Below the pieces are notes generated by a model. That model worked only from the letters and a program-made list of their open reading frames with translations. It made no database searches and had not been told where the DNA came from. This document shows, one piece after another, positions 1-53,051 of a stretch of DNA of 53,051 bases (the stretch's first letter is position 1; each line of letters begins with the position of its first letter). Source of the DNA: a virus (lineage: Duplodnaviria > Caudoviricetes); the IMG/VR virus record IMGVR_UViG_3300047278_000016, positions 1-53,051 of that record; one strand, 5' to 3'. A program made the position numbers and the translations under genes.

Positions 1-2
1 CT

Positions 3-3000
3 CCACCCCCACCGCCTCCTCCGCCAAAGACAACGCCGGACGCAGTACGGGAAGCCCGTGTTCAGGAAGAATACGAAAGGTTAGTTGCATTAGGTACGCC
101 GCTTGATACTGCTAGGAATATGGCAGCGCGTAGAGTTGCTGCTGCTATTAAAGCTGAAAATAAAGCTGCGGCTGTTAACATACCCAAAGACCGTGTAGAG
201 CAGATTACACAAGAACTGATTGCGGCTGGTGTTCCACCACAACAGGCAAAGATTGACGCACAGCAATTAGCCCAAGAGGAGGCACAAGCAGATGAGCTTG
301 CGCAGAACGAAACAGGAGGAACAGCAAATGTTGCTGAACCTATCAGTACTCCAAGTAGAGAAGGCGTTAGCGTGGCTGGACAGCCCAGTGCAGAACCCCC
401 CACCGCAGGAGTTGGAGTCACTGAGCCAAGTGGAGTGGTTCCTACTGGACAGGATGCTGCAGGAGCTACTACTGGAGAAGGAGCACAGCAGGCTGCATTA
501 GCGGCAGAAGAAGAACTAGATAAAAAAAGCGCAGCAGAAACGCAAAGTCTTCCGTTTGAAGAATTGCGCGCCAAAACAAAAGAAGGCGCTAGTGCCCCCG
601 GTAAGATATACACAGTCACCTATGATGACACCGATGTAGACCTAGAAGGTAATGAATTATTTACAAGGGTAAGCACGCAATATAAAGTAGTGCGTATGGA
701 TGGCGGCTGGACAGTTGTGTCTAGTGTAGAAGGTAACGACCCCGTTTTACTTCCGCCTTCTAGAGCGGCGGCAAACACTGATGAACAATTGGTAGCGGAA
801 CGGAATAATAAATCATCATTTGCAAGCAACACAATAGTTACACCTGCAAAACCTGCCCCACCAAAAACAGATACCGCATCTGAAACTGCATACGCTGAGC
901 GTATCAAGGACGATCCAACAGCCCCTGCGTATAACGATACTGATGCCCGTATTAAACGTGTTGCTGACCGTTACGAACAAGCGGGTGATGCAGTTATGGC
1001 CCGTATGGTTCGCGATGTACCTGAACAACGTCGCCCTTCTTACGAAGAAACAGCGCAATTAGAAAAAGATCAGGATCAAATATTTGCGGATAAAGATAAA
1101 GAGCAAGCTTTTCAAACTAAAAAAGCTAAAGTTGAAAGTATTGCCCGTTCAAATGCAAGCACTGCGTTTGACCAAGCAGGTGACTACGCTAGCCTTCAAG
1201 AAGCAATTGATTCCTATGAGATAAACATGGGGGATACATTGGTAGAAGAAGGGTTTAAAAATGACCCTGACTATGACGACCTAGTTAGAGCGGCCAACCG
1301 CGCATTTGCAGCCGAAGTTAATAGACAAAAAGGAACTACTAGTGGCACTGAAACCTCTGAAGCCAAGCAAGCAACGCAAAAAGGACAAGCGGCATCAGGA
1401 GCCGGAACAGGTAAAGGTAAACGCGGTCGGCCACCTGTTCAGCAACGCCACGTAGTTACAGAAAATTCCGAAGGTGGGTTTGACCACGTTACAGATGGCG
1501 AAGTAACTGCAACGTACAAGAACAAGAAGCAAGCTATTGCGGCTGTTAATCTGGCGAGGTCTAAAGATAAAGGCGATGCTGCATTAATTGCTAAGAATCA
1601 AGAGAAACTTGATAAAACACTTGCGTCTACAGGCCGAGGCCGACCAACTAAAGCTCCGTCAGAGGATGGTACTACTGAAGTAGACCAAGAAGCGCGTGAA
1701 GAAATTAATAGGTTGGAATCAGCGCTTGAAACGTACAACTCAACTACGGATGACAAAGAAGCTAGAAACTCAGCACTGTACATTAGTGATGCCGCAGTTG
1801 ACCCAAATGTGCCTAAAGCTGCACGTGAACGTGCTCAGCAAATGCTTGAGGACGATATTGATCCAAAAGACATACCCAAAGGTTTGCGTTCTTCTGAAGC
1901 AAGGGTTGCCAAGCCCGACACAGGGTTTAGCGGGCTAATTAACGGCTCACAAGCAATTGCGCACATTATTAAGACTGGTAATTTATTCCAGCGGTTTGTA
2001 GCGCAACGCATCCGTAACTTTGTAATTAATGTTAAGTTTGTGGTGGTTGAGAAGGGCGATCCAATTCCGTCTCAATTAAGTGGCGCTCGTGGTTTGTTTG
2101 TTTATACACCCGGATCTAAAGAACGTACCATATACGTGCGTGGTAGTAGCTTCGGAGACCAACAAGGTATAAACGTTATAACAGTGCTACACGAATTGCT
2201 GCACGCAGCAACTGCTAGTCGTATTGACGCAGGTCTATTCAAAGGGTTTAAGAACGCTAGCTTGCAAAAGTTTATGCGCGAAATGGAAAGCCTAATGAAG
2301 CGTGCGCAAGAAGCGTACGAAGAAGGCGTGCTGTTTGGTGACCTGTCTCCAGAAGTGCAAAAAATGATTGAAGGCACTACTGACCGCGACAGAACAGGCA
2401 AAGTATCTATTGGCGTGTTTTCCGACCCCCATGAGTTCTTGGCTTACGGCATGTCTAGCCCTGAGTTTCAAAAGTTCTTAATGAGCGTGCAGGGTAAACG
2501 TGGCACAGGTTTCTCTGGGTTTGTTAGTAGCATCCGTGATCTGTTTGGGATTAAGCAAGGTGAAGCTACTGCGTTTACTGATCTGGTTGACATTACCGAC
2601 AAGATGCTCGGCACAAGGTTAACCGCAGTTGAAACAAAAGGTGGCGCACTCCCACAAAAGGGCGGCTTTACTCCTCCTGAGTTTGACGAAGACGCGGATA
2701 AGGGTGAGCAAAAAGAACTACGCACCGCCAAAGAACTTAATAAGGCTCGCGTAAAAGCTGAAATCACATATCAGCAATCTGCGGACTCTCAAAAAGTTAA
2801 GAACGCTGGAATGCTGCAAAAACTTAGAGATCCAGAGAAAGCCAAGATATTGTTCAAGGGCGCTTGGAAAAAAATGAATAGCGCCCAGCGTGCGGTGGCA
2901 GTGCGACTCCCAACTTGGGACTTTTTGGCCGACTGGGTTAAGGCCGAGTTACCTCAAGTTCAACAAGCGCTGGACTTGCACAACGACATGAAGGGTATGA

Positions 3001-5681
3001 CCAAAGCATTGCTTGAGGCCGCAGAAGAACGCATCCGTGTAACACGTAATGCTTTTAAAGCCGACAAGACTTTGGAAGAAAAGTTTCAAAAAATGGTCTA
3101 TGAGTCAACTGATGCTCAGTACGATCCGTCTGATATGACGCAAAAAGTGCGTGATAAAGTTTTTGACAATAACTACAAAGCACTTGGCGCAAAGGGGCAA
3201 GAGTTGTACAAAATGTGGCGTGATTACTACGTCGACATAGGTGACTTATTTATTGAGCTATTAGATGAGCAGGTGCGTGGTATCTCTGGTCTAACTGACG
3301 AAGTTAAGAGCAATTTAGCCGCTGTTATTCGTCAGACGTACGAGACCAAAGATCGGATCAAACCGTTCTTCCCATTTGTGCGCGATGAAGGCGACTTCTG
3401 GTTAGCTGTTGGTAAATCAACTTCCCCTACTAGAGCGTTCTATATCTACGAATCTGCAACAGATCGAGACATAGATGCGGCACGTATTGCCGGGGAGAAA
3501 AAGCAATCAATTGAAGAGATGCGCGATTCAGGAGAGATGGAGTTAGGTGACGATCTTGACTCCATGCGTAATACCGCAAGAGACTCCAGTACACTTTTAA
3601 CTTCTGTCTTTAGAGCAATTGATGCTATTAAACTACCTGCCGGAGATACAGAAGGCACAACAAACGCCTACAAAGAAAACTTAAAAGACTCTGTATATCA
3701 AGTGTTTTTGAACACAATGCCCGAGCAAAGTTTCCGCTTGATGTTCCGCCATCGCAAAGGCCGTGGTGGTTATAGAACCGACTTTATTCAAAATGCAGCT
3801 AAGACAGCCGCAAAGATGTCTGTGCAGTTGGCTCGCCTTAAGTATGCGCAAAAGATGCGTAACGTTACTTCTGCTGCAAGGGATAGCATCGTAGGTAGAG
3901 AACACTTACTACCGTATGTAAAAGAGTTGGAGCGGCGCGTAGCAACTGTGTTGTCACCAAAACCACAAGATGCTTGGGATGCGGTTGCCGGAGTAGCTAA
4001 CAGAGTTACGTACCTGTGGACACTTACTAGTGCGTCGACTGCGTTGATCCAGCCCATATCTATATATGTCTCCGCTCTGCCTATCTTGGCGGCTAATCAT
4101 GGCTTCTCGCCTATTAGAACGGCAAAAGAACTTGGAAAAATGATAACGTACTTAAATCAGTACGGTGTTGTTAAAGAGAATGTAGACGGCACGCACCGCT
4201 ACGTTGCTCCTAGTATTGCTAACGCTAAGAACTTACCCGCAGATGAGAAGCGAGCTATTGCTGCAATGACCCGCATGAATGTGGCGCAGTCTACCTACGT
4301 TGCACAGGTGTACGATTACTCTCAGACCCCCGTATCTGATTTGGATAGCATTAGAGGTAGGGGTAAAGAAGCGGCGTATCTTATTACCGGTGCATTGATG
4401 CACAACATGGAACGCTTAACCCGTGAGGTGGTGTACCTAGCTTCGTATCGTTTAGGTCGACAACGTAATCTATCCGAAGCCGACGCAATTAGACAAGCCG
4501 CTAGTGACACTCGTGAGGCGCTCGGCGACTACGAAACTACAAACAAACCACGTTGGATGCAGCGTGGTGTGGGGCGTGTTGCGTTTGCAATGAAGATGTA
4601 CCCCGTGGTTATGATTCAGCAATTGCTTGGTAACTTTTTAAAGATGATCCCGTTCTTTAACAAAGAAGGTAAAAAAGAAGCATTGGCTAAATTTATTGGT
4701 ATCTACATGACTGCTGGGTCTATAGCAGGACTAGCCGGTATCCCTGCTTACTCCATATTTATTCACGCTATTGTGGCTGGACTTAAAGATAAAGTAGATG
4801 AAGATGATCTGCCTGAAGAGCTTAAAGACATGGATCCAGAGATGTGGCTCAGAGAAGTTTACATGCCACAAAAGTTTGGTGAGTATTCAGTTGGTGGAGT
4901 ACCCCTCGACGAATGGATTATGGACGGCCCTATAAACTCTGTTACAGGTTGGAGCATATCCTCAAGGATTGGTCTTAATGATATTTGGGCAAAAGACGGT
5001 AAGTCTACTAAGAATGTTAAAGAAGCCGCAGCAGGTTTCTTGGCTGCGTATTTTGGCGGCCCCACTTTAAGCGTAGCAACTAGTATGGCTGATGCTGTTG
5101 AACAGTACATGCTTGGCGACTACGAAAAGGGCAACGAAAAAATGATGCCTAAACCAATTAGAGACTTTTTACTTGCGCAAAAATACGACATTGAAGGTAT
5201 TAAGTCGGCAACCGGTGCTGAGTTAGTTGCCCCTGAAAACGTTAAAACGTCTGAAAAAGTTGGCCAAATAATTGGTTTTGCCCCCGCACTTACCGCAAGT
5301 GTAAAAGAAGCTGGTTTTAAAATGCTTTCTAAAGAACAAGACATTTTAAACGAACGCAACAAAATACTGCGCAAGTTGGATATTCAGAATCGCAAAGACA
5401 CTGAAGAAGGCGACGACAAGTTTGACAAAATTATGGACAAGGATGTTGAAGAATTTAACAATCGCTACCCTGATTATTTGCTGAAGATGAAAGACATTAG
5501 AAAGTCCTTGAAGACAAAAGAAGATCAACGCCAAAAAGCACCAGCCGGTGTAACCACGACTAAGAAGTTCTACAACATAGGCGACGAGGCTATTAGCAAC
5601 CTTGAAAAGAAACTTGAGCGCAGAGAAAAAGAAATGGAAGAACGGCGCAAAATTGATCTTAAAGGGTTGGCTACTAAATAA
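3..5681 (+). CDS. Giant virion/DNA-ejection (large polyvalent-type) protein, 5'-truncated; zincin metallopeptidase motif and two AT-hook-like motifs
   Basis: Frame is open from nt 3 (PPPPPPPPKTTPDAVREARV...) upstream of the ORF-track Met at 120. Contains VLHELLHAAT (HExxH) with downstream HEFLAY, and KRGRPP/GRGRPTK. Last gene of the + strand arm before a convergent terminator. Confidence 0.7.
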   Translation, partial: PPPPPPPPKTTPDAVREARVQEEYERLVALGTPLDTARNMAARRVAAAIKAENKAAAVNIPKDRVEQITQELIAAGVPPQQAKIDAQQLAQEEAQADELAQNETGGTANVAEPISTPSREGVSVAGQPSAEPPTAGVGVTEPSGVVPTGQDAAGATTGEGAQQAALAAEEELDKKSAAETQSLPFEELRAKTKEGASAPGKIYTVTYDDTDVDLEGNELFTRVSTQYKVVRMDGGWTVVSSVEGNDPVLLPPSRAAANTDEQLVAERNNKSSFASNTIVTPAKPAPPKTDTASETAYAERIKDDPTAPAYNDTDARIKRVADRYEQAGDAVMARMVRDVPEQRRPSYEETAQLEKDQDQIFADKDKEQAFQTKKAKVESIARSNASTAFDQAGDYASLQEAIDSYEINMGDTLVEEGFKNDPDYDDLVRAANRAFAAEVNRQKGTTSGTETSEAKQATQKGQAASGAGTGKGKRGRPPVQQRHVVTENSEGGFDHVTDGEVTATYKNKKQAIAAVNLARSKDKGDAALIAKNQEKLDKTLASTGRGRPTKAPSEDGTTEVDQEAREEINRLESALETYNSTTDDKEARNSALYISDAAVDPNVPKAARERAQQMLEDDIDPKDIPKGLRSSEARVAKPDTGFSGLINGSQAIAHIIKTGNLFQRFVAQRIRNFVINVKFVVVEKGDPIPSQLSGARGLFVYTPGSKERTIYVRGSSFGDQQGINVITVLHELLHAATASRIDAGLFKGFKNASLQKFMREMESLMKRAQEAYEEGVLFGDLSPEVQKMIEGTTDRDRTGKVSIGVFSDPHEFLAYGMSSPEFQKFLMSVQGKRGTGFSGFVSSIRDLFGIKQGEATAFTDLVDITDKMLGTRLTAVETKGGALPQKGGFTPPEFDEDADKGEQKELRTAKELNKARVKAEITYQQSADSQKVKNAGMLQKLRDPEKAKILFKGAWKKMNSAQRAVAVRLPTWDFLADWVKAELPQVQQALDLHNDMKGMTKALLEAAEERIRVTRNAFKADKTLEEKFQKMVYESTDAQYDPSDMTQKVRDKVFDNNYKALGAKGQELYKMWRDYYVDIGDLFIELLDEQVRGISGLTDEVKSNLAAVIRQTYETKDRIKPFFPFVRDEGDFWLAVGKSTSPTRAFYIYESATDRDIDAARIAGEKKQSIEEMRDSGEMELGDDLDSMRNTARDSSTLLTSVFRAIDAIKLPAGDTEGTTNAYKENLKDSVYQVFLNTMPEQSFRLMFRHRKGRGGYRTDFIQNAAKTAAKMSVQLARLKYAQKMRNVTSAARDSIVGREHLLPYVKELERRVATVLSPKPQDAWDAVAGVANRVTYLWTLTSASTALIQPISIYVSALPILAANHGFSPIRTAKELGKMITYLNQYGVVKENVDGTHRYVAPSIANAKNLPADEKRAIAAMTRMNVAQSTYVAQVYDYSQTPVSDLDSIRGRGKEAAYLITGALMHNMERLTREVVYLASYRLGRQRNLSEADAIRQAASDTREALGDYETTNKPRWMQRGVGRVAFAMKMYPVVMIQQLLGNFLKMIPFFNKEGKKEALAKFIGIYMTAGSIAGLAGIPAYSIFIHAIVAGLKDKVDEDDLPEELKDMDPEMWLREVYMPQKFGEYSVGGVPLDEWIMDGPINSVTGWSISSRIGLNDIWAKDGKSTKNVKEAAAGFLAAYFGGPTLSVATSMADAVEQYMLGDYEKGNEKMMPKPIRDFLLAQKYDIEGIKSATGAELVAPENVKTSEKVGQIIGFAPALTASVKEAGFKMLSKEQDILNERNKILRKLDIQNRKDTEEGDDKFDKIMDKDVEEFNNRYPDYLLKMKDIRKSLKTKEDQRQKAPAGVTTTKKFYNIGDEAISNLEKKLERREKEMEERRKIDLKGLATK

Positions 5682-5708
5682 AAAAACCCCCGATGATTAG
5701 TCGGGGGT
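5680..5708 (-). terminator. Intrinsic terminator between convergent arms
   Basis: ACCCCCGA-tgattag-TCGGGGGT hairpin with A7 on the left, giving a U-tract on the minus strand. Confidence 0.85.
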
Positions 5709-5763
5709 AAAGGAGAGTAGCAATCAACTCAGGAAAAAAATGTCAGCAACTGCAGTGGCGAAC
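5680..5763 (-). ncRNA. Candidate small RNA with anti-Shine-Dalgarno segments
   Basis: Own sigma70-like promoter (5770-5798) and terminator; body contains CUCUCCUUU and the complement of AGGAAAAAAATGTCAGCAACTGCA. Confidence 0.45.
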
Positions 5764-5769
5764 AAAATT

Positions 5770-5798
5770 AGTGTAGCTTAAACTCGCCACACGCGCAA
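5770..5798 (-). promoter_or_regulatory. sigma70-like promoter TTGCGC-17-TACACT
   Basis: Minus strand: TTGCGC gtgtggcgagtttaagc TACACT. Confidence 0.5.
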
Positions 5799-5972
5799 AC
5801 CTTTGATGCCTTCTTCTATAACTACTTTCGTAACCACAGGCATCTTTAACCGCCTACAGATTGTTGTGATTACCCCCCGGGCGGCTTTCTCGTCAATGCA
5901 GGGTACAAAGAAAGAATAACCGCGCCGGAATTTAGACCAGTCAATCTGATACGTCACCGTCTCGATTTTCAT
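5778..5972 (-). CDS. Small hypothetical protein
   Basis: 64-aa ORF overlapping the end of the primase-helicase; ends GLRVWRV. Confidence 0.65.
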   Translation of the reverse strand: MKIETVTYQIDWSKFRRGYSFFVPCIDEKAARGVITTICRRLKMPVVTKVVIEEGIKGLRVWRV

Positions 5973-8793
5973 CTGTAGCTACAAGGGCGTCCATCTGTAA
6001 GAACTCGGTGGCTGATGCGTCAAACTTCAACACCCGAACTGCGGGGGATACAACCTTCATGCCCTTGGACATTCGCTTGTTCACACCCTCTAAGTAAATC
6101 TTGGCGTTACCCAACTCTTTCAAGGTGGTCTTGTAATTAATTTGCTGTTTTACGCAGAAATCTTTAAATTGCTTGGCCGCGATGAAGAGTTCTTTGGTAT
6201 CTGGCTCGTAGCGTATAAGCAGCTCTCCACGGGGCTCAAGCATGGGCATAGACTGCAGGTTACTACGAGCATCAACTTCACCGTTTACAACTAAAGCATT
6301 AATAATGTGAGCGTTAACAAACTCACCAAGGATTGTTACGGGTGTTGAGTTTGGTGCTTGAATCTCAAACCGCATCTCGCCGAGCATACCCTTGAGCCAG
6401 TCGTACACCGCCTTCATGTCGTAGTTGTGCAGTTCCAGTTGAGACGCAATCAAACCACCAGCTATGTTGCAAGCTGACACACCTGACCAGAAACGCTCCT
6501 TCTGATTAAACTGTACTTCCCTATCAAGTCGAGCCTGAATCTTACGCACCAAAGCTATTGCTTCTTCCAAGTTATTGACAAGCCACTGGATGTAGATTTC
6601 GCCCGCATGCCCAAAGTTTTCCCGAAGCTGATGGTCAAACATCTGCTTACCCTCTTGCACTTCAATAATGCCGTTGGGTTCAATCTTGTACTCAAGTAGA
6701 CGCATGGACTCACCATCGGGCGTATTCTTAGCCACGCCTAACTTCTCGTAGAAACTGGCATTTGCCGAACACAAAGTCATACCTTGCCAGCTAGTGTTGT
6801 TAACACGCAACGTGTTGGTCTGCCCGTTCATTTTGTTTTTGCCTCGGCCTTGGCTGATGCTGTACGCCAAGTCAGAAAACTCCATACCACTAAGGTTGGT
6901 AATCTCGTCAATGGTATTGGGCAGGTTGTTCATTACGCCAAGCTGGTGCATCTTTGCGTTGAATGTGTCCTTGTACATAGAGGTCAACCCCTTGGGTTCA
7001 CCATACACACTGTTGCACATAAACAACGCTGTCGATTTACCTGAACCAGACTCAGGGTGAATCACGTTAATAATTGCGCCCTCAAGACCTGTAAATTTCA
7101 ACAGTGGTGAGCCAAATGCCGTGAGTGCGGCAAATGCGTGGGGTTCAAGCCCCGGCCTAGCGTACATGTTGAACGCTTCTTTCCACTTCTCCATCGTGCC
7201 TTTAGCGATTAGCTTTCCGGCAATATCTTTTGTAACGCTTGACGGCGGGCTGTAAAACACTCCGTCTTTTGTAATCTCTCTATCGCCAAGGATGAACTTG
7301 CTGTTCCCCTCGACCCAACCAAACTGAGTTCTCATGGTCTCTGCCTTTTTAATGTATTGCAAATTTTTAATGAAGAAAACAACATACCTTGCAAGCAATT
7401 CGTACTGTGATTTATGGGCTACAACTCCGTTGTGTGCTAACTGTTTGCGCAACTCATCAGGTGAAGAGATACCCATCGTAGGGATGCTGAACTCTCGGAC
7501 ACCGTCATGCGGTAGGTGCAAACGAAACAAAGCTATCTCTCCAAGCTCAGGGTCACGCATGCGTTTGACCACGTACAAGTCATGCTCGTACACAAGTTTA
7601 GGCTCGGCTTCGTCATCTTCGCTCTCGGGGCGAATGTAGACACCACCCTTTTTCCCACGGAAGAACGGAAATGGGTACTCTGGTATGTGCTGTATCTCAA
7701 CCTCACCGTCTTTATCTTCAACGGCGTATTCGTTATCTTCTGCTTCGGCTTGTTCAATCTCAACACCGAGCATGATGGGCGATTTAATTTTGCCTCTATG
7801 GATGCAACCCTCACAACCTTGCGGATTGAGTTTTGCAAATGTCGCGCAGTGATGTGGGCCACCTTTGCTACGTAGGTTGTTAACTTTATTGTCAACTTCT
7901 ACGGCATCGTAACCCTCATGTTTGTTCGACAGTTTATGTGCGGCCTTATCTCCATCTACGCAGAAAGCTGCAATAGAAAGAGCGGAGCGCCATAATGGTT
8001 CTTCAATATCGTTTTGGTTTTCAAAGCAGTGGTTAAGTTGGGCGCACCCACCTTCACCCTTCATCATGATCGTCTTAAACCGCTTGACCTTGTTACCCAT
8101 GAGCGCTTCCATCATCGGGCTCAATGAGCGCGGGATGAAGTCAGGTACGTCGTCCTTTGGTTCAGGCGCACCAAGCAAGTCTTTGACTTCCTTGTATGTC
8201 ATGCGAGGCGTCAGTTCGTTTAGTACTGTTACCTCTTTGGGCTCTTCCTGTTTGAAGTTGAATGTGCCGGGGATGCGCAGGATACGTGAAGCCTCAAAAA
8301 CTGAGGAGTCCACAATTAACCCTTGCTCAACGCACAACTCACGAAGCCGATTGGCTAGTGGCTCCCACTCTCGGCGAGACACTGTTTCTTCTAGTAGCCA
8401 GTACGCATGTATGCCGTAACCAGAACTTACTAGTATTGGCCTTGGTAAGCCGACTGCAATGCAGAACTTCTTGAACTCATCGAGTCCGGTCTGCTGATCG
8501 AGATAGCCTTTGATAATGCCTTTTTTGTCGGGTACACCTTTGGTTGGGCCACAGTCAATGTCCATCCACAGAGCACGGAAGTATTTTGCATTTTCATGAG
8601 TGCGGTTGTTTAACGAACCAAACTTGGCGCATCCAAAGAATACGTCAATCTTACGTTTAACAAACTGCTGCGCTAGCTCTTCAACCTCTTCCTTAGTATC
8701 TACAAATTGCTGGTCAGGATACTTACCAATCCCCATCACACAGTAGCGCCCTTCCGGTGGCAGTACCGTATCGAGTAGATCGAAAGATGACAT
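5941..8793 (-). CDS. Primase-helicase (N-terminal primase-like domain; DUF927-type helicase region)
   Basis: 950 aa; WMDID, SSGYGIHAYW and RILRIPGT primase-like motifs; Cys cluster; Walker A PESGSGKS; IDE Walker B. Confidence 0.8.
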   Translation of the reverse strand: MSSFDLLDTVLPPEGRYCVMGIGKYPDQQFVDTKEEVEELAQQFVKRKIDVFFGCAKFGSLNNRTHENAKYFRALWMDIDCGPTKGVPDKKGIIKGYLDQQTGLDEFKKFCIAVGLPRPILVSSGYGIHAYWLLEETVSRREWEPLANRLRELCVEQGLIVDSSVFEASRILRIPGTFNFKQEEPKEVTVLNELTPRMTYKEVKDLLGAPEPKDDVPDFIPRSLSPMMEALMGNKVKRFKTIMMKGEGGCAQLNHCFENQNDIEEPLWRSALSIAAFCVDGDKAAHKLSNKHEGYDAVEVDNKVNNLRSKGGPHHCATFAKLNPQGCEGCIHRGKIKSPIMLGVEIEQAEAEDNEYAVEDKDGEVEIQHIPEYPFPFFRGKKGGVYIRPESEDDEAEPKLVYEHDLYVVKRMRDPELGEIALFRLHLPHDGVREFSIPTMGISSPDELRKQLAHNGVVAHKSQYELLARYVVFFIKNLQYIKKAETMRTQFGWVEGNSKFILGDREITKDGVFYSPPSSVTKDIAGKLIAKGTMEKWKEAFNMYARPGLEPHAFAALTAFGSPLLKFTGLEGAIINVIHPESGSGKSTALFMCNSVYGEPKGLTSMYKDTFNAKMHQLGVMNNLPNTIDEITNLSGMEFSDLAYSISQGRGKNKMNGQTNTLRVNNTSWQGMTLCSANASFYEKLGVAKNTPDGESMRLLEYKIEPNGIIEVQEGKQMFDHQLRENFGHAGEIYIQWLVNNLEEAIALVRKIQARLDREVQFNQKERFWSGVSACNIAGGLIASQLELHNYDMKAVYDWLKGMLGEMRFEIQAPNSTPVTILGEFVNAHIINALVVNGEVDARSNLQSMPMLEPRGELLIRYEPDTKELFIAAKQFKDFCVKQQINYKTTLKELGNAKIYLEGVNKRMSKGMKVVSPAVRVLKFDASATEFLQMDALVATDENRDGDVSD

Positions 8794-8796
8794 GTT

Positions 8797-9045
8797 TTAC
8801 TTTATTTGGATGGTGGCTTGGGTGTGGTTTATGTAATCGCTAATGGCTTCATCGTAGCTATGGTAGGGGACAGAATCCCCCTTAAACCAATTGTAGATAG
8901 TCATCCGAGTCACCCCGAAGAACCCTGCAACCTCGCTAACGCTGATGTTTGCGCGGATACAAACACGACCCAAGGCCACACCCAAAGACTTGATGCTTGC
9001 TTTTCTATTTGCGTACACCAAGCTTTGGCTGTAACCATAGGGCAT
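8797..9045 (-). CDS. HTH (Cro/XRE-like) DNA-binding protein
   Basis: ISVSEVAGFFGVTRMTIYNWFKG helix-turn-helix; start moved to MPYGY. Confidence 0.75.
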   Translation of the reverse strand: MPYGYSQSLVYANRKASIKSLGVALGRVCIRANISVSEVAGFFGVTRMTIYNWFKGDSVPYHSYDEAISDYINHTQATIQIK

Positions 9046-9046
9046 A

Positions 9047-9937
9047 TTAATCCTCGTCACTCCAAGCCTTCACCACAGAGTCAAGGTCTTTCTTAACTGT
9101 GGGTTTAGGGTCAGCTTTCTTTTCACGCTTAGTGGGTTCCTCAATAGGAGACTCAACTTTAGGCGCGGCGGCTTTAGGCGCAGGTGCTTCTAACTTAGCT
9201 TGCTTACCCGCCATGTCAGCTTGGTATGGTGTCATAACTACCATCTTCAGCACGTCAGGCTTCTTAGCTACTTCGCTAGTCACAGCGTACTGCGCTTTGT
9301 TAATGTAGCCAGTCGGCGTAAACAACACAGATTGATTGTCGTTCTCTTCGTTGAAGCTGATCTGCGTAACAACGTAGTCCAAGCTCTTGCCGTTATTGGA
9401 CAAGTACTTAGAGTAGTTTTCAAAGGTGTGGGTATTGTCACCAGCACCGTCACCGAACAATGACTTAGAAGCCAAGTTCATTTGATAGACTTCGCCTTCA
9501 AGTGAAGTACCAAAATCTTCTTCTAACACGAGCGCAATGCGACGTGAATAGCGGCAAGCCTTTGAGTTGCCCATACCTGAACCCTTGGTGTTTTGGGTGC
9601 AGTTATCGCAACGCTCAGCTTGTTTGTTTGTCGCACCATCATCAGGCGTGCGACCATCATTAGAGAAGCAGTCGGGCGCAGTCGGCTCAGCATCGGGACT
9701 CCATGCTTTTGCATAGAAGATACGACCCACAGCAGGGGACGCATTAACGATGATGGCGTTCAGGTTGCCCTTGATCTTGCCCATCTCTTCACCACCGACC
9801 GTTTTACGGAAGATTCCGTTTTTAGGCACGATGCGCTTAACGCCAGATTTACCGGCTAATTGTTTTGTGAGCTCGCTAACACCTGCGCTTTGCAGAAAGT
9901 CGGGGAGGTCTTGGTTGAGAATAGTAAGATTACTCAT
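9047..9937 (-). CDS. Putative single-stranded DNA-binding protein
   Basis: Position in replication module, Cys motif, flexible linker and acidic/aromatic C-terminus (AWSDED); start at MSNLTIL after AAGGA. Confidence 0.55.
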   Translation of the reverse strand: MSNLTILNQDLPDFLQSAGVSELTKQLAGKSGVKRIVPKNGIFRKTVGGEEMGKIKGNLNAIIVNASPAVGRIFYAKAWSPDAEPTAPDCFSNDGRTPDDGATNKQAERCDNCTQNTKGSGMGNSKACRYSRRIALVLEEDFGTSLEGEVYQMNLASKSLFGDGAGDNTHTFENYSKYLSNNGKSLDYVVTQISFNEENDNQSVLFTPTGYINKAQYAVTSEVAKKPDVLKMVVMTPYQADMAGKQAKLEAPAPKAAAPKVESPIEEPTKREKKADPKPTVKKDLDSVVKAWSDED

Positions 9938-9938
9938 T

Positions 9939-10364
9939 TCATTTTTCCTTAGAACGTCTAACAACCACGGTATAAGCATTTTCCACATTGAGGCCAAGTG
10001 GAAGAACTGTGGGATTCTCAGATAAAAACTCCTTCATGTTTGTTTGATGAAGTCTCTTCTCTAACAGGCCAAATGCACCATGCTCCTCTATGAAGTCGTA
10101 CATTGAATCCCAATCATTCGTCCAGTACCGTGACTTTACCGAGCGAATAATTGTGCCGTGTGGGGTGCGAATGCTATCGGCATTCATGTCTTTGCATACA
10201 TCGAGCATCTGTGCTTCTAACACTTCCATCTGCTCTTTGAGATCGTTGTCTTCAGCTTCAAACATGCGCTTGTTGTCGGCACGTTTGTCTCTGATCTTGA
10301 TATAGATTGTGGTCAGCTTGTCCAAATCTAAGGGGGTGACTCTATCCTTGACTTCTTCGTCCAT
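9939..10364 (-). CDS. Hypothetical replication-module protein (coiled-coil N-terminus)
   Basis: 141-aa ORF with AGGAG RBS, co-oriented with neighbours. Confidence 0.7.
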   Translation of the reverse strand: MDEEVKDRVTPLDLDKLTTIYIKIRDKRADNKRMFEAEDNDLKEQMEVLEAQMLDVCKDMNADSIRTPHGTIIRSVKSRYWTNDWDSMYDFIEEHGAFGLLEKRLHQTNMKEFLSENPTVLPLGLNVENAYTVVVRRSKEK

Positions 10365-10385
10365 CTAATTCTCCTAATGGTTGGG

Positions 10386-10476
10386 TGTGTGGCAGTAGCA
10401 GTTCACATGAAGCAGTGGATTTCAAAACATTTACAGTCAACAATGGCGCTAACCCATTGCCTACCACTGCCACACA
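10386..10476 (-). ncRNA. Structured 5' leader / ncRNA candidate
   Basis: 13-bp closing stem TGTGTGGCAGTGG/CTACTGCCACACA and inner hairpin GGCAATGG-gttagcg-CCATTGTT; G.U pairs favour the minus strand; begins at the predicted +1 of the 10483-10510 promoter. Confidence 0.5.
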
Positions 10477-10482
10477 AATACA

Positions 10483-10510
10483 AGTGTACTCTAACTTTTT
10501 ACATTGTCAA
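10483..10510 (-). promoter_or_regulatory. sigma70-like promoter TTGACA-16-TACACT
   Basis: Minus strand TTGACA atgtaaaaagttagag TACACT; spacer shares GTAAAAAGTTA with the 17082-17109 promoter. Confidence 0.65.
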
Positions 10511-11894
10511 GAGTTTCCGAAGAAATTTCTTGCTTGTACAGATCAATTACTTTTTGGTGGTTGTTGATGTTGCCCTGAAGCATCGTGTACATCTTAGCCT
10601 CGATGGGGCTACCCGTAATGTGTACGACTGTCATGTTATTAACTTGCCCGGGGCGGTCGATACGTGCGTTGGCTTGCAAGTACGTTTCAACACTTGTGCA
10701 TGGAGCATACCAAATAATTGTGTTGGCGGCAGTTAGAGTTAACCCGTGTGACGCCGCCTTCGGTTGGATGATTAATACTTTTGGTTCCGGTTGCTCTTGA
10801 AACTGCTTGACAATATCTGAGCGTTTGTTTACAGGAACCGAGCCGTTGATTACTTCACATGTAATGTTGTGTTTCTGTAAGTGCTTCTCAAGTAATTCAA
10901 TAGTGTGCGTGAACGGAACAAACACAAGCACCTTGTGGCTTGACTCTTCAATGACTTCTTGAACTACGTTGAGCCTATTGCTTACGTCAAACTCAATGAC
11001 TTCGCTTGTATCCGTATACACCGCACCTCCAGCTATTTGCAAGAGTTTGTTAATTTGTACGGCAGCATTAACTGCTGATACTTCTTCGCCAGCAGCCTCA
11101 ATGAGCATCTGCTTCTTTAGTATGTTGTAGAACTTTAACTGCTGCGGTGTCAATGGTGCATCTCGCTCAACAAACGTAACGGGCGGCAAATCAAGGCAGT
11201 CGGCTTTCTCAAACCGAATGGCTGGCTGTAATGCTTTGTGAACGATTAGCTGTGCGGTTGGCTTGGGTATCCACTTGTACATAGTGAGCTTCATCATCAC
11301 TGTGTCTCGGAACTGCCCGAAGAAAGGCGACACGCCCTTGGGGTTCACGAGCTTTGCCAATCCGTAAGCATCCACAGGCGATTGAGCGGCAGGCGTACCC
11401 GTCAACATCCACAGACCCTTGATAACTTTTGTTAGGTCTCGTAGGTCTTTCCAACGCTCGGTTTGCGCATTCTTATAGGCTGACGCTTCATCCACTACGA
11501 TGAGGTCAAACCCACCCGCCATGATTTCTTTCTTGACGATGCCAACGCCATCGAAGTTAATGATGACGAATTCAGCACCCAGACTCACAATCTCTTTGCG
11601 CTTACGTGCGGCTCCATAAGCGACTGATACGGTGCGGTGGATGGCAAACTTAAACAAATCATTCTGCCAAGCCGACTTCATGATCGACAAAGGGCAGATC
11701 ACTAATACACGCTTCACTAATCCAATGGTCATGAGGTAGTCGACTGCCCAAATAACTGATGCTGTCTTACCTGTACCTTGCTCGTTAAAACAGAATGCCT
11801 TGCGGTTTGTTGTAAGGAATTCTGATGTTGTCTTCTGATGTTCAAATGGCGTGAACCCCGGGGGACGAGGCCACGTATACTCTGATAGGTTCAT
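10491..11894 (-). CDS. SNF2-family (superfamily 2) helicase
   Basis: EQGTGKT Walker A, VVDEAS, LTGTP, GLTLTAA, QANARIDRPGQ motifs. Confidence 0.9.
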   Translation of the reverse strand: MNLSEYTWPRPPGFTPFEHQKTTSEFLTTNRKAFCFNEQGTGKTASVIWAVDYLMTIGLVKRVLVICPLSIMKSAWQNDLFKFAIHRTVSVAYGAARKRKEIVSLGAEFVIINFDGVGIVKKEIMAGGFDLIVVDEASAYKNAQTERWKDLRDLTKVIKGLWMLTGTPAAQSPVDAYGLAKLVNPKGVSPFFGQFRDTVMMKLTMYKWIPKPTAQLIVHKALQPAIRFEKADCLDLPPVTFVERDAPLTPQQLKFYNILKKQMLIEAAGEEVSAVNAAVQINKLLQIAGGAVYTDTSEVIEFDVSNRLNVVQEVIEESSHKVLVFVPFTHTIELLEKHLQKHNITCEVINGSVPVNKRSDIVKQFQEQPEPKVLIIQPKAASHGLTLTAANTIIWYAPCTSVETYLQANARIDRPGQVNNMTVVHITGSPIEAKMYTMLQGNINNHQKVIDLYKQEISSETLDNVKS

Positions 11895-12205
11895 TTTTTC
11901 TTACGTTCCTTGGTACTTACTTCTGATACGACTTTGTGGTTTGACGCACGTTTGAATGATCGGTTGGCTGATGGGGTTTGAAGTTTGACTCCGTTCCCGT
12001 TTGTGCCACCTTTAGATAGTGCCTTGATGTGAGCAACATCTTTGCCTTCGCGGACGTCAGCACGTCCATCTTTGTTTTTGTCTGCATTCTTTTTATCTAT
12101 ACCTTCTCTAGCACGCTGACGCTCTAAACGATCTGGGCTTTCACCACGAGCAATCTGCTGCTGATATTCTTTTTTATATGGGCGGGGTTTATTTACGTAG
12201 GGCAT
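11891..12205 (-). CDS. HNH-like endonuclease
   Basis: GKDVAHIKALSKGGTN...SANRSF pattern; start at MPYVNK. Confidence 0.6.
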   Translation of the reverse strand: MPYVNKPRPYKKEYQQQIARGESPDRLERQRAREGIDKKNADKNKDGRADVREGKDVAHIKALSKGGTNGNGVKLQTPSANRSFKRASNHKVVSEVSTKERKKK

Positions 12206-12206
12206 G

Positions 12207-12869
12207 TTAGTTCCTGTTGTATTCACATTCTCTCACCGAGCAGAACTTGCACAGTGGGCCTTGGATTGGATTCCATACCCCATTTTCTAACGCCGCTTCA
12301 ATTCTTGCAACATCTCGGGCGGGGGGTTCAATATATTTCTCTACCATTTCTGAGTAGTGCATAGCCCTCACGAATTCCTTGCTGACTACAAATAATAGGG
12401 CTGACTTCACCTTCCGAATCTCCGGAAACTTGGCGAATAATCCACAAGCGACAAGATCCAGTTGCTTCACATCCGCATATCTCGCACTCTTGCTTGTCTT
12501 GTAGTCTATGGAGTGTGCCGTCCCCGTTGTCCGATTGATAATCACCAAATCCGCTACCCCATGCCACCATACATTTGGAGCATCGAATTCGCACGACTCT
12601 AAGGTTTTCGTCAATCCAAGTTTTACTTCGCATAACTTCTCTCCGGGGATGTCTTTTAAGACGTCTAGGGTAGCTTGCATATACGCAAACTGTTCAGGGA
12701 TCGGTACCCCATCACGAATGTATTCCTCCGCCACAGTGTGAGCTGTTTTTCCATACAGTGTTGCCTGTGTATCCGGCTCAACAATGTCCTTGGCTATCTT
12801 AGTGTGGTAGTACTTCTTAGGGCACTGTTGAAATGTTTTCAGGCTACTGAACGACCAAACGATACTCAT
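12207..12869 (-). CDS. PD-(D/E)XK exonuclease (Cas4/RecB-like, probable Fe-S)
   Basis: WSFSSLKTFQQCP, GVADL..IDYKT, C-terminal CKFC..C. Confidence 0.85.
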   Translation of the reverse strand: MSIVWSFSSLKTFQQCPKKYYHTKIAKDIVEPDTQATLYGKTAHTVAEEYIRDGVPIPEQFAYMQATLDVLKDIPGEKLCEVKLGLTKTLESCEFDAPNVWWHGVADLVIINRTTGTAHSIDYKTSKSARYADVKQLDLVACGLFAKFPEIRKVKSALLFVVSKEFVRAMHYSEMVEKYIEPPARDVARIEAALENGVWNPIQGPLCKFCSVRECEYNRN

Positions 12870-12881
12870 ACTGTCTTTCTG

Positions 12882-13586
12882 TTACAGATACGGCCCGGGC
12901 ACGTATCTTGGTTGTCTATCTGCATGCTCAAACCTAGCACTACGTGCGGCGGCATAAGCTTTTACCACGTTGGGGTAGTGCCTGTACACATGCACTTGCA
13001 TAGTATCAATGCCCCAATTATCTTCTGCTACTTCCAATCCATACACAGGGGCTAAGCCAAACATACGTGTAAAAGGAGAGTTCTCTAATACCGCCAAACG
13101 ACCCCCATCAAAGAAGGCATAGCTTTTAACCAAACCTTTGTAATGCTGAATAATTGGGTGTACATAAATTTTTTGATCGGACGCTTCAGGTATGTCAGAA
13201 AGCAGAAGTAGCCCTGCATTACTCTTGTTAAACGAGTTGGCAAAGTTAGGAAGTATCCCCCCAAAGTCGTGTATTTGTGCATGGTGCTCCCAATTCTTTT
13301 TCAACGCATCTTTGTCACCCTTAACTTCTACGAACACACCACCGCCCCTACCATCAGGCAAGAAAAAGTCAGGCAAGTACCGCGCTATATTTGGCACATG
13401 CCTTTCTCCAGTCGGAGAGTCGGGGTCACCAACACATTCATAAATTCCAATATCTCTTTCGTACCCTTGGTCTTCGTACTTCCACTCTATACCCAAGGTG
13501 TCAAAGAACACAGCCCATCGTGCTTCTAACCTTGAGCGAAAGCGATAGCCCTTGTACGTAGTTTCGATTGCTTTAATTTGATTCAT
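12882..13586 (-). CDS. Putative PD-(D/E)XK endonuclease
   Basis: YKGYRFRSRLEARWAVFFD...YLPDF...FVEVKG. Confidence 0.65.
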   Translation of the reverse strand: MNQIKAIETTYKGYRFRSRLEARWAVFFDTLGIEWKYEDQGYERDIGIYECVGDPDSPTGERHVPNIARYLPDFFLPDGRGGGVFVEVKGDKDALKKNWEHHAQIHDFGGILPNFANSFNKSNAGLLLLSDIPEASDQKIYVHPIIQHYKGLVKSYAFFDGGRLAVLENSPFTRMFGLAPVYGLEVAEDNWGIDTMQVHVYRHYPNVVKAYAAARSARFEHADRQPRYVPGPYL

Positions 13587-13819
13587 TCTTCATCCCATAA
13601 GTCGTTAGGCCAAACTAACACAGGGGTTTCAATTCCCAAGTAGCCGCCTTCAATGTTGAACTCAATAAACTCCCGAGCTTCCTCGGCATCCATACCATCT
13701 TGCATCAGGATTTCTCGTATCTTCTCGGCGTCGTAAACTAATACAGATACTTGCGTACTCTCACGCCAAATGCTTGCGGGCCCAATAATCGCTTCGTCAT
13801 ACCCGTTGTATTTAATCAT
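13583..13819 (-). CDS. Hypothetical protein
   Basis: 78-aa acidic ORF with ATGA-type overlaps. Confidence 0.7.
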   Translation of the reverse strand: MIKYNGYDEAIIGPASIWRESTQVSVLVYDAEKIREILMQDGMDAEEAREFIEFNIEGGYLGIETPVLVWPNDLWDEE

Positions 13820-14019
13820 GTGTTCTTCTCCTTGAGTTTGGCTTCAATGGCTTTGGCAAAAGGTTTCCAGCTTTGACAAGATGTGGCGGCGTTTATCTCT
13901 TCATCCGTCAATCCAGTCCAAGGTCGCTCAATAATGTCATGCCCTGATTGCGCATAGGCTTCGGCTCTCCACATAGCGGCTCGGTTTTTGTGGTACTCAC
14001 AGTGTGGGCAGTCAGTCAT
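13816..14019 (-). CDS. Small protein with WxGLTD...EAKLKEKN module
   Basis: CPHC plus RPWTGLTDEE...FAKAIEAKLKEKNT; paralogous to 24004-24207 and 51339-51557. Confidence 0.7.
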   Translation of the reverse strand: MTDCPHCEYHKNRAAMWRAEAYAQSGHDIIERPWTGLTDEEINAATSCQSWKPFAKAIEAKLKEKNT

Positions 14020-14171
14020 CGCTTCATCCCCCGCACAAAAGCGGCGAAGCTTGCCATTGTGTCCTTCTCAAAGGCTTTCATCTTTTCAAACTCTTTGGCT
14101 ACTTCTTCCAATACATCATCCCGCTGCTTGTTCGGGCTTACGTATTCTTGAATATCATCATCGTCGTTCAT
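14016..14171 (-). CDS. Hypothetical protein (51 aa, absent from ORF track)
   Basis: MNDDDDIQEY...FVRGMKR, ATGA overlaps at both ends. Confidence 0.65.
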   Translation of the reverse strand: MNDDDDIQEYVSPNKQRDDVLEEVAKEFEKMKAFEKDTMASFAAFVRGMKR

Positions 14172-14395
14172 AGGTCGTCTATTCCTTTCTTCATTAACTC
14201 TTCAAAATCTTCGTCAGCTTTTATGTCTTGATAAATTAGCTCTACAAACTGCATCAAGTTGGCAAAGTCACCGCGAATCTCAATTTCGTCAATGTCTTTT
14301 TCTTCTTGACCATCTGGAATTAGCCCCGCCATTAAAGCAAACGAAACGACAGCGCTAAGTCGCACCCTTGAAAACTCTTTATTAACATTCTCCAT
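14168..14395 (-). CDS. Hypothetical protein
   Basis: MENVNKEF... 75 aa, start overlaps the polymerase end. Confidence 0.55.
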   Translation of the reverse strand: MENVNKEFSRVRLSAVVSFALMAGLIPDGQEEKDIDEIEIRGDFANLMQFVELIYQDIKADEDFEELMKKGIDDL

Positions 14396-16199
14396 AGCTC
14401 GCTCCATACCCCGCTTCGCAGTTAAGGGGTAACTCCATACCCCATGATGGTCGTGTGCGCATGCACATCTCAACGTATTCCAAAGCGGTTTCAACCTGTC
14501 CAGTCGGCGCAATACAAGCGATGGCGTCATGCACAGTCATCACAACTCGGTACTTCTTTGCAACCATTAGCATCTGCTCACCGATCACGATACGGGCTAA
14601 CGCTTGGCACACGTTCTCAATTACCTTACCACCATAAATGCGTGTCGGAATGATTGCTTTGCCCTTCTTAGTGTCGTATACCAGCTCAGACTTACCTTCG
14701 TCGTTCTGAAGTATGCGTAGGTTGGGATAGCGTAGGTACAAACCATTGGGCAGAAGAATCCCATCGTTGCCATCTATCTTTAAAATATTGCCTCGACCTA
14801 ATGTGGTCTGCTGATTCTGTAATACAGCTTTGAGGGCTGTCGCCGCAGATTTCCATAGCTCAGTAATCTTCGGATACGTTGCGCGGTACGTGTCGATAAT
14901 CCGTGTCGCTTCATCCAAGTCAATCGCCACATTAAAGTTCTTGAGTTGAGCTTGGAACTTCTTCGCACCCATGCCGTATCCACATCCAAGAATTGTCGTC
15001 TTACCAACAAATCGCTCGTCCTTCGTAATCTCCGTGACGTCTTTGCCATAGATAGCAGATGCCATGATTTTGTATACATCTTCGCCCCTGTCAAATGCGT
15101 CTACCAAGTCGTCTTGCTCTGCAAGCCATGCGAGCGTACGTGCTTCAATTTGTGATGAGTCTGAATCAATCATCATGTAGCCGTCCGGGGCAATGATTGC
15201 TTTCTTCAGCGGTGAGTTGCGTTGTAGGTTTTGCAAGTTGAGCTTGTCATCTCCACCCCACCGCCCTGTGTGGGCGGCATAGTAGCGTAGGGGTACAGGC
15301 AACGAGCCGCGCTTAGCGATACCAAGAAACCTTTCAGTCCTTGTCTCTTCTATCGTAGACTTAGTACCCAATCTCGCTGCCACTAAAGATTGAACCTGTG
15401 TATTTGGATGTTCAAGCAGTGCCTTGAACTCTTCGTCTGTTTTAGAAAAAGCAAAGGTTTGTTTGCCGTTTGCGGGGCTGACTTTCATTGGTGGTGATAC
15501 ACCATAACCTTCCAAGATAATGGCAAACTTTATGTTACTCATCAGGTCGTCTTTGTCGAAGTTCTCAAGTAGCTCTTCTTTGCGTTGCTTCTCTCGCAAC
15601 AAATGGTCTTTGATAAGGTCTCCATTCAACTGCAACACAGGATCGGTGAACATGCGGACAGTCAAATCAATCAGGCGTAGCTCAACAGGCGGGAAGCCTT
15701 TGCTCATTGCCCCAAACAATTCCCACGTAAGCGTAACGTCGTTCTTGCAGTAGTCGCCATAGCGAGCTAACTGCTCGGGGCTAAAGTCCTGACGCCGCAG
15801 ACCTAGTGCATTTTCTACCTCAGTGCCTTTCTCGCCAAGCCCATAGAAGTTTGACAGCACCTTTAAGCTACCGCCTACTTGCGTACCATGCAAGGCTCTA
15901 CCCATAGATAAAGTATCAAGCCAACCCTTGGGGCTAATGCCGTATACCCACTTCAAAATTGCGCCATCGAACGGGGCGTTGTGCGCAAGCGCCAAACTGT
16001 TAGCCCAATCGTATCGGGTGAGGAACTGGTGCATGGATTCACCATCGCCACTAAACCATTTAGGCTCACCATCGTTGACCTGTACCGCTACGCCAATAGT
16101 TTCGAACTCAGGGCTACGAATGTATTCCTCTGTGGTAACTTTTGTTAGGGAGAACTCACGAGAATAATATGTCTCGAAGTCAATCGTTAATATGTTCAT
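14382..16199 (-). CDS. polA: DNA polymerase family A with 3'-5' exonuclease domain
   Basis: IDFET and AHNAPFD exo motifs; HTGRW, NLQN, DSSQIEAR (motif A), RFVGKTTILGCGYG (motif B), TVHDA (motif C). Confidence 0.92.
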   Translation of the reverse strand: MNILTIDFETYYSREFSLTKVTTEEYIRSPEFETIGVAVQVNDGEPKWFSGDGESMHQFLTRYDWANSLALAHNAPFDGAILKWVYGISPKGWLDTLSMGRALHGTQVGGSLKVLSNFYGLGEKGTEVENALGLRRQDFSPEQLARYGDYCKNDVTLTWELFGAMSKGFPPVELRLIDLTVRMFTDPVLQLNGDLIKDHLLREKQRKEELLENFDKDDLMSNIKFAIILEGYGVSPPMKVSPANGKQTFAFSKTDEEFKALLEHPNTQVQSLVAARLGTKSTIEETRTERFLGIAKRGSLPVPLRYYAAHTGRWGGDDKLNLQNLQRNSPLKKAIIAPDGYMMIDSDSSQIEARTLAWLAEQDDLVDAFDRGEDVYKIMASAIYGKDVTEITKDERFVGKTTILGCGYGMGAKKFQAQLKNFNVAIDLDEATRIIDTYRATYPKITELWKSAATALKAVLQNQQTTLGRGNILKIDGNDGILLPNGLYLRYPNLRILQNDEGKSELVYDTKKGKAIIPTRIYGGKVIENVCQALARIVIGEQMLMVAKKYRVVMTVHDAIACIAPTGQVETALEYVEMCMRTRPSWGMELPLNCEAGYGASYGEC

Positions 16200-16440
16200 T
16201 CGGTTCTTTCAATAACTTCATCATTCCAATGGCTGTCTCTTTGTCTAAGCCTTTGGCTAGGGTCGTGCTTGTTCGCTTAAAGTCAAGGTAGTCCCATCTG
16301 TATATGGTGTACTTGCCGTAGCGGGAGCGCATCACGTAGTGCGTGCCTACCCATGCAGTTTTTTTATATTCTTTATCGAACACATCCTGCATTACAGGTA
16401 GTAGCTGATGTAGTATTTCGGCACGACTAATTATTGCCAT
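16180..16440 (-). CDS. Small protein with N-terminus resembling the major capsid protein N-terminus
   Basis: MAIISRAEILHQLLPVMQDVFDKEY vs MCP MAISRAQLLKELLPGLNALFGMEY; AGGTGAG RBS. Confidence 0.65.
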   Translation of the reverse strand: MAIISRAEILHQLLPVMQDVFDKEYKKTAWVGTHYVMRSRYGKYTIYRWDYLDFKRTSTTLAKGLDKETAIGMMKLLKEPNEHIND

Positions 16441-16729
16441 TGCACTCACCTATAACATTTGTTAGGTATTCGAGGTTGTCTTCACGAATGATGCACGTGT
16501 ACCCGCCCGATGCGTTGATCGCTTGCATATTCTTTAGTTGTAGCGCGGTCGCTTGTCCCTTGCCAGCCTTGGCTTCGATCGCTAGGAACTTGCCGTTCAC
16601 GCAACACAAGAAGTCAGGTACACCGCTATTGCCGTAGCCAGTACCAATAGGCATAGCGTAGTAGATGTTGTGGGCTTTTAAGATAGCCTTGATCTTTGCC
16701 TTGACCTTGGCTTCAGGAGTCGTTGCCAT
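16427..16729 (-). CDS. VRR-NUC domain nuclease
   Basis: PEAKVK...GVPDFL...FLAIEAKAGKG..TALQ. Confidence 0.85.
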   Translation of the reverse strand: MATTPEAKVKAKIKAILKAHNIYYAMPIGTGYGNSGVPDFLCCVNGKFLAIEAKAGKGQATALQLKNMQAINASGGYTCIIREDNLEYLTNVIGECNGNN

Positions 16730-17051
16730 AGATCATGCTCTTCCATACCGAGACTGAGGGCATGTGGTTGTGGGATTTAGTTGGCGGTGTGTAGCCTTGG
16801 TGCGATACCCAACCCAATGTCTTGAGCGTGCGAACGCCTGATACCCATACGTTAGGGTGCAGTTCTTTGGGTCGGAATAAAAGTTTCTTGCCGCAGTACT
16901 CTCGGAACTCATCGCCGAGGACAACTGGTTTAGATACTAGCAACTCTTCTGCTAACTCTAAGTAACGCTCGACAAACTCGGGGCTTACTCTGCTTGCCTT
17001 TGACCAACACTTGTCAGCAAGTACAAGTGCGTTGTCCATTCGTTCGCTCAT
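16713..17051 (-). CDS. Hypothetical protein
   Basis: MSERMDN start after GGAG; first gene after the 17082-17109 promoter. Confidence 0.7.
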   Translation of the reverse strand: MSERMDNALVLADKCWSKASRVSPEFVERYLELAEELLVSKPVVLGDEFREYCGKKLLFRPKELHPNVWVSGVRTLKTLGWVSHQGYTPPTKSHNHMPSVSVWKSMIYGNDS

Positions 17052-17081
17052 CTGATACTCCAAGAAGTTTTTCAAGTCTTG

Positions 17082-17109
17082 ATAATAGCATAACTTTTTA
17101 CTTTGTCAA
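17082..17109 (-). promoter_or_regulatory. sigma70-like promoter TTGACA-16-TATTAT with extended -10 TG
   Basis: Minus strand TTGACA aagtaaaaagttaTGc TATTAT. Confidence 0.7.
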
Positions 17110-17120
17110 TAGTACAGACG

Positions 17121-17146
17121 AAAAAAAGCCCGCACTAGGCGGGCTT
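17121..17146 (-). terminator. Intrinsic terminator
   Basis: AAGCCCGC-actag-GCGGGCTT hairpin with A-tract on the left (U-tract on minus strand). Confidence 0.85.
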
Positions 17147-17167
17147 AGTTCTAACAAATGTTAGGTA

Positions 17168-17746
17168 TCACTTGAGCGAATTGATCTCGCGTGTCAGATA
17201 CCACTGAGCTTTGCGTAAGTCTTCCAACTTGTTGCCTTTGTGGTCGGCACGAGTCAGATACTTAACCACATTGCCAAGGTTGTACCCGAGCTTCTTGGCT
17301 TCGATGAAGTCGATCGTCTCGATTCCACCTACTGTGTAATGAGCAGGGTTGTTGACCGGGTCGGCTTTTGGCTCAAACATTTCGATCTGGCGTTGCCCTT
17401 GCATACGCAACTTTGCTTTTGCTACACCCGCTTCGTACGCAAGTTGTGCCATGCGTTTGGGTGTCGTATCTATAACTGAATCCTTATAAAAAGGAATGTC
17501 CGATGAAGCAAATGCAATCGTCTTCCAGTTAGATTTGTCGGTCAGGGCTTTCTTCTTTTGCATCCCCCCAAGCTTCTTCGCTACCTTGGCTTTCTTCTTT
17601 GCGTTCCACAGCACTGTGGCTACATACGCAGGGGTTACGCCTACCACCTTGGCTACGTCTGCTGACTTAGCTTTTGGGTTAGTCGCAACATAGTTACGGA
17701 TTTGCGCTGACTTGGTTGCTTTTGGTATTGTTGCTAATTCGATCAT
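17168..17746 (-). CDS. DUF3310-domain protein (T7 gp1.7-like C-terminus) with N-terminal HTH-like region
   Basis: DPVNNPAHYTVGGIETIDFI...GNVVKYLTRADHKG..EDLRKAQWYL. Confidence 0.8.
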   Translation of the reverse strand: MIELATIPKATKSAQIRNYVATNPKAKSADVAKVVGVTPAYVATVLWNAKKKAKVAKKLGGMQKKKALTDKSNWKTIAFASSDIPFYKDSVIDTTPKRMAQLAYEAGVAKAKLRMQGQRQIEMFEPKADPVNNPAHYTVGGIETIDFIEAKKLGYNLGNVVKYLTRADHKGNKLEDLRKAQWYLTREINSLK

Positions 17747-17949
17747 GATTTGTTTCCTGTTTGGTTGTTAACGTACTCGGTAAGAACTTCTCTCATTTTG
17801 GCTTGCTTTGTATACGCATAGTTTGTGTTGAAGTAATCCATCACATCCTTTGGTAGACGCAAGCTCGTACAAGATAGCGCGGGTTTCTTACCAAGCCCCC
17901 GCCCTTTCTTTTGTTGTTCCGGTTTTAGGTATTCAATTCCTGTTGTCAT
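17743..17949 (-). CDS. Ribbon-helix-helix (BrnA/CopG-like) DNA-binding protein
   Basis: RGLGKKP...TSLRLPKDVMDYF...MREVL. Confidence 0.6.
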   Translation of the reverse strand: MTTGIEYLKPEQQKKGRGLGKKPALSCTSLRLPKDVMDYFNTNYAYTKQAKMREVLTEYVNNQTGNKS

Positions 17950-18109
17950 TTTTTAATCCTTCGTAATACTTTTTAGGAAATGGGTCTTTCTTATCCAGTA
18001 GCTCACGTAGCCACTGCGCACCACCAAAATGATTAAAAATAATCCACTGCCTATCTGACATTCGCATGTTTCTCCCTATCAAGGGCTCGGGCGGTTTAGG
18101 TCTTGGCAT
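17933..18109 (-). CDS. Small putative RHH DNA-binding protein (58 aa, absent from ORF track)
   Basis: MPRPKPPEPLIGRNMRMSDRQW...GGAQWLRELL; AGGAG RBS. Confidence 0.6.
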   Translation of the reverse strand: MPRPKPPEPLIGRNMRMSDRQWIIFNHFGGAQWLRELLDKKDPFPKKYYEGLKNDNRN

Positions 18110-18287
18110 TTAATAAACTCCTTGCTATTACTCTGTTAGCCCAACATCTAGCACATGACCATCTGTGTGGGGACAATTCGATTCCCCCCTCGGGGGGTTT
18201 CATCTCTTCGCACTTGTTGCATAGCTTGTACTTGTGTACAGGTTGCCTACTTCCAAGCTCAAGTTGTCGGTTTACAAATCCATTCAT
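18096..18287 (-). CDS. Small zinc-finger protein
   Basis: CNKC...CARC. Confidence 0.6.
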   Translation of the reverse strand: MNGFVNRQLELGSRQPVHKYKLCNKCEEMKPPEGGIELSPHRWSCARCWANRVIARSLLNAKT

Positions 18288-18463
18288 TCGTATATCGCCT
18301 TTGCTAGTAAGTCCGCAATCCTTTGGTCACTCTCTTGAGTAGCCTCCGTCTCATGGAATATCCTCTCGATCTCAACCAACGCTAGGTAATAGTCCCCACC
18401 CTTGAGCGCATGCTTGAGCTTGCTTTCGTCTTGTGGGTACGTGTATTCAAGTACGATTTTCAT
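18284..18463 (-). CDS. Hypothetical protein
   Basis: MKIVLEYTYP start after GGAG. Confidence 0.6.
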   Translation of the reverse strand: MKIVLEYTYPQDESKLKHALKGGDYYLALVEIERIFHETEATQESDQRIADLLAKAIYE

Positions 18464-18632
18464 ACGCTGCTCCCTTGGTGATGCGGATAAGCAAGCGAGC
18501 CTTACGAAAAGTTCTGCGTATGTCGGTGTGTGCCGCATCTATCCACTTAAACTTCGGGTGGTCGCACCCCCGTAGGGGAATAGCCTTTGATTGATATTTC
18601 AACTGTTCCATTTCATACTCCTTCGCTAACAT
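18447..18632 (-). CDS. Hypothetical protein
   Basis: Co-oriented small ORF; alternative start at 18611 after AAGGAG. Confidence 0.55.
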   Translation of the reverse strand: MLAKEYEMEQLKYQSKAIPLRGCDHPKFKWIDAAHTDIRRTFRKARLLIRITKGAAYENRT

Positions 18633-19506
18633 TTGTTAGCTCATCGACCAACAAAACAAATATCTCATTCGTTACCTTGCAACCTACATCGGTGAGATAC
18701 TGCTCATCTTCCACAAGTTTAAGCATACCCATCTTCATACGCATATCCACGGGGAGCGTATTATCATCGTATAGGTCTACCTTGTCACCTATTTTGACTA
18801 GGTACTTACCTGTATCTTTAACTACCAATGCGGTCTTATTATTACTAAAGTCCTCTTGCACTTTCTCGATAGTCTTCATCTCGGTATCGAGTAACTCTAC
18901 CTTCTCCATAGAGACAGTAACCTTGTGTCTAAGTGAGGGTATCGCTTCTGCTTTTAGGTATTCCAAGAACAGGGCATTACCTTTAGTCTCAGCCCACACC
19001 AACATCTCATTCTTGATATTGCCTTGGTGCTGTGTGCGCTCACGCTCTTTGTTCCAGCTCGCTCGAGACACTACACGTTCTGCCGCATCCTTAGCCTTCT
19101 GTATACGCTCGTTGGGATTCATCTTGCCGAACATCTTCTTCGCCATGAGGATAGCTTTGTCTGCATCCACTGTGCGATACGAATCAGTACGTTGTCTGCC
19201 CTTACCAATACGATCGTTACTGATACAGATAACCTTCCCGCGTTGACCCATGTAACTCAACCCGATAGACCCTAGCTCTTCACCATCTAGCTTAACTGTA
19301 AAGCCTGATGCCACTCGAGCGCTACCCATGTGCATCCCACTATTGTTGATAACGAAAGTCCAAAGTGGATTCAATGAAGCCAGTCGGCTAACCACAGGGT
19401 CAAGCATGGAGTACACGCCAGTCATTTTCAGCCCCTCCTTATCAAGAGACTTCTGCAAGTCTTCACCAACAACTATGTTGCTCAAACTCAATGTATTCAT
19501 AGACAT
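18613..19506 (-). CDS. Hypothetical protein
   Basis: ~297-aa ORF, AGGAG RBS. Confidence 0.75.
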   Translation of the reverse strand: MSMNTLSLSNIVVGEDLQKSLDKEGLKMTGVYSMLDPVVSRLASLNPLWTFVINNSGMHMGSARVASGFTVKLDGEELGSIGLSYMGQRGKVICISNDRIGKGRQRTDSYRTVDADKAILMAKKMFGKMNPNERIQKAKDAAERVVSRASWNKERERTQHQGNIKNEMLVWAETKGNALFLEYLKAEAIPSLRHKVTVSMEKVELLDTEMKTIEKVQEDFSNNKTALVVKDTGKYLVKIGDKVDLYDDNTLPVDMRMKMGMLKLVEDEQYLTDVGCKVTNEIFVLLVDELTNVSEGV

Positions 19507-19531
19507 ATTCACTTACTCCTAACAAATGTTA

Positions 19532-20380
19532 TTACCACTCGAACTTACCCAAGATCGCATCGACCTTGGACTTTAGATTCTCACGAACCAACGGGCTATC
19601 CTTGACCTCTTCAATGTCAGCACCAAGCATAGCTAGCTCTACTTGCCTACGTGCATCCTCTAACTTGGGGTCGTTAGTCACGTTCAGCTTTGTCAACAAC
19701 TCACACAACTCCAATGGGTTGGTAATCAATGAGTCGTGATACCGCTTCTTCTCATCGCCTGAGCCTTCCAACTTCTTGGACATACCCAAGAGAACTTCAT
19801 GCAGTCTCTCCCATGGTGTGCGCATCGCATCGGCCAACTTCTCCGAGTATTGAACTTCATACGCTGACCTCATTTCCTCTAAGTCATGCGCAGGAATGTC
19901 TAAGCGAAAGTCACCAGCCTCGGGCAAAGGTTTCACACTACGCTTGAAGCTGAACTTAGTCCTAACAGATGTTAGGTCGGGGTAGTCCTCTGCCTTGTAC
20001 ATAGAACCCAAGTTGACCTTGGCTTCCTCAACCAGTCGCTCGTACTCGTCAAAGAAGTTATCGCACAACATGTTGAACGTACGCTCGTATCCATTCATGG
20101 TCTGCTTGTAGTCCATGAACAACTTGGTCGGCAACATACGCTCACCCTTGTCTGCCCAAGGTAAGGTGTGTTGGTTGTTGTAGAGTCGTACCCTTGCGGC
20201 GAACTTCTCAATGTCTGCTCGTAGGCTTGTACCCGCAAACAGATTCTTCTTGGTCTGTGACGCATCTTTGTGTGCTGATGCGCTTGCATTGACTTGGCTC
20301 GTGATTTCACGATCAATCTTTGCGGCAGGCCATACGCTGATGTTCAACTCTACTAATACTGCTGATGCACTAATACTCAT
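19532..20380 (-). CDS. Helical phage protein (DUF3150-like) of the AAA/vWA cassette
   Basis: 282 aa; LVELNISVW N-terminus; LNVTNDPKLE. Confidence 0.55.
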   Translation of the reverse strand: MSISASAVLVELNISVWPAAKIDREITSQVNASASAHKDASQTKKNLFAGTSLRADIEKFAARVRLYNNQHTLPWADKGERMLPTKLFMDYKQTMNGYERTFNMLCDNFFDEYERLVEEAKVNLGSMYKAEDYPDLTSVRTKFSFKRSVKPLPEAGDFRLDIPAHDLEEMRSAYEVQYSEKLADAMRTPWERLHEVLLGMSKKLEGSGDEKKRYHDSLITNPLELCELLTKLNVTNDPKLEDARRQVELAMLGADIEEVKDSPLVRENLKSKVDAILGKFEW

Positions 20381-20622
20381 TTCAATTCTCCTCTTTTAAA
20401 CTGTTTAGCAACTTTGATAAGGTCTCCGTCATACACGTAGTCATCCTCATACGTTGTCCAGTTGGGGTCAAACCAACCTATCAACTCGTTTAACTCTGCG
20501 TCTATCTCAGTAGCTAGGTCTACAATTTCTTGCGTTACCTCTTCCTCATTGCTGATAGTTGATGCCAACAACTGCGCTCGTTTCAATAGCTCTACTAATA
20601 CTGCTGATGCACTAATACTCAT
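20348..20622 (-). repeat. 33-bp perfect direct repeat encoding identical N-termini (MSISASAVLVE)
   Basis: ctctactaatactgctgatgcactaatactcat at 20348-20380 and 20590-20622. Confidence 0.95.
20377..20622 (-). CDS. Hypothetical protein sharing its N-terminus with the downstream gene
   Basis: 81-aa ORF, MSISASAVLVEL start. Confidence 0.65.
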   Translation of the reverse strand: MSISASAVLVELLKRAQLLASTISNEEEVTQEIVDLATEIDAELNELIGWFDPNWTTYEDDYVYDGDLIKVAKQFKRGELK

Positions 20623-20624
20623 GA

Positions 20625-20876
20625 TTATTCCTTAATTGGTTTTCCGGCTAATCTAGCCATTTGATAATGTGTGTCGCTCACGATACGCATACTGAAGTGA
20701 GCTTCATTCGGATACACGTGGTAGGTGTAAGTACTGTCCATCCCTTTCTCTTTGCGCACGTCATCACTCCACCACTTCTCTTCGTATACGTCGGCACTCT
20801 CTAAGCACTCGACCAACGCCATTGCTTTCTCTTTGGTCATCACTAACTTGCGATAGCCAATATCAACTACTACCAT
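20625..20876 (-). CDS. Hypothetical protein
   Basis: MVVVDIGYRK start after GGAGGT. Confidence 0.7.
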   Translation of the reverse strand: MVVVDIGYRKLVMTKEKAMALVECLESADVYEEKWWSDDVRKEKGMDSTYTYHVYPNEAHFSMRIVSDTHYQMARLAGKPIKE

Positions 20877-20913
20877 CTGATACCTCCTAACATTTGTTAT
20901 GAACCACCACAAT

Positions 20914-22173
20914 TTAATCCTTGACAAGAATCGTTTTGCCGTTGTCTGCAACACAATCGTTTCCTCCTACGATCGCCCACAGTACAGGCGCAGTCCAGTC
21001 ACTACCCCAATCGCTACCAACATACCCATCGGTGAGCATGATGACGCACTCGGGTACGATACGTTTCTCTTTCAGATACTCAGATACACATGAGGGTGAC
21101 GTACCTCCACCACCTCTAGGCTTAGTAGAGTTGATGATGTTAGACACATCGTTCTCGGAGTACTCCTCGTGTGCGGCTACTCGGCTATCCCAATAGATCA
21201 AGTCCACTTGGCTAGGCTTTACTTCTTCTGCGATACCCTTAACTTCTGTTAGGAAGCCCGACAACTCTTCTTGCCCAACCGAACCGGATGTGTCTACGGC
21301 AATAACCATATGACCAACCTTCTCTCCGATCAAGCTAGGCATGTACGTACCCATAGACAAGAACCTACGATTCACCCTACGCCATGACGATGTATCTTTT
21401 GCGCTACACGTAGACTTCACGAACTCACGCAACATTTCACGCCAGTCGACCTTGGGTTCGAGCAACTCGAGCAAGTCACGATCGAGATCACCACCACCAG
21501 TTCCCGCAATCTTTTGGTGCGCCATTACTCCTTGGCGGATAGCCTGATCTATCTCACGCTCGAGAACCTTCTTCTCCTCCTCGGTCATCTCCTTTGCACC
21601 ATCCCAATCGTGGTCATCGAACCCTTTGCCCTGACCTTGACCCTGACCTCGGCTATTCCCACCCTCTTGATCTGACGGCTCTCCGTCATCGCAAGGGTTC
21701 TCGCCCTTGTTCTTCTGCTCCTCTTTGAGTAGGTCGAACACTTGCTTGGCATTGAGTCCACGATACTTCTCGTCAAGTAAACCCATCGGCTTACCCTTCA
21801 ACTCACCATCCGCCCAACGTGGCATCGCAATGACACGCTCGCTAGGATCGAGGTCTTTGAGCTTAAGGTTAATCACGTAGTCACAAGCCGCATTTGCCAG
21901 CGAATGATTCTCATCGTGCAACTTACGCCATGTAGTCAAGTGACGAAACGCCTTGTGTAGATTCTCATGGAGTACCACGAAATTCAACTCAGGCTCTTTG
22001 AGCATAGCCACGAACTTGCGACCATACTTCTCGTCTCTTCCGTTGGTGCATGCAGTTGGGATGTTATCCACTACACTCGTACGACCAACCATCAAAATGC
22101 CAGACCAAAGGGCAAACCTCGGGTCACGCATCAATGTAATCTTCGCCTTCTGTACTTTACGTTCTTCTAACAT
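20914..22173 (-). CDS. DUF2201-type metallopeptidase-like + vWA domain protein
   Basis: LHENLH (HExxH), NAACDYVIN, VDTSGS MIDAS, GGGT, LTDGY. Confidence 0.85.
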   Translation of the reverse strand: MLEERKVQKAKITLMRDPRFALWSGILMVGRTSVVDNIPTACTNGRDEKYGRKFVAMLKEPELNFVVLHENLHKAFRHLTTWRKLHDENHSLANAACDYVINLKLKDLDPSERVIAMPRWADGELKGKPMGLLDEKYRGLNAKQVFDLLKEEQKNKGENPCDDGEPSDQEGGNSRGQGQGQGKGFDDHDWDGAKEMTEEEKKVLEREIDQAIRQGVMAHQKIAGTGGGDLDRDLLELLEPKVDWREMLREFVKSTCSAKDTSSWRRVNRRFLSMGTYMPSLIGEKVGHMVIAVDTSGSVGQEELSGFLTEVKGIAEEVKPSQVDLIYWDSRVAAHEEYSENDVSNIINSTKPRGGGGTSPSCVSEYLKEKRIVPECVIMLTDGYVGSDWGSDWTAPVLWAIVGGNDCVADNGKTILVKD

Positions 22174-22190
22174 TTGTTACCTTTCGTTGT

Positions 22191-22571
22191 TTAATAATCA
22201 CACTCAATACTTCTATTCACATACAGTAAGCTCTCGGCTTCCGAGCAACTGCGTTCTTCTACATCTTCTACCTCCTCTCCTAGACGCACGAACTCCCACA
22301 ACCATTTGTCCCCACCATCGCTGAGCTTCTCGAACTTCTCGATCGCTTGCTCGAACCCCTTTACATCGGGGTACGATGGATACCACTTCATCCCATTCAT
22401 GGTGAACTTGATACCCTGTACGTGTCTAGGCATACCACCACTAAACAACCGCATGTACTCGTCACCCCTGAAGAACTCGGGAATGTTCTCGTCAATGAAT
22501 AGCTTCATTGCAGGGTACTCCGTAGGGTCGTAGGTGTAGAACACCGCCATCACATCACTTCTGTATCCCAT
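22191..22571 (-). CDS. Hypothetical protein
   Basis: MGYRSDV...KWY...FVRLGEE 126-aa ORF. Confidence 0.7.
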   Translation of the reverse strand: MGYRSDVMAVFYTYDPTEYPAMKLFIDENIPEFFRGDEYMRLFSGGMPRHVQGIKFTMNGMKWYPSYPDVKGFEQAIEKFEKLSDGGDKWLWEFVRLGEEVEDVEERSCSEAESLLYVNRSIECDY

Positions 22572-22776
22572 GATCTAATCCTTCCAATATCATTTTCAAA
22601 ACCTTTTCACAAACTTGTTTATCGGGATGCTCGAACAAAGTCTTGCAATCCCTTGTGTCGTATACACAGTACCCGACCACTAGCAAATCCCAGTCAGTAT
22701 GTTCACCATGCTCAGTTACCCACCTAACTATGTACCGCCTGAAGTCGGTTGCACTTGTGCCGTTCATTCCTAACAT
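22555..22776 (-). CDS. Hypothetical protein
   Basis: 73-aa ORF; start lies in a palindrome copy. Confidence 0.6.
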   Translation of the reverse strand: MLGMNGTSATDFRRYIVRWVTEHGEHTDWDLLVVGYCVYDTRDCKTLFEHPDKQVCEKVLKMILEGLDHGIQK

Positions 22777-22779
22777 TTG

Positions 22780-23844
22780 TTAGAGTAGGTCTTGGTTCTT
22801 AACAACCCAGTCCTTGAACGCACTGCTTGAGAAAGCAATGGATTGTTTGGCGGGATTCTTGGCAATGTTGATTGCGAACACGGCTTGCCACTCGGCATCG
22901 AATCGAGACAAGTAATCCATGAATGGACTAATGGTTTCTTTCGTAATGCGAGAGATAGCACCGAACACCACAATGGCACATGCGCCCGGACTTGTGGGTA
23001 CAGTCGTAGTCTTTGGCTCTTTAATCGTGGCCTCCCATGTAGGGAGTTGGTCAGAGAACTCAATGTACGCTTGCATATCACGCGCACCCGATTCACCAAT
23101 CGCACCGGTCAAGGCGGCAATCACCGAATCAGGGTCGTTCTCTTTGCGAGTCCGTACAATGTTCGATGCTGTCTCCAATGAGCGTGGTGATACGAACGCA
23201 TGCTGAGCTTTGCGTGGGTTGTAGATGTATGGGTTGTCACCTTGTGCCGCATCGGTATAGCTTGCAAGTACGTGAGGGAAACGATTCACCCATGCAATCA
23301 CCTCGGCTTCGAGTCCCTTACCAATAGCCCACTCAATCCACTGCTCGGCATCGGGTTTGCAAATTGTTACCGGCACTAGTCGGTTACGGCTATGCGCTTT
23401 GAGGGAGTCGCCTACGCCATCGGTCGTCAGATTACCAGTCAAGAACACTATGGTATTGGCGGTGAGGGGAATGTCACCGAGTCGTGGGTTTGCCTTCTCA
23501 AGCATAGGGTGAAGCATGTTCTTCACAGGGTCAGCACCCTTCGTGAACTCATCAAGCATGATGACCAATGGCTTGTTCTCATGAATACGAAAACGTGCAT
23601 TGGGGTAGTAGCGTGTGGTCTTGGAGTCGTGGTCGATCACAGGCATTGCGATGTCACCCAAGTCCATATTGGGTACGTCAATATAGGCATACTCAAAGCC
23701 GAGGGAGTCGGCAATATTCTCTAGTAGGGAGGACTTCCCAATCCCGGGCTCGCCTTGCAGTAAGAACCGAGTCGTTGGGTTTGTGCGGATAAGGTTAGCC
23801 GCTTGCTTCAAGGTAATTGATTTACCGAAATTGATTTCTGCCAT
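22780..23844 (-). CDS. MoxR-like AAA+ ATPase
   Basis: GEPGIGKS Walker A, MLDEF Walker B, TGN, RNR, SPRS; upstream of the vWA gene. Confidence 0.85.
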   Translation of the reverse strand: MAEINFGKSITLKQAANLIRTNPTTRFLLQGEPGIGKSSLLENIADSLGFEYAYIDVPNMDLGDIAMPVIDHDSKTTRYYPNARFRIHENKPLVIMLDEFTKGADPVKNMLHPMLEKANPRLGDIPLTANTIVFLTGNLTTDGVGDSLKAHSRNRLVPVTICKPDAEQWIEWAIGKGLEAEVIAWVNRFPHVLASYTDAAQGDNPYIYNPRKAQHAFVSPRSLETASNIVRTRKENDPDSVIAALTGAIGESGARDMQAYIEFSDQLPTWEATIKEPKTTTVPTSPGACAIVVFGAISRITKETISPFMDYLSRFDAEWQAVFAINIAKNPAKQSIAFSSSAFKDWVVKNQDLL

Positions 23845-23957
23845 GATGGTCTTTCTAATACGCTGATAGTTCTAACATTTGTTAGGTTAGCAGGAAGCAT
23901 TTGTTTTTGCCCCTACACCTAGGCTACTATGGACACAATTATCCAAAAGTAACTTAT

Positions 23958-23986
23958 ATTATACCACATTTAAGTGGATATGTCAA
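23958..23986 (-). promoter_or_regulatory. Consensus sigma70 promoter TTGACA-17-TATAAT (extended -10)
   Basis: TTGACA tatccacttaaatgTGg TATAAT on minus strand. Confidence 0.9.
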
Positions 23987-24003
23987 GTTATTCGTGGTAT
24001 GTT

Positions 24004-24207
24004 TCAGGTATTCCTTTCTTCAAGTTTGGCTTCAATCTCTGCGGCAAAAAGCATCCATAAACTGTTAGGCTCATGTAATGCACGAATAAATTGTTGTTCT
24101 AATTGCACTTTGGTTGTGGGCGGTAGGTCTAGTCGTGAGATAACTTTTAAAGCTAATTCAATAGCCTCCCCATCCGTTAGCCCTACCCATGTGCGCCGTG
24201 TTGTCAT
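24004..24207 (-). CDS. Small protein with WxGLTD...EAKL module
   Basis: RRTWVGLTDGE...FAAEIEAKLEERNT. Confidence 0.7.
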   Translation of the reverse strand: MTTRRTWVGLTDGEAIELALKVISRLDLPPTTKVQLEQQFIRALHEPNSLWMLFAAEIEAKLEERNT

Positions 24208-24365
24208 GCTTCTCCCCTTAGTTTGTATGCCTTGATAGTCTTAAGCGTGGGGTACTTGGTCGTGAACCTTTCCCTTGCCGCTACCTTACTCTTGGCTTCG
24301 AGGCTCTCGGCAATCCACATGCCGAACCTTCCACTCCACCCTGTCACGTAGTATCTAGCTAACAT
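24204..24365 (-). CDS. Hypothetical protein (53 aa, absent from ORF track)
   Basis: MLARYYVTGW...KLRGEA; AAGGA RBS; ATG within palindrome; ATGA overlap. Confidence 0.65.
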   Translation of the reverse strand: MLARYYVTGWSGRFGMWIAESLEAKSKVAARERFTTKYPTLKTIKAYKLRGEA

Positions 24366-24564
24366 TTGTTATGTTTCCTTTAATTAATTTGTAGTACGCA
24401 ACCACCTCATGCTTGCGCCCCTTTGTTATAAGAATCGCTTCCGCATCGGGGTCAGGCACGCGCAATGTACGCTCGTGGTTACGTAAGTATTTGTAATCGC
24501 CTTCCTTCAACATAATCACAACGCCTGTCCTTGGTAGTCGGCAAAGGTAGTACGGCTCATACAT
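24355..24564 (-). CDS. Hypothetical protein
   Basis: MYEPYYLCRL start after AAGGAGG. Confidence 0.6.
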   Translation of the reverse strand: MYEPYYLCRLPRTGVVIMLKEGDYKYLRNHERTLRVPDPDAEAILITKGRKHEVVAYYKLIKGNITNVS

Positions 24565-25045
24565 CTTCATCCTCCTTGAACCCAATGTCGTATTCGTTGT
24601 ACTGCCATAGGCGCTTACCCAACCAATGCACCTCACCCTCGACAAACTCCCATGTCTTGTAGTTCATGCAGTCGTGGAACGGCAAGTCCTTGCGACCGAA
24701 CCCTATCAGTAGCTCTACCAACTTAGGCGCAAAGTCATTGATATGGGTAGTATCAAAACCAAAGTACCACCACCCATCATCACCCAGTTCCGAGTACGTT
24801 ATGCCCCCATGCACGTTGTCACTTATGTCACTCAGCTCAGGGTCAGGGTCTATGTTGTTATTGATACCCCAGAACCTATGCTCTTTGGGTATGCCCACGT
24901 AACCACATAGCGCACCCGAACCCTCCATCCTAGATATGCGGCACTTGTACCCGCTAGGTTCTTGAACCCACTCCGCATGGTCGGGCTCGTTCTCCCATGG
25001 TCGCACAGGGTAGAACAGTTTCATCTTCATGCTTGCTTCTAACAT
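24557..25045 (-). CDS. Conserved-looking phage hypothetical protein
   Basis: GALCGYVGIP.EH...VHGGITY...WWYFGFDT.H motifs. Confidence 0.75.
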   Translation of the reverse strand: MLEASMKMKLFYPVRPWENEPDHAEWVQEPSGYKCRISRMEGSGALCGYVGIPKEHRFWGINNNIDPDPELSDISDNVHGGITYSELGDDGWWYFGFDTTHINDFAPKLVELLIGFGRKDLPFHDCMNYKTWEFVEGEVHWLGKRLWQYNEYDIGFKEDEDV

Positions 25046-25172
25046 TTGTTAGTTCCTTCCTAAAGTTATTTCGTACCACTTCCCTAGCATCCAGTCGGCT
25101 AGCGAACCACTTGCTCAATCGTTGGGGCTCGTACCCCTCAGACTCGTCTTGTAGTAATGATCTCGGTTTCAT
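24954..25172 (-). CDS. Hypothetical protein
   Basis: GGAGGT RBS; RLSKWFASRLDAR. Confidence 0.55.
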   Translation of the reverse strand: MKPRSLLQDESEGYEPQRLSKWFASRLDAREVVRNNFRKELTNVRSKHEDETVLPCATMGERARPCGVGSRT

Positions 25173-25380
25173 GGTTTACCTCCATCTTTAAATACTTGTC
25201 AGTCAGCCCTGCCATTGCTTGCATAGCCCCATGGTCGTCACTCTCGGCAACTATCCACCAAGACTTGTACCTACCTCGGTGTCTAGCAATCTCGGTATAG
25301 TCGTACCACCTACGCTCAACCACAATGAACATACCTGACCTCCCACGCAAGAGCATCCACTTCTTCTTGCGCCTCGGCAT
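25138..25380 (-). CDS. Hypothetical protein
   Basis: MPRRKKKW start, TAATG overlap with upstream ORF. Confidence 0.6.
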   Translation of the reverse strand: MPRRKKKWMLLRGRSGMFIVVERRWYDYTEIARHRGRYKSWWIVAESDDHGAMQAMAGLTDKYLKMEVNHETEIITTRRV

Positions 25381-25502
25381 TACCACCCCTTGTAGATAGC
25401 AACGCACAACCAAATCACCGCAAGTACCAAAGCGGCAAAGCGGTTCAACGCCCTCGCTAGGAATATCTGCGCAACCATAAAATAGAACTCGGCTGGTGTC
25501 AT
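25380..25502 (-). CDS. Small membrane protein (40 aa)
   Basis: MTPAEFYFMVAQIFLARALNRFAALVLAVIWLCVAIYKGW; overlapping stop/start at both ends. Confidence 0.55.
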   Translation of the reverse strand: MTPAEFYFMVAQIFLARALNRFAALVLAVIWLCVAIYKGW

Positions 25503-25591
25503 AGCGGTCTCCAATAAAGTAAGTCAAGGGCTAGGACAATACAGGCAAGCAGTATCACCACACGTTCGAGCTTCTCCCAATTAGTCAACAT
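25499..25591 (-). CDS. Small membrane peptide (30 aa)
   Basis: MLTNWEKLERVVILLACIVLALDLLYWRPL; GGAGG RBS; ATG in palindrome. Confidence 0.6.
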   Translation of the reverse strand: MLTNWEKLERVVILLACIVLALDLLYWRPL

Positions 25592-25594
25592 TTG

Positions 25595-25714
25595 TTAGCC
25601 CTCCACAACTTCGTTAACAACTACACGCAAAATCCTCAAGCCCGCAAAGATTTCGACAACCTCGAATTCAACCCCTGCTTTGTCGAGCAAGTCGTACAGT
25701 TCTTGTGCAGTCAT
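25595..25714 (-). CDS. Hypothetical protein (39 aa)
   Basis: MTAQELYDLL...VVEG; GGAGG RBS; TAA in palindrome. Confidence 0.6.
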   Translation of the reverse strand: MTAQELYDLLDKAGVEFEVVEIFAGLRILRVVVNEVVEG

Positions 25715-25875
25715 TTGACCTCCCTCTTCATGTGTATGGGTAACTCTTTGGCATTGAGTACAGGCTTGCTCTCCTCCACTCGTGCGAACTTCATCGCCTC
25801 GCCTAACATTTGTAAGTAGTCGGTCTGACTTACTCGCTTGGACAACTTGTCCACCTTCACGTGTCTTGGTCTCAT
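25711..25875 (-). CDS. Hypothetical protein
   Basis: MRPRHVKV start after GGAGGAG. Confidence 0.6.
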   Translation of the reverse strand: MRPRHVKVDKLSKRVSQTDYLQMLGEAMKFARVEESKPVLNAKELPIHMKREVK

Positions 25876-25876
25876 T

Positions 25877-26059
25877 TCAACTCCTCCCATGGGCAACTTC
25901 TTGCCCGTTGTACATAACAATAATCTCACCCGCTTGCATGCGCTCGTAGATGTATAGCTCGCTACCATCCGTGAACCGAATGGTTATGCCCTCGCCCCAT
26001 GGGTCGGCATACTTAACATCTTTTACAGTCTTACCCGCAATCAATACTTCTTTGTTCAT
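25877..26059 (-). CDS. Hypothetical protein
   Basis: 60-aa ORF, GAGGGG RBS. Confidence 0.65.
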   Translation of the reverse strand: MNKEVLIAGKTVKDVKYADPWGEGITIRFTDGSELYIYERMQAGEIIVMYNGQEVAHGRS

Positions 26060-26060
26060 G

Positions 26061-26291
26061 TCAGCCCCTCAGTTCTTTTTGATTAGTCTGTTTGAGCGTT
26101 GTACGTGCGCTCGCAGGTGTAACAAGTTGGTAGTTACCCTTGCCGTACTCTTGGACTACGCACCAAGAGAGACGTTCCTCACCTGCACTACGCTCTCGGT
26201 CTTGTTCGCAGAACTTGCAGAACGCTTGGTAGCGGGACACGTGAATTTCTTCACGGCAATCAATACATTCTTTCCAGTCGGTTTCTAACAT
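26061..26291 (-). CDS. C4 zinc-finger protein (TraR/DksA-like finger)
   Basis: CIDCREEI..SR....CKFC. Confidence 0.55.
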   Translation of the reverse strand: MLETDWKECIDCREEIHVSRYQAFCKFCEQDRERSAGEERLSWCVVQEYGKGNYQLVTPASARTTLKQTNQKELRG

Positions 26292-26305
26292 TTGTTATCC
26301 CCTTG

Positions 26306-26494
26306 TTACATGTAGTTGACGTTGTTACGTTTGCGAGTGAACTTGAACTCAATGCGCACGTAGTTAGTGCAGTCAGTGCCGACACGTGCGGCTTCAATCC
26401 ACCAAAAGCGCCATGCCCACATCATGTGCTTGTGAAGCAGTACACGGCAAAACAAGCTGTCTAATCTAGTAATCATTTCTAACCCTTCTAACAT
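26306..26494 (-). CDS. Hypothetical protein
   Basis: First ORF after the 26576-26604 promoter. Confidence 0.45.
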   Translation of the reverse strand: MLEGLEMITRLDSLFCRVLLHKHMMWAWRFWWIEAARVGTDCTNYVRIEFKFTRKRNNVNYM

Positions 26495-26509
26495 TTGTTA
26501 GGTTTTGCT

Positions 26510-26960
26510 TTGTTACGTTTTGTATTGTTACAAAATGAGTCAAGGCGCAAAACCATCTCCCCTGACCCATACTTAATTATACCACAAAGTTACACATAAG
26601 TCAAGTAATGAGACGATGGTATCGGTACAGTTTTGTTACGTTTATTTGTAGCAATGTTGCGGAATGTTACGTTGAAAAGTTTTGACATGTAACATTATAA
26701 AACCCAATAGAATCAAGGGTTTGCGGAGGAAAAATTGTGTAATGTTATAAAGTTAAACTTTTTTAAGAATAGTGTGTGTGGTCTTCCTAGATTATATTGC
26801 ACCTCAATTTGCACTATCTGACAAGTCTTGCCTCTGTGAACTGCTATACTCATTCTCAAAAAAACGTAACATATAACATTGCTTTAAAATCAACAACTTA
26901 CGTGATTTGCAACGTAACATTAGGCGTAACATTGCAACATCGAAACATAACATTTGTTAG
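26510..26960. other. AT-rich non-coding region with TGTTAC/GTAACA iteron-like repeats and two IHF-consensus sites; candidate replication origin
   Basis: Mostly TGTTA(C) on the left and (G)TAACA(T) on the right; WATCAANNNNTTR matches at 26711-26723 and 26888-26900. Confidence 0.5.
26576..26604 (-). promoter_or_regulatory. sigma70 promoter TTGACT-17-TATAAT (extended -10)
   Basis: TTGACT tatgtgtaactttgTGg TATAAT on minus strand. Confidence 0.85.
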
Positions 26961-26968
26961 AAAGGTCA

Positions 26969-27064
26969 TGGGCTAACCCCGCACAGAGAACTGGTGCAAC
27001 CTTGCTCATCGGTGACAAAAATTTGGACACGATACCTTGGGCTAACCCCGCACAGAGAACTGGT
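26969..27064. repeat. 27-bp perfect direct repeat x2 with 42-bp spacer
   Basis: TGGGCTAACCCCGCACAGAGAACTGGT at 26969-26995 and 27038-27064. Confidence 0.9.
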
Positions 27065-27157
27065 ACACGACCAAAAAATTGGGGGAAAAATAACTTAGTG
27101 GTACGCTAACAATAGTTAGAAGCAACTGCCCGAGCAAGCTCGTGCGCAGACAGACGC

Positions 27158-27181
27158 AAAAAAGCCCCGACTAGCGGGGCT
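27158..27181 (-). terminator. Intrinsic terminator
   Basis: AGCCCCG-actag-CGGGGCT with A-tract on the left; near-duplicate of the 17121 terminator. Confidence 0.85.
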
Positions 27182-27202
27182 GAGTTCTAACAAATGTTAG
27201 GT

Positions 27203-27394
27203 TTAGTAAGGGCAGGTTTCCAAAGCCCATGCTTGTTGCGTGAATTTATTCATACCCTCGATCATTAACAATAGTTCGTTGTAGTCGGGCTTGGGCATTT
27301 CATAGTTCACAAAAGCTTGAAGCAAGGTTTCATGGTCACATTCTGCATGGTCATACAATCGGTTTAACAAGTCGTTGCGTAGTTCTAACAACAT
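27203..27394 (-). CDS. Hypothetical early protein
   Basis: 63-aa ORF with AAGGGG RBS. Confidence 0.65.
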   Translation of the reverse strand: MLLELRNDLLNRLYDHAECDHETLLQAFVNYEMPKPDYNELLLMIEGMNKFTQQAWALETCPY

Positions 27395-27404
27395 GATTTT
27401 CCCC

Positions 27405-27563
27405 TTAAGTGTTTTTGTATTCTTGAATCAATGTTGAACCTTGCCACAATTCAACTTGCAAAAAGGTTTTGGTCAATGCGTTAAACAAAACAGTCGCATC
27501 CAACTTTGAAAAAATTTGGCAATCATGGGCAAAACCACGATCACGAACAATAATTGAAAACAT
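27405..27563 (-). CDS. Hypothetical early protein (52 aa, absent from ORF track)
   Basis: MFSIIVRDRG...QEYKNT; AAGGGG RBS. Confidence 0.6.
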   Translation of the reverse strand: MFSIIVRDRGFAHDCQIFSKLDATVLFNALTKTFLQVELWQGSTLIQEYKNT

Positions 27564-27593
27564 AATTTTCCCCTTTGAAATCTAACATTTGTT

Positions 27594-27619
27594 AGAACCT
27601 AGGGTTTCCCCTAGGTTCT
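27594..27619 (-). other. Perfect 11-bp hairpin with GAAA (GNRA) loop on the early transcript
   Basis: AGAACCTAGGG-GAAA-CCCTAGGTTCT, no U-tract, abutting a palindrome copy. Confidence 0.7.
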
Positions 27620-27631
27620 GTCGTTTACCGA

Positions 27632-28174
27632 TTACTTGAGGTTTTTGCCCAAGTCCATCACATCACCGCCCATACCTTCAAAGATATCTTTGAGGTTGAC
27701 CAAAAAGTCTTGGGCGTTGCACTCAATGCCATCCTCATCGGCTTTGTAAATGCGGTTGATCATGGTCTTCAACTCAGCAAGGGTTTTGCTATCGATATCA
27801 TTACCGCCCGAAACCCTGCCATTAGGCACATAACCCGAAGCCTCTTTGACACGTTGCCAGTATGTGTCAACTGTTGCGGTATGCTTGCGCTTGCCGTCAG
27901 CATCGGTTGACTTGATGAATTTCGAATCCCTATCCATCATGGCGTTGCAAAACAATGAACGCTCGGCTTTAACACCCTTTTTGTCTTTGCCGACTAGATC
28001 GAACCACTTTGCAATAGTTTTGCCGTTTGTGTCCTTACGATCGAACACATCACAAAGGGCGTTGGCGTAAGTCTGAATTACACCGCCCGTTTTTACCGCT
28101 TCTTCAACCAATGCGTTGCGAGCGATAGCCAAAATGCCAGAGTCAATGGCGGAGGACTGAATGACGTTTGTCAT
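27632..28174 (-). CDS. Hypothetical protein, first gene of the leftward arm
   Basis: 180-aa ORF, AAGG RBS, downstream of the 28249-28276 promoter. Confidence 0.75.
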   Translation of the reverse strand: MTNVIQSSAIDSGILAIARNALVEEAVKTGGVIQTYANALCDVFDRKDTNGKTIAKWFDLVGKDKKGVKAERSLFCNAMMDRDSKFIKSTDADGKRKHTATVDTYWQRVKEASGYVPNGRVSGGNDIDSKTLAELKTMINRIYKADEDGIECNAQDFLVNLKDIFEGMGGDVMDLGKNLK

Positions 28175-28248
28175 AATCTAACCTTTTCTAATTACACTAA
28201 TGAACCCTATTTCTAGGGATGCACCACATTGTGCGGTGCATGTTATCT

Positions 28249-28276
28249 ATTATACAGATTGTGGTACACTTTGCAA
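28249..28276 (-). promoter_or_regulatory. sigma70-like promoter TTGCAA-16-TATAAT
   Basis: Minus strand TTGCAA agtgtaccacaatctg TATAAT. Confidence 0.7.
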
Positions 28277-28521
28277 GCTATAAATAAACAAATTAAATAG
28301 GGGGGTAGACCTAACAAAATGTTAGATATTGGGTTTGAGCAAGGGGGGACACCCCAAAACTAGAGCAAGGGGAGGTGGCACCACATACACACTGTGTTGC
28401 ACTGTCAAAGACCTAATTTAAAAATCCCCCCACCCCCTATATATTTTGTACCACAATGCTACAAAGCTCCCCACAGAAACACCCCCCGATGCAAAATAAA
28501 TCAGGTCAACTCAAAAAATTT

Positions 28522-28550
28522 TTGCAAAAAATTAAAAGTGATGTTACATT
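28522..28550 (+). promoter_or_regulatory. sigma70-like rightward promoter TTGCAA-17-TACATT
   Basis: TTGCAA aaaattaaaagtgaTGt TACATT; predicted +1 near 28557. Confidence 0.6.
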
Positions 28551-28556
28551 TGCGTC

Positions 28557-28628
28557 GTTGGTGTGAGGGCCGGTTTGATTCCGGTGTGATCTAAGTGAAT
28601 AGGTGGGTTCGACTCCCACAACACCAAC
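28557..28628 (+). ncRNA. tRNA-like structured RNA (not a canonical tRNA)
   Basis: Closing stem GTTGGTGT/ACACCAAC, canonical T-arm GTGGG-TTCGACT-CCCAC, second hairpin CCGG-TTTGATT-CCGG; no proper anticodon stem. Confidence 0.5.
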
Positions 28629-28651
28629 ACCCCCAATTTACTTTGGTGCCT

Positions 28652-29257
28652 ATGATTGAAATACAGCCAAGCGCAGACAAGCCTCTGCCATTTGATATGT
28701 CCGATGAGCAACCCAAGACTCACAAGGACGGCATCGCCATCGCTGCAAATACTGCAGACCTTATCGATGTGCTTGGCCCCGGTTTAGATTACGCAGATAA
28801 AGACCTACATAAAACTGCAGAGTTAATCGACGGTACCGATAAACCCGCTACACCTAAGCACATAACAGTACCAGCAGAGGCGAAGGCCGCATCAGTACTA
28901 ATTAAAACGTTTGACTTCCAAGCGTTTGCGGATATACAACAGGCCCGCACATTCATCACAAATAAGTTAGTCAAGATGACTGACTGCGGCGATCCCAAGA
29001 TTGAGATCAAAGCGCTTGAGCTTTTGGGCAAACACTCCGACATTGGCCTCTTCACTGAACGCAGTGAAATTACTGTGCACCACACTACAAGCAAGGGACT
29101 CGAGGACTCTATTAAAGAGCGCATCAAGCGGCTCATGAATGCAGATATAACAGATGTCACTCCTTTGGACGATCTGGATACGCTACTAGGCCCAGTAGAA
29201 GAAACCCGCGAAGACGTACCTGAAGACGTACCTGAATCCAATGAGCCTAACACTTAA
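28652..29257 (+). CDS. terS: Putative terminase small subunit
   Basis: Directly upstream of TerL; IKALELLGKH..IGLF motif; start at MIEIQP. Confidence 0.6.
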   Translation: MIEIQPSADKPLPFDMSDEQPKTHKDGIAIAANTADLIDVLGPGLDYADKDLHKTAELIDGTDKPATPKHITVPAEAKAASVLIKTFDFQAFADIQQARTFITNKLVKMTDCGDPKIEIKALELLGKHSDIGLFTERSEITVHHTTSKGLEDSIKERIKRLMNADITDVTPLDDLDTLLGPVEETREDVPEDVPESNEPNT

Positions 29258-30761
29258 GGACATAGAAGCGGCAATAAGTACCGGCAAGATGTCGGAAGCT
29301 GACCTGCGCGTGCTAGAGGCTTCGCTTGTTAAACTCGAGAAACTCAAAGATCGTGAACTTTGCCAAGAAAAATTTATCAAGTTCGTTGAGCGCGTATGGC
29401 CAACCTTCATATCGGGAGCTCACCACAAGAGAATGGCTGATGCGTTTGAGCGGGTGGCAAATGGTACTTGCAAGCGGCTTATTATTAATATGCCTCCCCG
29501 TCATACTAAGTCTGAGTTTGCTTCTTACCTGCTTCCAGCTTGGTTTTTGGGTAAGTTTCCACATAAAAAAGTTATTCAGGCGTCTAACACGGGTGAATTG
29601 GCGGTAGGTTTTGGTCGAAAAGTGCGAAATTTGGTGGATTCTGAGGTTTATGGCAGTATTTTCCCCAATTTAGCGCTCCAAGCGGACTCAAAAGCAGCCG
29701 GAAGGTGGAATACCAGCAAGGGTGGTGACTATTTTGCGATTGGTGTGGGCGGTACAGTGACCGGTAAGGGCGCAGATGTGCTCATTATTGACGATCCACA
29801 CTCAGAACAAGAGGCTGCAATGGCAGCAAGCAACCCAGAAGTCTACGACAAGGTATACGAGTGGTATACATCTGGCCCTCGTCAGCGTTTACAGCCGGGT
29901 GGAGCTATTGTTGTAGTTATGACACGCTGGGCGCAACGAGATTTGACCGGACAAGTGCTTAAAAGTGCGGCTCAAAGGGCTGGAGAAGAGTGGGAAGTGA
30001 TCGAATTTCCTGCTATTTTGCCTTCTGGAAGACCACTTTGGCCCCAGTTTTGGAGCCTTGAAGAACTCTCAGCACTGCGTGAAGAACTGCCAAATTCCAA
30101 GTGGCAAGCGCAGTATCAGCAGAATCCTGTGGGTAACGAGAGCGCGATTGTTAAGCGCGATTGGTGGAAGTGGTGGGACAAAGACGCTCCGCCTATCTGC
30201 GACTACATCCTCCAGTCGTGGGACACGGCGTTTGAGAAAACCCAGCGTGCTGACTACTCTGCGGGGACAACGTGGGGCATTTTTAATTGTGAAGAGGACA
30301 ACTTTGCGCCCAACATCATTCTTCTCAACACATATAAGAAGCGGGTTGAGTTCCCAGAATTAAAACGTGACGTGCTCAGAGAATATAAAGAGTATGAGCC
30401 TGACTCACTGATCGTGGAGAAGAAGGCGTCTGGTGCGCCGCTTATCTATGATCTAAGAGCGATGGGTATACCGGTGCAGGAGTACACGCCTAGTAAAGGG
30501 CAAGACAAAATTGCCCGTTTGAACTCCGTTAGCGATATCATCGCAAGTGGAAAAGTATGGGTTCCACAGACCCGCTGGGCAGAAGAGTTAGTAGACGAGA
30601 TTGCAGCGTTTCCATCCGGGGAGCATGATGACTTGGTTGACGCAACAACTCTAGCGTTAATGCGCTTTCGTCAGGGTGGGTTCCTGCGCTTACCAAGCGA
30701 TGAGCCTGAAGAAATTCAATGGTTTAAAAGCCACCGCCGCGAGCGGTTTTACACAGTTTAA
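29241..30761 (+). CDS. terL: Terminase large subunit
   Basis: INMPPRHTKS Walker A, LIIDDP Walker B, MTRW, SWDTA, HDDLVDA nuclease motifs. Confidence 0.95.
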   Translation: MSLTLKDIEAAISTGKMSEADLRVLEASLVKLEKLKDRELCQEKFIKFVERVWPTFISGAHHKRMADAFERVANGTCKRLIINMPPRHTKSEFASYLLPAWFLGKFPHKKVIQASNTGELAVGFGRKVRNLVDSEVYGSIFPNLALQADSKAAGRWNTSKGGDYFAIGVGGTVTGKGADVLIIDDPHSEQEAAMAASNPEVYDKVYEWYTSGPRQRLQPGGAIVVVMTRWAQRDLTGQVLKSAAQRAGEEWEVIEFPAILPSGRPLWPQFWSLEELSALREELPNSKWQAQYQQNPVGNESAIVKRDWWKWWDKDAPPICDYILQSWDTAFEKTQRADYSAGTTWGIFNCEEDNFAPNIILLNTYKKRVEFPELKRDVLREYKEYEPDSLIVEKKASGAPLIYDLRAMGIPVQEYTPSKGQDKIARLNSVSDIIASGKVWVPQTRWAEELVDEIAAFPSGEHDDLVDATTLALMRFRQGGFLRLPSDEPEEIQWFKSHRRERFYTV

Positions 30762-30770
30762 GGATTAAAA

Positions 30771-33266
30771 ATGGCAACAAGTTCTATGGACAAAGGTTTG
30801 TACGCAGCCCCTCTCGGTCTTGAAGAAGGTATGGGAATGGCTCCTCTCGAGATTGAGATTGAAGATCCCGAGGGCGTGCGTATTGCTATGGGTGATATTG
30901 AGATTGAACTAGAGCCCGGTAAAGAAGATACTGACGAAGAGTTTGATGCCAATCTTGCTGACTTTATGAGCGACAGTGCGCTCGACTCTCTTGGTGGTGA
31001 GTTGGTATCAGACTTTGACAAAGATATTAACGACCGCAAAGATTGGATCAGAACTTACGTTGAAGGTTTGAAGTTACTGGGCTTAAAGTACGAGGAAAGA
31101 ACAGAGCCATGGAACGGTGCTTGCGGTGTATTCCACCCCATGCTGACTGAGTCTGTTGTGCGCTTTCAGTCCGAGGGAATTATGGAGACGTTCCCCGCCG
31201 CTGGCCCCGTGAAGACGCAGATCTTGGGTAAGGATACTCCTATTAAAGAAGAAGCATCTGCTCGCGTACGGGAAGACATGAACTACCAACTCACTGAGGT
31301 GATGGTTGAGTATCGCCCAGAGCATGAGAAGTTGTTGTGGAATCTGCCTTTATCTGGATCGGCGTTTAAGAAGGTTTACTACGACCCAAGCATTGGACGT
31401 CAAGTTGCGATGTTTATCCCGGCGGAAGACATTGTTGTTCCCTATGGCGCATCTAACTTAGAGCGTGCCGAGCGCGTTACGCACGTGATGCGTAAGACTG
31501 AGAATGAAATTCTTAAACTGCAAGAAGCTGGGTTTTACAGCGACGTAGACTTAGGCGAGCCGTCCGGTGAGCTTGATGATATTGAGAAGCAGAAAGCTGA
31601 AGAGATGGGCATGTCAGCACTGCAGGATGAGAGGTTCCGCATACTTGAGATGCACGTTGACCTTGACTTAGAGGGTTACGAGCACAAGGACAAAGATGGT
31701 GAGATGACGGGTATAGCACTGCCGTATGTTGTGACCGTTGAGAAAGCGACAACTAAGATTCTTGCCATTCGCCGCAATTGGTACGAGGATGATGAGTTGC
31801 ACATTAAGCGCCAGCACTTTGTACATTACCAATATATACCGGGGTTTGGCTTTTATGGATATGGTCTTATTCACCTTATCGGCGGATATGCGAAGAGCGC
31901 GACCATGCTCATCAGGCAGCTCGTTGATGCAGGTACGTTATCTAACTTACCGGGTGGCCTCAAGTCACGGGGCCTGCGAGTCAAGGGCGACGACACGCCT
32001 ATCGCACCGGGAGAGTTTCGTGATGTTGACGTACCAAGCGGATCCATACGAGACAACATTTTGCCACTGCCGTACAAGGAACCCAGTCAGGTTCTCTTTG
32101 CCTTGTTCCAGAACATTGTGCAAGAGGGTAGACAGTTCGCTTCCGCAGGAGACATGAACGTCAGTGACATGAGTGCGCAAGCACCCGTGGGTACAACATT
32201 GGCTATTCTTGAAAGAACACTTAAGGTAATGGGCGCAGTGCAAGCACGTATGCACTACTCAATGCGTCAAGAGTTCCGTCTTTTAAAAGCCATCATCGCT
32301 GACTACACACCAGAAGAGTATGACTACGAGCCAGTCGATGGTTCACGTCGTGCTAAGAAGTCTGACTACGATATGGTCGCTGTCATTCCTGTGAGTGATC
32401 CAAACGCTGCAACGATGGCGCAGAAGATTGTGCAGTATCAAGCCGCACTTCAGCTTGCGCAGACAGCACCACAACTCTATAACTTGCCACTTCTGCACCG
32501 TCAAATGATTGAGGTGTTGGGCATTAAGAATGCAGCTAAGTTAGTACCTATTGAGGACGATGCTAGAGCTACAGACCCAGTGCAAGAGAACCAGAACGTT
32601 CTTACTAACAAACCTGTTAAAGCGTTTATTGAGCAAGATCACCAAGCTCATATTGCAGTGCACACAAGCATGCTTCAGAACCCCAAGATTATGGGCTTAG
32701 TCGGGCAGACCCCACAGGGTCAGGCGCTTACTGCGGCAATGATGGCTCACATCAACGAGCACTTGGCATACGCATATCGTAAAGAAGTTGAGCAGACAGT
32801 TGGCTTGTTGTTACCAACAGAGGAGCAAGAAAAGAACATGGCTCCAGAGGTGGCTGCACAAGTTGCACAACTTGCTGCACAAGCGTCTACGCGTATGACT
32901 CAACAAGCTCAATCAATGGCTGCACAGCAACAAGCTCAACAGCAGGCTCAAGACCCGCTCATCCAAATGCAGCAGCAAGAGTTGCAGATCAAGATGCAAG
33001 AGCTTCAGCTTAAAGTTCAAAAGCAACAGGTTGATGCGGCAACTAAGGCTGACCAGCTACGGATTGAAGAGTCGCGTATTGCGGCCCAAAAAGAGATTGC
33101 GGCTATGCAGGTTGGTGCAAGCGCAGCCGCTGCTAAAGACAAACTTCAGAAGCAACAGCTTATTGAGGGTACCAAAATTGGCGTTGACATCGCCAAGAAC
33201 CGCGCTCAGATGGCCATGCAAATGGCACAAAGAACGTCCCAAAAACCTAAGAGGGAGAGAGATTGA
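30771..33266 (+). CDS. Portal protein
   Basis: 831 aa after TerL; GSAFKKVYYD; Gln-rich coiled-coil C-terminus as in P22-like portals. Confidence 0.85.
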   Translation: MATSSMDKGLYAAPLGLEEGMGMAPLEIEIEDPEGVRIAMGDIEIELEPGKEDTDEEFDANLADFMSDSALDSLGGELVSDFDKDINDRKDWIRTYVEGLKLLGLKYEERTEPWNGACGVFHPMLTESVVRFQSEGIMETFPAAGPVKTQILGKDTPIKEEASARVREDMNYQLTEVMVEYRPEHEKLLWNLPLSGSAFKKVYYDPSIGRQVAMFIPAEDIVVPYGASNLERAERVTHVMRKTENEILKLQEAGFYSDVDLGEPSGELDDIEKQKAEEMGMSALQDERFRILEMHVDLDLEGYEHKDKDGEMTGIALPYVVTVEKATTKILAIRRNWYEDDELHIKRQHFVHYQYIPGFGFYGYGLIHLIGGYAKSATMLIRQLVDAGTLSNLPGGLKSRGLRVKGDDTPIAPGEFRDVDVPSGSIRDNILPLPYKEPSQVLFALFQNIVQEGRQFASAGDMNVSDMSAQAPVGTTLAILERTLKVMGAVQARMHYSMRQEFRLLKAIIADYTPEEYDYEPVDGSRRAKKSDYDMVAVIPVSDPNAATMAQKIVQYQAALQLAQTAPQLYNLPLLHRQMIEVLGIKNAAKLVPIEDDARATDPVQENQNVLTNKPVKAFIEQDHQAHIAVHTSMLQNPKIMGLVGQTPQGQALTAAMMAHINEHLAYAYRKEVEQTVGLLLPTEEQEKNMAPEVAAQVAQLAAQASTRMTQQAQSMAAQQQAQQQAQDPLIQMQQQELQIKMQELQLKVQKQQVDAATKADQLRIEESRIAAQKEIAAMQVGASAAAAKDKLQKQQLIEGTKIGVDIAKNRAQMAMQMAQRTSQKPKRERD

Positions 33267-33460
33267 ACGACTACAAACTTTTGTCGCACATCACTAATGA
33301 GATTGAGCGACTTAGAGCGGAGCAAGCTTTTCATCTTGCCAACGGCAGAGCCGCTGACATAGAAGAGTATCGAAGTATCTGTGGGGTGATCCGAGGTCTT
33401 AACCTAGCAGAAGATGTAATTAACAACCTCGTGCAAAAAATGGAGAAATCTGATGACTGA
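33263..33460 (+). CDS. Hypothetical protein
   Basis: TTG start overlapping the portal stop; EEYRSICGVIRGL. Confidence 0.7.
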   Translation: MNDYKLLSHITNEIERLRAEQAFHLANGRAADIEEYRSICGVIRGLNLAEDVINNLVQKMEKSDD

Positions 33461-33863
33461 ATTTAACCTCGCTGCCGTGGACTTGTCTGGCATTCTTAAT
33501 AAGCCATCCGAAGACAAAGCTAAGCAGTTGCCTGACCCACGTACATTCCATATTTTGTGTGTGGTGCCTGAAGCTATGCAAGAGTATGCAGAGAGTGAAG
33601 TTGGAATTATTAAATCCAGCCAATCAATGCATTTTGAGGAAGTACTCACTCCCGTTCTATTTGTCGTCAAGCTTGGGCCTGACTGTTACAAAGACACCAC
33701 TCGGTTCCCTAGTGGCCCGAGTTGCAAGGAAGGTGATTTCATCATCTGCCGCCCAAATTCAGGCACCCGTCTGAAGATCCATGGCCGTGAATTCCGCATC
33801 CTCAATGATGATTCGGTTGAAGCAGTTGTGGAAGATCCCCGTGGAATTACACGTGCAGCATAA
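33453..33863 (+). CDS. GroES-like co-chaperonin
   Basis: VVKLGPDCY...CKEGDFII...G.EFRILNDDSVEAVV. Confidence 0.75.
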   Translation: MTEFNLAAVDLSGILNKPSEDKAKQLPDPRTFHILCVVPEAMQEYAESEVGIIKSSQSMHFEEVLTPVLFVVKLGPDCYKDTTRFPSGPSCKEGDFIICRPNSGTRLKIHGREFRILNDDSVEAVVEDPRGITRAA

Positions 33864-33874
33864 GGAGCTAACAC

Positions 33875-34876
33875 ATGGCACAAACTGAGTTTAAAGATGA
33901 CTTTAAGTTTCCTCATGAAGCAGAGGAAGAAGCTAAGGGTAAACCCGAAGCAGAAGATGATGGCGGATTTGAAGTAGAAATTGAGGACGACACCCCACCA
34001 GAAGACCGTGGCCGTAGGCCCATGAAGTCGCAGGTAGAAGATGTCACCGAAGATGAACTATCCGAATACGACGAGAAAGTCCAAGCCCGTATTAAGAAAT
34101 TAGGTAAGGGCTACCACGACGAGCGCCGTGCAAAAGAAGAAGCATTGCGCGAACGCGAGGCGGCTGAGAAGATGACCAAGCAATTGTGGGATCAAAACCG
34201 CAAGCTGCAAGAACAAGTATCGCTTGGATCAAGAGCGTACATTGAGCAGTCAAAGAGTTCCGCTGAAATGGAATTTGAGAACGCCAAGAAGAAATACAAA
34301 GAGGCTTATGAGTCCGGAGATTCCGATGCTGTAGTAGACGCACAGGCAGAAGTTTCACGGGCAACACTGAATTTAGACAAAGTTCAGAACATGAGGCCTT
34401 TACAAGTTGAAGAAAATGATGTACAAATACCACAACGTAGTACAAATCAACCTTCTGTTACCCAAAAAGATCAAAGTTGGATGCAGAAAAACACTTGGTT
34501 TGGCACCGATCCTGAAATGACAGCTTCCGCCCTCGGGTTGCATCAGAAGCTGGCTAAGGAACACGGTGCTGGCTTTGTGGGGTCTGATGACTACTACAAA
34601 CGAGTAGACGCTACAATGCGCCGACGATTTCCTGAGTATTATGATGATACTCAGAGCTATGAAGATGACGCCCCTTCTAAAAAGGCATCAGATCCGGCTT
34701 ACGAGGATGAACCTCCGCGCCGTGCAACAAAACCCGCTAATGTTGTGGCTTCGGCCTCACGTAGCACTCCGCCTAATCGTATTAGGCTGAAGGCATCAGA
34801 AGCAGCGATCGCTCGCCGTCTTGGGGTTCCTTTGGAAGAATACGCTAAACAGGTTGCTCAACTTAAAAGAGGTTAA
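33875..34876 (+). CDS. Putative capsid scaffolding protein
   Basis: Acidic coiled coil, upstream of MCP; C-terminal IARRLGVPLEEYAK. Confidence 0.65.
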   Translation: MAQTEFKDDFKFPHEAEEEAKGKPEAEDDGGFEVEIEDDTPPEDRGRRPMKSQVEDVTEDELSEYDEKVQARIKKLGKGYHDERRAKEEALREREAAEKMTKQLWDQNRKLQEQVSLGSRAYIEQSKSSAEMEFENAKKKYKEAYESGDSDAVVDAQAEVSRATLNLDKVQNMRPLQVEENDVQIPQRSTNQPSVTQKDQSWMQKNTWFGTDPEMTASALGLHQKLAKEHGAGFVGSDDYYKRVDATMRRRFPEYYDDTQSYEDDAPSKKASDPAYEDEPPRRATKPANVVASASRSTPPNRIRLKASEAAIARRLGVPLEEYAKQVAQLKRG

Positions 34877-34878
34877 TT

Positions 34879-35352
34879 ATGGATCAAGTTTTATCGTCTG
34901 GAAAGACACAAAATCGCGCTTCACGTGAACTAGACACTCGGGAAACGTTCGCTCGCCCAGCGGCGTGGCGTCCTCCTGAGACATTACCTATGCCTGACGA
35001 CCGTCCCGGTTGGACTCATAGGTATGTGCGTATTAGTACTCTGGGAACTGCCGATCCAAGTAACATTTCTTCGAAGTTACGCGAAGGATACGAACCCTGC
35101 AAAGGTGATGAATATCCCGAGCTCATGATGCACGCTTCCACTGAAGGTCGCTTTAAAGGCAACATTGAAGTGGGCGGTTTATTGCTCTGTCGTATTCCAA
35201 CCGAGTTCATGGCTCAACGAGCCAAGTACTACGAGAACCTAAACAAGTCTCAGGTGGATTCAGTGGACAATAATTTCCTTCGTGAAAATGATCCTAGGAT
35301 GCCTCTTTTCTCAGAGAAGAGAACCAAGGTCACTTTCGGTTCTGGTACTTAA
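34879..35352 (+). CDS. Conserved head-module hypothetical protein
   Basis: 157 aa between scaffold and capsid genes. Confidence 0.7.
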   Translation: MDQVLSSGKTQNRASRELDTRETFARPAAWRPPETLPMPDDRPGWTHRYVRISTLGTADPSNISSKLREGYEPCKGDEYPELMMHASTEGRFKGNIEVGGLLLCRIPTEFMAQRAKYYENLNKSQVDSVDNNFLRENDPRMPLFSEKRTKVTFGSGT

Positions 35353-35367
35353 ATTTAGGAGTCTTAA

Positions 35368-36186
35368 ATGGCATATCCTTCTGTCGACGCGCCATACGGT
35401 TTTAAACCCGTAAGCCTGATTGGTGGTCAAGTGTTTGCTGGATCAACCCGGGATTACCCCATCCAGTATAACTACGGCACCGCTATTTACTATGGTGACT
35501 TTGTCACTACCGCTAGTGGGTACACGCAAATTGCAGTCGTTCCTGTGAGCACAACCAATACAACTACTGGTGTGTTCTTAGGCTGCTATTACACGAACCC
35601 CACTACTAAAAACCGTCAGTACTCACAGTACTACCCCGGTAACGTCACCGCTGGTGACATCACTGCCATCATTGGTGATGATCCTGACCAAGTGTTCCGT
35701 TGCGCTGTTACAGCCGCTGCGGGTTCTACAACCATTGCTTCTGTCTCATCCATTTTGGTTGGTCAGAACATGGCTTGTAACACTTTGACTGGCTCTGCTT
35801 CCACTGGTAACGGTGCTGGTGCAGTTGTTGCCGCAACCGCCAATACATCTGGTGGTGGCTTCCGCGTTTTGGGCTTGGTTCCTGATACAGAAATTAGCTC
35901 TTCAGCTACTTATGTGTCTGGTACTGGCTCCACTTCGTTGGTTGTCTCGGGCCTTACTGTTGGGCAAGTCTTGCCTATCGGTACGGATGTCTTTAATTTG
36001 GTGAATGGTCAATTGCAATTTACTGGTTCGTCTTTAACAGCCGCTACGACTGTTACGACTACTGGTAGCACTACCCTGACAGTTGTGGCTTCTGCTGCTA
36101 CTGTTGCTGGTACGGTTGCATTGGTTCAGTCTCCCGAAGTTCTGGTAAAACTGAACTTTGGTGCCCACCGTTACTACGTTGCTTAA
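35368..36186 (+). CDS. Putative capsid decoration/minor capsid protein
   Basis: DAPYGFKPV, GVFLGC.Y, DDPD motifs; Thr/Gly-rich; just upstream of MCP. Confidence 0.6.
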   Translation: MAYPSVDAPYGFKPVSLIGGQVFAGSTRDYPIQYNYGTAIYYGDFVTTASGYTQIAVVPVSTTNTTTGVFLGCYYTNPTTKNRQYSQYYPGNVTAGDITAIIGDDPDQVFRCAVTAAAGSTTIASVSSILVGQNMACNTLTGSASTGNGAGAVVAATANTSGGGFRVLGLVPDTEISSSATYVSGTGSTSLVVSGLTVGQVLPIGTDVFNLVNGQLQFTGSSLTAATTVTTTGSTTLTVVASAATVAGTVALVQSPEVLVKLNFGAHRYYVA

Positions 36187-36199
36187 GGAGTAACATACC

Positions 36200-37111
36200 A
36201 TGGCTATTTCACGCGCACAACTACTTAAAGAATTGCTCCCCGGCTTGAACGCTTTGTTCGGCATGGAGTATGCTCGTTATGGTGAAGAACATAAAGAAAT
36301 TTATGAAACTGAAACCTCTGAGCGTTCCTTCGAAGAAGAGACCAAGCTGTCTGGTTTCTCTGCTGCACCTGTTAAGAACGAGGGCTCTGCCATCGCTTAT
36401 GACAATGCACAAGAGGCATGGACAACTCGCTATAACCACGAAACTATTGCTTTAGGCTTCTCCATTACTGAAGAAGCTGTGGAAGATAACTTGTATGACT
36501 CTTTGTCAGCTCGTTACACCAAAGCATTGGCTCGCGCTATGGCTTACACCAAGCAGGTTAAAGCTGCCGCCGTTATTAATAACGGTTTCAGCGCAGCCTA
36601 CCCCGGTGGCGACGGCGTTGCTTTGTATAGCACCGCTCACCCACTGATTTCTGGTGGCACTAACAGCAATCGTCCTTCTACAGCCGCTGACTTAAACGAG
36701 ACTTCTTTGGAAGCCGCCGTTATTCAAATCGCTGCTTGGACAGACGAGCGCGGTCTTTTGATCGCTGCTAAGCCTAAGAAATTGATTGTTCCCCCAGCTC
36801 TGCAATTCGTTGCTACTCGTTTGTTGGAAACCAGCCTCCGCGTTGGTACAACTGACAACGACATCAATGCGTTGAAGAACAACGGTTCAATCCCTGAAGG
36901 CTACACCATTAACCACTACCTGACCGACACAAACGGCTGGTATTTGACTACTGATGTACCTAACGGTCTGAAGCATTTCATCCGCTCTCCTTTGGAGAAC
37001 AAGATGGACGGTGACTTCGACACAGGTAACGTTCGTTACAAAGCCCGCGAGCGTTATTCGTTCGGCTGGTCTGATCCATTGGGTACCTTCGGTTCACCCG
37101 GTTCAGCCTAA
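36200..37111 (+). CDS. Major capsid protein
   Basis: 303 aa; strong RBS; PKKLIVPPAL; DFDTGN.RYKARERYSFGWSD; followed by terminator. Confidence 0.9.
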   Translation: MAISRAQLLKELLPGLNALFGMEYARYGEEHKEIYETETSERSFEEETKLSGFSAAPVKNEGSAIAYDNAQEAWTTRYNHETIALGFSITEEAVEDNLYDSLSARYTKALARAMAYTKQVKAAAVINNGFSAAYPGGDGVALYSTAHPLISGGTNSNRPSTAADLNETSLEAAVIQIAAWTDERGLLIAAKPKKLIVPPALQFVATRLLETSLRVGTTDNDINALKNNGSIPEGYTINHYLTDTNGWYLTTDVPNGLKHFIRSPLENKMDGDFDTGNVRYKARERYSFGWSDPLGTFGSPGSA

Positions 37112-37130
37112 TATTTCTTCGGAAATATTT

Positions 37131-37160
37131 GAAGGGGGGCCTTGTGCCCCCTTTTCTTTT
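37131..37160 (+). terminator. Intrinsic terminator after MCP
   Basis: GGGGGC-cttgt-GCCCCC followed by TTTTCTTTT; preceded by a cUUCGg hairpin (37110-37129). Confidence 0.8.
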
Positions 37161-37179
37161 GGTGTATAAATACGTTAAT

Positions 37180-37250
37180 CCGGGCTTTCCGGTGCATCAA
37201 ACAGTCCCGGCTGACGACATACAGATTGATGCACTTAACTTGTATGTAAG
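37180..37250 (+). ncRNA. Pseudoknotted 5' leader (cis-regulatory RNA candidate)
   Basis: Interleaved pairings CCGGG/CCCGG, GTGCATCAA/TTGATGCAC, ACATACA/TGTATGT, the last abutting the AAGGA RBS. Confidence 0.5.
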
Positions 37251-37258
37251 GAAATATC

Positions 37259-37741
37259 ATGGGATTCGCATCACACCTTGGCCCTTGGATGCTCGGTACT
37301 GTTAAGAACACTACTGGCACTACTGTTGGCACTATCCGCAATATGGGCTGTACTGATGTTTCTCAGTCTGGCGTAACAACTGTTGCAGACACTGCGGCAA
37401 CTACTTTATTTGTAGTACCAGCGGGTTCACGCATTATTATGATTACTGTTGACGTTACTACCGCTTATGCTGGTACTACAGGCAATACTATTACTATCAA
37501 AGCGGGCACAACAACATTAGGTACTGTTGGTGGCGCTACTACTACTCCTTTAGCAGTAGGTCGTCAGACATTTACTATTACTGATGCCAGCATTGGTACT
37601 TACGTAAACACAGGCTCAACTGATGTCATCATCACCGCTACTTATGCTTGTGCTGGTACAGCATCCGGTGGTTCTGCAACTGTTGGAATGGTTTACGCAG
37701 TGCGTAACGCTGATGGTTCACAGAATCCTGCTTCAGCTTAA
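37259..37741 (+). CDS. Putative virion structural protein
   Basis: Thr/Gly-rich beta-type 160 aa after MCP. Confidence 0.65.
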   Translation: MGFASHLGPWMLGTVKNTTGTTVGTIRNMGCTDVSQSGVTTVADTAATTLFVVPAGSRIIMITVDVTTAYAGTTGNTITIKAGTTTLGTVGGATTTPLAVGRQTFTITDASIGTYVNTGSTDVIITATYACAGTASGGSATVGMVYAVRNADGSQNPASA

Positions 37742-37748
37742 TTAGTCT

Positions 37749-37770
37749 AGGGGGTCTCGGCCCCTTTTTT
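37749..37770 (+). terminator. Intrinsic terminator
   Basis: AGGGGGT-ctcg-GCCCCTT followed by T-tract. Confidence 0.7.
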
Positions 37771-37784
37771 AAAGGAGATTAATT

Positions 37785-38072
37785 ATGACGATGCAGACAG
37801 ACGTAAAAGCCGTCCATTTGGATGCAAGCGGTGCGGGTTATGTGGGTCGCACTAGAGTTCGTGGCTATCAAGTTGCTCCGGGCGGTACTGCCGGTGAAAT
37901 TCAATTCTTTGATAATGCAACTACCAACGCTGGCAACAACCTGCTAACGCTACACATTACGACTAATACAGCCGTTATTGCGACATTGATACCCGGTGAA
38001 GGTGTATTGTTTCAAAACGGGTTTTACGTAGTGTTACCAGCAAGCGCCTCTATTACGGTGTTCTATGGCTAA
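37785..38072 (+). CDS. Putative virion protein
   Basis: MQTDVKA...IPGEGVLF...ITVFYG. Confidence 0.65.
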   Translation: MTMQTDVKAVHLDASGAGYVGRTRVRGYQVAPGGTAGEIQFFDNATTNAGNNLLTLHITTNTAVIATLIPGEGVLFQNGFYVVLPASASITVFYG

Positions 38073-38322
38073 GAAGAAAGGCCCTGTCCTATCAGTTGGA
38101 AGAGGCGAGAAATTGCCTATATCCAAAGGGGCGGGCTTGACTGCCAAAGGCCGTGCTAAGTACAACGCTGCTACAGGTAGTAACCTTAAAGCTCCACAAC
38201 CACAAGGCGGCAAGCGTAAGGACTCATTTTGCGCACGCATGTCGGGCATGCCCGGCCCCATGAAAGACGAGAAGGGTAAGCCCACCCGTAAGGCGGCTGC
38301 TCTTGCAAGGTGGAAATGTTGA
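38065..38322 (+). CDS. Small basic protein
   Basis: GLTAKGRAKYN...SFCARMSGM...ALARWKC. Confidence 0.7.
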   Translation: MAKKKGPVLSVGRGEKLPISKGAGLTAKGRAKYNAATGSNLKAPQPQGGKRKDSFCARMSGMPGPMKDEKGKPTRKAAALARWKC

Positions 38323-38323
38323 T

Positions 38324-38776
38324 ATGGCAAGAAATACACCTTACTATGACGATGAACCAAAAGGCGGTGGCGGTGCTGCCCCTGCTGGTGGCGGTGGTGG
38401 CCGAAGCGCTGGTAGTGTTAAGCGTGAAGTTATAGACACGACTAAAGGTTCTAAGAGCGAGAAAGAAGCAACGGCACGTGATAAAGACCTTGCTGCAGCT
38501 CGTCGTGAAGAAGCGTTAGCCAACGCTAAAACCGAAGGTAATAAGACAGAGTACCAGTATGTAGAGCCGACTGGCCGGGGGACTGTTGCCAAACCCCCAA
38601 AAGACAAACCTAATCTGTTTGAAATGACAGACGCACAAAGAAACGCATTAACACCTACTCAGTTACGTAAATATGGGTCTGACGCCTCATTTAAAAACGG
38701 CGGCTCTGTTAGCTCTGCTTCACGCCGCGCTGATGGCTGCGCTACAAAAGGCAAGACAAAAGGGCGGATGGTATGA
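38324..38776 (+). CDS. Small head-associated protein with xxGG + RADG..KGKTKG tail
   Basis: FKNGG...ASRRADGCATKGKTKGRMV. Confidence 0.65.
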   Translation: MARNTPYYDDEPKGGGGAAPAGGGGGRSAGSVKREVIDTTKGSKSEKEATARDKDLAAARREEALANAKTEGNKTEYQYVEPTGRGTVAKPPKDKPNLFEMTDAQRNALTPTQLRKYGSDASFKNGGSVSSASRRADGCATKGKTKGRMV

Positions 38777-38976
38777 CCGAACACTCAGATACCGTAAAGA
38801 ACACGCTAGATTTTGTGGCTATATTTACCACGTTTGGTTCTTTCTTAGAACTGTTCAACCCACTGTTTGCTTTGATTGGCGCAATAGTTGGTCTGATGCG
38901 CATCTACGAGATGACAACTGGCAAAAATTTCTACGACTTATTTAAGCGAAAGAAAGACGATGCCAGCCAAGAGTGA
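38773..38976 (+). CDS. Small membrane protein
   Basis: Hydrophobic central segment. Confidence 0.65.
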   Translation: MTEHSDTVKNTLDFVAIFTTFGSFLELFNPLFALIGAIVGLMRIYEMTTGKNFYDLFKRKKDDASQE

Positions 38977-39448
38977 AAAACAAAAGCAGTTCATGGATGC
39001 GGCTGCACACAATCCACAGTTTGCAAAGGCTGCGGGTGTACCGGTATCGGTTGCTAAAGAATTTAGCGGCGCGAGCAAAGGGATGAAGTTTGGTAAGGGT
39101 TCAGATACGTCCCGCCCCGATCTTCAAAAAGTTAACAAACCTAAGACACTTCATGGGAAGATGTCAATCATGAAAGAAGGCGGTGATACTATGGCTACAA
39201 AGATGGGTAAACCTGTGATGAAAAAAGGTATGAGCATGGCTAAAGACGGCATGAAGCGTCCTACTCCTATGGCTGATACATCCATGATGGGCATGAAAAA
39301 AGGCGGCATGCCTATGAAAATGAAAGACGGCAAAAAAGTGCCTATTTTTATGTCTAATGGTGGTTCCGCCTCCAAACGCGCCGACGGTATTGCTGTTAAA
39401 GGCAAAACCAAAGGTAAGATGATGAACATGGGCGGCAAAGCCTGCTAA
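38960..39448 (+). CDS. Met/Lys-rich protein with repeated MxxGG and RADG..KGKTKG
   Basis: MPAKSEKQKQFM start; MKEGG, MKKGG, MSNGG, MNMGG. Confidence 0.7.
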   Translation: MPAKSEKQKQFMDAAAHNPQFAKAAGVPVSVAKEFSGASKGMKFGKGSDTSRPDLQKVNKPKTLHGKMSIMKEGGDTMATKMGKPVMKKGMSMAKDGMKRPTPMADTSMMGMKKGGMPMKMKDGKKVPIFMSNGGSASKRADGIAVKGKTKGKMMNMGGKAC

Positions 39449-39457
39449 GGGGTTAAC

Positions 39458-39688
39458 ATGAGTCCAGCAGAAAAAGCAGCGCGGGAAGAGATGGCCGAGC
39501 GCAAGATGAACGCGGCCACCGAAAAAGCCTACTCTAAGTCTTTAACTAGTACGGAAGAAGCGCCTGAGAAGAAAGACCCACGCGACGCTGTTCGCGGTCA
39601 ACGTGGGTACGCCAAAGGCGGTATGACGGCCTCCAGCCGTGCTGATGGCTGCTGCGTCAAAGGTAAAACTCGTGGAAAGATGGTGTAA
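39458..39688 (+). CDS. Small protein with YAKGG + RADG..KGKTRG tail
   Basis: ORF track; shared tail motif. Confidence 0.7.
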   Translation: MSPAEKAAREEMAERKMNAATEKAYSKSLTSTEEAPEKKDPRDAVRGQRGYAKGGMTASSRADGCCVKGKTRGKMV

Positions 39689-39690
39689 CT

Positions 39691-40266
39691 ATGGCTACAA
39701 GATGGGACAACCTACCCGGGCTTAAAGATGACGTGGTTGCTCGTGACCGTGAAGATACTGCCAAGGCTAAAAAGGGCCGTGAAGTAGATTCTTCTAAACT
39801 TACTGGCGGCGCTAAAGACGCTGTTCGTGAAGCTGGTCAACGTGCTGAAAACCGTAAGGTTGGACGCCGTGGTGCTGGTGTAGCTGCGTTTGAAATTGGT
39901 TATGGAGTTGGGCGTACTATTGACGAGAAGACCGGTCTTGGTAAAAAGATGGTTGATAAGTCTGGCCTTGGCGATGCCGCTGAAAAAGCAGCAAACCGCC
40001 GCGATAAAGTTGAGCTGTCTAAAGATGCTAAAGCTCGTTTAGATGAAGAAGAAGTTGATAACTACCGACGTGAAACTGAAGCCGAGGATAAAGCACGTAA
40101 AGCTTATTCTGGTAAGGACGAAGAATCTTACAAAGGCGACGGTATGAAGTATGGCGGTAAAGTCAAAAAGATGGCCTCCGGTGGCATGACTTCTAAAGTG
40201 TCTTCCGCTTCTCGCCGCGCTGATGGTATTGCCACTAAGGGTAAAACCAAAGGTAGATTTGTATGA
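39691..40266 (+). CDS. Charged protein with MASGG + RADG..KGKTKG tail
   Basis: ORF track; shared tail motif. Confidence 0.7.
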   Translation: MATRWDNLPGLKDDVVARDREDTAKAKKGREVDSSKLTGGAKDAVREAGQRAENRKVGRRGAGVAAFEIGYGVGRTIDEKTGLGKKMVDKSGLGDAAEKAANRRDKVELSKDAKARLDEEEVDNYRRETEAEDKARKAYSGKDEESYKGDGMKYGGKVKKMASGGMTSKVSSASRRADGIATKGKTKGRFV

Positions 40267-40538
40267 TGGCATCCCGAGGAATGGGCGACATAATGTCTAG
40301 CAAAATGCCCAAAGGCAAGCGCAAAGCCCGCCGGGATGACACCGATTTCACGCAGTATGCTGAAGGTGGTAAAGTAAACGCTGCCGGTAATTACACAAAG
40401 CCTAGTCTTCGCAAGAGAATTGTGTCTCAAGTAAAGTCAGCAGCCACGCAGGGTACCGGCGCAGGTCAGTGGTCAGCCCGCAAAGCTCAGCTAGTTGCCA
40501 AGAAGTACAAGGCGGCTGGCGGGGGTTACCGAGATTGA
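40263..40538 (+). CDS. Small basic protein
   Basis: YAEGG; GQWSARKAQL..KKYKAAGGGY. Confidence 0.7.
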   Translation: MMASRGMGDIMSSKMPKGKRKARRDDTDFTQYAEGGKVNAAGNYTKPSLRKRIVSQVKSAATQGTGAGQWSARKAQLVAKKYKAAGGGYRD

Positions 40539-40768
40539 AAGCGCCTCAAAAATCATTGAAGGATTGGGGCGACCAAAAATGGAGAACCAAAAGTGGTAAA
40601 AAATCTTCTGACACAGGTGAAAGATACCTTCCAAAAGCTGCGATTAAAAGTCTCAGCGCTAGTGAGTACGCTGCGACGACCAAAGCCAAGCGAGCCGGAA
40701 AAGCCGCAGGCAAACAATTCGTAGCACAACCCAAAACAATTGCAAAGAAAACGGCGGGATTTAGATGA
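40535..40768 (+). CDS. Small basic protein (DUF5872-like)
   Basis: TTG start overlapping upstream stop; SLKDWGDQKWRTKSGK...GERYLP. Confidence 0.6.
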   Translation: MKAPQKSLKDWGDQKWRTKSGKKSSDTGERYLPKAAIKSLSASEYAATTKAKRAGKAAGKQFVAQPKTIAKKTAGFR

Positions 40769-41694
40769 CCACTTCTGGAGTTGCAGCGTTTAATCTTGAC
40801 CTCACGGAGATCGTTGAGGAAGCGTTTGAGCGTGCGGGCTCTGAACTCCGCACGGGCTACGACTTACGTACTGCCCGTCGTTCGTTGAACCTGTTGTTTG
40901 CTGACTGGGCAAACCGTGGCATTAACATGTGGACGTTTGAGCAAGGTACGCTTACCTTCACTCAAGGTTTGGCTACATACGCACTACCAAATGACACTGT
41001 GGATTTGCTAGAACATGTTATTCGTACGGGCGCGGGCAACTCTTCTACGCAGTCTGACCTAACAATTACCCGTATCAGTGTTTCTACCTATGCGACTATC
41101 CCCAATAAATTGCAACAAGCCCGCCCAATTCAGGTGTGGTTTCAGCGTTTAGATGGCCAGACTTCGTCTGTAGGGACTACATTAAATGGTGGTATCACGG
41201 CTACAGATACAACAATTACGTTAACTTCCACTGCTGGTTTGGCCACAAATGGGTTTGTTCTGATTGAGAGCGAAACTGTTCAGTACGGCTACATTAGCGG
41301 CAACCAATTGATGAACTGTTTCCGTGGACAAAACAATACAACTGCAGTGGCGCACTCAACTGCCGCCGCTGTTTACTCACAAAACTTGCCATCCGTAACT
41401 GTTTGGCCGACCCCAGATGGATCACAAACCTACCAATTCGTTTACTGGCGTATGCGCCGTATTGATGACGCAGGTGGCGGCACTCGGACTATGGATGTAC
41501 CTTTCCGTTTCTTGCCCTGCTTGGTTGCTGGACTCGCCTACTATCTTGCACTTAAGGTAGAAAATGGCGCTCAACGCCTAGATGTCCTTAAAGCTCAATA
41601 TGACGAAGCTTGGCAGTTAGCTGCTGGTGAAGATCAAGAACATGCTTCTTTGAGGTTTGTACCGAGGCAAATGTTTATTGGAAGCGGTACGTAA
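40765..41694 (+). CDS. Putative head-tail adaptor protein
   Basis: ARRSLNLLFADWANRG; VWPTPD; RFLPCLVAGLAYYLA; inserted beta domain. Confidence 0.6.
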   Translation: MTTSGVAAFNLDLTEIVEEAFERAGSELRTGYDLRTARRSLNLLFADWANRGINMWTFEQGTLTFTQGLATYALPNDTVDLLEHVIRTGAGNSSTQSDLTITRISVSTYATIPNKLQQARPIQVWFQRLDGQTSSVGTTLNGGITATDTTITLTSTAGLATNGFVLIESETVQYGYISGNQLMNCFRGQNNTTAVAHSTAAAVYSQNLPSVTVWPTPDGSQTYQFVYWRMRRIDDAGGGTRTMDVPFRFLPCLVAGLAYYLALKVENGAQRLDVLKAQYDEAWQLAAGEDQEHASLRFVPRQMFIGSGT

Positions 41695-42123
41695 ATGGGC
41701 AATAGGTTTGCTTCGGGGAAGAACAGTATCGCCATGTGCGATCGCTGTGGCTTTCAGTTCAAACTAACGGCGCTTCGTAAAGAGATTCAGAAGACTAAGA
41801 TTTACAATTTGCTTGTTTGTCCTCAGTGCTGGGATCCAGATCAGCCGCAGTTGTTGTTGGGTATGTACCCAGTTGATGACCCGCAAGCTGTACGCAACCC
41901 ACGCAACGATTCGACCTACTTCACTGCTGGTACAAATGGACTGCAGACGGTAAACTCTACTAGCAACGCCCCGGATGCTGCTGGTTACGTTACAGGTGGT
42001 TCTCGGGATATTCAATGGGGCTGGGCTCCAGTTGGTGGGTCGAGTGCTTTTGATGCGCCTTTAACACCAAACTACTTGGTGGCAACGGCATATGTTGGTA
42101 CAGTTACGGTAACAGTTACATAG
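41695..42123 (+). CDS. Virion-module protein with CxxC pairs
   Basis: CDRCG...CPQCWDPDQPQ. Confidence 0.7.
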   Translation: MGNRFASGKNSIAMCDRCGFQFKLTALRKEIQKTKIYNLLVCPQCWDPDQPQLLLGMYPVDDPQAVRNPRNDSTYFTAGTNGLQTVNSTSNAPDAAGYVTGGSRDIQWGWAPVGGSSAFDAPLTPNYLVATAYVGTVTVTVT

Positions 42124-42132
42124 GAGTCTAAT

Positions 42133-42309
42133 ATGGACAAGAAAGATTTAGCCCAAGACAAAAAGATGATTAAATCTGCTGTCGGTAAGCACGAGAAAAA
42201 CATGCACCCCGGCAAAAAGCCTACAAAGCTTAAAGCTGGTGGCCCTACAACCGATGACCGCATGCGCTTAGGACGTAACTTGTCCCGCGCTGCAAATCAG
42301 GGGAAATAA
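42133..42309 (+). CDS. Small basic protein (58 aa, absent from ORF track)
   Basis: MDKKDLAQDKKMIK...LKAGG; AGGAG RBS. Confidence 0.7.
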   Translation: MDKKDLAQDKKMIKSAVGKHEKNMHPGKKPTKLKAGGPTTDDRMRLGRNLSRAANQGK

Positions 42310-42310
42310 C

Positions 42311-42595
42311 ATGGTTGCACAAGTTAAACCCACTACAAAAAACAGTCCTAAGATTGTTACAGGTACAAGCAAGGGTAAAGAAAATAAATACGCTTCAGCT
42401 TACGCTGACCGCGCTAAAGAAGCTATGACTGACTTAGCTGCTCGTGCAAATATGAGCAAAGCCGACACCGTTAATATGAGCGTTGGTAACATTAGCAAAG
42501 ATGCTGGTAATCAGCCCGTTAAAACATCCGGCATCAAGATGCGCGGTACAGGCGCGGCTACTAAAGGTCTGATGTCTAGAGGCCCGATGGCATGA
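42311..42595 (+). CDS. Small basic protein
   Basis: GIKMRGTGAATKG tail resembling the KGKTKG family. Confidence 0.7.
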   Translation: MVAQVKPTTKNSPKIVTGTSKGKENKYASAYADRAKEAMTDLAARANMSKADTVNMSVGNISKDAGNQPVKTSGIKMRGTGAATKGLMSRGPMA

Positions 42596-43263
42596 ATTAC
42601 ACCGCACTCAGCACTGCTATTCAAGCGTACACGGAGAACACGGAAGCAGATTTCGTGGCTAATATTCCCGTGTTCGTTACGCAGGCTGAGCAGCGTATTT
42701 ACAACACTGTTCAGTTCCCGTCTATTCGTAAGAACGTGACGGGTGTGGTATCTACCACTAGTACATATTTGTCCGCACCAGATGACTTCTTGGCTGTGTA
42801 TTCTTTGGCTGTTGTTGATGCAACCGGCAACTACGAATACCTACTGAACAAAGATGTAAACTTTATTCGTCAAGCGTACCCTGACCCAACTGAAACAGGT
42901 TTGCCTCGGTATTACGCTTTGTTTGGCCCAACAGTCAGTGGTAGCACGATTACTGATGAGTTGACATTCATTGTTGGCCCCAAGCCAGATGCCAACTACA
43001 CAGTTGAGTTGCATTACTACTATTACCCAGAATCTATTACGGTTGCGGCGGATGGGCGTACATGGCTTGGTGACAACTTTGATACCGTGCTTTTGTATGG
43101 TTCTTTGGTTGAGGCTTACACCTACATGAAGGGTGAGGCTGACATGATGGGGCTGTACAATGGTAAATACCAAGAAGCTTTGGCACTTGCAAAACGTTTG
43201 GGCGATGGTATGGAGCGTCAAGACGCTTACCGTTCTGGTCAGTTCCGTCAGAAGGTAACTTGA
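42592..43263 (+). CDS. Putative tail/adaptor (connector) protein
   Basis: FVTQAEQRI; GLPRYYA; GPKPD..Y; LLYGSLVEA. Confidence 0.6.
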   Translation: MNYTALSTAIQAYTENTEADFVANIPVFVTQAEQRIYNTVQFPSIRKNVTGVVSTTSTYLSAPDDFLAVYSLAVVDATGNYEYLLNKDVNFIRQAYPDPTETGLPRYYALFGPTVSGSTITDELTFIVGPKPDANYTVELHYYYYPESITVAADGRTWLGDNFDTVLLYGSLVEAYTYMKGEADMMGLYNGKYQEALALAKRLGDGMERQDAYRSGQFRQKVT

Positions 43264-43264
43264 T

Positions 43265-43684
43265 ATGTCGATTGTCCAAACCCAAACTACCAGCTTTAAA
43301 GCGCAGTTGTATCAAGGTATTCACGACCTGACGACCGACGTCATCAAGATCGCTCTGTACACGGCTAATGCCAACCTGAATCAAGATACAACCGTTTACA
43401 GTTCAACTGATGAAGTAGCTAATACAGGTACGTATGTGGCTGGTGGCGCACAGTTAACACCCATTACGGTATCGTCTTCAGGATACACAGCCTATGTTGG
43501 CTTTCCAGACATCTCGTGGACGGGTGCAATTACTGCAAGGTGTGCGTTGATCTATAACGTCACGCAGGGTAATAAGTCTGTTGCTGTGTTGGACTTTGGT
43601 TCAGACAAAATTTCTACAACTACGTTCACTATTACCATGCCGACAAACGGCCCAACCACTTCATTAATTAGGAGTTCAAATTGA
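43265..43684 (+). CDS. Virion structural protein
   Basis: SFK..L....HD....IKIALY; paralogue of 43883-44344. Confidence 0.65.
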   Translation: MSIVQTQTTSFKAQLYQGIHDLTTDVIKIALYTANANLNQDTTVYSSTDEVANTGTYVAGGAQLTPITVSSSGYTAYVGFPDISWTGAITARCALIYNVTQGNKSVAVLDFGSDKISTTTFTITMPTNGPTTSLIRSSN

Positions 43685-43872
43685 TTGTTAATACAACCAA
43701 AGGCGAAATGGACGATTCTCTTCTTGAGAAAAAAGAAGGCTTCGTTGATAATGACGACGAGTACACCACTTGGGTGGAGTATTGGTTGGACGGGGAACTT
43801 GTGCACAGATCCGCGCACGTTCAATTAAAAACATCCGTGGTTCTTTCAGGTTCCACAGCTTCTTTCGAGTAA
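43681..43872 (+). CDS. Hypothetical protein
   Basis: TTKGEMDDSLLEK...EYWLDGELVHRS. Confidence 0.65.
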   Translation: MIVNTTKGEMDDSLLEKKEGFVDNDDEYTTWVEYWLDGELVHRSAHVQLKTSVVLSGSTASFE

Positions 43873-43882
43873 AGGAAATATC

Positions 43883-44344
43883 ATGGCAAATACACAAGCA
43901 ATGTGCACATCGTTCTTAGGTGAATTGATGACGGCAACGCATAACTTCACAACTAGCACGGGCAACACTTTTAAAGCTGCGCTGTACTTCTCTTCCGCTA
44001 CGCTTAACGCGTCGACAACTGCGTACTCTACCACTGGTGAAGTAACAGGCACTAACTATATTGCCGGCGGTGTTACGGTGACTAACGGTACATCTCCGTT
44101 ATCCTCAAATACATCGACTACTGCTGGTACAGGTTATTGGACACCCAGCGCCAGCATTACGTATTCAAATGTGACAATCAACTCTGCGTCTTTTAACTGC
44201 GTGTTGATTTACAACTCAACATCTTCTAACAAGGCTGTTAGCGTTCATACCTTTGGCGATCAGACTGTGACTGCCGGTACGTTCACTTTGACAATGCCTT
44301 CAAACACCACATCTACTGCGTTGCTGCGTTTAGCTACAACCTGA
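43883..44344 (+). CDS. Virion structural protein
   Basis: SF..EL....HNF....FKAALY; paralogue of 43265-43684. Confidence 0.65.
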   Translation: MANTQAMCTSFLGELMTATHNFTTSTGNTFKAALYFSSATLNASTTAYSTTGEVTGTNYIAGGVTVTNGTSPLSSNTSTTAGTGYWTPSASITYSNVTINSASFNCVLIYNSTSSNKAVSVHTFGDQTVTAGTFTLTMPSNTTSTALLRLATT

Positions 44345-44368
44345 TCTTCCTAAACAGGAGGGCAGGAC

Positions 44369-45211
44369 ATGACAACCGCATGGGGCGCAGGGGCGTGGGG
44401 CGACAATAGCTGGGGGGGTCTGCAATCAGAAATCTCCGGCGTAGCCGCGTCTGGCGCTGTTGGTACGGTTGGCGTTGAGTTTATTTATGAGGTAGCTATT
44501 ACAGGCGTAGGGGCTACCGGTGCGGTTGGGTCAGTTACTGTTGCTGAAAGACAAATTGCCCTGACGGGGGTTGAGGCTTCTGGCTCCCCGGGCACGGTTA
44601 CTGTTGCAGAACGGTCTTTTGCAATCACGGGGGTTGAGGCTTTTGGTGCTGTTGGAATCGTGGCTGTTAGCGCAGCAGAAAACGAAGACGGCGTAATTGC
44701 TACGGGTTCAGTTGGCACAGTTGTACCAGCGCAATTTGTTGCGTTGTCGGGCGTATCTGCTACAGGCGCAGTTGCTACTGTTGGGTTTACTTACGGCGCT
44801 AACATTGATGGAATAAGCGCTTCCGGTGCTGTTGAGACTCCGGGGTCTAGCAGAACAGTAGCGCTTACAGGTGTTTCCGCTACAGGCGCAGTTGGTACAG
44901 TGTTGTTCCAATGGCAAGCTGGTAGCGTTGAAGCTATTGGCTCAGTTGGTAATGTGTCGGTTGGCAGCATTACAGTTGCGTTGACTGGCGTAGCGGCTTC
45001 GGGGCTTATTGGAAACGAAGTTCCGGTTAAAGAAATTGAAATTACAGGTGTAGCAGCTACAGGTGCGGTTGGCACAATGACTATGGGCGAGAGACTTGTA
45101 GCTGTGACCGGCAATCAAGCTATGGGCCGATTAGGTACTTTTGGTGTGTTTTACTGGAGTCTAATTGATGACAGCGAGACAGCAAACTGGCAAAATATCA
45201 CTACAGTGTAG
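44369..45211 (+). CDS. Repetitive tail fibre-like protein
   Basis: WG repeats followed by ~22-aa (L/I)TGVxAxGAVGTV repeats. Confidence 0.6.
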   Translation: MTTAWGAGAWGDNSWGGLQSEISGVAASGAVGTVGVEFIYEVAITGVGATGAVGSVTVAERQIALTGVEASGSPGTVTVAERSFAITGVEAFGAVGIVAVSAAENEDGVIATGSVGTVVPAQFVALSGVSATGAVATVGFTYGANIDGISASGAVETPGSSRTVALTGVSATGAVGTVLFQWQAGSVEAIGSVGNVSVGSITVALTGVAASGLIGNEVPVKEIEITGVAATGAVGTMTMGERLVAVTGNQAMGRLGTFGVFYWSLIDDSETANWQNITTV

Positions 45212-45242
45212 CCAAGTGCTACACACATATAGGAGCATTTAA

Positions 45243-46232
45243 ATGGCAGCAACGACGACTCTTTTGGGCTTAGTCACCCCCACACAGGGAACGCTCTCTG
45301 GTACGTGGGGCGACACAGTCAACTACGGTATTACCGACTACGTGGATATTGCTATTGCGGGCACGTTAAGTTTTGCCGGTGATGGCGCTATTACTCTGGC
45401 AAATACCACGGGTAGTGCATCAGGAAACGGACTAACTACCACGACAGCCCAGTACATGGTAATTCGTGTTACAGGTACGCTGACGACTACAAAAATTATT
45501 ACTGGCCCAAGTTACAGCAAACTGTACATGGTGGATCACGCAGGCGCTACCAGCGCAGTGACCTTTAAAGCTGCCGGGCAAACAGGCGTAACAATTGCTG
45601 TGGGTGAAAAAGCGTTTGTGTATTACAACGGTACGGATTATGTCAAAGTATCTAGCATTAGTTCAACGGGTATTCTTAGCCCCGTTGGTGGCGGTACAGG
45701 CGTAGCAAACAATGCGGCAAGCACGCTGACTATCTCCGGGGCTTTTGCAACAACGCTAACTGTTTCTGGAACTACGGGCATAACACTTCCCACAACGGGA
45801 ACTCTAAGCACTTTGGCGGGTACAGAGACTCTATCCAACAAGACTCTAACAGCCCCCGCACTAGGTACTCCTGCAAGCGGCACACTCTCAGCTTGTACAG
45901 TAGACGGCACAAACAAGGTTGGCTATCTCAACATTCCACTATCAGGTACTAAAACAACAAGTTATACGCTTGTTGTGGGTGACGTTGGTAAGTTTGTTAT
46001 CCTTGGAACAAGTGGAACAGTCGTAGTCCCAGCAAGTATTTTTGCTGTAGGCGATGCAATTTCTGTTGCTAATAATACGGCTGCGGCTATTACTTGTACT
46101 TCATCGGCAGTTACGGCTTATCTTGGCGGTACAAATACCGTAGTGACTTCTTTTTCATTAGCATCAAGAGGTGTTTGCACTATTCTTTATGTAACCGCTT
46201 CTGTTGTCTTTATTACAGGAAACGTGTCATGA
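45243..46232 (+). CDS. Tail fibre protein
   Basis: SGTWG.TVN N-terminus; GGTG; TETLSNKTLTAP; Thr/Gly-rich. Confidence 0.65.
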   Translation: MAATTTLLGLVTPTQGTLSGTWGDTVNYGITDYVDIAIAGTLSFAGDGAITLANTTGSASGNGLTTTTAQYMVIRVTGTLTTTKIITGPSYSKLYMVDHAGATSAVTFKAAGQTGVTIAVGEKAFVYYNGTDYVKVSSISSTGILSPVGGGTGVANNAASTLTISGAFATTLTVSGTTGITLPTTGTLSTLAGTETLSNKTLTAPALGTPASGTLSACTVDGTNKVGYLNIPLSGTKTTSYTLVVGDVGKFVILGTSGTVVVPASIFAVGDAISVANNTAAAITCTSSAVTAYLGGTNTVVTSFSLASRGVCTILYVTASVVFITGNVS

Positions 46233-47698
46233 GTGGAATGATGCTGGCCTTTGCTGGTGGTAGCTACGGTGCTGCCCCAGTCAACACTGTGGCTCCGGTA
46301 GTCTCAGGTACGGCCACCGTTGGACAAACTCTTTCAACTACAAACGGTACTTGGCTGGGCGCACCAGCGCCAACATTCACATATCAGTGGCAACGCACGG
46401 GATCAAACATTAGCGGCGCAACTTCAAGTACATACGTACTCGTTGCAGCAGATTACGCCAATACAATTCGCTGCGTTGTAACAGCTACCAATTCAATTGC
46501 ACCTGCGGGTGTTTCGGCTAATTCTAACTCTACAGCTTCTGTAGCGGGTAATGCCCCTGTGAATACCGTTGCTCCAGCAGTTACAGGTACGGCCACTGTT
46601 GGTCAGACTTTAAGTTCAACTACAGGTACTTGGACGGGTGTTCCAACACCTACATTTGCGTATCAATGGCAACGTGTAACTACCAATATCAGTGGGGCAA
46701 CTTCTAGTACTTATGTGCTGGTTAACGCCGATGCTGCTAGTACAATCCGCTGTGTTGTAACTGCGACTAACGCAGTATCCGCCGTAAGTGCAAACTCAAA
46801 CTCGACCGCTTCTGTAGCGGCAATTGCTCCCGGCGCACCAACAATTGGTACTGCTACATCAACGGGTTCTTCTACAGCAACTGTGGCATACACAGCGCCA
46901 GCAAGCAATGGTGGAGCTACGATTACGGTTTACACAGCAACATCTTCGCCAAGTAGTATTACGGGCACACTAAGCCAAGCAGGTTCTGGGACTATTACTG
47001 TGTCTGGTTTGGCGGCAGGTACAGCATATACATTTACTGTTACAGCAACTAATTCTGCGGGTACAAGTGCGGCAAGTGCGGCAAGTAACAGCATAACTAC
47101 ATTACCGGCTATTGGTTCTTCATACGGAGGCGGTTACTTTGCGGGTCAAATTTCAACCTCCGGTAACGGAATTGCTAACTTTAACCTTGTTATTGGCCCT
47201 TTAGCTTCAGCTAACAATAACAACAAGCAATGGAAAACATCTGACACTACTACGGCAGGTACATCCTCCAATATTGACGGCCCCGGTAATAGTGCAACCA
47301 TGAACAACGCAAGTCATCCAGCGGCGCAATTCTGTGAGGGGTTATCTGTTGGTGGCTTTACCGACTGGTATATGCCAGCTAAAAATGAGTTGGAAGTCTG
47401 CTATTACAACTTAAAGCCCACGACACAGAATAACAATACTGCATCTGGAATAAATGCAAATGCTGTGCCTGCAAGGGCAAGTAACTACACTTCTGGAAGC
47501 CCAGCGCGAACCTCCGTTGCTATCTTTCAACAAGGTGGAGCAGAAGCGTTTCCGGATAACCCTTCTTACTGGGCTAGTACTCAGAACCCTTCGTATGCGA
47601 CGCGTGGAATGGTACAGTATTTTAGTGACGGTAATCAACTTGGCCGCTATAAGACGGGCTACTACCGTGTTAGAGCAGTTCGCAGGGTTGCGGTATAA
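46229..47698 (+). CDS. Receptor-binding/tail protein: two Ig-like repeats + FN3 + C-terminal DUF1566/Lcl-like domain
   Basis: Two APVNTVAP..GTATVGQTLS..GTW..YQWQR repeats; FN3 (PGAPT...YTFTVTATN); GFTDWYMPAKNEL...YWAST...VRAVRR; start MSGMML. Confidence 0.75.
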   Translation: MSGMMLAFAGGSYGAAPVNTVAPVVSGTATVGQTLSTTNGTWLGAPAPTFTYQWQRTGSNISGATSSTYVLVAADYANTIRCVVTATNSIAPAGVSANSNSTASVAGNAPVNTVAPAVTGTATVGQTLSSTTGTWTGVPTPTFAYQWQRVTTNISGATSSTYVLVNADAASTIRCVVTATNAVSAVSANSNSTASVAAIAPGAPTIGTATSTGSSTATVAYTAPASNGGATITVYTATSSPSSITGTLSQAGSGTITVSGLAAGTAYTFTVTATNSAGTSAASAASNSITTLPAIGSSYGGGYFAGQISTSGNGIANFNLVIGPLASANNNNKQWKTSDTTTAGTSSNIDGPGNSATMNNASHPAAQFCEGLSVGGFTDWYMPAKNELEVCYYNLKPTTQNNNTASGINANAVPARASNYTSGSPARTSVAIFQQGGAEAFPDNPSYWASTQNPSYATRGMVQYFSDGNQLGRYKTGYYRVRAVRRVAV

Positions 47699-47707
47699 GG
47701 AAGCAAT

Positions 47708-48136
47708 ATGAAATATATTTGTGTAACCGAAGTAGACGCAGTAACTAAAATACCTTGCACTATTGAACCCCAACGCACAGGCCCGTCAATGCCCGATGTA
47801 AAAGGTTGGGTTTATATATGGAGCAACAGTTCTGTTTGGCCTGTTGAGGTCGCACCTAATGGCACATACCTTCGCGCACCTAAATATTACGGTACTTGCG
47901 ATGATGATGCTGACATTACTATTGCGGGCGTTTTACAGGTGTTGACAGAAGAAGATTACACAACAGCTAAAATTGCCGAGCACGAAGCCCGTAGACCTTA
48001 CCCATCTTGGGTTGGCTACTTGGACACAATGACTTGGGCAGCACCTGTAGCAAGGCCAGCAGATGCTGTTATGAATGGTGGGAATGTGCGTTATAAATGG
48101 GATGAAACCGCAGTTAATTGGATTCCAATGGTATGA
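47708..48136 (+). CDS. Tail fibre-associated protein
   Basis: RPYPSW...W.APV.RP...YKWDE...W motif. Confidence 0.55.
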   Translation: MKYICVTEVDAVTKIPCTIEPQRTGPSMPDVKGWVYIWSNSSVWPVEVAPNGTYLRAPKYYGTCDDDADITIAGVLQVLTEEDYTTAKIAEHEARRPYPSWVGYLDTMTWAAPVARPADAVMNGGNVRYKWDETAVNWIPMV

Positions 48137-48954
48137 AAGAGTTTTTCTTTATCTCAGGTTTACCAAGATCAGGATCAACCCTACTCTCAGCAATCCTGCG
48201 ACAGAACCCTGAGTTTTACGCCGACATTTCATCCCCCGTCCAAGGCTTGGTGGCATCAACCATTAACGTTATTACGGGCAGTGAGAGTAACCACCTGATT
48301 GATGAAGGTCGACGCAAACACATCCTTAAGTCTATTTTTAATGCGTTTTACGAAGCCGTTGAACCGACTACTGTGTTTGACACAAGCCGAGGTTGGACAG
48401 CTAAGACATCGCTTCTAAAAGACCTGTACCCACAGACCAAGATCATCTGCTGTGTGCGTGATCTGCCTTGGATACTGGACAGTTTTGAGCGCATTTCGGC
48501 TAAGAATTCTTTGTATGGCGCGACCCTGACAGATGATGAAGCGCGGCAAACAGTTACAACAAGATGCGATGCCTTGATGGATGTCAAAAAAGAAGGCCAA
48601 GTAGTCAAGCCCTACTATTTCTTAGAAGAAGGCTTGTTGTTAAACCCCGACATGATTATGTTGGTTGAGTACGAATCTTTGTGCAAACAGCCTGAGAGCG
48701 TAATGCGGGAACTGTACGGATTTATCAACAAGCCCTATTACGATCATGATTTTAAAAATGTTGAGTACGATAATGAAGTGTTTGACAAAGCGTTGAACAT
48801 GAAGAGCCTGCACACGGTCAGGAAAGAAGTTACATGGCAAGAACGCCCGTCCATCTTACCCAAATCGGTTTGGGAAAAATACAGCGGTAAAGAGTTCTGG
48901 CGCATACCAGCACCAGAGTTTTCAATAAAACAACTTTACAAGGTTAAGGGATGA
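48133..48954 (+). CDS. Sulfotransferase family protein
   Basis: SGLPRSGSTLL (5'-PSB loop), KIICCVRD....LDS (3'-PB), VEYESL..QP. Confidence 0.85.
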   Translation: MKEFFFISGLPRSGSTLLSAILRQNPEFYADISSPVQGLVASTINVITGSESNHLIDEGRRKHILKSIFNAFYEAVEPTTVFDTSRGWTAKTSLLKDLYPQTKIICCVRDLPWILDSFERISAKNSLYGATLTDDEARQTVTTRCDALMDVKKEGQVVKPYYFLEEGLLLNPDMIMLVEYESLCKQPESVMRELYGFINKPYYDHDFKNVEYDNEVFDKALNMKSLHTVRKEVTWQERPSILPKSVWEKYSGKEFWRIPAPEFSIKQLYKVKG

Positions 48955-49739
48955 AACGCATATTGATTATGGGCTTGCCCGGCGCTGGTAAAACTTACCT
49001 TGCACAACACGTTCTTGAGCATTTGCAAAACAACCGCAAAACAGTTATGTGGCTTAACGCTGATGATGTGCGTAAGAAATACAACGACTGGGACTTTTCC
49101 CATGAAGGCCGTATTCGCCAGAGTTTGCGTATGCGTGAGTTGGCTGACAGCTACGATGTAGATTATGTGATCTGTGACTTCGTTGCCCCGTTGGTTGAGA
49201 TGCGCAACAACTTTAAAGCTGATTGGACTGTCTGGGTTGACACCATTAACCAAGGCCGATTTGAAGACACTAACAAGGTGTTTGTCGCTCCAGAGCAGTA
49301 CGACTTTAGGGTTACTGAGCAAAAAGCTGAGAAGTGGGGTGAGTTTATTGCCGCGCACATCTTGGACAATCGCCAACGCCCTGTATTTGATTGGCAAAAA
49401 GAGACCGTGCAGATGCTTGGCAGATGGCAACCTTGGCATGAAGGCCACCGTAAGTTGTTTGAAAGAGCCTTGGCTAAGACTGGTCAAGTTGTAATTCAGA
49501 TTAGAGATTGCCAAGGCTGGAATGGTTCTAACCCCTTTGCGGCTAATCAAGTAAAAGACTTTATTAAGCGTGATCTTGACCCCTTATATCAAGGTCAGTA
49601 CGAGATTCAGCTTGTGCCTAATGTAGTTAATATTACCTATGGTCGGGATGTAGGTTACAAAATTGAGCAAGAGTCTTTTGACGATGCCACACACGCAATC
49701 TCTGCAACCAAGATACGCAAACAAATGGGCGTAGGTTAA
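48951..49739 (+). CDS. Adenylylsulfate-kinase-like domain fused to an HxGH nucleotidyltransferase domain
   Basis: MGLPGAGKT P-loop, LNADDVR, DFS.EGR, FVAP; then GRWQPWHEGH, NPF and ISATKIR. Confidence 0.8.
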   Translation: MKRILIMGLPGAGKTYLAQHVLEHLQNNRKTVMWLNADDVRKKYNDWDFSHEGRIRQSLRMRELADSYDVDYVICDFVAPLVEMRNNFKADWTVWVDTINQGRFEDTNKVFVAPEQYDFRVTEQKAEKWGEFIAAHILDNRQRPVFDWQKETVQMLGRWQPWHEGHRKLFERALAKTGQVVIQIRDCQGWNGSNPFAANQVKDFIKRDLDPLYQGQYEIQLVPNVVNITYGRDVGYKIEQESFDDATHAISATKIRKQMGVG

Positions 49740-49746
49740 AACATGT

Positions 49747-50037
49747 ATGCGATGGCTCCTTCTGCTACTGTTGCTGTTGGGGCTAGTTGGAGCCGTAGCC
49801 AAGAATGGCTGTCATGTGCGCGAGTTCTATGGAATAGCCTACACAGTTCACAACCCGACCGAGCGACACCAAGAGATGGTAGCGTGGCTAGACAGAAATG
49901 CGCCCTACTGCAAGTCAACCGAATACATGGTGATCTGGAACAATCTGTCCGAATGGGCGGGTACGGCAGACTCCACATGGCTTAGAGCAAAAATAGTTCA
50001 TGGATACAAGGATGCACTTGAGAGGGAGAAGAAATGA
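49747..50037 (+). CDS. Secreted/membrane-anchored hypothetical protein
   Basis: MRWLLLLLLLLGLVGAVA signal-like N-terminus. Confidence 0.65.
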   Translation: MRWLLLLLLLLGLVGAVAKNGCHVREFYGIAYTVHNPTERHQEMVAWLDRNAPYCKSTEYMVIWNNLSEWAGTADSTWLRAKIVHGYKDALEREKK

Positions 50038-50270
50038 TAGAAACCATCAGATTATTTCCAACCGTTCAGGCATCTGGGTATCCAGACAAGCATGACCTTG
50101 CCCAAGCTAAACTAGAGAAACAGCACGAAGTTAACAAGACCCTTGAGGTAGCCAAGCAAAAGCAGACGGCATTGCAAGACATAGGGTTTGAAATTTATTG
50201 TAAGAAGGTGGTTCAAGAGCGGCTCCGTATGGAGATATTCACAAACCGTAAGCTGGATATTTATGTATGA
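50034..50270 (+). CDS. Hypothetical protein
   Basis: ATGA overlaps on both sides. Confidence 0.6.
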   Translation: MIETIRLFPTVQASGYPDKHDLAQAKLEKQHEVNKTLEVAKQKQTALQDIGFEIYCKKVVQERLRMEIFTNRKLDIYV

Positions 50271-50551
50271 CCAAGAAACCGATACCCAGAACGCCCCGCA
50301 AGCCAGTGCCGGACACCAAGGAAAAGCTGACGCTGTACGTCACGCTGATGGTAAGCACGACATTGTGCATCTCTGTTTTGGCTATGGTGGTCAGCTTTAT
50401 GCTTGGCCTTTGGGCCAAGGAAGTGGACAACGCAGAAATCTTCAAGATGATTTCACCCGCTTTTTCTACACTTATCGGCGGCATGATTGGGTTCCTGAGT
50501 GGTATCAAACTCATGCAGAATGATGAAAAATCTAAATCTTGTAAGGACTGA
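50267..50551 (+). CDS. Two-TM membrane protein (holin-like)
   Basis: Two hydrophobic helices; lysis region. Confidence 0.55.
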   Translation: MTKKPIPRTPRKPVPDTKEKLTLYVTLMVSTTLCISVLAMVVSFMLGLWAKEVDNAEIFKMISPAFSTLIGGMIGFLSGIKLMQNDEKSKSCKD

Positions 50552-50553
50552 CT

Positions 50554-51048
50554 ATGTTTGATGTATTAAGTGGTGGTATTCTAGGCTCCATCTTTGGTGG
50601 TCTGTTCCGTATGGCCCCCGAGGTGCTGAAGTTCTTTGATAAGAAGAATGAGCGCCAGCATGAACTATTGATGTTTACACGCCAATGTGAACTAGAGACA
50701 CTGCGCGGTCAGCAGAAGTTGGCTGAGATTGGCGCACAACGGGAAGCCGCTATTGACGTAGGTGTAATGGATGCGTTTCAGTCTGCCATAGAACAACAAG
50801 CCACAATGGTCAAGGCCGCTGGTGGTTGGGCGGCTAGTCTATCCGCTTCTGTCAGGCCAGTCGTAACTTACTGGGTGCTGTTTGTGTGGAGCTTTATCCA
50901 CGTATGGTTTGCATGGAACGCATGGATCACTGGCGCTCCTCCCGTAGAAGTATTTAAGATAATGATGTCACCAGACTTCTCAGCTTTGCTTGCTGGGACA
51001 ATTAACTTCTGGTTCCTTGATCGTACATTGGCTAAGAGGGGTCTGTAA
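50554..51048 (+). CDS. Putative holin (3TM/GTA-type)
   Basis: ASVRPVVTY, TM helices, FWFLDR.L.K end; upstream of lysozyme. Confidence 0.6.
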   Translation: MFDVLSGGILGSIFGGLFRMAPEVLKFFDKKNERQHELLMFTRQCELETLRGQQKLAEIGAQREAAIDVGVMDAFQSAIEQQATMVKAAGGWAASLSASVRPVVTYWVLFVWSFIHVWFAWNAWITGAPPVEVFKIMMSPDFSALLAGTINFWFLDRTLAKRGL

Positions 51049-51342
51049 ATGACCAAAGATGAAATCATTGAGATGGCTAAACAGGCGGGCTATTCAGTTG
51101 ACACGTTTGGATTTGGGATATGGGATTCAGCAGAGTTCAATCGCTTTGCCAAGCTAATAGCAGAGCATGAGCGTGACAAATTAATTGATGCCGCAATGAA
51201 AGCGGCTGAGAAAGGAATTGATACAGCAATAGCTCTTGAGCGTGAAGCGTGTGCGCAAATGCTAGAAGCGGCTTCAAAAACAGGAAAAATAATAAGTTGT
51301 ACAAGCGCGGCTGAAGCCATCCGAGCAAGGGGACAGGCATGA
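51049..51342 (+). CDS. Hypothetical protein (EREACA type), apparently inserted
   Basis: MTKDEIIEMAKQAG...EREACA...AIRARGQ. Confidence 0.7.
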   Translation: MTKDEIIEMAKQAGYSVDTFGFGIWDSAEFNRFAKLIAEHERDKLIDAAMKAAEKGIDTAIALEREACAQMLEAASKTGKIISCTSAAEAIRARGQA

Positions 51343-51557
51343 AACTAATCGCATGGTACGACCCAACTAACGGCATGGTAAGTACAGACAAAGACAGCCC
51401 CCTGTTTACACCGCTTGGTCAGGTGTTGCCTTTATATCCACAGCGTACATGGGTAGGGCTAACGGATGCGGATCGGCTGGAATTAGCAGAGGCTCAACAT
51501 GGTTGGGAAGACTTGCTTATTGCGGCAGAAACCAAACTCAAAGAAAAAAACGCATGA
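51339..51557 (+). CDS. Small protein with WxGLTD...KLKEKN module
   Basis: PLYPQRTWVGLTDAD...AETKLKEKNA. Confidence 0.7.
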   Translation: MKLIAWYDPTNGMVSTDKDSPLFTPLGQVLPLYPQRTWVGLTDADRLELAEAQHGWEDLLIAAETKLKEKNA

Positions 51558-51997
51558 ACCTAGAACTAGCCGCAGAGATGTGCAAACGGTTTGAGGGCTT
51601 TCGCTCCAAGCCGTATTTGTGTCCTGCCAACGTAGCCACAATCGGCTATGGTTCTACCTATTACGCTGACAAGCGCAAGGTGACTTTGGAAGATACACCA
51701 ATGAGTCAGGAAGAAGCCCATGCGCTTTTGATGATTGAGCTTGAGCATACGTACCTGCCCGGTGTTCTGCGTAACTGCCCCGGCTTAATTCTGGACGAAC
51801 GCAGGTGTAACGCCATCGTGGATTTTGCCTACAATTTGGGCACTGGACGCTTGCAAACATCTACGTTAAAGAGGAAAATCAACGCTAATGATTGGGAAGG
51901 CGCAAAAGAACAACTGATGCTCTGGACTAAAGGCGGCGGTAAGGTACTGCCGGGTCTGTTAAAACGCCGTACTGCTGAGTGCGCACTGCTGGACTAA
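51554..51997 (+). CDS. Lysozyme (GH24 endolysin)
   Basis: FEG..PYLCPA.V.TIGYG; FAYNLG; GLLKRRTAE; start MNLELAA. Confidence 0.92.
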   Translation: MNLELAAEMCKRFEGFRSKPYLCPANVATIGYGSTYYADKRKVTLEDTPMSQEEAHALLMIELEHTYLPGVLRNCPGLILDERRCNAIVDFAYNLGTGRLQTSTLKRKINANDWEGAKEQLMLWTKGGGKVLPGLLKRRTAECALLD

Positions 51998-51999
51998 AA

Positions 52000-53051
52000 A
52001 TGCCATTACAGAAGATACTGTTCAAGCCGGGCGTGAATAAAGAGAACACGCGATACACCACTGAGGGTGGCTGGTATGAGGCCGACAAGGTGCGCTTTCG
52101 TCAGGGTAATCCCGAAGTAATTGGCGGCTGGCAACCTTACTCTGCGGCTACGTACCAAGGCGTATGCCGTTCATTGTGGAATTGGGTGACGCTGGGTGGC
52201 GATAATCTGATTGGTGTTGGCACAAACCTTAAGTTTTATCTTAACCAAGGCGGGCTTTACTACGACATTACGCCTATCCGGTCTACAACTGCGGCTGGCG
52301 ATGTAACGTTTGTTGGCAACGGCACAACTACGGTAACTGTTACAGATACAAACAATGGTTGCGTAACGGGCGACTTTGTCACCTTCTCTGGGGCTACTGG
52401 CACATACGCTACGACCCTTAATGCACAGTTTCAAGTTACCGTCTTAACAGCTAATACGTACACAATCTCAACCTCGCCTACTGTGGTTGCGGTTGGTGCT
52501 ACGGGCGGTTCTTCTGTTGTTGGCACGTACCAGATCAATGTTGGCCCCGCTATTCCTTCTCCTCTTGTGGGTTGGGGCGCTGGTACTTGGGGCAGTCCTC
52601 CCCCTGCATCTGGAACTATTGGCACATGGGGTTACGGCACGACTTCTACATCCGCGCTTCGCTTGTGGAACCAGATTAACTACGGCCAAGATTTAGTGTA
52701 CGGCCCACGTACAGGGTCTATTTATTATTGGAATGCGACCAACACTATAAATACCCGTGGGGTACTGCTTAATTCTTTGGGCGGTAATGTAACGTTTACT
52801 AACGCTTCGCCGACTGTGGTGACTTCCACCATACTTTATACCGAAGGCGCGGCGCTTCAATTTGCGGCCACCACATCTTTACCTACAGGCATTAGTGCGG
52901 CAACAACTTACTACGTATTTGAAGTTAATGGGTTGACATTCAAACTTTTAGACAGCGCAGGTGCGGTAGTCAATACGTCTTCTACAGGCACAGGGGTGTA
53001 TGTGTCTTTGATTGTGGACGTGCCCGTAGTTCAAAACAACATGACGGTGTC
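52000..53051 (+). CDS. Tail/DNA-stabilisation structural protein, 3'-truncated
   Basis: MPLQKILFKPGVNKENTRY..EGGWY..DKVRFR.G.PE.IGGW; frame appears open to the window end. Confidence 0.7.
   Translation, partial: MPLQKILFKPGVNKENTRYTTEGGWYEADKVRFRQGNPEVIGGWQPYSAATYQGVCRSLWNWVTLGGDNLIGVGTNLKFYLNQGGLYYDITPIRSTTAAGDVTFVGNGTTTVTVTDTNNGCVTGDFVTFSGATGTYATTLNAQFQVTVLTANTYTISTSPTVVAVGATGGSSVVGTYQINVGPAIPSPLVGWGAGTWGSPPPASGTIGTWGYGTTSTSALRLWNQINYGQDLVYGPRTGSIYYWNATNTINTRGVLLNSLGGNVTFTNASPTVVTSTILYTEGAALQFAATTSLPTGISAATTYYVFEVNGLTFKLLDSAGAVVNTSSTGTGVYVSLIVDVPVVQNNMTV

Follow-up and report, generated by a model that had tools for sequence, protein, structure and literature searches.

In the known PAPS synthases, represented by human PAPSS1/2 (1x6v) and the Sat-CysC protein of Aquifex aeolicus (2gks), an adenylyltransferase of the HxGH superfamily and an APS kinase share one polypeptide of 530-630 aa. 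Sulfation loci can also have their own PAPS supply, as with RaxST and RaxP/RaxQ in Xanthomonas, or NodH and NodPQ for the Nod factor. In sulfur-oxidizing bacteria such as Allochromatium vinosum, ATP sulfurylase (Sat) is encoded in sat-aprMBA sulfite-oxidation clusters. To our knowledge, sulfation of the virion or of the host surface has not yet been described for phages. Freshwater viral genomes from Lake Biwa contain the same kind of gene as the one studied here, noted as a member of the adenylyl-sulfate kinase family (10.1101/655167); the passage concerned places it in assimilatory sulfate reduction and mentions neither a nucleotidyltransferase half nor a linked sulfotransferase.

Here we analyse a locus in a 53,051-nucleotide stretch of a Caudoviricetes genome (IMG/VR record IMGVR_UViG_3300047278_000016; hereafter the window), where, as in the Rax and Nod loci, a sulfotransferase is encoded together with a predicted dedicated sulfate-activating enzyme. 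Whereas those loci employ homologues of CysD/CysN-CysC, the window employs a small fusion protein in a phage late region. Like the known PAPS synthases, this protein combines an HxGH-superfamily domain with an APS kinase, and the kinase halves are homologous by Foldseek. Unlike them, it measures only 262 aa, its kinase lid is shortened, its adenylyltransferase half (about 118 aa) has no PUA-like domain, QxRN or GRDHAG, and both domain orders as well as split forms occur among its relatives. No homology between this half and Sat is detectable past the superfamily motifs.

On balance, we lean slightly towards the view that the sulfotransferase and the fusion constitute a self-sufficient sulfation module, with a minimal PAPS synthase feeding the phage sulfotransferase. 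We give an even chance to a broader proposal, that NMNAT-like domains of 115-130 aa represent a third, unrecognized class of ATP sulfurylase. Alone, such a domain would replace Sat beside aprMBA in many SAR11 bacteria that have no known sulfurylase; joined to a trimmed kinase, it would form the smallest known PAPS synthase, carried by many phages including that of the window for sulfation of their fibres or of the surface of the host.

A sulfotransferase gene coupled to a probable trimmed APS kinase

Three plus-strand genes, encoding a 142-aa protein, the sulfotransferase and the fusion, are chained by ATGA overlaps (Table 1). The translational coupling of sulfotransferase and fusion proposed in an earlier sequence-only reading of this DNA is therefore borne out by the shared ATGA. 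A chance pattern of open reading frames is excluded because the gene arrangement is kept in many related contigs. A 20-kb portion of the window had no megablast match among 50,697 phage records.

Table 1. Features of the sulfotransferase-fusion locus and of the genes directly upstream (positions in the window).
Feature	Position	Strand	Basis
Four Ser/Thr-rich fibre-like genes, candidate acceptors, directly upstream	43883..47698	+	ORFs, Pfam, composition
142-aa protein, possible fibre-assembly or accessory protein	47708..48136	+	ORF; ATGA overlap with sulfotransferase start
ATGA overlap, 142-aa ORF to sulfotransferase start	48133..48136	+	Direct reading
PAPS-type sulfotransferase (predicted), Sulfotransfer_3 family, TPST-like (273 aa from ATG)	48133..48954	+	Pfam, phrog, motifs
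ATGA stop/start overlap, sulfotransferase to fusion gene	48951..48954	+	Direct reading
Fusion gene, 262 aa	48951..49739	+	ORF; GLPGAGKT, GRWQPWHEGH, ISATKIR
Fusion N-half, residues 1-144, predicted trimmed APS kinase	48951..49382	+	PF01583, Foldseek, conserved residues
Fusion C-half, residues 145-262, minimal HxGH nucleotidyltransferase, candidate sulfate adenylyltransferase	49383..49739	+	Motifs, AF2, comparative genomics

The first gene of the coupled pair had been called a sulfotransferase from its motif GLPRSGSTLL, and the call holds. Its product matches Sulfotransfer_3 (PF13469) with 63.7 bits against a curated cut-off of 27 (3.8e-17), PF00685 (4.2e-10) and phrog_27463 (2e-47). The best solved relatives by sequence are the protein-tyrosine sulfotransferases 1 and 2 (3e-5 to 5e-4) and the CurM sulfotransferase. 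The similarity to TPST is weak (3e-5); both the 5'-phosphosulfate loop (PRSGST) and the 3'-phosphate motif (VRD...S) fall within the TPST1 alignment. With these PAPS motifs intact, the protein is very probably a PAPS-dependent sulfotransferase. A look-up in the ESM Atlas returned generic sulfotransferase clusters only.

The fusion had been described as an APS-kinase-like P-loop domain joined to an HxGH nucleotidyltransferase domain, and both halves have Pfam matches above curated cut-offs. For the N-terminal half, APS_kinase (PF01583) is matched over residues 4-90 with 40 bits against a cut-off of 21.1 (5.2e-10), a match that spans only positions 5-94 of the 152 in the profile. Foldseek with an AF2 model of this half (pLDDT 95.1) ranks APS kinases at the top (target TM 0.57-0.79), including 1x6v and 2gks. 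In 47 homologues, K14, D38, R41, F49 and R54 show full or at least 90% conservation; their counterparts in solved APS kinases are the P-loop Lys, the LDGD Asp, the two Arg that bind phosphosulfate and the Phe that stacks on adenine, the roles of APS-binding residues being assigned from Mtb CysC (PMC4373884). More specifically, the half aligns to the LDGD-R...F...R pattern of 2yvu and 2pey, with the first Asp of LDGD replaced by Asn. The domain has about 140 aa against about 175, with a shortened lid region; in an alignment made by eye, F104 and F111 may stand in for the missing lid residues (the second stacking Phe and the lid Lys). Since the fold and the APS-binding residues are kept, we are fairly confident that the N-terminal half is a trimmed APS kinase, with phosphorylation of APS as its predicted activity.

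Sequence and fold of the C-terminal domain

The C-terminal 118 aa form an HxGH nucleotidyltransferase domain with the motifs GRWQPWHEGH, YGRDVGY and ISATKIR, and residues 157-184 of the fusion match CTP_transf_like with 21.9 bits against a curated cut-off of 21. Conserved positions are G157, R158, Q160, P161, H163, H166, G231, R232 and R256. The HxGH and ISxTxxR catalytic motifs (here H163-E-G-H166 and ISATKIR) are retained family-wide; HxxH and ISGTxxR are motifs of the entire superfamily and are not specific to Sat.

The sequence-only reading had linked this domain to ATP sulfurylase and proposed HMM and structure comparison as a check. In both respects, the domain proved nearer to NMNAT. 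The nearest folds to its AF2 model (pLDDT 95.4) are NMNAT (Z 10.4), PPAT (10.1) and the Thermus thermophilus ATP sulfurylase 1v47 (8.8, with 112 residues aligned), the remaining Sat structures scoring Z 5.5-6.3. NMNAT, PPAT and NadR are among the Foldseek top 50, from which ATP sulfurylase is absent. Searched against PDB sequences, the domain profile retrieves NadM (6.9e-11, profile positions 4-69) and archaeal NMNAT (1.3e-9), and no ATP sulfurylase is listed among the matches up to E = 10. Direct comparison with Sat gave a similar picture: PF01747 does not match the fusion at E <= 1, and hhalign of the domain profile with three SAR11 Sat sequences returned a probability of 3% with only the ISxTxIR motif aligned. 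The QxRN sulfate motif and the GRDHAG loop of Sat are absent from the domain; the fusion reads GRWQP where Sat has QTRNP, and the SAR11 Sat sequences carry HTRNVPH and VGRDHAG. By these sequence criteria, the domain is outside the known ATP sulfurylase family. Equating YGRDVGY with GRDHAG was considered and dropped, as its Asp is not constant (SAR11 has YGRGVGY and YGRKVGY).

One alternative is that the domain is a true adenylyltransferase of NMN or another mononucleotide, serving for example to replenish NAD during infection, and that the kinase half alone contributes to sulfation by converting host-made APS to PAPS. Its closest relatives in sequence and fold (NadM, archaeal NMNAT and NadR) argue for this alternative, as do the GRxQPxHxGH and NPF motifs, which together with ISxTxIR are common to the domain and to 1f9a, 2qjt and 1ej2. 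The best NCBIfam matches are likewise NMNAT models, but their scores fall far under the cut-offs (PRK01153, 30.6 against 127 bits; TIGR01527, 28.3 against 181). The domain is moreover about 50 residues shorter than these NMNATs. Its match to NadM, confined to the N-terminal half-domain, ends before the acceptor-side segment, where about 25-30 residues of the NMNAT structures as we know them are absent and an invariant, family-specific YGRxVGY loop (of YGRDVGY, only G and R are strictly invariant) takes their place.

Alternatively, the domain could be a non-catalytic nucleotide-binding or oligomerization module that regulates or stabilizes the kinase. Fungal ATP sulfurylase, which carries an APS-kinase-like regulatory domain, is a precedent. 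Others are the inactive sulfurylase-like domain of the Thiobacillus denitrificans APS kinase and, according to the titles of 3cr8 and its reference, degenerate partner domains among known Sat/CysC fusions; one relative of the window's fusion (P0180) itself has a degenerate C-terminal domain from which HxGH is absent. A non-catalytic role is nevertheless quite unlikely, given that H163, H166, R158, S251 and R256 reach at least 90% conservation, or full invariance, in sets of 47 and 34 diverse sequences and that 22 of 121 SAR11 genomes carry the domain as a stand-alone, kinase-free gene. The 47-sequence alignment (A1) lacks a conserved stretch, and the genome scan used a smaller alignment (A2).

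Genomic partners in viruses and SAR11

Co-occurrence in related phages, which had been suggested as a check on the proposed module, agrees with it. A sulfotransferase gene lies near the fusion in 75 of 80 close relatives from IMG/VR: 54 have the window-type gene directly upstream, two an L081-type and one an L028-type gene, and 18 match a 589-aa sulfotransferase-fusion protein. The fetched flank includes only the non-sulfotransferase part of that protein in 16 of these 18 loci, which are counted by this part; a Sulfotransfer_3 domain was found in all three whole records checked, two of them from these loci. The fetched flanks of the other five close loci contain no sulfotransferase. In 79 more diverse viral loci, at least 43 have one nearby (a Sulfotransfer_3-like ORF within 5 kb in 26, a small Sulfotransfer_2-like ORF in 16 further loci, and one more via Pfam), and none was recognized within 5 kb in 36. 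For scale, the window's sulfotransferase matches only 10 of the 50,697 phage records.

This linkage bears on a metabolic explanation, under which the genes boost assimilatory sulfate reduction by the host for cysteine and have no part in sulfation. Viral CysC and CysH are interpreted in this way in the relevant part of the Lake Biwa preprint (10.1101/655167). At the locus studied here, however, the fusion is translationally coupled to a sulfotransferase, most relatives show the same linkage, and a Pfam search of the window found no PAPS reductase; such a role has little probability.

Some relatives place the cassette amid sugar-nucleotide genes (split HldE-like kinase and transferase, epimerase, Glf, GT2). 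This setting would suit a pair that makes a different 3'-phosphorylated nucleotide donor, from which the sulfotransferase-fold enzyme would move another group. APS-kinase homologues with different substrates do exist, and in the Campylobacter phosphoramidate pathway one of them phosphorylates CDP-amidate. Yet conservation extends to the Arg pair that binds phosphosulfate and to both PAPS motifs of the transferase, and the aprBA and CysD patterns described below indicate APS specifically, which leaves a donor other than PAPS very improbable.

The partners of the C-terminal domain itself are APS kinase, sulfotransferases and aprBA, and not NAD genes. Fusions to APS kinases exist in both orders, the reversed one being seen also in P0194, and P0223 joins the domain to a full canonical APS kinase (CysC; PF01583, 211.9 bits). 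The fusion is also carried by Sano-like phages of Xylella, Xanthomonas and Stenotrophomonas. Two viral settings do favour the NMNAT explanation: in Sano-like phages the fusion directly follows, and overlaps, a NADAR gene, with a sulfotransferase-like gene nearby at sub-threshold level only, and in one locus (L242) an NAD synthase lies 2 kb from the fusion.

Further evidence comes from SAR11, which are among the most abundant ocean bacteria. We scanned 121 genomes, scoring CysD with a CysD-specific model, as PAPS_reduct matches every genome via related PP-loop enzymes. The counts are not independent events, these genomes being relatives of one another: the C-terminal domain occurs in 71, AprB in 60 and both in 59, so that 59 of 60 AprB-positive genomes have the domain. 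With a presence in only 71 of 121 genomes, it is not their essential NAD enzyme. The kinase half is found in 49 genomes, all of which also have the C-terminal domain. CysD occurs in seven genomes, none of them with the domain, and canonical Sat in five. Exclusion between the domain and Sat was sought as well and not found, four of the five Sat-positive genomes having the domain (p = 0.40).

Of the 22 genomes with the C-terminal domain and no kinase, in a sample whose completeness is not established and whose kinase-free operon may belong to a single clade, 20 have AprB, 18 have the domain no more than 4 kb from aprB, and none has Sat or CysD. In four such regions that were fetched, a kinase-free ORF of 126-130 aa encodes the domain one to three genes upstream of a putative membrane anchor and aprBA. 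In three of them it is followed directly by the genes for a 4-TM protein, AprB and AprA; the fourth has MFS and TENA-like genes in between. The 4-TM protein is AprM-like by its hydrophobic segments and position only. Effectively, the stand-alone gene holds the position of sat in sat-aprMBA clusters, with a 126-130-aa NMNAT-like protein instead of a Sat of 350-400 aa. Most SAR11 are reported to be without ATP sulfurylase despite having AprAB, in the part of PMC10356861 concerned with this point.

Because the closest relatives of the C-terminal domain are NMNATs, its sulfurylase activity is something we infer, from comparative genomics; that it acts as a sulfate adenylyltransferase seems to us reasonably probable. 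The NMNAT explanation, set against the aprBA neighbourhood, is improbable. The minimal PAPS synthase of the sequence-only reading is thus upheld in part: sulfotransferase linkage, the CysC fusion, aprBA linkage and CysD exclusion speak for it, and membership in the Sat family does not.

The kinase half tracks sulfotransferases across SAR11. Sulfotransfer_3 is present in 28 of the 49 kinase-bearing genomes against 1 of the 22 with the C-terminal domain only, and the 38 genomes that have it comprise 28 with the kinase pair, five with CysD and five with neither. All 29 genomes that combine the C-terminal domain with Sulfotransfer_3 also have AprB, so APS could come from sulfite there, without a sulfurylase.

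A candidate sulfation route and its possible acceptors

In the proposed route, sulfate would first be adenylylated by the C-terminal HxGH domain (ATP + sulfate -> APS + PPi); phosphorylation of APS at its 3'-OH by the trimmed kinase would then yield PAPS, which the upstream Sulfotransfer_3 enzyme would spend on an acceptor made late in infection. This acceptor could be a fibre or other virion protein of the phage, or a glycan of the host envelope.

If the C-terminal domain is a sulfate adenylyltransferase, it constitutes a new family of enzymes for one of the core reactions in the sulfur cycle. It would then close the gap in the sulfite-to-sulfate pathway of SAR11, and would explain how APS from AprBA is disposed of in bacteria described, in the pertinent part of PMC10356861, as mostly without ATP sulfurylase. 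Phages from lakes to those of plant pathogens would supply their own activated sulfate to sulfotransferases. Sulfated structures on the virion or host surface would be implied, and these could alter adsorption, superinfection exclusion or recognition. A small soluble fusion of this kind would also be a compact part for PAPS regeneration in biotechnology.

DNA, which the sequence-only reading had listed among the possible sulfation targets, found no support in any analysis of the window or its relatives. The description of the adjacent fibres as Ser/Thr-rich was accurate, the S+T fraction of the neighbouring fibre-like proteins being 0.27-0.38; the last of their genes (46229-47698) encodes Ig/fn3 repeats and an Lcl_C domain. 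A location in the late operon had further been taken to favour virion modification. The genes do lie on the same strand, but the argument is weak: a scan of positions 43000-53051 gave 11 promoter and 12 terminator sites against 12.6 and 11.0 expected, a signal not above chance that leaves operon boundaries unsupported. Among the scanned ORFs of the window, Pfam detected neither a glycosyltransferase nor any other modification enzyme.

The 142-aa protein encoded at the head of the chain has no Pfam match, and its sole match is phrog_7759 (unknown function, 8.6e-6). It is possibly a fibre-assembly or accessory protein, a role suggested by its surroundings: of the 54 close relatives with the same sulfotransferase, most have a homologue directly 5' of it, and in one locus (L205) a Phage_tail_APC chaperone occupies its position.

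Sulfotransferase and kinase half of the fusion

At the 3' side of the fibre-like genes, ATGA overlaps join the 142-aa gene, the sulfotransferase gene and the gene of a 262-aa fusion protein, in this order. The ORFs and these overlaps confirm the coordinates, motifs and translational coupling of sulfotransferase and fusion proposed by the sequence-only reading.

Features of the window, the entire 53,051-bp virus record
Feature	Position	Strand	Remarks
Early and replication genes	about 5.9–28 kb	minus	
DUF2201 metallopeptidase/VWA-like protein	20917–23844	minus	early region, near MoxR-type AAA ATPase
Packaging, head and tail genes	from 28.6 kb	plus	include SU10-type adaptor proteins
Four Ser/Thr-rich fibre-like genes	43883–47698	plus	S+T 0.20–0.38
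Last fibre gene	46229–47698	plus	two Ig-like repeats, fn3 domain, C-terminal Lcl_C (DUF1566) domain (2.6e-10)
142-aa protein, function unassigned	47708–48136	plus	ATGA overlap with sulfotransferase gene
273-aa sulfotransferase	48133–48954	plus	ATGA overlaps on both sides
262-aa fusion protein	48951–49739	plus	ATGA overlap with sulfotransferase gene
Small membrane proteins and endolysin	49747–51997		3' of fusion gene
ORF open at both window ends	51979–53049 and 3–5681		about 2,250 aa when joined across the record ends

The sulfotransferase matches Sulfotransfer_3 (63.7 bits, Pfam cut-off 27) and also Sulfotransfer_1. Its best sequence matches among solved structures are protein-tyrosine sulfotransferases 1 and 2 (3e-5 to 5e-4) and the CurM sulfotransferase, and the alignment to these structures includes the PAPS-holding PRSGST loop and VRD...S motif. 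On this sequence evidence, we read it as very probably a working PAPS-dependent transferase, with similarity too weak to name the acceptor.

The kinase half of the fusion (residues 1–144) is trimmed to about 140 aa with a shortened lid, and residues 4–90 match APS_kinase above the Pfam cut-off. With a whole-fusion AF2 model (47-sequence alignment; pLDDT 95.1, pTM 0.76), Foldseek placed APS kinases at the top ranks. Among 47 homologues (33–55% identity), K14, D38, R41, F49 and R54 are either invariant or conserved to at least 90%. They align with the LDGD Asp, two Arg and Phe of solved APS kinases, residues which in M. tuberculosis CysC hold the ribose, phosphosulfate and adenine of APS (PMC4373884). 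The kinase half is thus very probably an APS kinase.

Nucleotidyltransferase class of the C-domain

The C-domain (residues 145–262; motifs GRWQPWHEGH, YGRDVGY and ISATKIR) was modelled separately with AF2 (pLDDT 95.4). The model is structurally closest to NMN adenylyltransferase (NMNAT, 1f9a; Z 10.4) and NadM (Z 10.4), followed by PPAT (Z 10.1), NadR (Z 9.1), T. thermophilus ATP sulfurylase (1v47; Z 8.8, 112 residues aligned) and other ATP sulfurylases (Z 5.5–6.3); no ATP sulfurylase appeared in its Foldseek top 50. A 34-sequence profile searched against PDB sequences retrieved NadM (6.9e-11) and archaeal NMNATs, over the first 70–80 or so positions only, and no sulfurylase up to E = 10, while hhalign gave a probability of 3% against three canonical ATP sulfurylases (Sat) of SAR11. 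Taken together, these results place the C-domain as a minimal HxGH nucleotidyltransferase of NMNAT ancestry, outside the Sat family. The HxGH nucleotidyltransferase assignment of the sequence-only reading stands. The C-domain differs from NMNAT on the acceptor side, where an invariant YGRxVGY loop takes the place of about 25–30 residues.

In the proposed pathway, the C-domain would form APS from ATP and sulfate, the kinase half would convert APS to PAPS, a well-supported step, and the sulfotransferase would transfer sulfate from PAPS to an acceptor. The idea of a PAPS-supply and sulfation module is largely right in kind, its key step being the predicted adenylylation of sulfate by the C-domain. 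PAPS synthesis with a non-Sat adenylyltransferase, here a predicted step, would be a variation on known PAPS synthesis. Our literature searches found no description of this fusion or of a novel ATP sulfurylase class; in a Lake Biwa preprint, CysC-family genes of viruses are listed as helpers of sulfur assimilation (10.1101/655167).

Family spread and the two halves in SAR11

The family comprises at least 7,999 clusters at 90% identity, with 2,129 representatives at 50% identity (E <= 1e-3), and occurs in 593 IMG/VR stretches and in 572 stretches of species-representative genomes, most of them from Pelagibacteraceae and other Alphaproteobacteria. Among cultured phages, the complete fusion (38–42% identity) is present in Sano-like Xylella, Xanthomonas and Stenotrophomonas phages, Clavibacter phage 33 and DLP_6. 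Domain order varies across the family: one homologue (P0223) joins the C-domain to a complete canonical APS kinase (211.9 bits), in a reversed order shared by P0194, and most SAR11 genomes encode the two halves separately, in genes that overlap. A 489-aa metagenomic protein (P0180) is a triple fusion: an N-terminal region with a sulfotransferase-like loop (PRTGSH) is joined to the trimmed APS kinase and to a C-domain in which HxGH is no longer present.

One report states that most SAR11 lack ATP sulfurylase despite having AprAB (PMC10356861). We searched one set of 121 SAR11 genomes, the family of one Pelagibacter genome, for all features.

Features in 121 SAR11 genomes, which are related and not independent events; genome completeness was not displayed
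Feature	Genomes	Also with C-domain
C-domain	71	
Kinase half	49	49
AprB	60	59
Sat	5	4
CysD	7	0
Sulfotransfer_3	38	29

The C-domain occurs without the kinase half in 22 genomes, 20 of which carry AprB, and lies within 4 kb of aprB in 18; neither Sat nor CysD was found in any of the 22. Sulfotransfer_3 is present in 1 of these 22 against 28 of the 49 genomes with both halves, and the 38 sulfotransferase-bearing genomes have the kinase pair (28), CysD (5) or neither (5). In SAR11, then, the C-domain goes with APS reductase and the kinase half with sulfotransferases, as would be expected of a sulfurylase and an APS kinase. In genomes with AprBA, sulfite is another possible source of APS, one that needs no sulfurylase.

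Four regions (L249, 1711–5335; L250, L251, L252; genomes G011, G038, G070, G120) contain a 126–130-aa C-domain ORF without kinase, 54–57% identical to the window C-domain. In three, a gene for an MFS-like or other membrane protein and a TENA-like gene come first, then the C-domain ORF, the gene of a 263-aa protein containing four hydrophobic segments, aprB and aprA; in the fourth, the C-domain ORF lies 5' of the MFS and TENA-like genes, which separate it from the last three. In the sat-aprMBA clusters of sulfur oxidisers, this position belongs to sat. The four genomes carry neither Sat nor CysD, and their stand-alone NMNAT-like gene is a candidate for the ATP sulfurylase that SAR11 is missing. 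In other cellular contexts sampled, a SAR116 genome has a TPR-Sulfotransfer_3 gene, two Rhodospirillales have Arylsulfotran_2 genes and one Pelagibacter has a sulfur-transport gene pair; several contexts lack any link to sulfur.

Viral neighbourhoods and possible acceptors

The proposed co-occurrence survey of related phages supports the linkage. Among 80 close IMG/VR loci (86–100% identity; flanks only fetched), the window-type sulfotransferase lies directly upstream of the fusion gene in 54. A 589-aa protein with an N-terminal Sulfotransfer_3 domain was matched in 18 more, in 16 of which only its non-sulfotransferase part is inside the fetched flank; the domain was confirmed in all three whole records checked, two of these loci among them. 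Two loci have a sulfotransferase on the downstream side, where the context is T4-like and includes GT2 and UDP-galactopyranose mutase, one has a further type, and in five none was found in the fetched flank. Among 79 diverse viral loci, a Sulfotransfer_3-like ORF lies within 5 kb in 26, a 180–200-aa Sulfotransfer_2-like ORF in 16 others, and a Pfam-recognised sulfotransferase in one more; the total of 43 is a lower bound because our local HMMs are less sensitive than Pfam. Three further neighbours have a PRxGST-like motif alone. In Xylella phage Sano, the 195-aa 'hypothetical' protein gp33 (L001, 4963–5547) has a PRSRS loop and matches Sulfotransfer_4 below threshold (4e-4). Its gene is the second one upstream of the fusion gene, and the gene directly upstream, between the two, is NADAR. 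The only other NAD-related neighbour seen is an NAD synthase gene, located 2 kb downstream of the fusion on a large viral contig (L242, 7552–8307).

In close loci without the window-type sulfotransferase, genes downstream of the fusion encode a split HldE-like kinase and transferase, an epimerase, a cupin or a methyltransferase, which makes this region a variable cassette for surface chemistry. At locus L056 (4783–6953; also L054, L059, L062, L077), the genes after the fusion, for a 143-aa full cytidylyltransferase-like protein, a PfkB kinase and an SDR epimerase, look like a split HldE/HldD ADP-heptose set and adjoin RCC1-repeat fibre genes.

The acceptor could be a virion target, as suggested by the placement of the sulfation genes downstream of the fibre genes, the coupling to the 142-aa gene, the tail-assembly chaperone occupying the slot of that gene in one relative (L205) and the TPST-like similarity of the sulfotransferase. 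It could also be a host glycan: relatives carry sugar-nucleotide and glycosyltransferase genes in the same slot. No glycosyltransferase was found among the window ORFs scanned.

Legionella Lcl binds sulfated glycans through its C-domain, which makes the Lcl_C domain adjoining the sulfation module curious. The end-spanning ORF matches a virion structural phrog in its N-terminal part and phrog_10089, 'DarB-like antirestriction' (5.4e-49), in its C-terminal part; the record appears to be circularly permuted, with its ends inside the gene of a giant virion protein.
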